A stretch of 64,000 nt of DNA, taken from Octopus sinensis (lineage: Eukaryota). A program made the position numbers and the translations under genes. Location: positions 434,001 through 498,000 of the forward strand of contig NW_021835991.1 in NCBI RefSeq assembly GCF_006345805.1, given 5' to 3'. Below the pieces are notes generated by a model. The model was not told where the DNA came from and did not search any database. It saw nothing but the letters and a program-made list of their open reading frames with translations. Positions 1 to 64,000 of this stretch are shown piece by piece. Within the stretch, counting starts at the first letter, position 1. Each line of letters begins with the position of its first letter.

Positions 1-1079
1 TAATTTTTATTTTAAATTTATGCTTTTAGTTAGATGTTGTGTTTTTATTCGTTTTTGTCCTTTTTCAAAATCCTACAAAATTGTCCTACAAAATCGTCTG
101 TAATTATTCCTTTTTCAAAATCCTACAAAATTGTAAATTTACAAAAAAACTAGACGTGAACTAAATATCATTGTCTACGTAAGTGAGCGAATTCTCACTA
201 AGATGCCGACACTTTTGGAGTAGGTCAATGTGGCTGAAATATGGAAATAACTCTTCGATCAGAAGGTTTATTTTCATATTTACAGGATCGGATATCAAGA
301 GTATGCTTTACCAGGATTACAGATGGAGGCTTAATGGAAAGGTTCTTCCATCTTCTGTTCTAGATTAATCAATGTGTGAGAACTTGAAGACGTACATTAA
401 ATTAAATACCCCAATACGCACTCTTTGATAACTTCGAAGGCTCAGTACTTAGTCTATCAAAATAAAAGAACTATTTTAAGATAAATATTTCCGCGCAATT
501 CAATAAGTTGAAATTTGATATTTCTTGAAGTGAATTTCGACAAGTTACAGCTTTGCGTACTTAGCAATAATTGAAAAATGTGTTATTATAAAAACAACTT
601 TAAATATTTTTAGCGTATTAAAGAAAAAAAATTTATGTCTGATGAAATAGATTCACGTAAAATACGGGTTTTCTGAATTTGATTTTAATTATACAGCAAG
701 CAAGATTAGTAAAAGTAGAATATGCATCTGATAGATTCACCCAGGTTATATTTAATAATTATTTCAGATGATGGAATCTTTGGAATTTGATAAAAATGAA
801 CCGAATGAAAATGATTATAAATACCTTAATTAATTGATTCTAAGTTCATGGTATAATAAATTTCGAGTTATATTTTTTCCCAACTAATTTAATATTTTTT
901 TATTTGAGATTTATTCTTATAATATTTTTAAGCAACAAGATCATTTTCTATTGTAGAAAAACAGCATATATATTCCTAATCTTTTGTACATAATAGATTT
1001 AAAGTTTTTCTTAATATGCTAGGAATTTTATGAGAGCTAAACAAATCTTTTAAAAAACTGTCAAAAAATCGTCAAAACC

Positions 1080-1772
1080 TATTTTCATGACTGTGAGGAT
1101 TGCTGTTGGTATATATAAATTTTATCAACTTCTTCCTGAAATTATTTTATTTACCAAAAATAAAGTGAAGAATAAAATATTAAAAGACAAAGGTGGCAGA
1201 TTTAGGATTTTATGTTGATATATCTCTACATCTGTCTACCCTGAATGTTGAACTACCAGGCAAAAATAAGCTTAATTATCAAATTTGTGGATATATTGAT
1301 GAATTCGCAAAAAAATTACGTTTATAGAAAACGCAGATATTTACCAATTAAACTAGCAGAGTCTTAAAAAGGACTTAAATTCATTGAGATTATGTGCAAC
1401 TCCACCAATTATGAAAAGTGAGGAGGTTTCCAGAATTTATCAACTGGAATTAATTAATTTACAAGGTGATATTGAACTGAAAAGTGTGTTCAGCAGCACT
1501 TCAATCATTGAATTTTATTTGAGACTACCAGATTGCCGATTTCCGAATCTAATCAATAATGATAAAATCAATTAAGCAATTCTAAGATCAACATCTGTCT
1601 GCGAATCGACATTTAGTAAACTGTTCGAATTAAATGATTTTTTTGCGTACTTAAACTTGTCAAATTAAAGCTAATTTTAATTTTTAAATAATAAATAATT
1701 GTTAAAAAAATATTGGTGGCCTTTTAATTTTTTTGTTTGTGGGCCCTAATTAAAAAAGCTTGAGGATCACTG
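1080..1772 (+). mobile_element. Degenerate hAT (Charlie/Buster, GTF2IRD2-like) transposon, 3' part with right TIR
   Basis: Broken frames read ADLGFYVDISLHLSTLNVELPGKNKL and ELINLQGDIELK...FPNL...STSVCESTFS (hAT C-terminal dimerisation motifs). Ends in TTGAGGATCACTG (TIR resembling CAGTGGTTCTCAA) followed by ATTTATAC (nnnTAnnn). The last ~250 bp recur at 27664-27913. Confidence 0.65.
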
Positions 1773-2389
1773 ATTTATACAAGTAATTTTTGTCAAAATT
1801 CATTAAAAAATTTTTATTGTGCTAATATCAAATAAATTACGAACGAGAGTATTTCTGTAAAATTTCCAGCTCAGCAATTAAAACTTGATTAAAAAAAGAT
1901 CCCTACATGTTTAAATTGAAAGTAGAATTCAGCAATTCCAAAGACTGGCAGATGTTCCTGAAAAGCATTTAAATTCGTTACTACATAAGAAAGTGTGGTA
2001 GCCAACCTAACCAGTCAAAACGCCACAGGGACATTGATGTTTAGCCAAAACGATTATCGAGACAGACTAAAATTCGTACTGATTCACAAAGAAGCACTCA
2101 GACTACACTTCACTATAATTTGTAATTTGTTAAACAAATTATTTAATTGATGTTAATCCGACCGTTGTCCGCTGGAGGTTAATCTCCTCCTTTTAGAGGA
2201 AAAAGTAACCAACACCACTCCTTGATCCTCTATCTCCAAGTTAGTTACGACTCTTTTCCCCTCATTCTCCATATTATCTTCGTACGAATGACTTGCTTCA
2301 ATTAAGAGGCTAATAATTTGTAATACTAATATTAAATATCATTTAATTCGTCTGGAAAGAAATAAATTAAAAATAGAAAACATGACAAG

Positions 2390-2904
2390 TTACAACAAAC
2401 CAGCTCTGCAATACGGACAGGTCCATTTTATCTATATAATATAAAATAATCAAACTAAAATCCATTTCCTAGCACAAGATCGATGAAAAAAATGAGAACA
2501 AGGGAATTGAGCAATTTTTGAATTTAGTTTGTACATTTCGAGGCAAATTGAACAAACATCGTAATCATTTTCACTCTTCAAAGTCCTGCGAGATTTAAGA
2601 ATTGATTTGTATTTTTTAGGCTTCCCAAGTAAGAAATTAATTCTTCGCTTTTTAATACTTCTACGTCTTAAGTCCTAAAATGTATAAACACAGATGCTAC
2701 ATCTTGATCGACTTCTAAACTGATAAAGTCAGAAAAATCTGGATATCGAGAAGATTGTTCTTCTTGAGTATCAAATTGGTACGATGGAGAATAATCTGAA
2801 TCGATTTCATAATAAATTTGAGTAATTAAAGGATGATCGTCTCGTGCTATTATGCGATACCCTAAAAGTTCGTCGTCAATTTCATTTTCTCCATTTCGCG
2901 ACAT
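2390..2904 (-). CDS. RING-H2 zinc-finger protein (putative E3 ligase), 2 introns of 26 and 24 nt
   Basis: Spliced product MSRNGENE...DQD|DLRRRSIKK...CSICLEMYKLNSKIAQFPCSHFFHRSCARKWIL|IKWTCPYCRAGLL*; C3H2C3 pattern restored across the GT-AG introns. Confidence 0.85.
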
Positions 2905-4129
2905 TTTTACGTTTGATATGATTAAACAATATTGTCGCAATAGGAATAGGAAATTAAGCCAATAAGAGCAAGAAACTAATGATTTTATAGAAAAACGTAT
3001 TTTATAATTAAATAAAATAAAAAATAATAATTATCTATAGAATATAAATAAAATACATAAAAATATTAATAAATTGATTTTATAGAAATTATTATTCAAA
3101 ATCAAGACATAGTTTTTCCAGGAGAATTTTAAATATTTAGATTTAGCAAAACTAGCTTTTGAATATTAAATCTCTAACGTATTTTTAAAATGATTATTCG
3201 ATAATCGGATGGTACTAGTTTTTGGTTATTTTTCAAATATCTAAAAACTATATTCTACAGTTGGAATTTTTCCATGTGATGCTAAAAATAGAAATATATT
3301 GGAAATTAATGCAATTTTAAATAGGAATTATTAAATTCCAATTTAGGATTCAAAATTTAATATAAAAGAAGAATTTCCGTTATTTTCCAAATGATATATA
3401 ATTTGATAAGTAAAATTGATTATTCCGACATTTTTTTATTTAATTTCGACATGATTAGTTTTTATTGTATCTTTTTGTTATTTATAAAATTTTCCAAGTT
3501 TATTTTAAATTTCAAGACTTAATCTAAGAATATTTTTCGCAATTCTTATTTAAATTAATTTAAATGCAAATTAAATGTTTAATTAGCATTTATATCAAGA
3601 AATTTACTCCCGATAGTTGTCTACTGAATTTTTATTATGAACTTATTTATTTATAAAACAGAATTTGAAATATATTTAAAATAATTAATTTTTAATTTTC
3701 AAATTTAAAGTATTTTCACAATTAGCTTTAAATTAAACTTGAGTTCGTAGAAAATCATTTCTTTGATATTTTTGGAAGGTTTGGAATGGATTTTCAATAA
3801 AAAACGCAATTTGATATGAAACATTTAAAGCAATTTAATTTTTTGTTATTTTAGGAATAATTTGGAAATTTTTTTTCAAAAATGTATATTTAATCTGTAT
3901 AATTATTTAGGATTTAATTAGCAGCAGAGGATAAGATGGAATGACAATTCCCACGCAAGATGGCTATTGGTATGCTTCGGAAAAGCCATGTCAAGTTCCC
4001 CACAAAGAGCTATTTTTTGAAAATTGACTGAAGCTCTTAGTGGGGAACTTGATTTTTTAAATTTATATAAAAAATTAATAAAGTTCTTACAATCAAATTG
4101 TTTTAATAAACTTTGATAAAATTGGTTAT

Positions 4130-4270
4130 GAATGCTTTTTAAAGCAAGGCAGTATGTTATTTCCGGTTCAGGAATTATTCCCAAAAACATTTCTGTAAAA
4201 GTAGCTAACTATGTTAATAACTATAACATTAAAAATATTTTTAATTGCGATGAAACGGGATTAGGAATTA
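4130..4270 (+). pseudogene. pogo/Tigger-type DDE transposase remnant
   Basis: NYNIKNIFNCDETGL matches the start of the pogo/Tigger DDE_1 domain; flanks are degenerate. Confidence 0.55.
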
Positions 4271-4869
4271 GAACAAAAAAACGAGATTGTATATGTCTAA
4301 CTTGGTTGAACATTGTCGAAGAAGAAATGAATCAACAAAACCGAAAAAGTCAACAAAACTGAAGTAAAATCATATACAAGCGTAAGATTTAATTTTTTAT
4401 TAATTTGTCAATAAAAGCATGAAAAAATGGCTGAGCAATTTTTTTGACGAGCACTGTATTCTCACTTGTAAACAATAACAGGAATAAATACATATGTAGA
4501 TAACATTTTTAAATTGTTTCCGATTATTATAATTTTAGAAAAATATTAGGAATGAATTGTAAGAATCCGCAACAGAAGGGAAATTCACTGACTATTTAGA
4601 TTCTTTTGAGTTTTGCGATTATATTTTTTGTGCCTGTTCAAATGGATACTTGTTCTTAACTGTGAAGGTTATTTTAAAATTAATGATAATTAATTTTTTT
4701 GTGTTTTCTTTTTTTCTTTAAATTAAAAGTATGACTTAAAAAACTGTTAAATTTGAATAAAAATTATTTTTCAGTAAAGAAACCCAGAAGGAATGCATAA
4801 ATTTCGACAGAAAGAAATGATTGCTTAATTAAATTATAATTTTTTTTCATAACCCCCAAGTTGCACATT

Positions 4870-5255
4870 AAAGTTGGCAATTCAAGCAAAAATAGCACTC
4901 ACAACTAGCCAATCCAAAGCAGAGACAGAGGAAAGGAGTCGTTTGTCCAAAATCTTCATTACAGTTTCGATGCCGAGTTCCCATTTTTGGCAGTTCCCTA
5001 CCATCGCTGATCGAACTTTATTTGTTTTTCGGGAATGTTTTCCATAGTAAAAAATTGTCATTGATAATGTAAATAAAGGAAGGTGGAAATCACCTTTAAA
5101 CAACTGTGCCGTGCTAGAAGGACTTGCCGTCTCACGGGTGGGGAACGTTGACAAGATTAACCTTAGCTCGAAAGTACCCTCATTTGGAATCGAACACACG
5201 ACGGCTGCATTCTAGCATCAAAAAGCATACTTTTAGCCAACGGGTCATTTATAGT
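4870..5255 (+). mobile_element. Possible CR1/L2-like LINE 3' remnant
   Basis: One plus frame ends RRLHSSIKKHTFSQRV, resembling the CR1-type C-terminal RKHFFSQRV motif. GC-richer than flanks; copy at ~30850-31230. Confidence 0.3.
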
Positions 5256-5748
5256 CATTTTATTGATTAGAACGCAATAGTTAATTAACTCCCAATAAAT
5301 AGAGCATTATTTGTGACTTAGTCAAAGAGAACCTTATATGGTGGTGTTTCGAAGTGGATCCAGTAACCATCAGACCGAAGTATATACAAATTAAACATCA
5401 AAAGTTAGTGATAAAAGATTCTGTTCATTTTTCAGAATATTAAGAGATATTCGATATATTTTGTCTCCGATTATAAAATGAGTCATGACAGTTCAAATTA
5501 ACTTATAATAAATCACTTTAATTAAAATATGGAAAATGAAAAAACTCAAAAAAATTTTTTAAATGTCCTTATTTGTTTAAAAATCTATAACCATCTCCTT
5601 TGTTCAATCATACTAATGTTTTCAAATTTTCAATACTTTTTTTTAAAAAGATATTTCAAATTAATTAGCTGCTATAGTTAACAAAATTATATTAAATATT
5701 TTTTAATTCAACAACAAACTCAAATAACAAATAAAGAAAACAAAACTA

Positions 5749-6222
5749 TCAAACTTTTGCCCGGCAATATGGGCAGGTTAATTTGCGAGATTCTATTTCT
5801 TTCAGCCACTTTTTAACACACGAGAAATGAAAAAAATGACCGCATTTGAGTTTAGCTACGTTTGTCTTTGGTTTGTACGTGTCAAGACATATAGAGCAGG
5901 TATCGTCAATTTGTACTTCCAGTTTATCATAAACACATTTTTTAATTCTTTTAAGTGCTGATTTTACTGACTTTGGTCTTATTTTCATTAAATACTTTAA
6001 AGAAATTAAACAAAATTAATTACTGGTTCAAAAAAATATATATCCCCAGCTTCCACCAGCCTCATAAATCGATCTATAAATAGCCTGTTCTTCATTCAAA
6101 TACCGTGGAAAAATGTGGGGACATATTGTGATTCTCTATGAGTTACAAATTGATTTATACAGCTGGAGCAAGAATTGAATATCTCGATTCATTAAAGAAT
6201 GCGGAGTGAAAAAATATGGCAT
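5749..6222 (-). CDS. RING-H2 zinc-finger protein, 3 short introns
   Basis: MPYFFTPH...QL|ESQYVPTFFH|DRFMRLVEAGDIYFFEP|YLMKIRPK...CSICLDTYKPKTNVAKLKCGHFFHFSCVKKWLKEIESRKLTCPYCRAKV*; introns 25, 30 and 29 nt, GT-AG. Confidence 0.85.
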
Positions 6223-6768
6223 TATATGACTAAAAATAAATAAAATATAAATAGTACAAATAGAAACACCACAAACGGAATAAACAATTTCAAAATATTT
6301 ATTGCATTTAAAATACTTTTTAAATAATTTTAATGTTTACATTCATTTTGTGTTTATAAAATCGTATCTATTTTATGAACAGAGTTAGAACTAAAATAAA
6401 GGCTTATTAATTGGGTTCTGGTGTTGTGTATGGAATATCAAGAGAACTATGATATCGGTGATATGAAAGTAAATATATTAAAGTAAAAATAATTTTCATC
6501 ATAATGTGGAACTACTGTTCAATAGCATAGGGAATATTCCCAGGAATTGTAGAGAATTAAATACACAAAATAAAATATCATTAGATTACAGAAGAGTCAA
6601 AGCAGTCAAAAAGATACGAGAAGCTTAAAAAAGGTTTTTGCAGATTTTATGAAAAAGAGTTAATGTGAGAATTTTTAATACGTTTAGACAAGTTTTGTGA
6701 TGATTTTATAAGTTTTATTCAAATTTTAAATTGAATAAATATTGCTTAGCAACGTTTGTTATTACAAA

Positions 6769-9700
6769 ATGACGGAAAGTACAAATGAGAGTTTACTGAG
6801 ACTTATTCAAGATCATCAGTTAGTTTATGAAAAAGAAATAAACAACTTAAAATACGATGAAAACAACTCAGAGGTTAATTTTCAATCATTTATTTCAAAT
6901 AGAAAAAACTACAAATATATCAAGAATATAACAGAGATTTAACTGATCAGAACAAATTACTCATTTCTTTATTATTTGAAAAAAATGAAAATTCTGACAT
7001 TGCAGTTCTATTTGAGCAAAATAAATCAAATGAACACAAAATTTTGTTTTTAGAAAAAGAGTATTCAGCACTTAAAGATATGTATGAACAAAAAATTGAC
7101 CAAGTATTCATTTTATTTATTTCAAATAAATATATAGCTATAATTATTTGGTGGGATTAGATCGATACTAATTAATATATGTACAATTACTAAAGTATAA
7201 ACTAATATAAATAAGTTATTTAAAGTTAAATGTTTATTAATGAATAGATAGTATCATTAAAAGAATATATCCGCCAAAAAGAAGAAGATTCAGACCTGGA
7301 AAACCATCAAAACAAACAATTTTCCCAACAAGACAACAATCAAATGACAATGAAACGGAAAACAAGAACCATACTATCCAACGTTGGCTTGAAGCTGCTA
7401 TTTTTGCACAAAATGACCAACAGTCTTTGGAACAAATCCAACCAGACCAAACTGATGAACTACGAGCTCAGCTTTCTAAACAAATTGATGAGACAGCCTT
7501 CGTGCAATCGGCATTGGAGAGCAAAGAAAGTCTCATTCAAAGCTTGGAAGAAGATTTTTTTGGACTTAAAAAACACTGCGAGTTCCTTAAAGACCAAATT
7601 CGGTGTTTGCAGATTTCTGAGGAAAAATTGTGCAGAGAAAATGCCTCATTAAGAGACCGACTGAGTTCGGAGCAGTTAAAAGTATTTTTACTAAAAAAAT
7701 ATTTAGGATGAATTTGAAAACTCTAAAGAGGTTTTTTAGTTAATTAATAATTATTTTAAATTAATTATTAAATAAAATATTAGATTGCAGAAAGAGACGA
7801 TGTGATACACAGATTATCCAATGAGTTGAACAGGACTCGACAGGGAATCAAGCAAATGAAAGGCAATATTGAACAAAGGGAAAAACAACTAAGAGAAATG
7901 AGAATTTCGCACGATAAATTACAAGAAGAGAACTTAAAATTAGTTCAAGTTAAGTGTAATATCTATGATTTAGATCGATATGAACAATCAGGCTAAAATG
8001 GTAAAACAGGACGAATTCAGGTCACTACAAACAGATAATACTGTATTGAGGCAGACTATAAGCAAACTTGTGGCTGATAACAGTAAATCGAGTTATCAGA
8101 CACAAAAAGCCACTGAAGAATGTGAGTCATTGAATAATCGATGCTTATCACAAAAAGACCAAGTAAATAATTGTGTTTAAACTATTTTATTAAAATTATA
8201 TTTTTGTAAAATTAAATATAAAATTAAAAAATATTATAATTAAAATTGTTTAGATAAATGAAATGATTGAACAAATTTCTAAAAGAGATTTAGAACTAAA
8301 GATACTAAAGGAAAAGCTCTCCAACATCAAACTGGAAGTAAAATTCAAAATATTCTAAATTTTCCAGTTAAAATTCCAAATTGACCAGAAAGACTCCATT
8401 GCTGTTGATTTGAAAACTTTCAAGTTACAAACGAACGAAATTAATCTTGAAAACGAACGGAAAACTCACAGAGTGATTTCCCGAATCCCTCATTTTAGAT
8501 TGATCAATTAGAACAAGAATTGGACCACTATTCCAAAGAGAACGAAGTCAGTACTGAGCAGGTTACTGTTAGATATAGATTGGCAGATTTCATTATTGAA
8601 TTCTCAATTAGAGGATTTTAGACGTAATGTAGAGCAGAATAAAGCTCAGGAAGTATCGGAAAGAAAAAAGCAGTCGGAATTCATATCAAGGCTGGAATCT
8701 GCTTTAGACGGTGCTCACTCCTCATTAAGAAATGAACGACAAAATAACGAAAAAAACAAGATTCTTATTAGTGATTTACAATCAGTTTTATTTGAAGAGA
8801 AAACAGAATCGGAAAGAAGATTTGAAGCAGTAATATTAAATTAATTATTTTAGTTGACATATGCGAATGACAAGTTGAGAGATTATGAACTAAAGTTGTC
8901 TGAGAGCAAATCAAAGGAGGAATCAAGTTCTTCCAAGATTGAGGAGATGAATGATGAGATGGAACATATAAGGCAGGACAGGAATAATTTACTTGAGAAT
9001 TTTAACCAACAAATGGATAAAGTCATTTCTTTAGAGGAAATTGTGGCTTGTCAGAGCAGTGAGATCCAAAAAATCCAAACTGAAGTAACCAATTTGTATA
9101 TTTTTAGAAATTTCGGATTTTAGTTGATTTAAGAGAAACTGAGGATATTAATGAAGATCTTAAATTAGAAATTAATGAGATTGAAAAGAATTTTGAGGCA
9201 TCACAACAAAGAATCGTATTATTAAGCCAACGTGAGAAGGAAATGGTTGAAAACTACGAAGAAATGGCCGACAAGATGGCACAAGCTCAGAAAGATTTGG
9301 AAAATGTTTATACACAAGTAATAAAATAAAATCAGGACATTGTAGCTCAAAGAAAGCGATTCGGAACTTGTTTGCGTAAAAACTGCTTTAAAAGACTACA
9401 AGGCGACCCATAATTCTCAAATGAAGAACATGAACAACTCGTAGAAGACCTGAATGTCCAGAAACGAGAAATTCTGTTAGCTAAAAATAGTTTGGAGGTG
9501 GCGGGAATTCAAAAAATACAACTTGAGGACCAATGTGCTTTATTAAAAGCAAAAGTTATATTTTAAAGTAGTAAAACCAGGGGGAAGAATCTGGAAGAAA
9601 GCTGGAACAACTCAAGTTAAAAGTTGATAAAATCGTCATTAAAAACGCAAAAAAAGCTGAAAAGGGTGAAAATTTAATTAAAAAATTGAAACTTGAAACA

Positions 9701-10616
9701 TGTGAAAAAGCACAAAAAATACGAGAATTGGAGGATGTGTTCGAATCAAAAAGAACACTTATCGCTGAACTAGAACAGGCTTCCAAAACTGTCTCCGAAC
9801 AAAAGTCACAATTGGAATCTTTAGAGAATGAATTGGAGACATTGCGTCAAACCAAGGAGTTTCTAGGAGGAGACATTGAGATTAAGAATGCTGAAGTATT
9901 TCCCGAAATTCGATAATTTTAGATTCAAAATCTTAGAGACGGGCTGTCAATTACAAGGACGGATTTTGAAAATTTAAAAATTTGTAACAAAAATCTGAAA
10001 GAACAAGTATTTTGTAAAAATTAAAAAAAGTGCGAACGGTCAAAAGATCAAGTTGAATTACTTTCCCGGCAAAATCGGTCCACTGCTGATCAACTCGAGT
10101 CGAGTGTAGCTGATTATGTTAAAGCTCAACACATAATTTCCCGCCATTTGAATGAATTATACACGTGTCGGTAATGAATTGAATAGTCTAATTAATGGCA
10201 GTGAAGAAGTCGAACTTGCAAGGGACGAGTCACGTGGATTACGTGTTCTTAATGAAGAATTGAGGTCGTCTGAGTTGAAAATTAAGCAAAAAAATTATAA
10301 ACTTGAAAAGGAGCTTAAAATATTGAAAAAATTATTTACTTCAACAGAACAAGATAGAACTGTGATTGAGAACCCTCAAAACTCAAGAAAAAATAGGGCA
10401 AAAATGTTAAATCCTGAATTGAATAAAACCACGTGTTTGGATCAGATTAGAGTGATGCGAAATAATGATGGCGAGGAATTGAAGACCATCGTTGATATTC
10501 CGTTACAAAATGAAGAAGAATCTTTGGTATTTATTTGTTTTTAATTATTGATTTAGATTCAATATTGGAAGGATAGGTCAGTAGATTTGAATAAAAAGCT
10601 ATCAAAATTGGAGTGA
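6769..10616 (+). CDS. Long coiled-coil protein (~1,000 aa), many short introns, family unassigned
   Basis: E/K/Q/L-rich heptad-like exons join in frame over GT-AG introns, mostly 22-30 nt. Two 1-nt homopolymer shortfalls (7324-7326, 9412-9413) are intact in copy B. The 3' end may extend toward ~11000. Confidence 0.75.
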
Positions 10617-11197
10617 TTCTTTATAATTTATTTTAAATAAATGATTTTTTATTGGAATTATATTGAGATAGATCAGGGATCGGAAATCTATGGGGCTTCA
10701 GTTTCCATATTTTGTCTCTCAGTTGTCATGATGAAAAATATGGAAGATTTCTTTCTTTTTCTTTAATGAATTCACTTGGTTGTACAATTTTCAGGTGTGT
10801 TTGTTGATCCGATTAAAATAATTTTGTAATTAACTTCTTTAAATAGACACCACATCACAAATGATCACGACGCTTAAAATTGCGTCTCCAATAGAACAAA
10901 CAGAATTTGTTGATTATAGTATCGTTGAGATGGATGAGGACCTATCTATGAAGAAAAAACTCTGGATGATTATTTTTATTAATTTTTTTAATAATTCTAG
11001 AATTTCTTAACTCTTTTATAATTTTAAAACTTTAAATAAATTTCAATTAATGGTAAACAATTAGAGGTTCAAACTTCTATTGCTCGCAAAATTCTGCATC
11101 TCGCCAGATTTCATTAAAAAAGTGCACATTTCCTCAAAACTAAGTCGTATGATAAAATCGATTATATTACATCATAAAACAGTTGAATTACAAAAAA

Positions 11198-11582
11198 TCA
11201 TTTAAATTTTAGATTATTTTGATAGAATTCAATAACAAGCTGTGGATTCGAAATCTTGAATTCAGATGCAGGGACCAGTGTGCGCTGATCTGATCCTTTC
11301 CTGGGAAACATTATCTTTAATTGCACAACCATGCAACAAGGAACAACAATTCTCCTGTAAACATCGTGGCACCAATAATTTTTTTAGGTTTATTTTTTAG
11401 TTGAATGTTATTTTGATCACTTAAATTAATTTTCTTTGAGCTAGAAAGTTCATTTGAGTTTCTAGAAATTATGTAAATTGTAAATTACATTATTTTTTTA
11501 GTCAAGGATTTTTTCTTATTTTGGCCATTTTTGATTTTAATTGAATTTTCTATAAAATTTTTCAAATAATAAAACAACCCAT
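11198..11582 (-). CDS. HP1-family protein with chromo shadow domain only (~99 aa), 3 introns
   Basis: Introns of 29, 27 and 29 nt give MENSIKIKNGQNKKKSLTKKIINSNELSSSKKINLSDQNNIQLKNKPKKIIGATMFTGELLFLVAWKGSDQRTLVPASEFKISNPQLVIEFYQNNLKFK*. The C-terminal half matches the HP1 CSD consensus PEKIIGATD..GEL.FL.KWK.....LVPA......P..VI.FYE. Confidence 0.85.
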
Positions 11583-11698
11583 TACAACGAAAATGTGAGT
11601 TCGTCTTTTTATTACTTAATTTTTTATGGGTAAAAATAAAATCGTAATTACTTTAATAATAAACTAAATTTATTAATATACAATTAAAATGATTTTAT

Positions 11699-13164
11699 AG
11701 GAAACCCGCCTGACATCGACACGTTCTACCCCTCGATTCAGGGGATTTTCAACCGTTCGTATGGACCGCCCTAATGGGCTGAATGGAGGAGGTCTTATCA
11801 CCCTCATCCGTAACAACATTCCCTTCACTAACACTACCAATTCTATACGTTCCACATTTTCCCGACGCCCACTTGGAGTTCGTCACAGTACTAATAACAA
11901 TCAATTTCTTATTCTTAAAAAATATGAAAATCCAGACAATCCAATAGACAATCCCATTAAAATCAAACTAAATTAATAAATAATGAAAAAATAATTAAAA
12001 TCTATTGTTTATACGTCGAGATTTATACTTTGACTAAAATTGTAGATTACCCAATAATGTTGCCTACACAATCGTCAACCTGTACATTCCTCCTCCTACA
12101 AATTGTTCGAAGGGCTACATTCCAGACCTCTCCTGGATCTTGCCATTGAAGAACACAATTGTGTGCAATTGCCTCTCGGACATTCCTGATCGGTTCCTTA
12201 CGACCCTCCTTCTGACCACAACCCTGTACTTTTGGAGATCAAAAAATACTTCCAAAGTCCTATTACCAAAAGGACATTTATCAACTACAAACGCGGAGTG
12301 GAGTCGAAATTCCAACAAGAAACTGATCAGTATCTCTCAAACTTCTCAGTCCTAAATTTTAAATAAAACATTTCAACAATTGTATAATCTCTGCAGACCG
12401 AAAATACATTCCCAAAGGATTCATCCGTGGGGCAAAACCATTTTTCACAAAGGAGATCATTGACCTCATAAAAGAGAGACGGGCAATAAAGAGGAATGGC
12501 CTGTGGGACTCCAACTAGGGCTCCAGATTATCAAGTATTAACGGGATAATCACTGACCACATTCTACAAAACAAAAGAGCCAGGTGGAAAGAGTTTGTAT
12601 AGACTGGATCATCGTACCAATTTAATTGAATTTTGGATTGAAATCTGTGGAAGATCACCTTCGTATGCGGAACCTGCAATTCCTCAGTACGGTTATGAAT
12701 CAGACCACCTATGTCATTTCCTCTCTCATACAAAAAACAGCCGTATGATAGTACCTACCATTGCAAATCTAACCAGTGAACTGTCTAAAATTTCTGAGCC
12801 TTCTTCCGAGAAATCGAGGACAAAGTAGATACACGACCATGTCTCCATTAAGACTATTCGAAAACTTACCTGGAATAAACTACTAGACGACTCCCCTCCT
12901 CTGGTGGACGACACGGAGTCTTAGCTGGACAGAGAAACGAGAACATCTCTGGCACAACTTCGTTCTGGACATTTCCTCCTAATTGATGAATCTGGCTATT
13001 GGTCTCCTCCTCTGAACCATCTATGCCTATTGCTTTGAAAAGCTTTCTCCGACCGGGGCCTCCGGTGGGCATTATAGACTTATGGAAGCGCCCAGCACTC
13101 GCTGCTGAGCGTCTGTGGACAGCCAGCCTTCTACAAGCTAGAGAGGTCGGGGTAACTAACTAAC
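11699..13164 (+). mobile_element. Degenerate APE-type non-LTR retrotransposon (I/Jockey group), RT region deleted
   Basis: Endonuclease motifs (GGLITLIRNNI, TIVNLYIPP), C-terminal RETRTSLAQLRSGH, (TAAC)3 tail. About 880 bp present in copy B is missing at ~12648. Confidence 0.75.
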
Positions 13165-13429
13165 TTACCTTGCAGGATTTCGACAAAAATATTTTTGTAA
13201 GCACTAGGTTTCACGAGTTTGTAAATATCAGCGAGAATCTTTGCTTATAGCGTCTATTAAGGTCACTGTTTAGCAGTGTTATTTGATTTAAATCATTTGA
13301 TTTTAATCAACAAAAAATCAATGATTTGCTGCTGATTAAACCAATTGCTGTCGTTGTAGACAAAATGCAAAATGATTTTACGAAGATTAGTCATTTTGTA
13401 GAAAACTTGAACAGACTTATATGGATTAT

Positions 13430-14560
13430 GAATGTACGGCTATTTTAGAAAAAGTGAAAACTCGAGCTGATCAAGTATTAATACTGGCGAATCTAATGAA
13501 CCCAGCATGTTGTGAGAAGTCTCTTTCAACTGCAGAGATTGACTTCGCTTTGGAGTATTGTCTGAATATCATAAATATGCTCTCCTAAATCTAATTAATT
13601 TCCGAGCTGAACCATTTAAGCAATACAATATTCTAATAAAACTTGATGGTCATTAATCATTAGCCACACACCACTCTGGACATTGCCTATCCATAAGTAC
13701 GATTATTTCCATTAAGATGCTCAAAAATGAATAAAACTATTAACTAACTTATGATACTTTTATTGAAATAGACAAATTGAAAAAACCATCGACTTTGTCA
13801 GATTCATTTTTACAAATTGTAAAAAGTGTCAACCTTTACTCATAGTAGTTCTTTAAAATGTTTTTTCAATAATCGTTTTTCGGGCTCCGTAATTAGAAGT
13901 AAAATAATCATTGTTAATACACATATTGTCATATTTAGAATGTCATTATAATTCATCATTTTGTTAATATAAAATTTGTCGATTCTAAATCATTCAGCAA
14001 ATATGATAAGTGAATATTGTGATCTCTATTATGTTGTTCATTAAATAAACATTCTTTCGCTTTTTTAATAAGCAAAAAATTTTCTAAAGAAATTCATACT
14101 TGAATAACATTTGACAGTTTTAGCATAATAAGAAACAGCTTTGAGCCAGCTTCCTAATCTCGCAGCTATTGGTTCTGGCGGGTACCCAATTTTTTTGAAC
14201 AATTGTCTTTGATAATTGTTCTTTATAACAAATGGTTGTAAAATTTTTACTATATTGTGGCAAGTAAACTCTGAAGGAGGTGGATGCCCAATAAATTCGA
14301 ATAAGTGATAAATGCTCTTTTCCTCAATTTATAGAGTGGAATGTTTTCTGATACAAATGCTTCCGTTACGTCTGACGCAAAATTTCAGAAAAATAATTTT
14401 TCAGAACAATAGTCAATTGTCTTGTATTTGTGGATATATAATTTGTTTGTAGAGAGTGCTTATGTGTTTCTCTGTGTTTGCTCACAAAAAATTGTTTTTG
14501 CATGTTACTGGCAATTCACATAATTTACAAAAAAGCATTTCACCCGATGCAACTGAAAAT
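13430..14560 (-). mobile_element. Degenerate hAT-like transposase of the CGGBP1-related type
   Basis: Broken frames read LFCKLCELPV, AFVSENIPLYKL, GYPPEPIAARLGSWLKAVSYYA and SISAVERDFS. Confidence 0.6.
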
Positions 14561-14689
14561 TCTTTGGGATTTTTTTACAAATATTTAAATGCTTTTTAAT
14601 TAGGAAAGCTTATTTTTAGCTATATGTACTTTATAATTTAGTTTAAGACTTGTTACAATAAGAGAGAAATGTTACGAAGATAATTTTAA

Positions 14690-15283
14690 TCAACCTTTAT
14701 TCTTGTATCACCCCTCCAATTTGTGTATAGCCCCTTTACGGATGACATTTTTTGCAATCGAATGGGCATTACTTATAATTTAAAATAATAATGCAATTAG
14801 TTTTTGCAAGTACCTCTTCTACTTTATATAAATAAGATAATTCAGAGACATTTTGAGATATATTTTGACGGTAAGGTGTTTTTATTTTCAAGATTATTTT
14901 TTTAATTCAGAAAAAATCTGCTTTTTTAATTGAATTATTATGTTTTCGGTTAAATGTTCAACCAAACTAAACGGTTTCATTGCCTCATTCGAAAAGATTG
15001 TAACACATTAAAAACAAATTTGTTTATTAGGATCTTGAGGATCTTTAATAAACCCAACAGAAATATATTCATCATTATATATTCTGACTTTTTAGAAATC
15101 ATGGATATTGATAACTATAGAAATCACGCTTAGAAATTTAAATAAAATATAATAAAAATCTTTTTCAAAGATTATCGACTTCTAACATTAGATTTTCATT
15201 TTTCAGATATTAGCAATTAACCATCCCCCTCACACAATAAACCTCCCCCTAGGATGCCAATCGCCCACCGTTGAGAACCACCG
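14690..15283. mobile_element. Non-autonomous derivative of the Buster-like hAT at 31297-33099
   Basis: Right TIR GTTGAGAACCACCG followed by CTCTAGAT. Internal sequence aligns to 32515-33099 and the degraded left end aligns to 31306-31330. Confidence 0.7.
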
Positions 15284-15469
15284 CTCTAGATCCAATTTGC
15301 AGAAAGCGATTTTCGTAATCACGCGAAGTCTCATTCGTTATGTAGTAAGTAAGTGCAATATATGCAAGTTTGCTGCTCAAATAAAATAGTATAACGATTT
15401 GAGCTAAATTGTTGCTGATTTAGTTTAAAAAGATATCAACTTGATCTATTTTATCTTAGAAAGTTAAAG

Positions 15470-15990
15470 TTCAACCTAACTTTATGCAAAAAAAAATTTC
15501 AGTCAATTCGTTTTAAACTGGATCAACTTCAGCTGACCTCTTTAACTGTCACACAGCTGAGACTGACTCAAACCTCTCCAAATTCAATGGACAAGATTGC
15601 TCCTGAACAACGAATATTTATGTATTGGTATCAGTGTACGCATAGGTATGGATATCTGCCAGCCTCACACCTGCAGGTAGGAGAGCACAATTTTTTCGAA
15701 CGGCTTGCATACCCTAGAAAGAGTGTTGGTGAGTATTCCTCGCCACCCAGGTCGAGGAAAAGAAAAGGATAAAGTACAAAGACAATTCTGAACTTTCGAG
15801 TTCGATCCCCTGCTTTCGAAACCTTTGGAATCGTCTACAAGATGACGACTCAGCTGCTATCGTTTGGAGCATCGAAGATCTTGCCGAAAAAAACGACCGG
15901 AGAGAGACGAGCTAGCTTTTTCAGCAAGTCTCGGTGTGCTCGCCGAAAATACCATTCCATACGCACTGCGGAGTCAAATAGCTAAGTCTT
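15470..15990 (+). pseudogene. Fragment of an unidentified spliced gene (also ~43170-43740 and ~52230-52800)
   Basis: GC-richer island with 22-25 nt GT-AG candidates (e.g. GTATTGGTATCAGTGTACGCATAG). Reads MDKIAPEQRIFM|YGYLPASHLQ and QDDDSAAIVW.IED...ASLGVLAENTIPYALRSQIA; each copy has stops or frameshifts. Confidence 0.3.
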
Positions 15991-16780
15991 CGGGCCTCGA
16001 CAAAGAATTTAAAGTGTAGTTGGTTGATTTACTTTTAATTTCTTTAAAGCTTTATTTTTCGCTACAAAAAGACTCAAGTTACTAATCTATTAAATCAATT
16101 TCAACAATTTTTAGATATAGAAACTATATGCGGTACTTTTCGCAGGAGGGTGGGAGCTTTAGCCCCCTAGAATTCCCCCTTTTTACATTCCAAACTTAAT
16201 TTGTTCTCAAAAAAAAAGTAAATAGTAATTTGAAAAAGTAGTAATCGATTGTCAACCACTGGCAGTCAGCATGGATGCGTGAACCACAAAAAACTGCAAT
16301 TCCAATTTGTTTGTGAAGTCAGAAACCAACATCCATCACGTATGTTAAACAAAAATAAAAATGCGCAAGAGCACACGAAAAAAATACGCCGTAGGACAGC
16401 CCGACTGGAACCGACCTCACCCCATAGCGATCCAAAGTGCAATGGATGACTAAAGGATGGAATGCCTGCCTAAGTGATAACAAGCATCCACGACCAGGTA
16501 AGTGAATTTTTGAAATGGCACTCTCTAAATGTATTTAAAAAATCATTTAAATTATGTTCAATATTTCCACCGGATGAATTATTTTTATTCAATTAGAAAA
16601 TTAATTTTGAGGTACGTTCTTTTTTAAATTTTAGAAAAAAACCATTACAAATTTATTATAATACTTTATTATTTTTATATTACATAAATATCAAATACGA
16701 AACAAACAGTTGATGATATAGAATACAGCTGATTGTTAGTGCTATTTTAAAAAAACAAAAAGTTTTTTAGAATGTATATA

Positions 16781-17989
16781 CACTCAACCTCTCAAATTGG
16801 CCATTTTTGGTTCCTTCAATATTGTTGGCCAATTTGAGAAATGGCCAATTAGAGAATAAAACTAGTGTTTGTGATGGAGACTCGCTAGAGAGAATACTAA
16901 ATAACTCACTTGATAAGTTTGGATAAATTATTCTATATGTATATTTAAATATTTCGAATTATTAGAGATCTGTATAGCTGTGATAACCTTCGTTACGTGA
17001 ATGTAGATGCTTTTGTACGTCTAGTCGCATTAACACATCAGTACAAATCTTATTCTAACATTAAAGTTACATGCAATCAAATACCATTTTTATTCGCCAA
17101 AAATCAGTCGTCGCCTCAACCTTAAATATTTTAAATTACTGACTGTGTAGTTTTTTTAAAGACCAGAAAATGTGCATGTTCACAAATGGGTCCTAACACA
17201 CAATGTATACTTTTTTATTCTCATATAAGAATTACAACAGTGACGAATAAACTAAATATCTTATTAGCCGACAACAGTGTGAAAATAAAAGTATCTCAAA
17301 TGCAACCTCTGTGACCACCCTATCCCAAATAATATAATCTGCACAAGTGAATGTAACTGAAAAATATTTTGACGGTACTCAATAACTAACCTAATTATTC
17401 TGATATTTCTTGTTTCCACTTTTCTTTATTGTTACATTCACTAGTCAGAATTAAATCCAAACTTGCACAATTTTTTATTGATTTAATTAAAAGAAAAACC
17501 AAATTTTAACAAAAACCAGTCCCAAAATTAGTTACAGATATGTATTTTGATGTCTGGGTCAAATGAAGAATAGTAAATCTCTTTATAAGGATTATTCACC
17601 AGTTTAAAATCACTCATAATAAAAATAGACTTGATTAATGACATTCTGATTGTTTGTAACAACCTTCACAGTAACCTCACACAACTTGAAAATTGCTTCT
17701 TCAAAATGGATACGCTAAATTTTGAGGATTGCGATCAAACCGAATAACTTTCTTCTTTTTACGGAATAATTCCAGAATCAGAAAGTTTTCTAGAATGTAT
17801 TATCAATAATTTAACTTGTCTGCCGAAAATTAATAAAATTCAAATTTATTGAAAAAATTATGAAAAATAAAAATTATGCTACTAAAAAAATTAAAATTTA
17901 TGGCCAATTTGAGAATTTATTATTTTGCAGAGTTTTTCAATTTTCCAGAAATAAATTGTTCAAAATGGCCAATTTGAGAGGGTTGAGTG
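16781..17989. mobile_element. Non-autonomous Tc1/mariner-superfamily (pogo-like) element
   Basis: TIR CACTCAACC(C)TCTCAAATTGGCCATTTT and its reverse complement, flanked by TA on both sides. Confidence 0.85.
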
Positions 17990-18439
17990 TAGTATTACTT
18001 TTTTTATTAATGCGTCCACTTTCAGTTGATTTTCCTCTTTATTGAACCACAACCAATCTTTTTAAAGGTCCCATTCATTTATCTCACAGGGTTTGATTCT
18101 TCTGTGGTCATTCTCAAGTTCGACTCGATGGCCTCACATGGAAATGCTTTCTCCGTTGATTCATTTGTAAACCGAAACTTTTTCCATTCTTTTAAATTAA
18201 TGCTCTACACGCATAGTCTACAATGTTTTTCGGATAACCACAAATGAATACAAGCTTGTGTGGGTCCTTCGAGATTGATTGAATAGCAGTGATGTTCATA
18301 GAATTTTCACACAACACCGTTTCATATTTGAACCAATGGTACGTAGTTGCCTTGGAATTGTAGATTACTCTCAGTTCACTAGCAAGCATGTCGAATTTGT
18401 AAGCTTTTCTGACAAAATTTTCATTAAAATGAATTTCTT

Positions 18440-18562
18440 AACCTTCACTCAATCAAACTATATCTTAACCCTAACCCCTGCCATATCCTAACCTCAACCA
18501 CTTACTAATCCAAACCATATACTAGTCCTAGCCACTTCCAAACTTTACTTCTAATTTTAACC
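18440..18562 (+). repeat. Degenerate telomere-like (CCCTAA)n tract
   Basis: TTAACCCTAACCCCTG...CCTAACCTCAACC...CTAATCCAAACC; about 20 decayed hexamers. Also at ~47315-47440 and ~56370-56495. Confidence 0.5.
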
Positions 18563-19038
18563 GTAATTCTATCTATTAAGCTGTATTAACATATCAGAGA
18601 TTTAACCTCATTTTGTAGTTTATTTAACCATACAAATCAGTATAAACATATACATATTTTGTAATTATTATTAAAAAAGTAAACACAACATGATAAGAAA
18701 ATTAAAAAAAAATTTTTAGCCCGAAATTATTTTGCGAGTCTATGTTTAGTCCAGGTGTAATCAGGTCTTGACAGTTGAAATTTATGGCTATTATATATAA
18801 ATAATGTTTGGGATAATTGAAAAATTTTAGTTGCACGTTTACAAAGTCAAAAAATGTAACAAGCTGCCCATGTCACATGAACACTTTTTTGCGGCTAGAT
18901 AAATTCGAGTTTATAATTAACATTTTATCAAATAATTGTGTCAAAATAAAGCAAGCATTCTTATTTACTAGTTACGTAGGTAAAATTAGAGTTTCAAAGT
19001 ACAATGTAACCGTGCCTATGCGTATTCGTCTGCCCATA

Positions 19039-19748
19039 TCTTAATAATAAAATGGTATGGTGTGTGTCTGTCTGTCTGTCTGTCTGTCTGTGTGTGCACA
19101 CCAACTTCAAATTGGCAATACGATGTCCTCGACTTACATGATGAGGTCCTTAAAACCTTCCCCCCCAAAAAAATTAAAAAAAAATTTTCTGCATTTTGGT
19201 TAAAATGAACAACTACAATGTCCTCGACTTACATGATGAAGTCCTTAAAACCTTCCCCCCAAACAAATTAAAAAATAATTTTCTGCATTTGGTTAAAATG
19301 AACAACTACAATGTCCTCGACTTACATGATGAAGTCCTTAAAACCTTCCCCCCCAAAAAAATTAAAAAAATTTTCTGCATTTTGGTTAAAATGAACAACT
19401 ACAATGTCCTCGACTTACATGATGAAGTCCTTAAAACCTTCCCCCCAAAAAAAATTAAAAAAAATTTCTGCATTTTGGTTAAAATGAACAACTACAATGT
19501 CCTCGACTTACATGATGTGGTCCCCAAAACCTTCAAGCCAAAAAATTAAAAAAAATTATTTTCTGCGTTTTTGTTAAAATGAACAACAAGAAAGTCCTCG
19601 ACTCACATGATGTGGTCCCCCAAAACCTTCAAGCCAAAAAATTAAAAAAAATTATTTTCTGCGTTTTTGTTAAAATGAACAACAAGAAAGTCCTCGACTC
19701 ACATGATGTGGTCCCCCAAAACCTTCAAGCCAAAAATTAAAAAAAATT
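19039..19748 (+). mobile_element. Helitron 5' fragment (H1)
   Basis: Starts A|TCTTAATAATAAAATGG at an A^T site (the empty site reads CCCATA|TTAT at 47913), then a (GTCT)n microsatellite and ~7 tandem units; truncated at 19748. Confidence 0.75.
19110..19748 (+). repeat. Short tandem array (~7 units, 91-96 bp), inverted relative to the large array
   Basis: Units of type ATGAACAACTACAATGTCCTCGACTTACATGATGAAGTCC switch at ~19515 to the type found in 21355-27455. Confidence 0.95.
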
Positions 19749-19841
19749 GCGGAGGCCCTGCTCGCTACGCTCGCAGTTTCCTTAAATAACTATAAATTTA
19801 TGTAGATATATAAATGCGACCTGCTTTGATATAACCTTATT

Positions 19842-20640
19842 CTAAGGCCTGTGGATAAACGATGTTTGCAGTCCGTCCATCCTTGGCAAATATAAATAAA
19901 TTTCTCTTCTACCTACCCTTGAGCACCCCACATACAGCTGGCCATGTGAAAAGCACTCGTTCTCTAAAAATAAGCCTACTACCTTTAAAGACTGTCCCTG
20001 GGCCTTGTTTATTGTCATAGCAAAACTTATCTTCAGCGGAAATTGTAGTCTCTTAAATCTATCGCAGGCCCTTTCATGGTCCATAATAACGTCGACCGAT
20101 TTATATATTCTTTCTCTGCCAGGGATTTTCATTAATAAATCTAAATTTATATTAAGTACCTCATCATTAAGTGGAGCTAATATAGCTCGTTCACGCAGCC
20201 AGTCGAAATTCACGTAGTGTTCAGATAGTTCGGAATAGACGGCATTCAATAATTCTTCTGCTGTTTCTACGAAAATACATAATTCTTCCGGTAGCCTAAT
20301 TTTCTGGTCGTGCATTTCTGAAGTGATTGCCCCATTTCCAATATCTAGAAGGATTTGTGGGAATATGCTATTAACGCCTTGTAAATGTGCATGTACATTT
20401 ACATCTAAGCTTACCTTTTTCACGTGTGTCCACAAATATGACGATTTGAGGCAGGCATTCAATTCATCCGCAGGCGTCCCTCTTTGAATAATTGGCAGCG
20501 TCTGTCTAAAATCACCTGCCAATACAACTAATGCTCCCCCAAACAAATGGTCGCTACAATTCTTGATATCTCTATATGTTCGGTCAACTGCTTGAATGCG
20601 CCTTTATGAGCCATCGTACATTCATCCCAAACAATTAACC
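19842..20640 (-). pseudogene. Helitron Pif1-family helicase, C-terminal remnant
   Basis: LIVWDECTMAHK, FGGALVVLAGDFRQTLP, RLQFPLKISFAMTINKAQGQSL, FSHGQLYVGCSRV; frameshifts and an internal deletion after DHERACD. Confidence 0.9.
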
Positions 20641-21354
20641 TAGAATGCATAATTCTATTACCCGTAGTTGAGTCTAACAGCAGTCCTGACCTTGTTCAGC
20701 TGTTGTCTAAGTTCCCTCACCATTTAAGCACATCTTCCCTCGTTTCTCTTTTTTTGTTATATGGTTCATATTCTCTTGTTTGTTAACATTCTCAGATCTC
20801 TCTTTATAGGACATTCTTATGATTTTGTAAACGCGAATCAGTAATTTATATTAAATTTTCTACGTAAATTTATTTAGTGAAATTTATGTAAAGTGTATTA
20901 TCCAATCAAAGCCATTATACTTAATTGCCTCTATGTTTAAAGGAATTGAAACTTTAGCATAATCGAACTTGTCTGTTTCGGTAAAGAAAATGATAATCAG
21001 CTTCATCTTTGTAGTATTATAAGGAAAAAATTAAAGCCTGTTAAATCAAGGAGATTTAAATATAGGCAAATTGAAATTTACATGACTAATTTAAATTTTA
21101 TTTGCCTCTATCTTTTAAGAAATCTAAACAGTAGCATAATCGAATTTGTCAGTTTCGGCAGTTAAAAAGAATCAATTATGTAAATCTCTAATAATTTTTG
21201 CTTTTTCCTTTTTAGTGGTTTTCAAAATCTGATAATTGCACAGTCTATTCATGGTCGATAACAATTAGAGCTTTTATTTTATTTTTTAACGAAAATTTAA
21301 CAAAAAAGAATTTATGTCATCGAAAAAAGATAGCTAAGCTAATTAATGGCCTCA

Positions 21355-24300
21355 CGAGGCTTGAAGGTTGTGGAGGACCTCATCATGTGAGTCGAGGACT
21401 TTCTTGTCGTTCATTTTAACAAAAACGCAGAAAATATTTTTTTTTAATTTTTGGGCTTGAAAGTTTTGGGGACCACATCATGTGAGTCGAGGACTTTCTT
21501 GTTGTTCATTTAACAAAAACGCAGAAAATAATTTTTTTAAATTTTTTGGCTTGAAGGTTTTGAGGGACCACATCATGTGAGTCGAGGACTTTCTTGTTGT
21601 TCATTTTAACAAAAACGCAGAAAATAATTTTTTTTAATTTTTGGCTTGAAGGTTTTGAGGGACCACATCATGTGAGTCGAGGACTTTCTTGTTGTTCATT
21701 TTAACAAAAACGCAGAAAATAATTTTTTTAATTTTTTGGCTTGAAGGTTTTGGGGACCACATCATGTGAGTCGAGGACTTTCTTGTTGTTCATTTTAACA
21801 AAAACGCAGAAAATAATTTTTTTTAATTTTTTGGCTTGAAGGTTTTGAGGGACCACATCATGTGAGTCGAGGACTTTCTTGTTGTTCATTTTAACAAAAA
21901 CGCAGAAAATAATTTTTTTTAATTTTTGGCTTGAAAGTTTTGGGGGACCACATCATGTGAGTCGAGGACTTTCTTGTTGTTCATTTTAACAAAAACGCAG
22001 AAAATAATTTTTTTAATTTTTTACCTTGAAGGTTTTGGGGGACCACATCATGTGAGTCGAGGACTTTCTTGTTGTTCATTTTAACAAAAACGCAGAAAAT
22101 ATTTTTTTTAATTTTTGGCTTGAAGGTTTTGGGGGACCACATCATGTGAGTCGAGGACTTTCTTGTTGTTCATTTAACAAAAACGCAGAAAATAATTTTT
22201 TTTAAATTTTTTGGCTTGAAGGTTTTGAGGGACCACATCATGTGAGTCGAGGACTTTCTTGTTGTTCATTTTAACAAAAACGCAGAAAATAATTTTTTTT
22301 AATTTTTTGGCTTGAAGGTTTTGGGGGACCACATCATGTGAGTCGAGGACTTTCTTGTTGTTCATTTTAACAAAAACGCAGAAAATAATTTTTTTAATTT
22401 TTTGGCTTGAAGGTTTTGGGGGACCACATCATGTGAGTCGAGGACTTTCTTGTTGTTTATTTTAACAAAAACGCAGAAAATAATTTTTTTAATTTTTTGG
22501 CTTGAAAGTTTTGAGGGACCACATCATGTGAGTCGAGGACTTTCTTGTTGTTCATTTTAACAAAAACGCAGAAAATAATTTTTTTTAATTTTTTGGCTTG
22601 AAGGTTTTGAGGGACCACATCATGTGAGTCGAGGACTTTCTTGTTGTTCATTTTAACAAAAACGCAGAAAATAATTTTTTTAATTTTTTGGCTTGAAGGT
22701 TTTGAGGGACCACATCATGTGAGTCGAGGACTTTCTTGTTGTTCATTTTAACAAAAACGCAGAAAATAATTTTTTTTAATTTTTTGGCTTGAAGTTTTGG
22801 GGGACCACATCATGTGAGTCGAGGACTTTCTTGTTGTTCATTTTAACAAAAACGCAGAAAATAATTTTTTTAATTTTTTACTTGAAGGTTTTGGGGGACC
22901 ACATCATGTGAGTCGAGGACTTTCTTGTTGTTCATTTTAACAAAAACGCAGAAAATATTTTTTTTAATTTTTGGGCTTGAAGGTTTTGGGGACCACATCA
23001 TGTGAGTCGAGGACTTTCTTGTTGTTCATTTAACAAAAACGCAGAAAATAATTTTTTTAATTTTTTGGCTTGAAGGTTTTGGGGACCACATCATGTGAGT
23101 CGAGGACTTTCTTGTTGTTCATTTTAACAAAAACGCAGAAAATAATTTTTTTTAATTTTTTGGCTTGAAGGTTTTGAGGGACCACATCATGTGAGTCGAG
23201 GACTTTCTTGTTGTTCATTTTAACAAAAACGCAGAAAATAATTTTTTTTAATTTTTTGGCTTGAAGGTTTTGGGGGACCACATCATGTGAGTCGAGGACT
23301 TTCTTGTTGTTTATTTTAACAAAAACGCAGAAAATAATTTTTTTAATTTTTTGGCTTGAAAGTTTTGGGGGACCACATCATGTGAGTCGAGGACTTTCTT
23401 GTTGTTCATTTTAACAAAAACGCAGAAAATAATTTTTTTAATTTTTTACCTTGAAGGTTTTGGGGGACCACATCATGTGAGTCGAGGACTTTCTTGTTGT
23501 TCATTTTAACAAAAACGCAGAAAATAATTTTTTTTAATTTTTTACCTTGAAGGTTTTGGGGGACCACATCATGTGAGTCGAGGACTTTCTTGTTGTTCAT
23601 TTTAACAAAACGCAGAAAATAATTTTTTTAATTTTTTACCTTGAAGGTTTTGGGGGACCACATCATGTGAGTCGAGGACTTTCTTGTTGTTCATTTTAAC
23701 AAAAACGCAGAAATAATTTTTTTAATTTTTTACCTTGAAGGTTTTGGGGGACCACATCATGTGAGTCGAGGACTTTCTTGTTGTTCATTTTAACAAAAAC
23801 GCAGAAATAATTTTTTTAATTTTTTACCTTGAAGGTTTTGGGGGACCACATCATGTGAGTCGAGGACTTTCTTGTTGTTCATTTTAACAAAAACGCAGAA
23901 AATAATTTTTTTAATTTTTTACCTTGAAGGTTTTGGGGGACCACATCATGTGAGTCGAGGACTTTCTTGTTGTTCATTTTAACAAAAACGCAGAAAATAA
24001 TTTTTTTAATTTTTTACTTGAAGGTTTTGGGGGACCACATCATGTGAGTCGAGGACTTTCTTGTTGTTCATTTTAACAAAAACGCAGAAAATAATTTTTT
24101 TAATTTTTTACCTTGAAGGTTTTGGGGGACCACATCATGTGAGTCGAGGACTTTCTTGTTGTTCATTTTAACAAAAACGCAGAAAATAATTTTTTAATTT
24201 TTTACCTTGAAGGTTTTGGGGGACCACATCATGTGAGTCGAGGACTTTCTTGTTGTTCATTTTAACAAAAACGCAGAAAATAATTTTTTTAATTTTTTAC

Positions 24301-27300
24301 CTTGAAGGTTTTGGGGGACCACATCATGTGAGTCGAGGACTTTCTTGTTGTTCATTTTAACAAAAACGCAGAAAATAATTTTTTTAATTTTTTACCTTGA
24401 AGGTTTTGGGGGACCACATCATGTGAGTCGAGGACTTTCTTGTTGTTCATTTTAACAAAAACGCAGAAAATAATTTTTTTAATTTTTTACCTTGAAGGTT
24501 TTGGGGGCCACATCATGTGAGTCGAGGACTTTCTTGTTGTTAATTTTAACAAAAACGCAGAAAATAATTTTTTTAATTTTTTAGCTTGAAGGTTTTGGGG
24601 GACCACATCATGTGAGTCGAGGACTTTCTTGTTGTTCATTTTAACAAAAACGCAGAAAATAATTTTTTTTAATTTTTTGGCTTGAAGGTTTTGGGGGACC
24701 ACATCATGTGAGTCGAGGACTTTCTTGTTGTTCATTTTAACAAAAACGCAGAAAATAATTTTTTAATTTTTTAGCTTGAAGGTTTTGGGGGACCACATCA
24801 TGTGAGTCGAGGACTTTCTTGTTGTTCATTTTAACAAAAACGCAGAAAATAATTTTTTTTAATTTTTTGGCTTGAAGGTTTTGGGGGACCACATCATGTG
24901 AGTCGAGGACTTTCTTGTTGTTCATTTTAACAAAAACGCAGAAAATAATTTTTTTTAATTTTTTGGCTTGAAGGTTTTGGGGGACCACATCATGTGAGTC
25001 GAGGACTTTCTTGTTGGTCATTTTAACAAAAACGCAGAAAATAATTTTTTTAATTTTTTAGCTTGAAGGTTTTGGGGGACCACATCATGTGAGTCGAGGA
25101 CTTTCTTGTTGTTCATTTTAACAAAAACGCAGAAAATAATTTTTTTAATTTTTTAGCTTGAGGTTTTGGGGGACCACATCATGTGAGTCGAGGACTTTCT
25201 TGTTGTTCATTTTAACAAAAACGCAGAAAATAATTTTTTTAATTTTTTGGCTTGAAGGTTTTGGGGGACCACATCATGTGAGTCGAGGACTTTCTTGTTG
25301 TTCATTTTAACAAAAACGCAGAAAATAATTTTTTTAATTTTTTAGCTTGAAGGTTTTGGGGGACCACATCATGTGAGTCGAGGACTTTCTTGTTGTTCAT
25401 TTTAACAAAAACGCAGAAAATAATTTTTTTTAATTTTTTGGCTTGAAGGTTTTGGGGGACCACATCATGTGAGTCGAGGACTTTCTTGTTGGTCATTTTA
25501 ACAAAAACGCAGAAAATAATTTTTTTAATTTTTTGGCTTGAAGGTTTTGGGGGACCACATCATGTGAGTCGAGGACTTTCTTGTTGTTCATTTTAACAAA
25601 AACGCAGAAAATAATTTTTTTAATTTTTTAGCTTGAAGGTTTTGGGGGACCACATCATGTGAGTCGAGGACTTTCTTGTTGTTCATTTTAACAAAAACGC
25701 AGAAAATAATTTTTTTTAATTTTTTGGCTCGAAGGTTTTGGGGGACCACATCATGTGAGTCGAGGACTTTCTTGTTGGTCATTTTAACAAAAACGCAGAA
25801 AATAATTTTTTTTAATTTTTTAGCTTGAAGGTTTTGGGGACCACATCATGTGAGTCGAGGACTTTCTTGTTGTTCATTTTAACAAAAACGCAGAAAATAA
25901 TTTTTTTTAATTTTTTGGCTTGAAGGTTTTGGGGGACCACATCATGTGAGTCGAGGACTTTCTTGTTGTTCATTTTAACAAAAACGCAGAAAATAATTTT
26001 TTTAATTTTTTAGCTTGAAGGTTTTGGGGGACCACATCATGTGAGTCGAGGACTTTCTTGTTGTTTATTTTAACAAAAACGCAGAAAATAATTTTTTTAA
26101 TTTTTTGGCTTGAAGGTTTTGGGAAACCACATCATGTGAGTCGAGGACTTTCTTGTTGGTCATTTTAACAAAAACGCAGAAAATAATTTTTTTAATTTTT
26201 TAGCTTGAAGGTTTTGGGGGACCACATCATGTGAGTCGAGGACTTTCTTGTTGTTCATTTTAACAAAAACGCAGAAAATAATTTTTTTTAATTTTTTGGC
26301 TTGAAGGTTTTGGGGGACCACATCATGTGAGTCGAGGACTTTCTTGTTGTTCATTTTAACAAAAACGCAGAAAATAATTTTTTTTAATTTTTTGGCTTGA
26401 AGGTTTTGGGGGACCACATCATGTGAGTCGAGGACTTTCTTGTTGTTCATTTTAACAAAAACGCAGAAAATAATTTTTTTAATTTTTGGCTTGAAGGTTT
26501 TGGGGGACCACATCATGTGAGTCGAGGACTTTCTTGTTGGTCATTTTAACAAAAACGCAGAAAATAATTTTTTAATTTTTTAGCTTGAAGGTTTTGGGGG
26601 ACCACATCATGTGAGTCGAGGACTTTCTTGTTGTTCATTTTAACAAAAACGCAGAAAATAATTTTTTTAATTTTTTGGCTTGAAGGTTTTGGGGGACCAC
26701 ATCATGTGAGTCGAGGACTTTCTTGTTGTTCATTTTAACAAAAACGCAGAAAATAATTTTTTTTAATTTTTTGGCTTGAAGGTTTTGGGGGACCACATCA
26801 TGTGAGTCGAGGACTTTCTTGTTGGTCATTTTAACAAAAACGCAGAAAATAATTTTTTTAATTTTTTAGCTTGAAGGTTTTGGGGGACCACATCATGTGA
26901 GTCGAGGACTTTCTTGTTGTTCATTTTAACAAAAACGCAGAAAATAATTTTTTTAATTTTTGGCTTGAAGGTTTTGGGGGACCACATCATGTGAGTCGAG
27001 GACTTTCTTGTTGTTCATTTTAACAAAAACGCAGAAAATAATTTTTTTTAATTTTTTGGCTTGAAGGTTTTGGGGGACCACATCATGTGAGTCGAGGACT
27101 TTCTTGTTGTTCATTTTAACAAAAACGCAGAAAATAATTTTTTTTAATTTTTTGGCTTGAAGGTTTTGGGGGACCACATCATGTGAGTCGAGGACTTTCT
27201 TGTTGTTCATTTTAACAAAAACGCAGAAAATAATTTTTTTTAATTTTTTGGCTTGAAGGTTTTGGGGGACCACATCATGTGAGTCGAGGACTTTCTTGTT

Positions 27301-27455
27301 GTTCATTTTAACAAAAACGCAGAAAATAATTTTTTTTAATTTTTTGGCTTGAAGGTTTTGGGGGACCACATCATGTGAGTCGAGGACTTTCTTGTTGTTC
27401 ATTTTAACAAAACGCAGAAAATTGACTTGAAGGTTTTGGGGGACCTCATCATCGA
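21355..27455 (-). repeat. Satellite array, ~95-96-bp unit, ~64 copies
   Basis: Plus-strand unit GACCACATCATGTGAGTCGAGGACTTTCTTGTTGTTCATTTTAACAAAAACGCAGAAAATAATTTTTTTTAATTTTTTGGCTTGAAGGTTTTGGGG, head to tail, no spacers. Confidence 0.98.
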
Positions 27456-28530
27456 GGATATTCTTTCTTATTAAAATTTTTTGACAGGAAGGTTCTTAGA
27501 GGATATCAACCTTTTATTGTGCCTCATTATCGAATAACTACAAAAGGGAAGGTTTTGACAATTTGATCTGGTTTGTAACAATTTGAATGTGGGTGTGCAC
27601 AGACAGACAGACAGACACACAGACAGACAGACAGACACACACCATACCATTTTATTATTAAGACTACCAGATTGCCGATTTCCGAATCTAATCAATAACG
27701 ATAAAATCAATTAAGCGATGCTAAGATAAACATATGCATGCGAATCGACATTTAGTAAACTGTTTGAATTAAGTGATTTGTTGCGTACTTAAACTTGTAA
27801 AATTAAAGCTAATTTTGATGTTTAAATAATAAATAATTACTATAAAAATATTGGTGGCCCCTTTAATTTTTTTATGTTTGTGGCCCCTAATTAAAAAAGC
27901 TTGAGAATCACTGATTTATACCAGTAATTTTTGTCAATATTCATTAAAAATTTTTATTGTGCTAATATCAAATAAATTACGAACGAGAGTATTTCTGTAA
28001 AATTTCCAGCTCAGCAATTAAAACTTGATTAAAAAAAGATCCCTACATGTTTAAATTGAAAGTAGAATTCAGCAATTCCAAAAGACTGGCAGATGTTCCT
28101 GAAAAGCATTTAAATTCGTTACTACATAAGAAAGTGTGGTAGCCAACCTAACCAGTCAAAACGCCACAGGGACATTGATGTTTAGCCAAAACGATTATCG
28201 AGACAGACTAAAATTCGTACTGATTCACAAAGAAGCACTCAGACTACACTTCACTATAATTTGTAATTTGTTAAACAAATTATTTAATTGATGTTAATCC
28301 GACCGTTATCTGCTGGAGGTTAATCTCCTCCTTTTAGAGGAAAAAGTAACCAACACCACTCCTTGATCCTCTATCTCCAAGTTAGTTACGACTCTTTTCC
28401 CCTCATTCTCCATATTATCTTCGTACGAATGACTTGCTTCAATTAAGAGGCTAATAATTTGTAATACTGATATTAAATATCATTTAATTCGTCTGGAAAG
28501 AAATAAATTAAAAATAGAAAACATGACAAG

Positions 28531-29045
28531 TTACAACAAACCAGCTCTGCAATACGGACAGGTCCATTTTATCTATATAATATAAAATAATCAAACTAAA
28601 ATCCATTTCCTAGCACAAGATCGATGAAAAAAATGAGAACAAGGGAATTGAGCAATTTTTGAATTTATATTGTACATTTCAAGGCAAATTGAACAAACAT
28701 CGTAATCTTTTTCACTCTTCAAAGTCCTGCGAGATTTAAGAATTGATTTGTATTTTTTAGGCTTCCCAAGTAAGAAATTAATTCTTCGCTTTTTAATACT
28801 TCTACGTCTTAAGTCCTAAAATGTATAAACACAGATGCTACATCTTGATCGACTTCTAAACTGATAAAGTCAGAAAAATCTGGATATCGAGAAGATTGTT
28901 CTTCTTGAGTATCAAATTGGTACGATGGAGAATAATCTGAATCGATTTCATAATAAATTTGAGTAATTAAAGGATGATCGTCTCGTGCTATTATGCGATA
29001 CCCTAAAAGTTCGTCGTCAATTTCATTTTCTCCATTTCGCGACAT
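28531..29045 (-). CDS. RING-H2 protein, duplicate of 2390-2904
   Basis: Same exon structure, open frame, few substitutions. Confidence 0.85.
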
Positions 29046-30189
29046 TTTTACGTTTGATATGATTAAACAATATTGTCGCAATAGGAATAGGAAATTAAGC
29101 CAATAAGAGCAAGAAACTAATGATTTTATAGAAAAACGTATTTTATAATTAAATAAAATAAAAAAATAATAATTATCTATAGAATATAAATAAAATACAT
29201 AAAAATATTAATAAATTGATTTTATAGAAATTATTATTCAAAATCAAGACATAGTTTTTCCAGGAGAATTTAAATATTTAGATTTAGCAAAACTAGCTTT
29301 TGAATATTAAATCTCTAACGTATTTTTAAAATGATTATTCGATAATCGGATGGTACTAGTTTTTGGTTATTTTTCAAGTATCTAAAAACTATATTCTACA
29401 GTTGGAATTTTTCCATGTGATGCTAAAAATAGAAATATATTGGAAATTAATGCAATTTTAAATAGGAATTATTAAATTCCAATTTAGGATTCAAAATTTA
29501 ATATAAAAGAAGAATTTCCGTTATTTTCCAAATGATATATAATTTGATAAGTAAAATTGATTATTCCGACATTTTTTTATTTAATTTCGACATGATTAGT
29601 TTTTATTGTATCTTTTTGTTATTTATAAAATTTTCCAAGTTTATTTTAAATTTCAAGACTTAATCTAATAATATTTTTCGCAATTCTTATTTAAATTAAT
29701 TTAAATGCAAATTAAATGTAGTTGTCTACTGAATTTTTATTATGAATTTATTTATTTAGAAAACAGAATTTGAAGTATATTTAGAATAATTTATTTTTAA
29801 ATTTCAAATTTAAAGTACTTTCAAAATCAGCTTTAATTTAAACTTGAGTTCGTAGAAAATCATTTCTTTGGTATTTTTGGAAGGTTTGGAATGGATTTTT
29901 AATAAAAAACGCAATTTGATATGAAACATTTAAAGCAATTTAATTGTTTGTTATTTTAGGAATAATTTGGAAATTTTTTTCAAAAATGGATATTTAATCT
30001 GTATAATTATTTAGGATTTAATTAGCAGCAGAGGATAAGATGGAATGGCTATTGGTATGCTTCGGAAAAGCCAGCTATTTTTTGAAAATTGACTGAAGCT
30101 CTAAGTGGGGAACTTGATTTTTTAAATTTATATAAAAATTAATAAAGTTCTTACAATCAAATTGTTTTAATAAACTTTGATAAAATTGG

Positions 30190-30335
30190 TTATGAATGCT
30201 TTTTAAAGCAAGGCAGTATGTTATTTCCGGTTCAGGAATTATTCCCAAAAACATTTCTGTAAAAGTAGCTAACTATGTTAATAACTATAACATTAAAAAT
30301 ATTTTTAATTGCGATGAAACGGGATTAGGAATTAG
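30190..30335 (+). pseudogene. pogo/Tigger transposase remnant (duplicate)
   Basis: NYNIKNIFNCDETGL. Confidence 0.55.
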
Positions 30336-31296
30336 AACAAAAAAACGAGATTGTATATGTCTAACTTGGTTGAACATTGTCGAAGAAGAAATGATTCAAC
30401 AAAACCGACAAAGTCAACAAAACTGAAGTAAAATCATATATTCTCATTTGTAAACAATAACAGGAATAAATACATATGTAGATAACATTTTCAAATTTTT
30501 TCCAATTATTATAATTTCAGAAAAATATTAGGAATGAATTGTAAGAATTCGCGACAGGAGGAAAATTCACTGACTATTTAGATTCTTTTGAGTTTTGCGA
30601 TTATATTTTTTGTGGCTGTTCAAATGGATACTTGTTCTTAACTGTGAAGGTTATTTTAAAATTAAAGATAATTGATTTTTTTGTGTTTTCTTTTTTCTTT
30701 AAATTAAAAGTATGACTTAAAAAACTGTTAAATTTGAATAAAAATTATTTTTCAGTAAAGAAACTCAGAAGGAATGCATCAATTTCGACAGAAAGAAACG
30801 ATTGCTTAATTGAATTATAATTTTTTTGCATAACCCCCAAGTTGCACTTTAAAGTCGACAATTCAAGCAAAAACAGCACTCACAACATGCTAATCCAAAG
30901 CAGAGACAGAGGAAAGGAGTCGTTTGTGCCGAAATCTTCATTACAGTTTCGATGCCGAGTTCCCATTTCTGGCAGTTCCCTACCATCGCTGGCCAAACTT
31001 TATTTGTTTTTCGGGAAGGTTTTGCATAATAAAAAATTGTCATTGATAATGTAAATAAGAGAAGATGGAAATCACCTTTAAACAACTGTGCCGTGCTAGA
31101 AGGACTCGCCGTCTCACGGGTGGGGAAGGTAGAGAAGATTAACCTCAGCTTAAAAGCAGCCTCATTTGGAATCGAACACACGACGGCTGTATTCTACCAT
31201 CCCAAGCATACTTTTAGCCAACGGGTCATTTATAGTCATTTTATTGACTAGAACATAACAATTTATTATTCATTAATTAAATCCCAATAAATAGAG

Positions 31297-33099
31297 CAGT
31301 GGTTCTCAACCTTTATTTTTGTATCGCCCCCCTTGGAATTTTTTTCGCCTCTCCAATTTTTATATCGCCCCCTTATTTCATTAGTAAAAATTTTTATTTA
31401 AAAAATAAGAGTTTTAATGAGATCCTTGTGGTTGATGAAGATTGACAAGTTTTTCAAAATTTGTACTTCTTTTCGTAAGTGTAATTCTAATGTCGCCTCT
31501 TTCTTCTATATTTAGTTTGTTTCTTTTTTTTCCGATCATACTATTCAGAGTGCTGAATCCTCTCTCTACGCAGTATGACGTAGGAAAACCTAATATTATT
31601 GGCATCATTTTTTCCCATAATTTCGGGAATTTCATTTTTATAGATTTTTCTCCCCAGAATTGTGTCAGGTTTTCATTTTTAAATTTTATTTTCAGTTCTT
31701 CGTCGTTTTTTAGTTCTATTAATTCTTCTTGACATTCATCATCAGAATCATAATGAATGGGCAACCAAGGATTAATCATCCAATCAGAAAAGTTTAAATT
31801 AATTAAATCTTCAAATCTTTTTTTTCAAATCTTGTTCCAAAGATTCTAGATGAAATTCATAAATTTTCAGATCGTTGTCATCAAAAGTGTGGTCATAAAA
31901 ATCGAATTTTCCAAACTTTCTATTACTTAAATTAAATTTGTAAAATTGAATTTTTTCAATGAATGTATTTATAATTCGTTTGCAATTAATTAAATTAACA
32001 TAATCTCCTTTTTTGCAATTAAATGATGCCGATGTAAAATACAATGAATTGAAGTGGACATTGGAGATTTTTGTTTTAGAAAAGCTAAAAAAAACCACGA
32101 TATTTTCCAACCATAGCCATTGCGCCATCTGTTGCGCACGATAAAATATGTTCAAATGGAATATCATTTAAGAATAAATAAGATTCAAACATTTTGAATA
32201 TTGAGAATCCTGTAGTATCCGTGACTAAAGATTTTGCAAATAATAACTCTTCTTGCAAAATAAAATCATCATCGAAATATCTTTATAAAAAGTAATACCT
32301 TACATATGCCATCAAAATTGACTGATTATCAACGACAACTGATTCGTCAAGTTGGACTGAAAACTTGCGTTCTCTGAGAAATAAAATTAAAGATTGTTCA
32401 ATTTCATTAGAAATTTCATCAATTCTTCTTCGTATAGTGTCGTTGCTTAATAAAATAGTCTTCATAATATTTGAAGAATCTTTTTGTAAAATAAATAAAT
32501 TTAAGCAAAAACGGATGATATTTTCTGCAATCGAATCGGCATTACCTATAATCTAAAATAATAATGCAACCAGTTTTTGCGATTATCCCTGCAAATTTAT
32601 ATGAATAAGATAATCCAGAGACATTTTGAAATCTATTTTTATTAAAGATTGACGGTAAGGTGTTTTTTCAAAATTCTTTTTTAATTCTAGAAAAAGTCTA
32701 GCGTTTTCTCAACTGAATTATGTGTTTTCGCTTAAAATGTTTAATCAAACAACACGGTTTCATAGCCTCATTCAAAAAGATTCTACCACATTGAAGACAG
32801 TGGTTTATTAGGATCCTGAGGATTTTTAATAAATCAAAGAGAAATATATTCATCTTAATACATTCTGACTTTTTTTTGAACACGACCCATAAAGATAACT
32901 AGAAATCACGCTTAGAAATTTAAATAAAATATAATACAAATATCATGTTATTAGACTCGATTATATATCTTTATTTTTTCAAAGATTATTGACTTCTAAC
33001 ATAAGATTTTAATTTTTCAAATATTAGCAATCAGCCATCGCCCCCCTGGCAGAAAAAATCGCCCCTAGGGGGCGAATCGCCCACCGTTGAGAACCACTG
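31297..33099 (-). mobile_element. Buster/Charlie-type hAT transposon, internally deleted (1.8 kb)
   Basis: 14-bp TIR CAGTGGTTCTCAAC, 8-bp TSD AAATAGAG (31289-31296, 33100-33107), empty site at ~5297 in copy A. ORF pieces CLQCGRIFLNEAMKP, FSVQLDES and FPTSYCVERGFS. Confidence 0.95.
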
Positions 33100-33543
33100 A
33101 AATAGAGCATTATTTGTGACTTAGTCAACGTGACTCTTATATGGTAGTGTTTCGATGTGGATCCATTAACCATCAGACCGAAGTATATACAAATTAAACA
33201 TCAACAGTTAGTAATAAAAGAGTTTGTTCATTTTCCAGAATATTAAGAGACATTTGATAAATTTTGTCTCCGATTATAAAATGAGCTAGGACAGTTGAAA
33301 TAAATTTATAATAAATCACTTAAATTAAAATATGAAAAATGACAAAACTCGAAAATTTTTTTTGGAAATATTCTTATTTGTTTAAAAATCTATAACCATC
33401 TCCCTTGTTCAATCACACTAATGTTTTCAAATTTTCAATACTTTTATTTAAAAAAATATTTCAAATTAATTAGCTGCTGCATTATATTAAATATTTTTTA
33501 ATTCAACAACAAACTCAAATAACAAATAAAGAAAACAAAACTA

Positions 33544-34017
33544 TCAAACTTTTGCCCGGCAATATGGGCAGGTTAATTTGCGAGATTCCATTTCTTTCAG
33601 CCATTTTTTAACACACGAGAAATGAAAAAAATGACCGCATTTGAGTTTAGCTACGTTTGTCTTTGGTTTGTACGTGTCAAGACATATAGAGCAGGTATCG
33701 TCAATTTTTACTTCCAGTTTATCATAAACACATTTTTTAATTCTTTTAAGTGCTGATTTTACTGACTTTGGTCTTATTTTCATTAAATACTTTAAAGAAA
33801 TTAAACAAAATTAATTACTGGTTCAAAAAAATATATATCCCCAGCTTCCACCAGCCTCATAAATCGATCTATAAATAGCCTGTTCTTCATTCAAATACCG
33901 TGGAAAAATGTGGGGACATATTGTGATTCTCTATGAGTTACAAATTGATTTATACAGCTGGAGCAAGAATTGAATATCTCGATTCATTAAAGAATGCGGA
34001 GTGAAAAAATATGGCAT
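33544..34017 (-). CDS. RING-H2 protein, duplicate of 5749-6222
   Basis: Same exon structure; two amino-acid changes in the last exon. Confidence 0.85.
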
Positions 34018-34563
34018 TATATGACTAAAAATAAATAAAATATAAATAGTACAAATAGAAACACCACAAATGCAATAAACAATTTCAAAATATTTATTGC
34101 ATTTAAAATACTTTTTAAATAATCTTAATATTTTCATTTATTTTGTGTTTATAAAATTGTATCTATTTTATGAACAGAGTTAGAACTAAAATAAAGGCTT
34201 ATTAATTGGGTTCTGGTGTTGTGTATGGAATATCAAGAGAACTATGATATCGGTGATATGAAAGTAAATATATTAAAGTAAAAATAATTTTCATCATAAT
34301 GTGGAACTACTGTTCAATAGCATAGGGAATATTCCCAGGAATTGTAGAGAATTAAATACACAAAATAAAATATCATTAGATTACAGAAGAGTCAAAGCAG
34401 TCAAAAAGATACGAGAAGCTTAAAAAAGGTTTTTGCAGATTTTATGAAAAAGAGTTAATGTGAGAATTTTTAATACGTTTAGACAAGTTTTGTGATAATT
34501 TTATAAGTTTTATTCAAATTTTAAATTGAATAAATATTGCTTAGCAACGTTTGTTATTACAAA

Positions 34564-37500
34564 ATGACGGAAAGTACAAATGAGAGTTTACTGAGAATTA
34601 TTCAAGATCATCAGTTAGTTTATGAAAAAGAAATAAACAACTTAAAATACGATGAAAACAACTCAGAGGTTAATTTTCAATCATTTATTTCAAATAGAAA
34701 AACTACAATATATCAAGAATATAACAGAGATTTGACTGATCAGAACAAATTACTCATTTCTTTATTATTTGATAAAAATGAAAATTCTGACATTGCAGTT
34801 CTATTTGAGCAAAATAAATCAAATGAACACAAAATTTTGTTTTTAGAAAAAGAGTATTCAGCACTTAAAGATATGTATGAACAAAAAATTGACCAAGTAT
34901 TCATTTTATTTATTTCAAATAAATATATAGCAATAATTATTTGGTGGGATTAGATCGATATTAATTAATATATGTACAATTATTAAATATAAACTAATAT
35001 AAATAAGTTATTCAAAGTTAAATGTTTATTAATGAATAGATAGTATCATTAAAAGAATATATCCGCCAAAAAGAAGAAGATTCCGAGCTGGAAAACCATC
35101 ACAACAAACAATTTTCCCCAACAAGACAACAATCAAATGACAATGAAACGGAAAACAAGAACCATACTATCCAACGTTGGCTTGAAAATGCAATTCTTGC
35201 CCAAAATGACCAACAGTCTTTTGAACAAATCCAACCAGACCAAACGGATGAACTACGAGCTCAGCTTTCTAAACAAATTGATGAGACAGCCTTCGTGCAA
35301 TCGGCATTGGAGAGCAAAGAAAGTCTCATTCAAAGCTTGGAAGAAGATTTTTTTGGACTTAAAAAACACTGCGAGTTCCTTAAAGACCAACTTCAGTGTT
35401 TACAGATCTCTGAGGAAAAATTGTGCAGAGAAAATGCCTCATTAAGAGACCGACTGAGTTCGGAACAGTTAAAAGTATTTTTTCTAAAAAAAATTTAGGA
35501 TGAATTTGAAAACTCTAAAGAGGTTTTTTAGTTAATTAATAATTATTTTAAATTAATTATTAAATAAAATATTAGATTGCAGAAAGAGACGATGTGATAC
35601 ACAGATTATCCAATGAGTTGAACAGGACTCGACAGGGAATCAAGCAAATGAAAGGCAATATTGAACAAAGGGAAGAACAAATAAGAGAAATGAGAATTTC
35701 ACACGATAAATTACAAGAAGAGAACTTAAAATTAGTTCAAGTTAAGTGTAATATCTATGATTTAGATCGATATGAACAATCAGGCTAAAATGGTAAAACA
35801 GGACGAATTCAGGTCACTACAAACAGATAATACTGTATTGAGGCAGACTATAAGCAAACTTGTGGCTGATAACAGTAAATCGAGTTATCAGACACAAAAA
35901 GCCACTGAAGAATGTGAGTCATTGAATAATCGATGCTTATCACAAAAAGACCAAGTAAAGAATTGTGTTTAAAATATTTTATTAAAATTATATTTTTGTA
36001 AATTAAATATAAAATTAAAAAATATTATAGTTAAAATTATTTAGATAAATGAAATGATTGAAAAAATCTCCAAAAGAGATTTAGAACTAAAGATACTAAA
36101 GGAAAAGCTCTCCAACATCAAACTGGAAGTAAAATTTAAAATATTCTAAATTTCCCAGTTAAAATTTCAAATTGACCAGAAAGACTCCATTGCTGTTGAT
36201 CTGAAATCTTTCAAGTTACAAACGAACGAAATTAACCTTGAAAACGAACGGAAAACTCACAGAGTGATTTCCCCGAATGCCTCATTTTAGATTGATCAAT
36301 TGGAACAAGAATTGGACCACTATTCCAAAGAGAACGAAGTCAGTACTGAGCAGGTTACTGTTAGATATAGATTGGCAGATTTCATTATTGAACTCTCAAT
36401 TAGAGGATTTTAGACGTAATGTAGAGCAGAATAAAGCTCAGGAAATGTCGGAAAGAAAAAAGCAGTTAGAATTCATATCAAGGCTGGAATCTGCTTTAGA
36501 CGGTGCTCACTCCTCATTAAGAAATGAACGACAAAATAACGAAAATAACAAGATTCTTATTTGTGATTTACAATCAGTTTTATTTGAAGAGAAAACAGAA
36601 TCGGAAAGAAGATTTGAAGCAGTAATATTAAATTAATTATTTTAGTTGACATATGCGAATGACAAGTTGAGAGATTATGAACTAAAGTTGTCTGAGAGCA
36701 AATCAAAGGAGGAATCAAGTTCTTCCAAGATTGAGGAGATGAATGATGAGATGGAACATATAATGGAAGACAGGAATAATTTACTTGAGAATTTTAACCA
36801 ACAAATGGATAAAGTCATTTCTTTAGAGGAAATTGTGGCTTGTCAGAGCAGTGAGATCCAAAAAATCCAAACTGAAGTAACCAATTTGTATATTTTTAGA
36901 AATTTCGGATTTTAGTTGATTTAAGAGAAACTGAGGATATTAATGAAGATCTTAAATTAGAAATTAATGAGATTGAGAAGAATTTTGAGGCATCACAACA
37001 AAGAATCGTATTATTAAGCCAACGTGAGAAAGAAATGGTTGAAAACTACGAAGAAATGGCCGACAAGTTGGCACAAGCTCAGAAAGATTTGGAAAATGTT
37101 TATAAACAAGTAATAAATAAAATCAGGACATTGTAGCTCAAAGAAAGCGATTCGGAACTTGTTTGCGCAAAAACAGCTTTAAAAGACTACAAGTCTACCC
37201 ATAAATTCTCAAATGAAGAACATGAACAACTCGTAGAAGACCTGAATGTCCAGAAACGAGAAATTCTGTTAGTTAAAAATAGTTTGGAAATGGCGGGAAT
37301 TCAAAAAATACAACTTGAGGACCAATGTGCTTCATTAATAGCAAAAGTTATGTTTTAAAGTAGTAAAACCAGGGGGAAGAATCTGGAAGAAAGCTGGAAC
37401 AACTCAAGTTAAAAGTTGATAAAATCGTCATTAAAAACGCAAAAAAAGCTGAAAAGGCTGAAAATTTAATTAAAAAATTGAAACACGAAACATGTGAAAA

Positions 37501-38407
37501 AGCACAAAAAATACGAGAATTGGAGGGCGTGTTCGAATCAAAAAGAATACTTATCGCTGAACTAGAACAGGCCTCCAAAACTGTCTCCGATCAAAAGTCA
37601 CAATTGGAGTCTTTAGAGAATGAATTGGAGACATTGCGTCAAACCAAGGACTTTCTAGGAGGAGACATTGAGATTAAGAATGCTGAAGTATTTCCCGATA
37701 TTCGATAATTTTAGATTCAAAATCTTAGAGACGGGCTGTCAACTACAAGGGCGGATTTTGAAAATTTAAAAATTTGTAACAAAAATCTGAAAGAACAAGT
37801 ATTTTGTAAAAATTAAAAAAGTGCGAACGGTCAAAAGATCAAGTTGAATTACTTTCACGGCAAAATCGATCCACTGCTGATCAACTTGAGTCGAGTGTAG
37901 CTGATTATGTTAAAGCTCAACACATAATTTCCCGCCATTTGAATGAATTATACACGTGTCGGTAATGAATTGAATAGTCTAATTAATGGCAGTGAAGAAG
38001 TAGAACTTGCAAGGGACGAGTCACGTGGATTACGTGTTCTCAATGAAGAATTGAGGTCGTCTGAGTTGAAAATTAAGCAAAAAAATTATAAACTTGAAAA
38101 GGAGCTTAAAATATTGAAAAAATTATTTACTTCAACAGAACAAGATAGAACTGTGATTGAGAACCCTCAAAACTCAAGAAAAAATAGGGCAAAAATGTTA
38201 AATCCTGAATTGAATAAAACCACGTGTTTGGATCAGATTAGAGTGATGCGAAATAATGATGGCGAGGAATTGAAGACCATCGTTGATATTCCGTTACAAA
38301 ATGAAGACGAATCTTTGGTATTTATTTGTTTTTAATTATTGATTTAGATTCAATATTGGAAGGATAGGTCAGTAGATTTGAATAAAAAGCTATCAAAATT
38401 GGAGTGA
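34564..38407 (+). CDS. Long coiled-coil protein, duplicate of 6769-10616
   Basis: Same exons; two 1-nt homopolymer shortfalls at 34698-34708 that are intact in copy A. Confidence 0.7.
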
Positions 38408-38987
38408 TTCTTTATAATTTATTTTAAATAAATGATTTTTTATTGGGATTATATTGAGATAGATCAGGGATCGGAAATCTATGGGGCTTCAGTTTCCATA
38501 TTTTGTCTCTCAGTTGTCATGATGAAAAATATGGAATGATTTCTTTCTTTTTCTTTAATGAATTCACTTGGTTGTACAATTTTCCGGTGTGTTTGTTGAT
38601 CCGATTAAAATAATTTTGTAATTAACTTCTTTAAATAGACACCACATCACAAATGATCACGACGCTTAAAATTGCGTCTCCAATAGAACAAACAGAATTT
38701 GTTGATTATAGTATCGTTGAGATGGATGAGGACCTATCTATGAAGAAAAAACTCTGGATGATTATTTTTATTAATTTTTTTAATAATTCTAGAATTTCTT
38801 AACTCTTTTATAATTTTAAAACTTTAAATAAATTTCAATTAATGGTAAACAATTAGAGGTTCAAAACTTCTATTGCTCGCAAAATTCTGCATCTCGCCAG
38901 ATTTCATTAAAAAAGTGCACATTTCCTAAAACTAAGTCGTATGATAAAATCGATTATATTACATCATAAAAGTTGAATTACAAAAAA

Positions 38988-39363
38988 TCATTTAAATTTT
39001 AGATTATTTTGATAGAATTCAATAACAAGCTGTGGATTCGAAATCTTGAATTCAGATGCAGGGACCAGTGTGCGCTGATCTGATCCTTTCCTGGGAAACA
39101 TTATCTTTAATTGCACAACCATGCAACAAGGAACAACAATTCTCCTGTAAACATCGTGGCACCAATAATTTTTTTAGGTCTATTTTTTGGTTGGATGCTA
39201 TTTTGATCATTTAAATTAATTTTCTTTGAGCTAGGTAGTTCACTAGAAATTATGTAAATTGTAAATTACATTATTTTTTTGGTCAAGGATTTTTTCTTAT
39301 TTTGGCCATTCTTGATTTGAATTGAATTTTCTATAGAATTTTTCAAATAATAAAGCAACCCAT
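38988..39363 (-). CDS. HP1-family chromo-shadow-domain-only protein, duplicate (~96 aa)
   Basis: Same three introns, open frame, in-frame 9-bp deletion in the N-terminal part, CSD identical to copy A. Confidence 0.85.
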
Positions 39364-39477
39364 TACAACAAAAATGTGATTTTGTCCTTTTATTACTTAA
39401 TTTTTTATGGGTAAAAATAAAATCGTAATTATTTTAATAATAAACTAAATTTATTAATATACAATTAAAATGATTTT

Positions 39478-41798
39478 AAAATTCGAATCCTCTCATGATG
39501 TGGACATTGCCTTAATACAGGAAACCGGCCTGACATCGACACGTTCTACCCCTAGATTCAAGAGATTCTCAACCGTTCGTATGGACCGCCCTAATGGACT
39601 GAATTGAGGAGGTCTTATCACCCTCATCCGTGACAACATTCCCTTCACTAACACTACCAATTCTATACGTTCCACATTTTTCCCAACGCCCACTTGGAGT
39701 TCGTCACAGTACTAATAACAATTAATTTCTTATTCTTAAAAAATATGAAAATCCAGACAATCCAATAGACAATCCCATTAAAATCAAACTAAATTAATAA
39801 ATAATGAAAAAATAATTAAAATATATTTGTTTATACGTCGAGATGTACATTCCTCCTCCTACAAATTGTTCGAAGGGCTACATTCCAGACCTCTCCTGTC
39901 TTGCCATTGAAGAACACATTGTGTGCACCTCTCGGACATTCCTGATCGGTTCCTTAAGACCCTCCTTCTGATCACAACCCCGTAATTTTAGAGATAAAAA
40001 ATACTTCCAAAGTCCTATTACCAAAAGGACATTTATCAACTACAAACGCGGAGTGGAGTCGAAATTCCAACAAGAAACTGATCAGTATCTCTCAAACTTC
40101 TCAGTCCTAAATTTTAAATAAAAAACTTCAACAATTGCATAATCTCTGCAGACCGAAAATACATTCCCAAAGGATTCATCCGTGGGGCAAAACCACTTTT
40201 TACAAAGGAGATCATTGACCTCATAAAAGAGAGACGGGGAATAAAGAGGAATGGCGTCTGGGACTCCAACTCGGGCTCCTGATTATCAAGTATTAACGGG
40301 ATAATCACTGACCACATTCTACAAAACAAAAGAGCCAGGTGGAAAGAGTTTGTATACACTGGATCATCGTACCGATTCAATTGAATTTTGGATTGAAATC
40401 TATTTTTTCCGGACAGACCTTACACATTTCCATTCACGAATTTGGGATAAATAAACGTCTCCGCTCGAAGTCATTCCGAGAACAAGGGGATGACATTATG
40501 TCCCACTACAGCCCTACCTGTCAGATCAACATGGACAGATCAAATCGTGTACGCACATTAAATCCCCCTCCGTCACCAAACGTCTCTCAGATCATGATAG
40601 ACTGGTTGGACATACGTGCCCTAATCTTAATGCTAAGAATTCGCCGGCGAAACCCCTTGACGGAATATGCATTTATCATCTAAAAAACCTTGGGCCGAAT
40701 GGTCTTCTAACCATCACGGACATTTTTCAAATTTCATTGAATGTTGGATATGTCCCCATGTTATGGAAACAATCAACTATAATTCCAAAACTCAAGTCGA
40801 AAAGGATCCTCGGGACCCAGTTTCTTTCCGTCCATCTCCCTGCTTTATGTCGCTTCGAAAGTCTTGGAGAGATTCATTTTTAAACACACATCAACCTGTC
40901 TAGATCCCAACATGGTTTCCGCCCATCTCACTCCACCTCTATTCATCTAACAAAACTAACGGACTTTATTGCGGATGGTTTTAACAACAAACCAGCACTT
41001 TTCACTATTCTGGATTCGATTGACATCTCCAAAGCTTCGGAATGTCCTCCGTGCAGTGTCCGGATCCTCCTTCGGTCAAGACTAAGAAACGCTAAGAATA
41101 ATCTACAAATAATATGTCAGGACCTCCCTTAACTACGCTAGCCCCGCTTGGGGCTCTTCTCTTTCATCCAGTAACAATCAAAAACTTCAAAGGATCTAAA
41201 ATGGTGCTCTCTAAACAATTACTAGATGCATGCTATTCACTCCTTCCGACCATCTCCAATGGGAAACCACCATTCTCCCTGTGGAAGATCACCTTCGCAT
41301 GCGGAACCTGCAATTCCTCAGTACAGCCATGAATCAGACTACCTATGTCATTTCCTCTCTCATACAAAAAACAGCCGTATGATAGTACCTACCATTGCAA
41401 ATCTAACCAGTGAACTGTCTAAAATTTCTGAGCCTTCCTCCGAGAAATCGAGGACAAAGCAGATACACGACCATGTCTCCATTAAGACTATTCGAAAACT
41501 TGCCTGGAATAAATTACTAGACGACTCCTTTCCTCTGGTGAACGACTCGGAGTCTTAGCTGGACAGAGAAACGAGAACATCTTTGGCACAACTTCGTTCT
41601 GGACATTTCCTCCTAATTGATGAATCTGGCTATTAGTCTCATCATCCGGGCCATCTATGCCTATTGCTTCGAGAAGCTTTCTCCGGACCGGGCCTCCGGT
41701 GGGCATTATAGACTTATGGAAGCGCCCAGCACTCGCTGCTGAGTGTCTAAGGACAGCCGGCCTCCTACAAGCTAGAGAGGTCGGAGTAACTAACTAAC
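39478..41798 (+). mobile_element. Degenerate APE-type non-LTR retrotransposon (I/Jockey group)
   Basis: DVDIALIQETG endonuclease motif; RT motifs WKQSTIIP, QHGFRPSHST and DISKA, then a deletion; post-RT YVRTSLNYASPAWG; AQLRSGH; (TAAC)3 tail. Confidence 0.8.
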
Positions 41799-42049
41799 TT
41801 ACCTTGCAGGATTTCGAGAAAAATATTTTTGTAAGCACTAGGTCTCACGAGTTTGTAAATATCAGCGAGAATCTTTGCTTATAGCGTCTATTAAGGTCAC
41901 TGTTTAGCAGTGTTATTTGATTTAAATCATTTGATTTTAATCAACAAAAAATCAATGATTTGCTGCTGATTAAACCAATTGCTGTCGTTGTAGACAAAAT
42001 GCAAAATGATTTTACGAAGATTAGTCATTTTGTAGAAAACTTGAACAGA

Positions 42050-43110
42050 CTTACATGGATTATGAATGTACGGCTATTTTAGAAAAAATGAAAACCTGAG
42101 CTGATCAAGTATTAACAGATTTCTTACTGGCAAATCTAATGGACCCAGCATGTTTTGAGAAGTCTCTTTCAACTGCAGAGATTGACCTCGCTTTGGAGTA
42201 TTGTCTGAATATTATGAATATGCTCTCCCGAATCTGATTAATTTCAGAGCTGAGCCATTTAAGCAATACAATATTCTAATAAAACTTGATGGTCATTAAT
42301 CATTAGCCACTCACCACTCTGGACGTTGCCTATTCATAAGTACAATTATTTCCATTAAGATGCTCAATTGCAAAATATGAAGATATTAAATTTATAAAGA
42401 ATGAATAAAACTATTAACAAACTTATGATACTTTTATTGAAATGGATAAATTGAAAAACCATCGACTTTGTCAGATTCATTTTTACAAATTGTAAAAAGT
42501 GTCAACCTTTACTCATAGTAGTTCTTTAAAATGTTTTTTCAATAATCGTTTTTCGGGCTCCGTAATTAGAAGTAAAATAATCATTGTTAATACACATATT
42601 GTCATATTTAGAATGTCATTATAATTCATCATTTTGTTAATATAAATTTGTCAATTCTAAATCATCCAGCAAATATGATAAGTGAATATTGTGATCTCCA
42701 TTATGTTGTTTATTAAATAAACATTCTTTCGCTTTTTTAATAAGCAAAAAATCTCCTTTTAAAGAAATCCATACTTGAATAACATTTGACAGTTTGTAGC
42801 ATAATAAGAAACAGATTTGAGTCAGCTCCCTAATCTCGCAGCTATTGGTTCTTGCGGGTACCCAATTTCTTTGAACAATTGTCTTCGATAATTGTTCTTT
42901 ATAGCAAATGCTTGTAAAATTTCCACTATATTGTGGCAAGTAAACTCTGAAGGAGGTGGATGCCCAATAAATTCGAATAAGTGATAAATGCTCTTTTTCT
43001 CAATTTATAGAGTGGAATGTTTTCTGATACAAATGCTTCCGTTACGTCTGACGCAAAATTTCAGAAAAATAATTTTTCAGAACAATAGTCAATTGTCTTG
43101 TATTTGTGGA
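42050..43110 (-). mobile_element. CGGBP1-related hAT-like remnant (second copy)
   Basis: Homologous to 13430-14438; 5' part deleted. Confidence 0.55.
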
Positions 43111-44363
43111 TATTAAATTGTTGCTGATTTAGTTTAAAAAGATATCAACTTGATCTATTTTATCTTAGAAAGTTAAAGTTCAACCTAACTTTATGCAAAA
43201 AAATTTCAGTCAATTCGTTTTAAACTGGATCAACTTCAGCTGACCTCTTTAACTGTCACACAGCTGAGACTGACTCAAAGCTCTCCAAATTCAAGGGACA
43301 AGATTGCTCCTGAACGACAAATATTTATGTATTGGTATTAGTTTACGCATAGGTATGGATATCTACCAGCCCCACACCTGCAGGTAGGGGAGCACAATTT
43401 TTTCGAACGGTTTGCATACCCTATCTTATAGAAAGAGTGCTGGTGAGTATTCCTCGCCACACACAAGTGAATAAGGTCGTTAAATGAGCTGATGCCCAGG
43501 TCGAGTAAAAGAAAAGGATAAAGTAAAAAAGACAATTCTGAAACTTTCGAGTTCGACCCCTTGCTTCCGAAACTTTTGGAATAGTCGACAAGATGATGAC
43601 TCAGCTGCTATCGTTTGGAGGATCGAAGATTTTGTCGAAAACAAATGACCGGAGAGAGACGAACTAGCTTTTCCAGCAAGTCTCGGTGTGCTCGCCGAAA
43701 ATACCATTCCATACGCACTGCGGAGTCAAATAGCTTAGTCTTCGGGCCCCGAAAGACTTTAAAGTGCAGTTGGTTGATTTACTTTCAATTTTTTTAAAGC
43801 TTTATTTTTCGCTACTAAAAAAAACCTAAGTTACTAATCTACTAAATCAATTTAAACAATTTTTAGATAAAGAAACTTTATCGCTTTAAAATGTAAATAC
43901 TGAGTTGAAAAAGTAGTAATCAATTGTCAACAACCGGCAGTCAGTATTGCAGTCGTGATAACTGCAATTTCATTAGTATACCAATTAGTATGCATGGATT
44001 GGAACAAAAATAAAAATGCACAAGAGCACACGAAAAAAAATATGCCGTAGGACAGCCCGACTGGAACCGACCTCACCCGATAGCGATCCAAAGTGCAATG
44101 GATGACTAAAGGATGGAATGCCTGCCTAAGTGATAACAGGCATCCACGACCAGGTAAGTGGATTTTTGAAATGGCACTCTCTAAATGTATTTAAAAAATC
44201 ATTTAAATTATGTTCAATATTTCCACCGGATGAATTATTTTTATTCAATTAGAAAATTAATTTTGAAATAAGTTCTTTTTTAAATTTTAGAAAAAAACCA
44301 TTACAAATTTATTTAATACTTTATTATTTTTATGTTACATAAATATCAAATACGAAACAAACA

Positions 44364-45589
44364 AGTGGACAACTATCTATCCCCGAGTCATAGTGGATTT
44401 AGGACAGGAAGATCCACCGCCGATGCTGTCTGGGCCCACAAGTGGTACTGCGCTATCACCCAGAGATACAAAAGTGCAACAACAGTCCTGGGAATAGACC
44501 TGTCTAGGGCCTTTGACACGGTACGCCGTGGTCTACTCCTCAAAATACTGGAACAATTCCTGGACCCTGACTCTGTCAATATGATAAGAGTACTACTATC
44601 GAACACAAAGCTCAAGGTGCGGGTCGGCACGGCGTTTTCCCGTGAATTCACGTGCAACGTCGGTACCCCTCAGGGAGACGCCCTCTCGCCGTTGCTATTC
44701 GTGATCTATCTGGAGACGGCACTACGAGACCTTCGAAAATTCTATGCTGGCAATATCGTCGAAATTGTATATGCAGATGACGTCGACTTCGTGTCAGACG
44801 ACAAATCGGCCTTACTTCGACTCCTTGAAGTGGCACCTGCTGAGCTGAACAGATGGTTCCTTAAAATGAACGTTGGAAAAACCGACATCGTTGAAATCAT
44901 GAGGATGGAGAGCAGCTCAAGTGAAGCCTGGCGCAAAACGAACAAACTTGGTTCTCTACTTGGGGACGGCCATGATATTGTCAGAAGAAAGGCTCTCGCT
45001 TGGGCCACGATGAACAAGATAAAGAAAGAGTGGATCGGCAAACGACGACTCTGTACGTCACTTCGTCTGAGGATGTATGAAGCCTTTGTCAAACCAATCC
45101 TGACATATAATTCGGCGACCTGGGGAATGTCTAGTACTGAACAACGTGGACTCGATTCTTTTCACCGCAGGCAACTTAGATCCCTACTGGGATTGAACTG
45201 GCCTATAAGAATCAACCAGGAATCGCTATACAATAGATGCAGAACTGGCCCTCTGAGTGTGGAAATCGTCAATATGCGGTGGAGGTTATTTGGCCATATT
45301 CTACGAATGGACATGCTTGCCCCAGCTAACATAGCAATGGAGGGCTACTTCCTGAAAGAGGGATCGAGCTTCCGTGGACGTCCACGTGTTACGCTGCCGG
45401 AAACACTTGACGGAGACCTGAAATGTGTGAAGAAAAGGCTAAGGAGTGGTGAGGATCTGGACGAGCTGAGGAAACTCGCTCACGACAGAGGAGGTTGGAG
45501 GAGGCTGGTTCAAAGGATTGTTTTTAATGCTGCACGAGTAAAATTATAACTAATATGATTCTACGTATGTTGCAAATAATAATAATAAT
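44364..45589 (+). mobile_element. 5'-truncated RTE-clade LINE with intact RT ORF
   Basis: GFRTGRST, IDLSRAFD, GTPQGDALSPLLF, YADD, DRGGWRRLV; (AAT)5 tail; 9-bp TSD AAACAAACA; empty site at ~16700. Confidence 0.95.
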
Positions 45590-45670
45590 AAACAAACAGT
45601 TGATGATATAGAATACAGCTGACCGTTAATGCTACTTTAAAAAACAAAAAGTTTTTTTAGAATGGATATA

Positions 45671-46880
45671 CACTCAACCCTCTCAAATTGGCCATTTTTG
45701 GTTCCTTCAATATTGTTGGCCAATTTGAGAAATGGCCAATTAGCAAATAAAACTAGTGTCTGTGATGGAGACTCGCTAGAGAGAATACTAAATAACTCAC
45801 TTGATAGGTTTGGATAAATTATTCTATATGTATATTTAAATATTTCGAATTATTAGAGATCTTTATAGCTGTGATAACTTTCGTTACGTGAATGTAGATG
45901 CTTTTGCACGTCTAGTCGCATTAACACATCAGTACAAATCTTATTCTAACATTAAAGTTACATGCAATCAAATACCATTTTTATTCGCCAAAAATCAGTC
46001 GTCGCCTCAACCTTAAATATTTTAAATTACTGACTGTGTAGTTTTTTTAAAGACCAGAAAATGTGCATGTTCACAAATGGGTCCTAACCCACAATGTATA
46101 CTTTTTTATTCTCATATAAGAATTACAACAGTGACGAAAAAACTAAATATCTTATTAGCCGACAACAGTGTGAAAATAAAAGTATCTCAAATGCAACCTC
46201 TGTGACCACCCTATCCCAAATAATATAATCTGCACAAGTGAATGTAACTGAAAAAATATTTTGACGGTACTCAATAACTAACCTAATTATTCTGATATTT
46301 CTTGTTTTCACTTTTCTTTATTATTACATTCACTAGTCAGAATTAAATCCAAACTTGCACAATTTTTTATTGATTTAATTAAAAGAAAAACCAAATTTTA
46401 ACAAAAACCAGTCCCAAAATTAGTTACAGATATGTATTTTGATGTCTGGGTCAAATGAAGAATAGTAAATCTCTTTATAAGGATTATTCACCAGTTTAAA
46501 ATCATCCATAATAAAAATAGACTTGATTAATGACATTCTGATTGTTTGTAACAACCTTCACAGTAACCTCACACAACTTGAAAATTGCTTCTTCAAAATG
46601 GATACGCTAAATTTTGAGGATTGCGATCAAACCGAATAACTTTCTTCTTTTTACGGAATAATTCCAGAATCAGAAAGTTTTCTAGAATGTATTATCAATA
46701 ATTTAACTTGTCTGCGAAAATTAATAAAATTAAAATTTATTAAAAAAATTTTGAAAAATAAAAATTATGCTACTAAAAAAATTAAAATTTGTGGCCAATT
46801 TGAAAATTTATTATTTTGTAGAGTTTTTCAATTTTCCAGAAATAAATTGTCAAAAATGGCCAATTTGAGAGGGTTGAGTG
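45671..46880. mobile_element. Non-autonomous Tc1/mariner (pogo-like) element, second copy
   Basis: Same TIRs and TA flanks as 16781-17989. Confidence 0.85.
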
Positions 46881-48228
46881 TAACTTTATTATTAATGCGT
46901 CCACTTTCAGTTGATTTTCCTCTTCCTTGAACCACAACCGATCTCTTTAAAGGTCCCATTCATTTATCTCACAGGGTTTGGTTCTTCTGTGGTCATTCTC
47001 AAGTTTGACTCGATGGCCTCACATGGAAATGCTTTCTCCGTTGATTCATTTGTAAACCGAGACTTTTTCCATTCTTTTAAATTAATGCTCTACACGCATA
47101 GTCTACAAAGTTTTTCATAAATGAATGCAAGCTTGTGTGGGTCCTTCGAGATTGATTGAATAGCAGTGATGTTCATAGAATTTTCACACAACACCGTTTC
47201 ATATTTGTACCAATAATACGTAGTTGCCTTGGCATTGTAGATTACTCTCAGTTCATTAGCAAGCATGTCGAATTTATAAGCTTTTCTGACAAGATTTTCA
47301 TTAAAATGATTTTCTTAACCTTCACTCAATCATATCATATCTTCACCCTAATTCCTGCCATATCCTAACCTCAACCACTTACTAATCCAAACCATATACT
47401 AGTCCTAACCACTTCCAAACTTTACCCCTAATTTTAACCGTAATTCTATCTATTAAGCTGTATTAAAATATCAGAGATTTAACCTCATTTTGTAGTTTAT
47501 TTAACCATACAAATCATTGTAAACATATACATATTTTGTAATTATTAAAAAAGTAAACACAGCATGTTAAAAGTTAAAAAAAAGAATTGTTAGCCCGAAA
47601 TTATTTTACGAGCCTATGTTTAGTTCAGGTGTAATCAGGTCTTGACAGTTGAAATTTATGGCTATTATATATAAATAATGTTTGGGATAATCGAAAAATT
47701 TTATTTGCACGTTTACAAGGTCAAAAAATGTAACAAGCTGCCCATGTCACATGAACACTTGTTTGCGGCTAGATAAATTCGAGTTTATAATTAACATTTT
47801 ATCAAATAATCGTGTCAAAATAAAGCAAGCATTCTTATTTATTAGTTACGCAGGTAAATTAGAGTTTCAAAGTACAATGTAACCGGTTGCCTATCCGTAT
47901 TCGTCTGCCCATATTATATAATAAATTCTTGAAATAACTCAAAGCAGTAAAACATTGAGGGCAGTTTGGTTAAATTAGCTTTTTTATATCAAGAGAACTG
48001 AGTAAGGAATTCTGTAGTATTGCAAAATCGAATTTATACTTAGAATATATTCTTTTTTATTTTTATTCTTCTCAGCATTCTTTGACGAACTATAACATTT
48101 AGTAATTTTTGAGAATGTTAATGATGAGATGTCATTTTTTTGACAATGATTTAAAAATATTAATCACTTGACATTTGTTAAAATCGGGAATTAATTGGCG
48201 AAAATTTGATTTTTCAGATTATCTAGGG

Positions 48229-48674
48229 CAGGATTCGGAAAATACTTTCGGAAAAGTGCCATTTTTGAACATTTTTGGAAATTTCGAAAAATTGAAGAGC
48301 CTTTTTTTACCATTTGTCCAAATCAAAAATTCAAATTCATAAAATTAATTAGACATTCATTTAAAAAAATAAAATTAATTAGACTCATTAATGGAAAATG
48401 TGATTCCTTATTTCTTTGGTGAGTTATCAATTATTAATAAAGAAAAAATTAACAAAAAAAATTAAAAATGAAAGAGCCATTTTTAACCGAAGCTTGAGAT
48501 ACATGCTATTTCGTATGAGCAAAATTTACGACTAAATATGTAAACTTTTAAATAATTTTACAAAAATCATATATAAAAACAAATAAATAGTTATAAAAAT
48601 AATAAAATTGAAAGAGCCTACTTAAGACTTAAAGAGCCAACAAAAGCTTGCGAGCCCACTTTTGCCGACCCCTG
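48229..48674. mobile_element. hAT MITE
   Basis: TIR CAGG(G/A)(G/T)TCGG.AAA / TTTTGCCGACCCCTG, 8-bp TSD ATCTAGGG, repeated AAGAGCC internal motifs. Confidence 0.85.
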
Positions 48675-48742
48675 ATCTAGGGGATTTAATATTTTGTTTT
48701 GGTTGGATTAACGAGACAAGCGAATGTTAATAAAAGTTAATA

Positions 48743-50094
48743 TTAGTCGGCCAATTGGCAAAATAGAGCTGCCCCTCGCTGTATCCAGTGACTGTCCTTT
48801 TGGTCAGTGGGAAGGTTGACTGCCACAATAAAGTTAGTAGAATGACCTATCGTTCTAGAATAAATATAAACCAGTAGTTGAGAGGACTCCTGACCTCTGC
48901 GTGGTTTTATAGAGAGGGGCTATGTAATCGTGGCTTGGAGGAGTGAAATTCTGTGTGGGTAAGACGTGGATGACAGGCATAATGGAGGACATTTCCCTGT
49001 AGTTCATCTCGTCCATTTGACCCTGGTCACTCCATCGGAAGCCTTGGGTGTAAAGTCCGTGAATGAGAGCGCCGTCTTCAATGTCTTGAATCTATGGAGT
49101 AGTGACTAAGACTAACTTGAGTATCGACTGACAATGGTTGGCCAAATTTGCGAGTCCTGATCTCTTCTGCGAGGTTTGATTGGTGGATGTATTGGGGAAG
49201 AGGTTGGAAACTAAAGGAAAGAGTGTCAATGGGGAGTTGATATTTGCGGGAATAGTTCTGTAACACGGCAGTGAGGAAGCTTGATAGAGTGAGTTGTGTC
49301 AACCTTGGGGGAAGAACAAGGCAGGTATCCAAAAAAATTTAGGAGTGCCATTTTTAATCCAAAAATTGAAGAATTCACATCGCATTGTAAGATCGAGAAT
49401 CCAGGAAGAGAGAGAGTGAAGGGAAGGGTAAGCGACCCTCTCCCATATTGAGGGGACCTGTTTCATGAAGGACTGATAATTGCCTGGTTTTTCAATAGAG
49501 AATTGTAGCACATTTCCAAGTCTTCAGTGAGGACTTGGAATCCTTGGATTGCTCTCTGCAAGTGATTGAGGGACTTCTGAAAATGATGAGATCATCAGAC
49601 CTGAATAGTTTCCAGCAGATAAGCCATTTTTTCTATTTCTTGTGATAAGAAAATAGCGAGGGAATTGCTCTTGGTCTATTGGATGAGTGGATTGGTCAAC
49701 CAATGTGTATTCTGCTAGTTTTAGGGGCAATTGTTGTTGAATTGAGTTGATTAATTCCTCTACGATCTCGTCACTAGTTTGCCCAGTTCCTTTGACCGCG
49801 ATGTGTGGTTTAATGTTCCTGATGGTCTCTAGCAAGTCAGAGGATTGTGACAACTATCGACTGAGGGTGAAAACATACTTGGAATGATATATTTGCATTT
49901 TCGTGCATCCCGAATATATTAGGTGAATCTTGCAAAGGCAGTCCGTCTAGAAAATGTTTGTTCTCTTTAAAAATAGGGTCATATTGCCCATTAATGTTCG
50001 TATCTTCGAGAATTTGTTGGTTGATAAATCGGTCGAGAATAACTCCCAGACAGCGCAGATCCCATTGATCAGTGACTCTCCCCCCATAAGTAAT
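48743..50094 (-). pseudogene. DNAH6: Detached duplicate of the dynein heavy chain 3' exons
   Basis: ITYGGRVTDQWDLRCL through ALFCQLAD*. Begins at a retained acceptor (CACTAG); one acceptor is altered CAG to CAA at 49281. Confidence 0.85.
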
Positions 50095-50098
50095 CTAG

Positions 50099-50854
50099 TG
50101 TCCTCCGTGCAGTGTCCGGATCCTCCTTCGGTCAAGACTAAGAAACGCTAAGAATAATCTACAAATAATATGTCAGGACCTCCCTTAACTACGCTAGCCC
50201 CGCTTGGGGCTCTTCTCTTTCATCCAGTAACAATCAAAAACTTCAAAGGATTCAAAATGGTGCTCTCTAAACAATTACTAGATGCATGCTATTCACTCCT
50301 TCCGACCATCTCCAATGGGAAACCACCATTCTCCCTGTGGAAGATCACCTTCGCATGCGGAACCTGCAATTCCTCAGTACAGCCATGAATCAGACTACCT
50401 ATGTCATTTCCTCTCTCATACAAAAAACAGCCGTATGATAGTACCTACCATTGCAAATCTAACCAGTGAACTGTCTAAAATTTCTGAGCCTTCCTCCGAG
50501 AAATCGAGGACAAAGCAGATACACGACCATGTCTCCATTAAGACTATTCGAAAACTTGCCTGGAATAAATTACTAGACGACTCCTTTCCTCTGGTGAACG
50601 ACTCGGAGTCTTAGCTGGACAGAGAAACGAGAACATCTTTGGCACAACTTCGTTCTGGACATTTCCTCCTAATTGATGAATCTGGCTATTAGTCTCATCA
50701 TCCGGGCCATCTATGCCTATTGCTTCGAGAAGCTTTCTCCGGACCGGGCCTCCGGTGGGCATTATAGACTTATGGAAGCGCCCAGCACTCGCTGCTGAGT
50801 GTCTAAGGACAGCCGGCCTCCTACAAGCTAGAGAGGTCGGAGTAACTAACTAAC
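50099..50854 (+). mobile_element. 3' fragment of the I/Jockey-group LINE (third copy)
   Basis: Near-identical to 41043-41798; (TAAC)3 tail. Confidence 0.8.
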
Positions 50855-51109
50855 TTACCTTGCAGGATTTCGAGAAAAATATTTTTGTAAGCACTAGGTC
50901 TCACGAGTTTGTAAATATCAGCGAGAATCTTTGCTTATAGCGTCTATTAAGGTCACTGTTTAGCAGTGTTATTTGATTTAAATCATTTGATTTTAATCAA
51001 CAAAAAATCAATGATTTGCTGCTGATTAAACCAATTGCTGTCGTTGTAGACAAAATGCAAAATGATTTTACGAAGATTAGTCATTTTGTAGAAAACTTGA
51101 ACAGACTTA

Positions 51110-52170
51110 CATGGATTATGAATGTACGGCTATTTTAGAAAAAATGAAAACCTGAGCTGACCAAGTATTAACAGATTTCTTACTGGCAAATCTAATGGAC
51201 CCAGCATGTTTTGAGAAGTCTCTTTCAACTGCAGAGATTGACCTCGCTTTGGAGTATTGTCTGAATATTATGAATATGCTCTCCCGAATCTGATTAATTT
51301 CAGAGCTGAGCCATTTAAGCAATACAATATTTTAATAAAAGTTGATGGTCATTAATCATTAGCCACTCACCACTCTGGACGTTGCCTATTCATAAGTACA
51401 ATTATTTCCATTAAGATGCTCAATTGCAAAATATGAAGATATTAAATTTATAAAGAATGAATAAAACTATTAACAAACTTATGATACTTTTATTGAAATG
51501 GATAAATTGAAAAACCATCGACTTTGTCAGATTCATTTTTACAAATTGTAAAAAGTGTCAACCTTTACTCATAGTAGTTCTTTAAAATGTTTTTTCAATA
51601 ATCGTTTTTCGGGCTCCGTAATTAGAAGTAAAATAATCATTGTTAATACACATATTGTCATATTTAGAATGTCATTATAATTCATCATTTTGTTAATATA
51701 AAATTTGTCAATTCTAAATCATCCAGCAAATATGATAAGTGAATATTGTGATCTCCATTATGTTGTTTATTAAATAAACATTCTTTCGCTTTTTTAATAA
51801 GCAAAAAATCTCCTTTTAAAGAAATCCATACTTGAATAACATTTGACAGTTTGTAGCATAATAAGAAACAGATTTGAGTCAGCTCCCTAATCTCGCAGCT
51901 ATTGGTTCTTGCGGGTACCCAATTTCTTTGAACAATTGTCTTCGATAATTGTTCTTTATAGCAAATGCTTGTAAAATTTCCACTATATTGTGGCAAGTAA
52001 ACTCTGAAGGAGGTGGATGCCCAATAAATTCGAATAAGTGATAAATGCTCTTTTTCTCAATTTATAGAGTGGAATGTTTTCTGATACAAATGCTTCCGTT
52101 ACGTCTGACGCAAAATTTCAGAAAAATAATTTTTCAGAACAATAGTCAATTGTCTTGTATTTGTGGATAT
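51110..52170 (-). mobile_element. CGGBP1-related hAT-like remnant (third copy)
   Basis: Near-identical to 42050-43110. Confidence 0.55.
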
Positions 52171-53418
52171 TAAATTGTTGCTGATTTAGTTTAAAAAGAT
52201 ATCAACTTGATCTATTTTATCTTAGAAAGTTAAAGTTCAACCTAACTTTATGCAAAAAAAATTTCAGTCAATTCGTTTTAAACTGGATCAACTTCAGCTG
52301 ACCTCTTTAACTGTCACACAGCTGAGACTGACTCAAAGCTCTCCAAATTCAAGGGACAAGATTGCTCCTGAACGACAAATATTTATGTATTGGTATTAGT
52401 TTACGCATAGGTATGGATATCTACCAGCCCCACACCTGCAGGTAGGGGAGCACAATTTTTTCGAACGGTTTGCATACCCTATCTTATAGAAAGAGTGCTG
52501 GTGAGTATTCCTCGCCACACACAAGTGAATAAGGTCGTTAAATGAGCTGATGCCCAGGTCGAGTAAAAGAAAAGGATAAAGTAAAAAAGACAATTCTGAA
52601 ACTTTCGAGTTCGACCCCTTGCTTCCGAAACTTTTGGAATAGTCGACAAGATGATGACTCAGCTGCTATCGTTTGGAGGATCGAAGATTTTGTCGAAAAC
52701 AAATGACCGGAGAGAGACGAACTAGCTTTTCCAGCAAGTCTCGGTGTGCTCGCCGAAAATACCATTCCATACGCACTGCGGAGTCAAATAGCTTAGTCTT
52801 CGGGCCCGAAAGACTTTAAAGTGCAGTTGGTTGATTTACTTTCAATTTTTTTAAAGCTTTATTTTTCGCTACTAAAAAATCCTAAGTTACTAATCTACTA
52901 AATCAATTTAAACAATTTTTAGATAAAGAAACTTTATCGCTTTAAAATGTAAATACTGAGTTGAAAAAGTAGTAATCAATTGTCAACAACCGGCAGTCAG
53001 TATTGCAGTCGTGATAACTGCAATTTCATTAGTATACCAATTAGTATGCATGGATTGGAACAAAAATAAAAATGCACAAGAGCACACGAAAAAAATATGC
53101 CGTAGGACAGCCCGACTGGAACCGACCTCACCCGATAGCGATCCAAAGTGCAATGGATGACTAAAGGATGGAATGCCTGCCTAAGTGATAACAGGCATCC
53201 ACGACCAGGTAAGTGGATTTTTGAAATGGCACTCTCTAAATGTATTTAAAAAATCATTTAAATTATGTTCAATATTTCCACCGGATGAATTATTTTTATT
53301 CAATTAGAAAATTAATTTTGAAATAAGTTCTTTTTTAAATTTTAGAAAAAAACCATTACAAATTTATTTAATACTTTATTATTTTTATGTTACATAAATA
53401 TCAAATACGAAACAAACA

Positions 53419-54647
53419 AGTGGACAACTATCTATCCCCGAGTCATAGTGGATTTAGGACAGGAAGATCCACCGCCGATGCTGTCTGGGCCCACAAGTGG
53501 TACTGCGCTATCACCCAGAGATACAAAAGTGCAACAACAGTCCTGGGAATAGACCTGTCTAGGGCCTTTGACACGGTACGCCGTGGTCTACTCCTCAAAA
53601 TACTGGAACAATTCCTGGACCCTGACTCTGTCAATATGATAAGAGTACTACTATCGAACACAAAGCTCAAGGTGCGGGTCGGCACGGCGTTTTCCCGTGA
53701 ATTCACGTGCAACGTCGGTACCCCTCAGGGAGACGCCCTCTCGCCGTTGCTATTCGTGATCTATCTGGAGACGGCACTACGAGACCTTCGAAAATTCTAT
53801 GCTGGCAATATCGTCGAAATTGTATATGCAGATGACGTCGACTTCGTGTCAGACGACAAATCGGCCTTACTTCGACTCCTTGAAGTGGCACCTGCTGAGC
53901 TGAACAGATGGTTCCTTAAAATGAACGTTGGAAAAACCGACATCGTTGAAATCATGAGGATGGAGAGCAGCTCAAGTGAAGCCTGGCGCAAAACGAACAA
54001 ACTTGGTTCTCTACTTGGGGACGGCCATGATATTGTCAGAAGAAAGGCTCTCGCTTGGGCCACGATGAACAAGATAAAGAAAGAGTGGATCGGCAAACGA
54101 CGACTCTGTACGTCACTTCGTCTGAGGATGTATGAAGCCTTTGTCAAACCAATCCTGACATATAATTCGGCGACCTGGGGAATGTCTAGTACTGAACAAC
54201 GTGGACTCGATTCTTTTCACCGCAGGCAACTTAGATCCCTACTGGGATTGAACTGGCCTATAAGAATCAACCAGGAATCGCTATACAATAGATGCAGAAC
54301 TGGCCCTCTGAGTGTGGAAATCGTCAATATGCGGTGGAGGTTATTTGGCCATATTCTACGAATGGACATGCTTGCCCCAGCTAACATAGCAATGGAGGGC
54401 TACTTCCTGAAAGAGGGATCGAGCTTCCGTGGACGTCCACGTGTTACGCTGCCGGAAACACTTGACGGAGACCTGAAATGTGTGAAGAAAAGGCTAAGGA
54501 GTGGTGAGGATCTGGACGAGCTGAGGAAACTCGCTCACGACAGAGGAGGTTGGAGGAGGCTGGTTCAAAGGATTGTTTTTAATGCTGCACGAGTAAAATT
54601 ATAACTAATATGATTCTACGTATGTTGCAAATAATAATAATAATAAT
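53419..54647 (+). mobile_element. 5'-truncated RTE-clade LINE, duplicate
   Basis: Same ORF translation as 44364-45589; same TSD; (AAT)6 tail. Confidence 0.95.
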
Positions 54648-54729
54648 AAACAAACAGTTGATGATATAGAATACAGCTGACCGTTAATGCTACTTTAAAA
54701 AAACAAAAAGTTTTTTTAGAATGGATATA

Positions 54730-55935
54730 CACTCAACCCTCTCAAATTGGCCATTTTTGGTTCCTTCAATATTGTTGGCCAATTTGAGAAATGGCCAATT
54801 AGCAAATAAAACTAGTGTCTGTGATGGAGACTCGCTAGAGAGAATACTAAATAACTCACTTGATAGGTTTGGATAAATTATTCTATATGTATATTTAAAT
54901 ATTTCGAATTATTAGAGATCTTTATAGCTGTGATAACCTTCGTTACGTGAATGTAGATGCTTTTGCACGTCTAGTCGCATTAACACATCAGTACAAATCT
55001 TATTCTAACATTAAAGTTACATGCAATCAAATACCATTTTTATTCGCCAAAAATCAGTCGTCGCCTCAACCTTAAATATTTTAAATTACTGACTGTGTAG
55101 TTTTTTAAAGACCAGAAAATGTGCATGTTCACAAATGGGTCCTAACCCACAATGTATACTTTTTATTCTCATATAAGAATTACAACAGTGACGAAAAAAC
55201 TAAATATCTTATTAGCCGACAACAGTGTGAAAATAAAAGTATCTCAAATGCAACCTCTGTGACCACCCTATCCCAAATAATATAATCTGCACAAGTGAAT
55301 GTAACTGAAAAAATATTTTGACGGTACTCAATAACTAACCTAATTATTCTGATATTTCTTGTTTCCACTTTTCTTTATTATTACATTCACTAGTCAGAAT
55401 TAAATCCAAACTTGCACAATTTTTTATTGATTTAATTAAAAGAAAAACCAAATTTTAACAAAAACCAGTCCCAAAATTAGTTACAGATATGTATTTTGAT
55501 GTCTGGGTCAAATGAAGAATAGTAAATCTCTTTATAAGGATTATTCACCAGTTTAAAATCATCCATAATAAAAATAGACTTGATTAATGACATTCTGATT
55601 GTTTGTAACAACCTTCACAGTAACCTCACACAACTTGAAAATTGCTTCTTCAAAATGGATACGCTAAATTTTGAGGATTGCGATCAAACCGAATAACTTT
55701 CTTCTTTTTACGGAATAATTCCAGAATCAGAAAGTTTTCTAGAATGTATTATCAATAATTTAACTTGTCTGCGAAAATTAATAAAATTAAATTTATTAAA
55801 AAATTTTGAAAAATAAAAATTATGCTACTAAAAAAATTAAAATTTGTGGCCAATTTGAAAATTTATTATTTTGTAGAGTTTTTCAATTTTCCAGAAATAA
55901 ATTGTCAAAAATGGCCAATTTGAGAGGGTTGAGTG
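54730..55935. mobile_element. Non-autonomous Tc1/mariner (pogo-like) element, third copy
   Basis: Same TIRs and TA flanks. Confidence 0.85.
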
Positions 55936-57283
55936 TAACTTTATTATTAATGCGTCCACTTTCAGTTGATTTTCCTCTTCCTTGAACCACAACCGATCTC
56001 TTTAAAGGTCCCATTCATTTATCTCACAGGGTTTGGTTCTTCTGTGGTCATTCTCAAGTTTGACTCGATGGCCTCACATGGAAATGCTTTCTCCGTTGAT
56101 TCATTTGTAAACCGAGACTTTTTCCATTCTTTTAAATTAATGCTCTACACGCATAGTCTACAAAGTTTTTCATAAATGAATGCAAGCTTGTGTGGGTCCT
56201 TCGAGATTGATTGAATAGCAGTGATGTTCATAGAATTTTCACACAACACCGTTTCATATTTGTACCAATAATACGTAGTTGCCTTGGCATTGTAGATTAC
56301 TCTCAGTTCATTAGCAAGCATGTCGAATTTATAAGCTTTTCTGACAAGATTTTCATTAAAATGATTTTCTTAACCTTCACTCAATCATATCATATCTTCA
56401 CCCTAATTCCTGCCATATCCTAACCTCAACCACTTACTAATCCAAACCATATACTAGTCCTAACCACTTCCAAACTTTACCCCTAATTTTAACCGTAATT
56501 CTATCTATTAAGCTGTATTAAAATATCAGAGATTTAACCTCATTTTGTAGTTTATTTAACCATACAAATCAGTGTAAACATATACATATTTTGTAATTAT
56601 TAAAAAAGTAAACACAACATGATAAGAAAATTAAAAAAAAGAATTGTTAGCCCGAAATTATTTTACGAGCCTATGTTTAGTTCAGGTGTAATCAGGTCTT
56701 GACAGTTGAAATTTATGGCTATTATATATAAATAATGTTTGGGATAATCGAAAAATTTTATTTGCACGTTAACAAGGTCAAAAAATGTAACAAGCTGCCC
56801 ATGTCACATGAACACTTGTTTGCGGCTAGATAAATTCGAGTTTATAATTAACATTTTATCAAATAATCGTGTCAAATAAAGCAAGCATTCTTATTTATTA
56901 GTTACGCAGGTAAATTAGAGTTTCAAAGTACAATGTAACCGGTTGCCTATCCGTATTCGTCTGCCCATATTATTAAATAAATTCTTGAAATAACTCAAAG
57001 CAGTAAAACATTGAGGGCAGTTTGGTTAAATTAGCTTTTTTATATCAAGAGAACTGAGTAAGGAATTCTGTAGTATTGCAAATCGAATTTATACTTAGAA
57101 TATATTCTTTTTTATTTTTATTCTTCTCAGCATTCTTTGACGAACTATAACATTTAGTAATTTTTGAGAATGTTAATGATGAGATGTCATTTTTTTGACA
57201 ATGATTTAACAATATTAATCACTTGACATTTGTTAAAATCGGGAATTAATTGGCGAAAATTTGATTTTTCAGATTATCTAGGG

Positions 57284-57720
57284 CAGGGGTCGGAAAATTC
57301 TTTTGGAGAAGTGCCAATTTTGAACATTTTTGGAAATTTCGAAAAATTGAAGAGTTTTTTTACCACTTGTCAAAATAAAAAAATTCAAATTCATAAAATT
57401 AATTAGACATTCATTTAAAAAAATATAATTAGTTAGACTCATTTATGTGAAATGTGATTCCTTATTTCTTTGATGAGTTATTAATAAAGAAAAAATTAAC
57501 AAAAAAATTAAAAATGAAAGAGCCATTTTTAACCGAAGCTTGAGATACATGCTATTTCGTATGAGCAAAATTTACGACTAAATATGTAAACTTTTAAATA
57601 ATTTTACAAAAATCATATATAAAAACAAATAAATAGTTATAAAAATAATAAAATTGAAAGAGCCTACTTAAGACTTAAAGAGCCAACAAAAGCTTGCGAG
57701 CCCACTTTTGCCGACCCCTG
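57284..57720. mobile_element. hAT MITE, duplicate
   Basis: TIR CAGGGGTCGG.AAA / TTTTGCCGACCCCTG; TSD ATCTAGGG at 57276-57283 and 57721-57728. Confidence 0.9.
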
Positions 57721-57788
57721 ATCTAGGGGATTTAATATTTTGTTTTGGTTGGATTAACGAGACAAGCGAATGTTAATAAAAGTTAATA

Positions 57789-60700
57789 TTAGTCGGCCAA
57801 TTGGCAAAATAGAGCTGCCCCTCGCTGTATCCAGTGACTGTCCTTTTGGTCAGTGGGAAGGTTGACTGCCACAATAAAGTTAGTAGAATGACCTATCGTT
57901 CTAGAATAAATATAAACCAGTAGTTGAGAGGACTCCTGACCTCTGCGTGGTTTTATAGAGAGGGGCTATGTAATCGTGGCTTGGAGGAGTGAAATTCTGT
58001 GTGGGTAAGACGTGGATGACAGGCATAATGGAGGACATTTCCCTGTAGTTCATCTCGTCCATTTGACCCTGGTCACTCCATCGGAAGCCTTGGGTGTAAA
58101 GTCCGTGAATGAGAGCGCCGTCTTCAATGTCTTGAATCTATGGAGTAGTGACTAAGACTAACTTGAGTATCGACTGACAATGGTTGGCCAAATTTGCGAG
58201 TCCTGATCTCTTCTGCGAGGTTTGATTGGTGGATGTATTGGGGAAGAGGTTGGAAACTAAAGGAAAGAGTGTCAATGGGGAGTTGATATTTGCGGGAATA
58301 GTTCTGTAACACGGCAGTGAGGAAGCCTGATAGAGTGAGTTGTGTCAACCTTGGGGGAAGAACAAGGCAGGTATCCAAAAAGATTTAGGAGTGCCATTTT
58401 TAATCCAAAAATTGAAGAATTCACATCGCATTGTAAGATCGAGAATCCAGGAGGAGAGAGAGTGAAGGGAAGGGTAAGCGACCCTCTCCCATATTGAGGG
58501 GACCTGTTTCATGAAGAACTGATAATTGCCTGATTTTTCAATAAAGAATTGTAGCACATTTCCAAGTCTTCAGTGAGGACTTGGAATCCTTGGATTGCTC
58601 TCTGCAAGTGATTGAGGGACTTCTGCAAATGATGAGATGATCAGACCTGAATAGTTTCCAGCAGATAGGTCATTTTTTCTATTTCTTGTGATAAGAAAAT
58701 GGCGAGGGAATTGCTCTTGGTCTATTGGATGAGTGGATTGGTCAACCAATGTGTATTTTGCTAGTTTTAGGGGCAATTGTTGTTGAATTGAGTTGATTAA
58801 TTCCTTTACGATCTCGTCACTAGTTTGCCCAGTTCCTTTGACCGCGATGTGTGGTTTAATGTTCCTGATGGTCTCTAGCAAGTCAGAGGATTGTGACAAC
58901 TATCGACTGAGAGTGAAAACATACTTGGAATGATATATTTGCATTTTCGTGCATCCCGAATATATTAGGTGAATCTTGCAAAGGCAGTCCGTCTAGAAAA
59001 TGTTTGTTCTCTTAAAAATCAGTGATCTCTCTCCCCCCATAAGTAATCTAGTGATGAATACACGTGACTACCTCTCTGTTTATGTAATTGAGGGAGTGCC
59101 AGGGAATAGTCCCGCCACTGCATAAGAACGTAGCGTTAAGAAGAGAACATTCGCGGTCAGAATCGGTGAACTCGTACTATTTGTAAAGTAACAATAATCT
59201 TACCATTATATTCCATCCCAGTGGCCCGTATTTCTTCCGCTCTAATACGACCGCGTGAAACAGACTCAGACTATAGACCAGTTTTCTCCACGTAAGCTCT
59301 CCAATACCTCCTTCTTTCTCCTCGAAATATTCCTCGCCTAATTCCCGGAATGACCTCTCCACGTTTGCCCGAATTCCCTTTGGAGCCTCATTCGTCACTT
59401 TGACACAATTCTGGAGGACTGTCACGGGGAAAAATGAGGCTGGCATGGAGGAAAGGAATAGTCGGAACGAGTCATTTACACCTTCGGGGTTTTCTTGAAT
59501 ATTCAGGACAATCTGCTCCAGGCGGGCCATCCACGATTTTGCCAAATGACAATTTTGCAGAAAAACCCAACTCCCATCCTTCAAGGCTGTTTCGATATAC
59601 TTTTCTGCCACAGGTCCCTGTCCTTGTCCCAAAGACAAAAAGAGACACCTACCATTTTAATGAGGAGGTGGAGACCTGTCCTGCATTTCATGTTCAACGC
59701 TCAGCTTTTGAATGGCCCCGAATGGGTCTGAGCCAGTGCTGAGTACCAAGAGGAGAGGAGTCGTTTTGGAGGTGTGTTGATAAACCGAGGACATGTCGAG
59801 TGGCCTGGTTTGGATGTACTCGTGTCCCAAGTTGTCTCTGATTAAGTTGGAAATCGCGTGAGTCAGCTAAATCAGTCGGCTGAAAATAGATTACTTGATC
59901 ACGTCGGCAGACTTTTACGAGCAGGATTTTTTGGAAAGGTGTAACGGACTCCACATGGAATTCATCAAGTTGATTGTCTGTCAAGAATATCTGCCATCGA
60001 GAATAAAATAGACCTTTGAGTCCCCACTGGTCACATATGCACGTGTTTGTGCAAAGCAATTGGCGAGATCCTCGGAAATGATCGACTCAATGTCTCCTCG
60101 AATGAACAAATCGAGTTCGTGGGATGTGAGGTCATTGCGGGCAAGCATTATTTCGACGCATAACAGAAAAGAAAAAACAAGTTTATGTTTCTCAAACAGT
60201 CCCCTGACTTTAAGGACTAAGGAATACCGAGAAACGTGCAAATAGGCGTCGATGGATATTGCTTGGACAAGACAGTCCAGTCTGGTGTCCCCCGACTCGA
60301 CACAGTCCAGAATGGATTGGGAGAAAATCTATTTGTGGTTAATGAAAGCATTTGAAGCCTGTTTGAAGTATTGGAGGGAGAACTGGTACATTGGGTCTAC
60401 TTTGGCCATGTCCGCGATGACAAAATACAGAATTGCGCCTCGCTCAGCAACACTTATGTAAACGTCCCGTGCCCGAGTAATCTCTTTTTCGGTTATTTCC
60501 GTCTGGGCAAGACGAGAGGAGATTTGGCTGAATTTGGCCTGAGTAAGAAAATTGAACAACTTTGGATTCGTTGAGAGCAGTGATGAGTTGAGTATTATCG
60601 AGGACATTTCCTTCTGAGTCGTACAAAAGGACGAGGACTCGGTCGATGATTGCCTTAAGTTGATTTCTGTCATTGTTTATTTGAAGGATCAATTCATTCC

Positions 60701-63700
60701 GGTCTTGTTCTAGTTTTGGCTTCTCAAGTTGGACGACATGACTATCATTTATCATTGTTCTCTTGCCTCAGCAGTTGATCTTGGAGTCCCCCCAGTGTGA
60801 CTGTAAAATTGATTACTGTCACTCGTGTGAATATGTTGGGCTGGTAAACGGGATTGTTCAATTTTGTGGTCATGTAAAGTCGGAAATGAGGGTCGTATTC
60901 CACATCTCGGTCCCCCAGTGTGATCACCCCGTCCTATCAATTAAATTTATCGCTCACTCTCTTCTCGAGGACTGAGTAAAGAAGAGGGTCCACTGACTCT
61001 CCCACATCCTCGATCAACAAAGGCACCCCAATTCGAATTGCGTTCTCTAATGTCCTCGCAAAATGCTTGTCCGTCATTTTAATAACTTTAAGGTCATTGG
61101 CAGCCTCCATGCTTCTTATCCACGTGTTGGCCTGTTCTTAAAACAAAGAAGGAGACCTGTCCTTGTGGGTCAATCATGAGTGGCCATCGTTTCCCTTTGG
61201 TGGCGAGGAGTGCGTTCTGAATGGAGACTTGATTGTTGGGAAGTTTGTTGGACGTCCAGTGGCGCACTTGATAGGGTGAGGCAAATATTTGTATTATGTC
61301 ATAGTCCTCTGATATTGGTATTCCCTCTCTACGCGCATACTTGACCCATTTCAATATTAGTCTTTCTCGGTAACCAACACTGAATGCACCCACATACGTC
61401 ACCCAAGCAGAACACACCATTACATCCCAACGAGGTCCTCAATCTTTTTTTCCAGTGTCTAAAATTTGACGTTCTCTACCAAACTTTTATTTCGGCCTCC
61501 CAGATTTCTTTCTCGTCGCCCAGAGCCTCCATTAGCTTAGAAGCGCGTCTCAGTCGACCGGTCGTGGTTGAAATCTGTTTTTCCAAATTTCTCTTTTCAA
61601 GGACACTGGCCTCATAGGCATTTTGTAATTCGCTGATTTGTTGTTGGACGTTGCTGAGTTGGGTCTGCTTGGTGTGGAGAACCGTCATGACTTGCTTCAA
61701 GTCTTTTTCGGCCACAGCAAGTCTTGTGTGTTTCAACTAATGTACCTTTCCTTTTTGGGCCGGACAGTTTTGTTTACTTGGGCAAACAAATAAATAGCCC
61801 TAACCCACATGCATAAAGATTTACAGGCCTAAACCATAAAAAGTGACTTTACTTTGACACTTTTTCAATCACTTGAGGAGTAAAGTTCTCATTCTCGATG
61901 TATTTCTTGAGTTTCCGAAGCACTGAATCGTTTATGTTCTCTTTATCGTAGTCGTATAGTTTTCTGATCAAGTTAGTGTCCGACAGCAGTTGCTTTGCGG
62001 ACGCCCAGTCGGTTCTAAATCAAAGATTCGAAAAGACTTTAAGTGAAAGAGGACACACACAGCTTCCATGACAGTCTGCACTAATTCGGGTGGGGTTTTG
62101 AATACTCTGATTTCTGCAATGTCACTTTTATCGAGTGCGTCGAGGGACTATTTCTCATCATAACAAATTACTTTAATGGCAGCCTCCAGTTCAGGCAGAG
62201 CCTCCTTCAGGTCACGCTGAGCATCCTCCGCAATGGCCTTGGTTTCTTCCGCCTTTACTTTCACCACAGCCTCGTCCTCTAGCACCAGTTTCCGTGTCTA
62301 AGCGTTACTTTCAGATCCTCACAATATCTGCTTTGTCCTGGTCTTCCGACAACTTTTCCATTAACTTTTCAGTTTCCTTTGACTTTTCTTTAAGCACAGG
62401 CTCCAGTTGATGGAGTTGTTTTTCCATTGAAATGACGATTTGGTTAGTTTCTATCAGTTTGGCCAACCCGTTTTTAATCTTTTGATGTTCCCGAGAGAGG
62501 TCCCTTGAAATAATAAAATGCAATTACTCTTTGGTCGTGCTAAGCATAGATGTAAACAAGTTGAGTAATTCGATATAACTGACTGGATTGAGGCAATAAT
62601 GTCTTCCCATTTCTTCCTCAAATTTGACTGACATTTTGTGGACACTGCGATGCACTCGAATGCAGCAATCACACAATTTTCCCTAGACTGTGCTTATTAA
62701 CACAACCATTAAATTTTCGTCTTTCAATTCTATTTTACTGATAAATGAGTGAGCCACTGAGTGCAGTCCCTCATCTTTCCATTCTTCAAACCAGTCAATA
62801 ATGCAGCAGTTCACCAAAGATGGAAACATCCTGTAAACAGTCCGAAATTCAGACGCACTCAGTGTAATGACAACGTGCAGATTCCGCCTGAGTAGTGACT
62901 ATCACATTACTACCGCACACGATCGATGAACGACTCATAGACCGCCTCACGACTGTCAGTCAATCCCTCAGATTGACAGCTCATTATAATTTGTTCCACA
63001 TCCTCGTCCTCAAATAAGTCGGGCACATGGCCGGAATTCAGAATGTCGTTTATTTCTTGAAGAAAGTCTTTAATTTGATTATCTGCGAGCAGAAAGACGA
63101 CATTCCGGTCATCAATTCCCGCTATTTTGTAAAGTTTTTTGACGTCTTCTCTAAAGGCGTTGGAGTCGTATTTGGGGGTGACTTTGATCTCAAAGCACTC
63201 ATATTCGTAAATTTGTGCGGCCAGTCTGAAATGACTAATCAGTTTGACCTGGTGAAACATTTCTTGCCCGTTCCCCCAACTCCCACGAGGAGTCCATTCC
63301 CCCGTTCTTGGCGAATTATGCGGGCGATTCGTGAAACATGCTGAATGGCGTCTTCAAACAAGATCAAGTCACTTTGATACTGACAGTAGAGAGAACTCTC
63401 GTTAACCTCAGTGAGCATTCTTCTCAGCTTGTTTTTGTCCATTTCCTCGTACTTTCCCCTGTTCATCAAATCACCGTAAATTGGAGGGTTGGTCATGAAA
63501 GACTACAAATGACTGAGCCAAACACTTCGTAAGTGGAAGAGGTCTGTCGCAAAATAGTTTGAAACAAATTTTGGTCAGTTTGATCGATGAGGCGGTCTTG
63601 AAATGCCCTGGTGATTTCATGATAGAAAAGTTTGTAAAGTGATTGGTCGTCGAAGATGGTCTTGACTTGCATGATTCCTGAAACACGTGCACACTCTTAC

Positions 63701-64000
63701 CTTGGAAACATCTTGCCAAGTCTCTCAGATTGAACGAGTAGTGACACTTGGAGGGGGTCGGGAGCAATTCGTTCTGCATTCTCTGGTAAATTTCGACGGA
63801 GGCCAAAATCACCGAGTCGACTGCCAGTCTGACTTGGTGGGGAAATTCCATAACTTGCAAAATGTTCTGAAGTATACTCATCCAGACCACCTGGAAAATA
63901 TGTTTGAGGTTGTGATCTGAGGGAGGGGGGACATTAAGGATGGAAAAATGCCGAGTGAAGCGATTGGTCATGCACCCTTGAGGTCCACAGGCGGCCATCA
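57789..64000 (-). CDS. DNAH6: Axonemal inner-arm dynein heavy chain (DNAH6-like), 3' part from AAA3 to the C-terminus; disrupted at ~59010-59030
   Basis: [82 protein letters not shown]; about 32 introns of 22-30 nt. In-frame TAA at 59012-59014 and apparent 1-nt shortfalls near 61427 and 61853. Orthology assigned from recalled DNAH6 motifs. Confidence 0.9.

Follow-up and report, generated by a model that had tools for sequence, protein, structure and literature searches.

The minus strand of the analysed window, a stretch of 64,000 nucleotides, carries a short gene of the HP1 family (11198..11582) which encodes a basic hinge followed by a chromo shadow domain (CSD), is interrupted by three ultra-short introns and is accompanied by a second intact copy. 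The hallmark of full-length HP1, the N-terminal chromodomain, is absent, as far as recognisable domains in the 64 kb are concerned. According to the definition in PMC3380853, the CSD occurs exclusively in HP1 genes, and the family comprises those that combine it with a chromodomain as well as those that have it alone; hence the gene belongs to this family by its CSD alone. We assign a probability of about one half to the reading that this is a gene derived from HP1 and consisting of the hinge and the CSD, whose product would dimerise and would be unable to read H3K9 methylation.

Structure of the gene

The gene, modelled from ATG to stop by spliced translation, has four exons. The sequence of exon 1 (11579..11582), ATGG, provides just four coding bases. 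Intron 1 (11550..11578, 29 nt), placed by spliced translation, is the least supported intron of the model. It is followed by exon 2 (11489..11549), which encodes the basic part of the hinge (ENSIKIKNGQNKKKSLTKKI) and is supported by the phmmer alignment to the CBX5 hinge. Intron 2 (11462..11488, 27 nt), assigned from the sequence and the spliced translation, contains an in-frame TAA. Exon 3 (11330..11461) encodes the remainder of the hinge and CSD residues 1–20, with the CSD starting at 11388; intron 3 (11301..11329, 29 nt) interrupts the codon of Trp66 within the CSD, and exon 4 (11198..11300) encodes the second half of the CSD and then TGA, both exons being supported by the Pfam match and the spliced translation. 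All three introns begin with GT and end with AG. The spliced ORF of this copy yields the 99-aa product MENSIKIKNGQNKKKSLTKKIINSNELSSSKKINLSDQNNIQLKNKPKKIIGATMFTGELLFLVAWKGSDQRTLVPASEFKISNPQLVIEFYQNNLKFK. Thus the three GT–AG introns of 27–29 nt and the protein of about 99 residues, proposed in the original prediction, are confirmed.

Intron 3 is the best of all GT–AG removals of 18–40 nt, as it yields the top CSD score, 57 bits, compared to 50 bits for the runner-up. The ATG of exon 1 opens the sole ATG-initiated stop-free path that uses at most two introns; it has G at both −3 and +4 and is the first ATG downstream of the boundary of a LINE-like remnant described below.

The longest plain ORFs at the locus are 44 and 30 aa long, and an ORF list therefore cannot show the gene; its absence from the ORF track, pointed out at the outset, is borne out. 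Whatever the status of the gene, prokaryote-style ORF tracks miss genes whose introns are 23–29 nt long.

The lengths of introns 1 (11578-11550) and 3 (11329-11301), 29 nt each, are not multiples of three, and retention of either shifts the frame. Given also the in-frame TAA in the 27-nt intron, retention of any one intron truncates the protein. Truncation upon retention of tiny introns is a pattern described for Paramecium.

Shadow domain and hinge

The Pfam Chromo_shadow profile (PF01393) matches residues 47–98 of the spliced protein over its entire length (profile positions 1–52 of 52) with an E-value of 2.1e-16 and a score of 60 bits, the cut-off being 22.4. The best matches in PDB are the shadow domains of CBX5 and CBX1, with E-values from 1e-15 to 1e-13. 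Hence the HP1 CSD, called clear in the original prediction, is confirmed by the HMM search.

The CSD is identical to that of human CBX1 (HP1-beta) at 27 of 53 positions (51%). Across the domain, 47–51% of the residues are shared with human CBX5 and CBX1, and 40% with fly HP1a. For comparison, the CSDs of fly HP1a and human CBX1 are identical at 28 of 53 positions. As the present domain is about as close to CBX1 as that of fly HP1a, either it evolves slowly or its derivation from a canonical HP1 is very recent, and the suggestion that the gene is of the young and fast-evolving kind finds no support. The high conservation would reflect either such a very recent origin or long constraint acting on the gene itself. 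A profile search yielded no relative with identity above 57% among the best 120 of 980 matches, which were generic metazoan HP1 fragments only, and a word-index protein search with the spliced protein produced no match.

The putative hinge consists of 46 residues (1–46) with a pI of 10.2; the earlier description of it as basic and rich in K, N and S agrees with the spliced sequence. It aligns loosely to the hinge of CBX5 (phmmer) and is a low-complexity segment in an A+T-rich genome.

The domain was aligned with those of CBX1, CBX5 and fly HP1a. At the positions equivalent to I161, Y164 and L168 of HP1-beta, which form the dimer interface, it has I, Y and L, respectively. The equivalent of W170, the Trp of the PxVxL pocket, is replaced by Phe, and the protein stops one residue past this position, so that there is essentially no C-terminal extension. 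Further, the CSD is basic (pI 9.6). Like canonical HP1 proteins (CBX1/CBX3/CBX5, HP1a), the product has a CSD that retains the three dimer-interface residues, and the putative hinge preceding it contains a KKK patch. Unlike them, it has no N-terminal extension, no chromodomain and no GFxRGL motif ahead of the CSD, in addition to the Phe at the W170 position, the end one residue later, and a basic CSD where the corresponding stretch of CBX1 is net negative by residue count on the alignment.

Absence of a chromodomain and the upstream region

When human and fly HP1 proteins were compared with the 64-kb window by tblastn, only the two shadow domains were found, and no chromodomain. We then applied a home-made chromodomain HMM, built from eight sequences, to the six reading frames and to 7,555 peptides covering every single removal of an 18–40-nt intron on both strands of the 64 kb; no chromodomain emerged, and the only signals were cross-matches to the CSDs. 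As a positive control, the CSD profile recovered both gene copies at 57 bits in the same intron-removal scan. Finally, the 3.2 kb upstream of the gene, translated in all three frames of the minus strand, gave no chromodomain match in Pfam. Within the 64-kb window, these searches support the original statement that no chromodomain exon is visible.

The spacer upstream of the ATG (11583..11697) is indeed 115 bp long, as stated originally, has an A+T content of 83% and carries no chromodomain signal. Beyond it, a decayed LINE-like remnant (11697..12646) lies on the plus strand, head-to-head with the gene. It is common to both copies and full of stops and frameshifts. The motifs DIALIQET, SDHNPV and GFRPSHST, resembling those of the endonuclease and the reverse transcriptase of a LINE ORF2, are recognised there by eye only. 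No Pfam match was obtained for this segment, either in three frames or with stitched pieces, nor any match in PDB, and it shows no similarity to the reverse-transcriptase ORF at 44332-45549. Hence, of the claim that a LINE begins beyond the spacer, the ORF2-like motifs stand, but the profile and structure databases do not support it.

In both copies, no stop interrupts the frame of exon 2 over the 35 codons that precede the proposed acceptor. By eye, the fragment 'YDFIFTHKKLS...FRCNGLF' of this frame slightly resembles 'EYLLKWKGFS...LDCPELI', and a chromodomain remnant was considered. This candidate was rejected: the score against the chromodomain profile is −1.4 bits, and most differences between the copies in this region change the residue.

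Segmental duplication and comparison of the copies

The second copy of the gene (38988..39363, minus strand) is split into the same four exons, and its spliced translation is 96 aa long, in agreement with the suggestion that the gene is duplicated. The only indel between the copies is a 9-nt in-frame deletion in copy 2 just past intron 2. Self-BLAST demonstrates that the two genes reside in two copies of a segmental duplication of about 17.5 kb, at 1512..19051 and at 27649..47925, the latter having extra insertions. Substitutions amount to 2.3% in the gene-bearing block. Each copy of the duplication contains a RING-H2 gene, a coiled-coil gene, the HP1-like gene and a repeat cluster.

The RING-H2 finger ORF is situated at 5749-5988 on the minus strand (zf-RING_2, E-value 3e-14), and its second copy at ~33550-33790. 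The coiled-coil gene is long and has many short exons; it occupies ~6700-10544 on the plus strand, convergent with the HP1-like gene, and its second copy is at ~34500-38335.

The CSD, intron 3 and the 3′ flank are identical in both copies, and all substitutions fall in the 5′ half of the gene; as read from the alignment, about six of them are non-synonymous and four synonymous. Neither copy has lost its ATG, its stop, its reading frame or any of the six splice dinucleotides. When the 12 observed substitutions were placed randomly, the gene was still intact in 31–36% of trials. Under neutrality, an intact gene in both copies and an in-frame indel have a joint probability of about 0.1, a value that is suggestive without reaching significance. 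Comparison of the two copies gave no significant signal of purifying selection. The complete identity of the CSD was considered as a possible sign of such selection and discarded: the identical run over the CSD is 210 nt long, the 6.4-kb alignment contains five runs longer than this, and intergenic DNA forms part of the low-divergence stretch; hence the identity of the CSD is not evidence of selection.

Ultra-short introns and the host

The 3′ third of a gene for an axonemal dynein heavy chain, closest to DNAH6, is located at ~58570-64000 on the minus strand and runs off the end of the window. It has GT–AG introns of 23–25 nt, the junctions being gap-free against human DNAH6. Only the introns at such gap-free junctions were counted; the minimal-intron dynamic programme over-calls when long introns are allowed. 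The relatives of this dynein in the protein collections searched are at most 66% identical to it. Exact-protein look-ups with the 44-aa ORF of the HP1-like locus and with the reverse-transcriptase ORF described below came back empty; in the collections searched, none of the proteins of the window has a close relative. Since a neighbouring gene has introns of 23–25 nt, the introns of the HP1-like gene fit the host.

Among animals, introns shorter than 30 nt with bare GT/AG have been reported only from the myxobolid myxozoans and from the dicyemid Dicyema japonicum (PMC13644364). The presence of an axonemal dynein suggests a ciliated animal. Myxozoans are not known to have cilia. The G+C content of the window is 33%. 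The dicyemids are ciliated (PMC6736024), and the genome of D. japonicum has 49% repeats, many LINE copies and a G+C content of 36.7% (PMC6736024). From these observations we infer, rather than demonstrate, that the host is most likely a ciliated animal with ultra-short introns, a dicyemid being the likeliest.

The end of the dynein gene is involved in another rearrangement, a very recent tandem duplication of about 8.9 kb with 99.2% identity (41043-49974 and 50099-59019). It takes in the last ~450 nt of the dynein gene, and a detached dynein 3′ fragment is observed at ~49524-49974. The same duplicated segments carry an intact reverse-transcriptase ORF of a LINE family, 405 aa long, at 44332-45549 (plus strand), repeated at 53387-54604 (RVT_1, E-value 4e-28); the copy in the first duplication unit has lost this ORF by deletion (16686-16708). 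When the window was scanned with Rfam and for tRNAs, no match was obtained.

Reliability of the 5′ end and alternative explanations

When the 303 nt upstream of the CSD were shuffled, an ATG-initiated stop-free path of at least 40 codons with at most two tiny introns arose in just 0.5% of shuffles. Hence the hinge exons are unlikely to have arisen by chance and are real coding sequence, at least historically. With exon 2 kept and the 148 nt upstream of it shuffled, an ATG reached exon 2 directly or via one tiny intron in 22% of cases, so exon 1 and intron 1 say little about a functional start. Further, with decayed repeat-like DNA starting just 115 bp away from the ATG, the native promoter may be missing. 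These features could also belong to a young 5′-truncated HP1 relic, the main rival explanation, which we consider possible but less probable. The hinge and the CSD would then be what is left of an HP1 gene that makes no protein and has not yet decayed, the chromodomain exons having been lost by rearrangement, partial duplication or repeat insertion, and both the ATG and intron 1 would be fortuitous. The 22% chance rate, the lack of a selection signal between the copies, and the position of the locus in a repeat-rich, recently rearranged region all agree with this explanation, as does the conservation of the CSD, similar to that of canonical HP1 and thus expected of a very recent copy of a canonical gene. 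Truncated relics at the breakpoints of segmental duplications or transposons likewise feature an abrupt loss of homology, here 115 bp from repeat-like DNA, and a young duplication. However, unlike in such relics, the ORF, the start codon, the splice sites and the stop are intact in both copies (the joint neutral probability of ~0.1 given above), and, counting from the repeat boundary, no ATG comes before that of exon 1, which has a purine at each of the positions −3 and +4. The 99-codon ORF without stops or frameshifts also differs from the shared LINE-like remnant riddled with them, although this argument is weak, as the repeat may have been dead on arrival. As a relic, the locus would be no more than what rearrangement of a repeat-rich region ordinarily leaves behind.

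Two other explanations concern the origin of the 5′ part and of the duplication. The exons could form the 3′ part of a longer gene, its 5′ exons, encoding a chromodomain or not, being located past the repeat cluster or outside the window; intron 1 being the least supported part of the model and the open frame upstream of exon 2 in both copies would be consistent with that. We regard it as unlikely. No chromodomain was detected on either strand of the 64 kb with 18–40-nt introns removed, and both tblastn and the Pfam search of the 3.2-kb upstream segment were negative as well; the upstream open frame has a negative chromodomain score (−1.4 bits) and mostly residue-changing differences between the copies; and an intron of several kilobases would be exceptional, as the introns checked in the window are 23–29 nt long. 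Moreover, in the less rearranged copies, nothing but repeats lies between the gene and its next upstream neighbour on that strand, the DNAH6-like dynein, which makes a chromodomain exon across one large intron unlikely. Still less probable, to the point of being barely tenable, is the capture of a gene fragment by a transposon of the Helitron type, the two gene copies being transposon copies. A fragment of a Helitron-type Pif1 helicase and repeat arrays do lie between the two gene copies, but the HP1-like gene is 7.5 kb away from the Pif1-bearing element, it shares its duplication with a RING-H2 gene that looks intact and with a long coiled-coil gene, and the block of 17.5 kb is a mixture of unique and repeat DNA, as in a segmental duplication.

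Possible function and comparison with known HP1 proteins

The reading that we prefer is that of a partial HP1 which retains the basic hinge and the CSD, has no chromodomain, and was copied together with its neighbours by the recent segmental duplication of about 17.5 kb. If expressed, the 11-kDa product is predicted, judging by the interface residues, to dimerise through its CSD, either with a second molecule of its own kind or with a full-length HP1 whose gene lies elsewhere. Having no chromodomain, it would be unable to read H3K9 methylation, and its binding of canonical PxVxL partners would probably be poor, as both the C-terminal extension and the acidic surface are missing. In Drosophila HP1a, removal of the last residues of the C-terminal extension increases dimerisation and severely decreases the binding of PxVxL peptides, and positively charged residues of the partners contact acidic residues of the shadow domain (PMC12526061). 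A heterodimer with full-length HP1 would have one chromodomain rather than two and a defective partner groove, and the protein might thus act as a cap or a modulator of HP1 bridging rather than as a reader of heterochromatin. The hinge may contribute to nuclear import or nucleic-acid binding.

CSD-only derivatives of HP1 were cited in the original prediction as known from Drosophila, with Umbrea as an example. This is well supported: 11 CSD-only instances, including HP6/Umbrea, Skadu, HP1Lcsd and HP1Ncsd, have been described, and at least seven partial HP1 genes of either type have persisted over millions of years (PMC3380853). Chromodomain-less HP1s are thus already known from flies, and the present gene appears to be one more, in a very distant lineage. 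Like HP6/Umbrea and the other CSD-only genes of Drosophila, it is assigned to the HP1 family with a CSD only, seems to be lineage-restricted and is found in a repeat-rich setting; duplication or truncation of a full HP1 is the presumed origin in each case. The differences from Umbrea are of several kinds. The dN/dS ratio of Umbrea is at about the 95th percentile of D. melanogaster genes, with possible positive selection, whereas the CSD considered here appears slow, with 51% identity to CBX1. Unlike Umbrea, the gene has retained introns and hence is not a retrocopy. Two further contrasts with Umbrea are that the basic hinge is kept and that the C-terminal extension is almost entirely lacking. 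As for Umbrea itself, doubt has been cast on whether it is essential (PMC10523450).

If expressed, the gene would show that HP1 derivatives without a chromodomain occur not only in flies but also in a very distant animal lineage with a reduced genome, and its product would be a natural minimal CSD protein, with neither a chromodomain nor a C-terminal tail, for probing HP1 dimerisation alone. A bolder possibility, which we consider improbable, is that this is the sole remaining HP1-type gene in a reduced parasite genome. The dimer function would then have been uncoupled from the reading of H3K9 methylation, the chromodomain and the C-terminal extension having been shed and a basic CSD acquired. 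A milder version, rated no higher, would make it a conserved and expressed 'dimer cap', the first Umbrea-like protein outside Diptera.

Repeats between the copies

The two gene copies are situated 7.5 kb and 11.6 kb from the repeat arrays. The claim that the gene flanks a satellite holds loosely, in that both are in or beside the duplicated blocks, but at these distances they are not immediate neighbours. As for the proposed role of the protein at the 95-bp satellite, the link amounts to co-location in the segmental duplication, and nothing in the sequence ties the protein to the repeat.

The 95-bp satellite is a part of a larger inverted structure (19038-27664), bounded by a terminal inverted repeat of about 85 nt with (TGTC)n / (ACAG)n at 19038-19114 and ~27579-27664. 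Inside the inverted repeat, a 93-bp unit is present in 6.7 copies (19119-19747), and the 95-bp unit, in the opposite orientation to the former, in 63.8 copies (21358-27422) with a higher-order period of 286 bp. This structure resembles a foldback-type element and is positioned exactly at the junction of the two copies of the segmental duplication. The fragment of the Helitron-type Pif1 helicase (19842-20546, minus strand; PF05970, E-value 8e-16) lies between the two inverted repeat arrays, and its stop-free stretch of 253 aa contains an ORF of 234 aa.

What the first reader, a model, noticed from the sequence alone, without database searches (positions are those of the whole stretch)
48743..59071. 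Dynein 3' end duplicated with complementary lesions; possible rescue through a 9-kb intron
The copy attached to the gene has a 95-bp deletion, a 3-bp insertion and a 1-bp loss (net -93), turning ITYGGRVTDQWDLRCL... into [11 protein letters not shown]. The detached copy lies downstream in transcription direction, keeps this exon intact, and begins 6 nt inside the preceding 24-nt intron, so its acceptor (CACTAG, exon start 50094) is preserved. Its own lesion is a later acceptor change at 49281 (all seen). Splicing donor 59071 to acceptor 50095 would skip the dead exons as one ~9-kb intron in a genome of 25-nt introns. Full rescue also needs 49281 to be a sequencing error or to be bypassed; otherwise the locus is decaying (inference).
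Basis: partly seen in the sequence, partly recalled or inferred. Interest (0 to 1): 0.75.

Follow-up and report, generated by a model that had tools for sequence, protein, structure and literature searches.

The report
Partly duplicated, broken dynein gene end
A 9-kb stretch was copied in tandem and carried along the last eight exons of a cilia-motor (dynein) gene; both copies now carry disabling damage, so this is ordinary gene decay, not a rescue by a giant intron.

Summary
A 9,056-bp direct tandem duplication (41043-50098 and 50099-59051, 99.2% identical) has one breakpoint inside a 24-nt intron of a DNAH6-like axonemal dynein gene on the minus strand. That leaves a detached copy of the last eight exons 7.7 kb downstream of the gene's stop codon.

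- **Attached copy:** a 3-bp insertion, a 95-bp deletion and a 1-bp loss give [11 protein letters not shown] followed by TAA.
- **Detached copy:** this exon is intact, but a later intron ends AA instead of AG. It also has Ser>Phe at a residue that is Ser in all 14 aligned relatives.

The rescue idea is not supported:
- The native 24-nt intron and all seven downstream introns of the attached copy are intact.
- All 30 introns of the gene are 22-32 nt long.
- The distal path is itself frameshifted.
- A further -1 frameshift lies upstream at 61428-61426.

Both rearrangement junctions show 2-bp microhomology, and the lesion lies 20-40 nt from the duplication boundary. This suggests one replication-based event made both (inference).

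One-base homopolymer indels look like long-read consensus errors; the large lesions do not. No transcripts or reads could be examined. The finding is an ordinary example of a known kind and of low interest.

The parts
57789..64000 (-). DNAH6-like axonemal dynein heavy chain gene. This is its 3' ~1,820 codons (AAA3 lid to C-terminus); the gene runs off the window at 64000. It has 31 exons and 30 introns in the window, and the stop codon TAA is at 57791-57789.
   Evidence: The curated model gives one collinear BLASTP match to the 4,150-aa homologue P0139, residues about 2200-4150, at 44.8% identity. Pfam finds AAA_8, MT, AAA_9, Dynein_heavy, AAA_lid_11 and Dynein_C in order. The best named hits are DNAH6-like.
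41043..50098 (.). Tandem duplication unit, copy A. It lies downstream in the gene's direction of transcription.
   Evidence: Self-BLAST gives 99.17% identity to copy B. The boundaries were read.
50099..59051 (.). Tandem duplication unit, copy B. It is contiguous with the rest of the dynein gene.
50095..50100 (-). The new junction. CACTAG is the remnant of the 24-nt intron; its first two bases (CA) are microhomology with 41044-41043.
   Evidence: The sequence was read directly.
59048..59071 (-). The native 24-nt intron (GTAGTCACGTGTATTCATCACTAG). It is intact and contains the duplication breakpoint.
58925..59047 (-). The damaged proximal exon. It has +3 bp (59028-59026), a 95-bp deletion (between 59018 and 59017) and AAA>AA, with a premature TAA at 59014-59012. 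The lesion falls in the AAA6 lid (AAA_lid_11, about profile position 67 onward).
49879..50094 (-). The intact distal copy of that exon (72 codons). It includes the conserved ITYGGRVTDQWDLRCL motif; the 95 bases 50067-49973 are the ones missing from the proximal copy.
48743..50094 (-). The detached 3' gene fragment. It holds eight exons, seven introns and 392 codons, ending in the stop codon TAA (48745-48743).
   Evidence: Pfam finds Dynein_C at E=5e-95.
49281..49303 (-). The distal intron whose acceptor is AA instead of AG (lesion at 49281). Using the AG 1 nt downstream would shift the frame.
49336..49336 (-). A derived Ser>Phe change (TCT>TTT) in the distal copy, at the motif PK-S-FW, which is Ser in all 14 aligned homologues.
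   Evidence: Alignment with 14 homologues printed out of 40 aligned; the base difference is listed.
61426..61428 (-). A -1 frameshift in the unduplicated upstream part. GTT GGG(G) GAT has lost one G, so the protein reads ...[11 protein letters not shown] / [15 protein letters not shown]....
   Evidence: (the region is collinear with P0139, P0145 and P0147). It may be a homopolymer consensus error.
48455..49280 (.). An 826-bp block with no difference between the two copies. It is flanked by blocks that differ by 2-3%. The pattern fits gene conversion or mosaic allelic divergence.
44332..45549 (+). A reverse-transcriptase ORF of 405 aa (LINE-like) inside the duplicated unit. An identical copy lies at 53387-54604, on the strand opposite the dynein gene.
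   Evidence: Pfam RVT_1 at E=4e-28.

Best explanation
**What it is.** This is a real 9-kb tandem segmental duplication. One breakpoint fell inside a 24-nt intron of a DNAH6-like axonemal dynein gene. It left a promoterless, intron-containing copy of the last eight exons, which is a duplicated pseudogene fragment, 7.7 kb beyond the gene's own stop codon. On this haplotype the parent gene is also disabled: a complex 95-bp deletion plus 3-bp insertion in the first duplicated exon creates an immediate TAA.

**How it probably arose (inferred).** The deletion and the duplication are most likely two template switches of one replication-based repair event of the FoSTeS/MMBIR type. Each junction has 2-bp microhomology, and the two lie within about 50 nt of each other in homologous coordinates. 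That would explain why the 'attached' copy is the damaged one without invoking any selection or rescue.

**What happened since.** The fragment has decayed further (acceptor AG>AA, Ser>Phe). Parts of the two copies have been homogenised, or they differ as alleles do.

**What the transcripts should do (inferred).** They splice the native mini-introns, meet the premature stop and end at the proximal 3' end. No full-length dynein can be made from this sequence by any simple splicing path.

**Shown:** the anatomy, the lesions, the microhomologies, the intron sizes and the patchy divergence.
**Inferred:** the single-event origin, the absence of long-range splicing and the loss of function.
For: - The duplication is a direct tandem, and its junction shares only 2 bp (CA) between the joined sequences. 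An overlap-based assembler could not create that join without reads spanning it.
- The deletion junction has 2-bp AT microhomology, and the 3-bp insertion extends an AG repeat.
- The lesion cluster at 59011-59028 lies 20-40 nt from the unit boundary at 59047-59052. An independent deletion would land that close in roughly 1% of placements within a 9-kb unit (my calculation).
- The distal fragment keeps all seven introns, lacks everything upstream, and no other dynein piece exists in the window.
- The distal copy carries a derived Ser>Phe and an AA acceptor.
- The proximal path has intact GT/GC-AG sites at all 30 introns, which are 22-32 nt long.
- TAA is a genuine stop codon here. No in-frame stop occurs in 1,819 other codons, and the ORF ends exactly where the homologues end.
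- Divergence between the copies is patchy: about 0.3%, about 3%, 0% and about 2% along the unit.
- Where the older copy at 16686-19051 can serve as outgroup, both copies carry derived changes.
Against: - No reads or transcripts could be examined, so heterozygosity, an assembly artefact and rare long-range splicing all remain untested.
- Apart from the two lesions, the 1,820-codon reading frame is clean and conserved (44.8% identity to a full-length homologue). That argues that the gene was functional until recently, or that it is still intact on another haplotype or in the real genome.
- All 14 one-base indels between the two copies sit in homopolymers, some only 3-4 bases long. This shows the consensus is not fully reliable, at least for 1-bp events.
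- The single-event model is an inference from proximity and microhomology only. The 2% divergence next to the junction would then need a diverged template (the other allele) or elapsed time.
Confidence: 0.7

Rival explanations
1. Assembly or haplotype artefact. The real genome would have one unit, and the two 'copies' would be the two alleles laid end to end. A milder version is that the duplication is real but the 95-bp deletion, the AA acceptor or both are consensus or allelic artefacts, so that an intact gene exists.
For: The assembly shows a long-read error signature. In 41043-47500, 1-bp homopolymer indels are about as numerous as substitutions between the copies. Patchy divergence of 0-3% looks like allelic mosaicism. 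The rest of the gene is clean.
Against: The joined ends share only 2 bp, so no overlap could have produced the join; it needs real or chimeric reads. A chimeric read would not be expected to link two points 9 kb apart in direct orientation. A 95-bp deletion with a 3-bp insertion, and a G>A substitution, are not typical consensus errors. Even on this reading each 'allele' carries its own disabling change. The window contains no N.
Confidence: 0.15
2. The donor at 59071 would splice to the acceptor at 50095 across about 9 kb, skip the proximal 3' exons and use the detached copy as the working 3' end.
For: The AG and the intact first exon are preserved in the distal copy. The exon is phase 0, so the join would be in frame. 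The remaining distal introns keep their GT/GC-AG ends.
Against: - The native acceptor 24 nt from the donor is intact and is transcribed about 9 kb earlier. Seven further intact introns, the normal stop codon and the 3' end would all have to be ignored.
- None of the 30 introns exceeds 32 nt.
- In animals with such ultrashort introns, the presumed branch-site A residues track the distance from the 5' end (PMC13644364). Here 18 of the 24 intron bases are replaced.
- The distal path is frameshifted at 49281, and the copy carries Ser>Phe at a position that is Ser in all 14 aligned homologues.
- The upstream frameshift at 61426 would remain.
Confidence: 0.02
3. The proximal gene would still yield a usable protein without the distal copy. 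This could happen by skipping the damaged exon (123 nt, phase 0 at both ends), by using the in-frame AG at 59012-59011, or as a C-terminally truncated motor.
For: Skipping the exon keeps the reading frame, and so does using the AAGAG| acceptor 36 nt into the exon (my reading). Seven intact exons follow.
Against: Either route deletes 43-72 residues of the AAA6 lid, including the ITYGGRVTD-WD motif that is conserved in almost every aligned homologue. The native AG comes first. A truncation would remove the whole Dynein_C domain. The frameshift at 61426 is upstream of all of this.
Confidence: 0.05

Closest known systems
Partial tandem gene duplication that leaves a non-processed (duplicated) pseudogene fragment
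   Same: The duplication is direct and tandem. One breakpoint lies inside a gene. The fragment keeps its introns, lacks a promoter and the 5' exons, and has accumulated a splice-site mutation and a missense change.
   Different: Normally the parent gene stays intact after a tandem duplication. Here the parent copy carries a disabling deletion only 20-40 nt from the duplication boundary.
Complex rearrangements by replication template switching (FoSTeS/MMBIR), or microhomology-mediated end joining
   Same: Both junctions have 2-bp microhomology. A small insertion lies next to a deletion. Two rearrangement points sit within tens of bases of each other.
   Different: Only two switches are inferred, and there is no inverted or triplicated segment. 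The mechanism cannot be shown from one sequence.
Axonemal inner-arm dynein heavy chain DNAH6
   Same: The domain order from the AAA3 lid to the C-terminal domain is the same. The protein is 45-50% identical to animal DNAH6-like proteins and collinear with them to the last residue.
   Different: It is about 130-150 residues shorter than its orthologues across this span. The reading frame is broken at two places on the proximal path.
Alternative 3' exon cassettes that arose by tandem exon duplication
   Same: Two similar sets of 3' exons lie in tandem, downstream of one shared donor.
   Different: The two sets are 9 kb apart, with a LINE reverse-transcriptase ORF in between. Each set has its own stop codon. 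Neither gives an open frame, and the genome's introns are about 24 nt.

Membership tests
Axonemal dynein heavy chain (DNAH6 type) | Motor domain order AAA4 - stalk/MTBD - AAA5 - AAA6 - lid - C-terminal domain | tested here: met
   Pfam finds AAA_8, MT, AAA_9, Dynein_heavy and AAA_lid_11, and AAA_lid_11 plus Dynein_C in the 3' exons.
Axonemal dynein heavy chain (DNAH6 type) | Closest similarity is to DNAH6 and not to other heavy chains | tested here: met
   The top named hits are 'dynein axonemal heavy chain 6(-like)' from frog, elephant, tunicate and horseshoe crab, plus fluke dyneins, at 46-50% identity. The test runs in one direction only; no tree was built.
Axonemal dynein heavy chain (DNAH6 type) | Uninterrupted reading frame (a functional member) | tested here: not met
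   There is a -1 frameshift at 61428-61426 and a premature TAA at 59014-59012. The first may be a consensus error.
Duplicated (non-processed) pseudogene fragment from tandem segmental duplication | Direct tandem copies with a definable junction | tested here: met
   The unit is 9,056 bp at 99.2% identity, and the junction has CA microhomology.
Duplicated (non-processed) pseudogene fragment from tandem segmental duplication | Introns retained; 5' exons and promoter absent | tested here: met
   Seven introns are retained. There is no other dynein-like sequence upstream of 50094 in the unit. An in-frame TAG immediately precedes the exon.
Duplicated (non-processed) pseudogene fragment from tandem segmental duplication | Disabling or derived mutations in the fragment | tested here: met
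   The acceptor at 49281 is AA instead of AG, and Ser>Phe is derived at a position that is Ser in all 14 aligned homologues.
Functional long intron / alternative 3' exon cassette | The downstream cassette gives an open reading frame with working splice sites | tested here: not met
   The distal intron 49303-49281 ends AA. The neighbouring AG shifts the frame.
Functional long intron / alternative 3' exon cassette | The genome or gene uses long introns | tested here: not met
   All 30 introns are 22-32 nt, median 24.5. Only this one gene could be surveyed.
Functional long intron / alternative 3' exon cassette | Transcripts carry the 59072|50094 junction | not testable with these tools
   No same-species sequence was found in the protein collections or the contig index. 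No read data are available.
FoSTeS/MMBIR-type complex rearrangement | Microhomology at each junction | tested here: met
   The duplication junction has CA and the 95-bp deletion junction has AT.
FoSTeS/MMBIR-type complex rearrangement | Both junctions arose in one event | not testable with these tools
   This is inferred only from the 20-40 nt proximity. It needs population or sister-species data.

The most novel reading that the evidence does not exclude
The detached, intact exon would be used. Either rare read-through transcripts splice 59072 to 50094 across about 9 kb, in an animal whose introns are about 24 nt, or the detached copy serves as a gene-conversion donor that repairs the attached copy. 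In both cases 49281 and 61426 would have to be consensus errors. The locus would then be a working dynein gene with by far the longest intron in such a genome.
Probability: 0.02. Interest if true: 0.65.

Novelty: new member of a known kind. Interest (0 to 1): 0.15.

Why it matters
As it stands the finding matters little. It is a clean, base-resolved example of a partial tandem gene duplication in a repeat-rich region, with the parent gene knocked out close to the breakpoint. It has three modest uses.
1. It is a caution for annotating this genome, because the dynein model will be truncated or mis-joined here.
2. It is a candidate case of a duplication and a nearby deletion arising from a single template-switching event.
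3. If the host is a ciliated dicyemid, it hints that one inner-arm dynein may be dispensable or polymorphic for a null allele.

Only if transcripts did splice across 9 kb would it bear on how ultrashort-intron spliceosomes define introns.

Tried and rejected
1. **Ab initio gene models.** Dynamic-programming splice models without homology, and with lenient penalties, threaded spurious introns or read through real ones. I replaced them with a curated model checked against the full-length homologue P0139.
2. **Same-species evidence.** I searched with a 526-aa chimeric query, a 139-aa query centred on the exon, and an exact look-up of the reverse-transcriptase ORF. The best protein hits were only 46-50% identical and the look-up found nothing. 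No transcript or second assembly could therefore be consulted.
3. **Ciliate code.** Reading TAA as Gln would turn the net -93 change into an in-frame deletion. I rejected this because the ORF ends at TAA exactly where the homologues end, and there is no other in-frame stop in 1,819 codons.
4. **Cryptic splicing around the proximal TAA.** The damaged exon contains no GT. Of the downstream AGs, one (at 59012-59011) is in frame but lies behind the native AG.
5. **Pop-out recombination between the two copies.** Any single crossover keeps either the deletion or the AA acceptor. Only a conversion patch could restore the gene (reasoning from the order of the lesions).
6. **A third dynein copy in the older duplication.** That copy (1512-19051) ends about 0.8 kb short of the dynein stop codon and runs into a satellite.
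7. **Polarising the four amino-acid differences.** Only Ser/Phe could be polarised. The other three sites vary among the outgroups.
8. **Rfam scan of the window.** It found nothing.


Full report
**The observation.**
A self-comparison of the window shows that 41043-49974 matches 50099-59019 in direct orientation at 99.17% identity over 8,941 bp. Reading both ends extends the unit to 41043-50098 (copy A) and 50099-59051 (copy B), so the unit is 9,056 bp.

On the minus strand the new junction reads ...gcacggagga[CA]CTAG|ATTACT.... The CA is shared by the two parental sequences, 41044-41043 and 59053-59052. Only CACTAG of the 24-nt intron 59071-59048 therefore precedes the detached exon at 50094.

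The attached exon (59047-58925) differs from the detached one (50094-49879) in three ways:
- a 3-bp insertion that extends an AG repeat (59028-59026);
- loss of the 95 bases that correspond to 50067-49973, a junction with 2-bp AT microhomology;
- AAA>AA.

It therefore reads [11 protein letters not shown] then TAA (59014-59012), against ITYGGRVTDQWDLRCLGVILDRF... in the detached copy. The detached copy's fifth intron (49303-49281) ends AA where the attached copy has AG (58327).

**The gene.**
The minus strand from 64000 down to 57792 encodes the C-terminal ~1,820 residues of an axonemal dynein heavy chain.
- The best named relatives are DNAH6-like proteins of animals at 46-50% identity.
- A no-index search returned full-length homologues.
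- My curated model has 31 exons and 30 introns. It aligns as one collinear match with P0139 (4,150 aa, residues about 2200-4150) at 44.8% identity.
- Pfam finds AAA_8, MT, AAA_9, Dynein_heavy, AAA_lid_11 and Dynein_C in order.
- The 30 introns are 22-32 nt long (median 24.5); 27 are GT-AG and 3 are GC-AG.
- The genetic code is standard. No in-frame stop occurs apart from the lesion, and the ORF ends at TAA exactly where the homologues end.

**The likely host.**
Among 51 surveyed animal genomes, only the dicyemid Dicyema japonicum and myxobolid myxozoans have introns this short (PMC13644364). The D. japonicum genome is 49% repeats with many LINEs, and the animal is ciliated (PMC6736024). From my own knowledge, myxozoans lack cilia. 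A dicyemid is therefore the likelier source, but this is an inference. No same-species sequence was found in any collection.

**Further lesions and data quality.**
- **Distal Ser>Phe.** The detached copy has TTT (Phe) where the attached copy and all 14 aligned homologues have Ser, in the motif PK-S-FW.
- **Upstream frameshift.** In the unduplicated part, GTT GGG(G) GAT has lost one G at 61428-61426. The protein is otherwise collinear residue for residue with three homologues across this point, and no arrangement of mini-introns avoids the frameshift.
- **Consensus quality.** All 14 one-base indels between the two copies lie in homopolymers, some only 3-4 bases long. In 41043-47500 such indels are about as numerous as substitutions. 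That is the signature of long-read consensus error.
- **What this means for the lesions.** The 61426 frameshift and the 1-bp A loss are unreliable. The 95-bp deletion, the 3-bp insertion and the G>A acceptor change are not errors of that type.

**Why the 9-kb intron is unlikely.**
- The donor at 59071 still faces its own intact acceptor 24 nt away.
- Only one proximal exon is damaged. The other seven exons, their seven introns, the stop codon and the 3' flank are intact.
- Using the distal acceptor would mean ignoring all of these and reading through 7.7 kb that holds an antisense LINE reverse-transcriptase ORF.
- The proposed intron of 8,977 nt is about 370 times the median intron of this gene.
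- In ultrashort-intron animals the presumed branch-site A residues track the distance from the 5' splice site (PMC13644364). Here 18 of the 24 intron bases upstream of the distal AG have been replaced.
- The distal path then fails at the AA acceptor, because the nearest AG is 1 nt downstream and shifts the frame.
- Other escapes are no better. Skipping the damaged exon, or using an in-frame AG 36 nt into it, would delete 43-72 residues that include the highly conserved ITYGGRVTD-WD motif.
- A single crossover between the copies always retains one of the two lesions.

**Best explanation.**
The join between sequences that share only 2 bp cannot come from an overlap-based assembly step. I therefore take the duplication as real.

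The lesion cluster lies 20-40 nt from the unit boundary. An independent deletion would land that close in roughly 1% of placements in a 9-kb unit. Both rearrangement junctions also have 2-bp microhomology.

I infer one replication-based event with two template switches: a forward jump of 95 nt, then a backward jump of 9 kb that landed just upstream of the first. That would produce a damaged attached copy and an intact detached copy by mechanism alone.

Divergence between the copies is patchy: about 0.3% over 41043-47500, about 3% over 47500-48454, none over 48455-49280, and about 2% over 49281-50075. Where the older copy can serve as outgroup, both copies carry derived changes. This fits either later gene conversion or a diverged allele used as the template.

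On this haplotype the gene is a recent pseudogene. Whether an intact allele exists cannot be told without reads.

**Context.**
The locus sits in a repeat-rich region.
- An older direct duplication, 1512-19051 against 27649-47925, is 91-99% identical in its main blocks (down to 81% in short divergent ones).
- The two older copies are separated by 93-95-bp satellite arrays and a PIF1-like helicase ORF.
- That older copy stops about 0.8 kb short of the dynein stop codon.
- The window holds no third dynein fragment.

**Verdict.**
The rescue interpretation is not supported. The finding is an ordinary partial gene duplication with decay, of low interest unless transcripts prove otherwise.

Noticed in passing
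window 61426-61428 (minus strand): There is a -1 frameshift (GGGG>GGG) in an otherwise perfectly collinear dynein exon, outside the finding's coordinates. It is either a second disabling mutation or a homopolymer consensus error.
   Followed up: yes
window 41043-59051 (differences between the two copies): All 14 one-base indels between the two 9-kb copies lie in homopolymer runs, some only 3-4 bases long. In the low-divergence part they are about as numerous as substitutions. This suggests a long-read assembly with residual indel errors, so single-base frameshifts in this window should be distrusted.
   Followed up: yes
window 1512-19051 vs 27649-47925: An older, larger direct segmental duplication of about 18-20 kb, 91-99% identical in its main blocks and broken by several indels. 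One of these is an 878-bp segment (40401-41279) present only in the second copy, and it contains the breakpoint of the younger duplication.
   Followed up: partly
window 19119-19747 and 21358-27422: A satellite with a 93-95-bp period, in 6.7 and 63.8 copies, with a 286-bp higher-order period. The short array is inverted relative to the long one, and the two arrays lie between the copies of the older duplication.
   Followed up: partly
window 19842-20546 (minus strand): A 234-aa ORF with a PIF1-like helicase domain (Pfam E=8e-16) lies between the two satellite arrays. It may be a Helitron-type element remnant.
   Followed up: no
window 44332-45549 and 53387-54604 (plus strand): Two identical 405-aa reverse-transcriptase ORFs (RVT_1), one in each copy of the 9-kb unit. 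The segment 44363-45574 is absent from the older copy near 16700, so it is an insertion or deletion that post-dates the older duplication.
   Followed up: partly
window 60766-60742, 60358-60329, 58529-58504 (and 49483-49458): Three of the 30 dynein introns appear to be GC-AG (10%), which is high for an animal gene. This could be a trait of the genome or early donor decay. The 60358 intron is the least certain of the three.
   Followed up: no
window 57792-63998 (minus strand): The dynein is about 130-150 residues shorter than its closest full-length homologue over the same span. There is one gap of about 70 residues near 60013-59895 and smaller ones in the C-terminal domain. This is consistent with a reduced parasite genome.
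   Followed up: partly
window 47517-47573: Six derived changes in copy A cluster within 57 bp, against both copy B and the older copy. This suggests a short conversion tract from a diverged source or a complex mutation.
   Followed up: no
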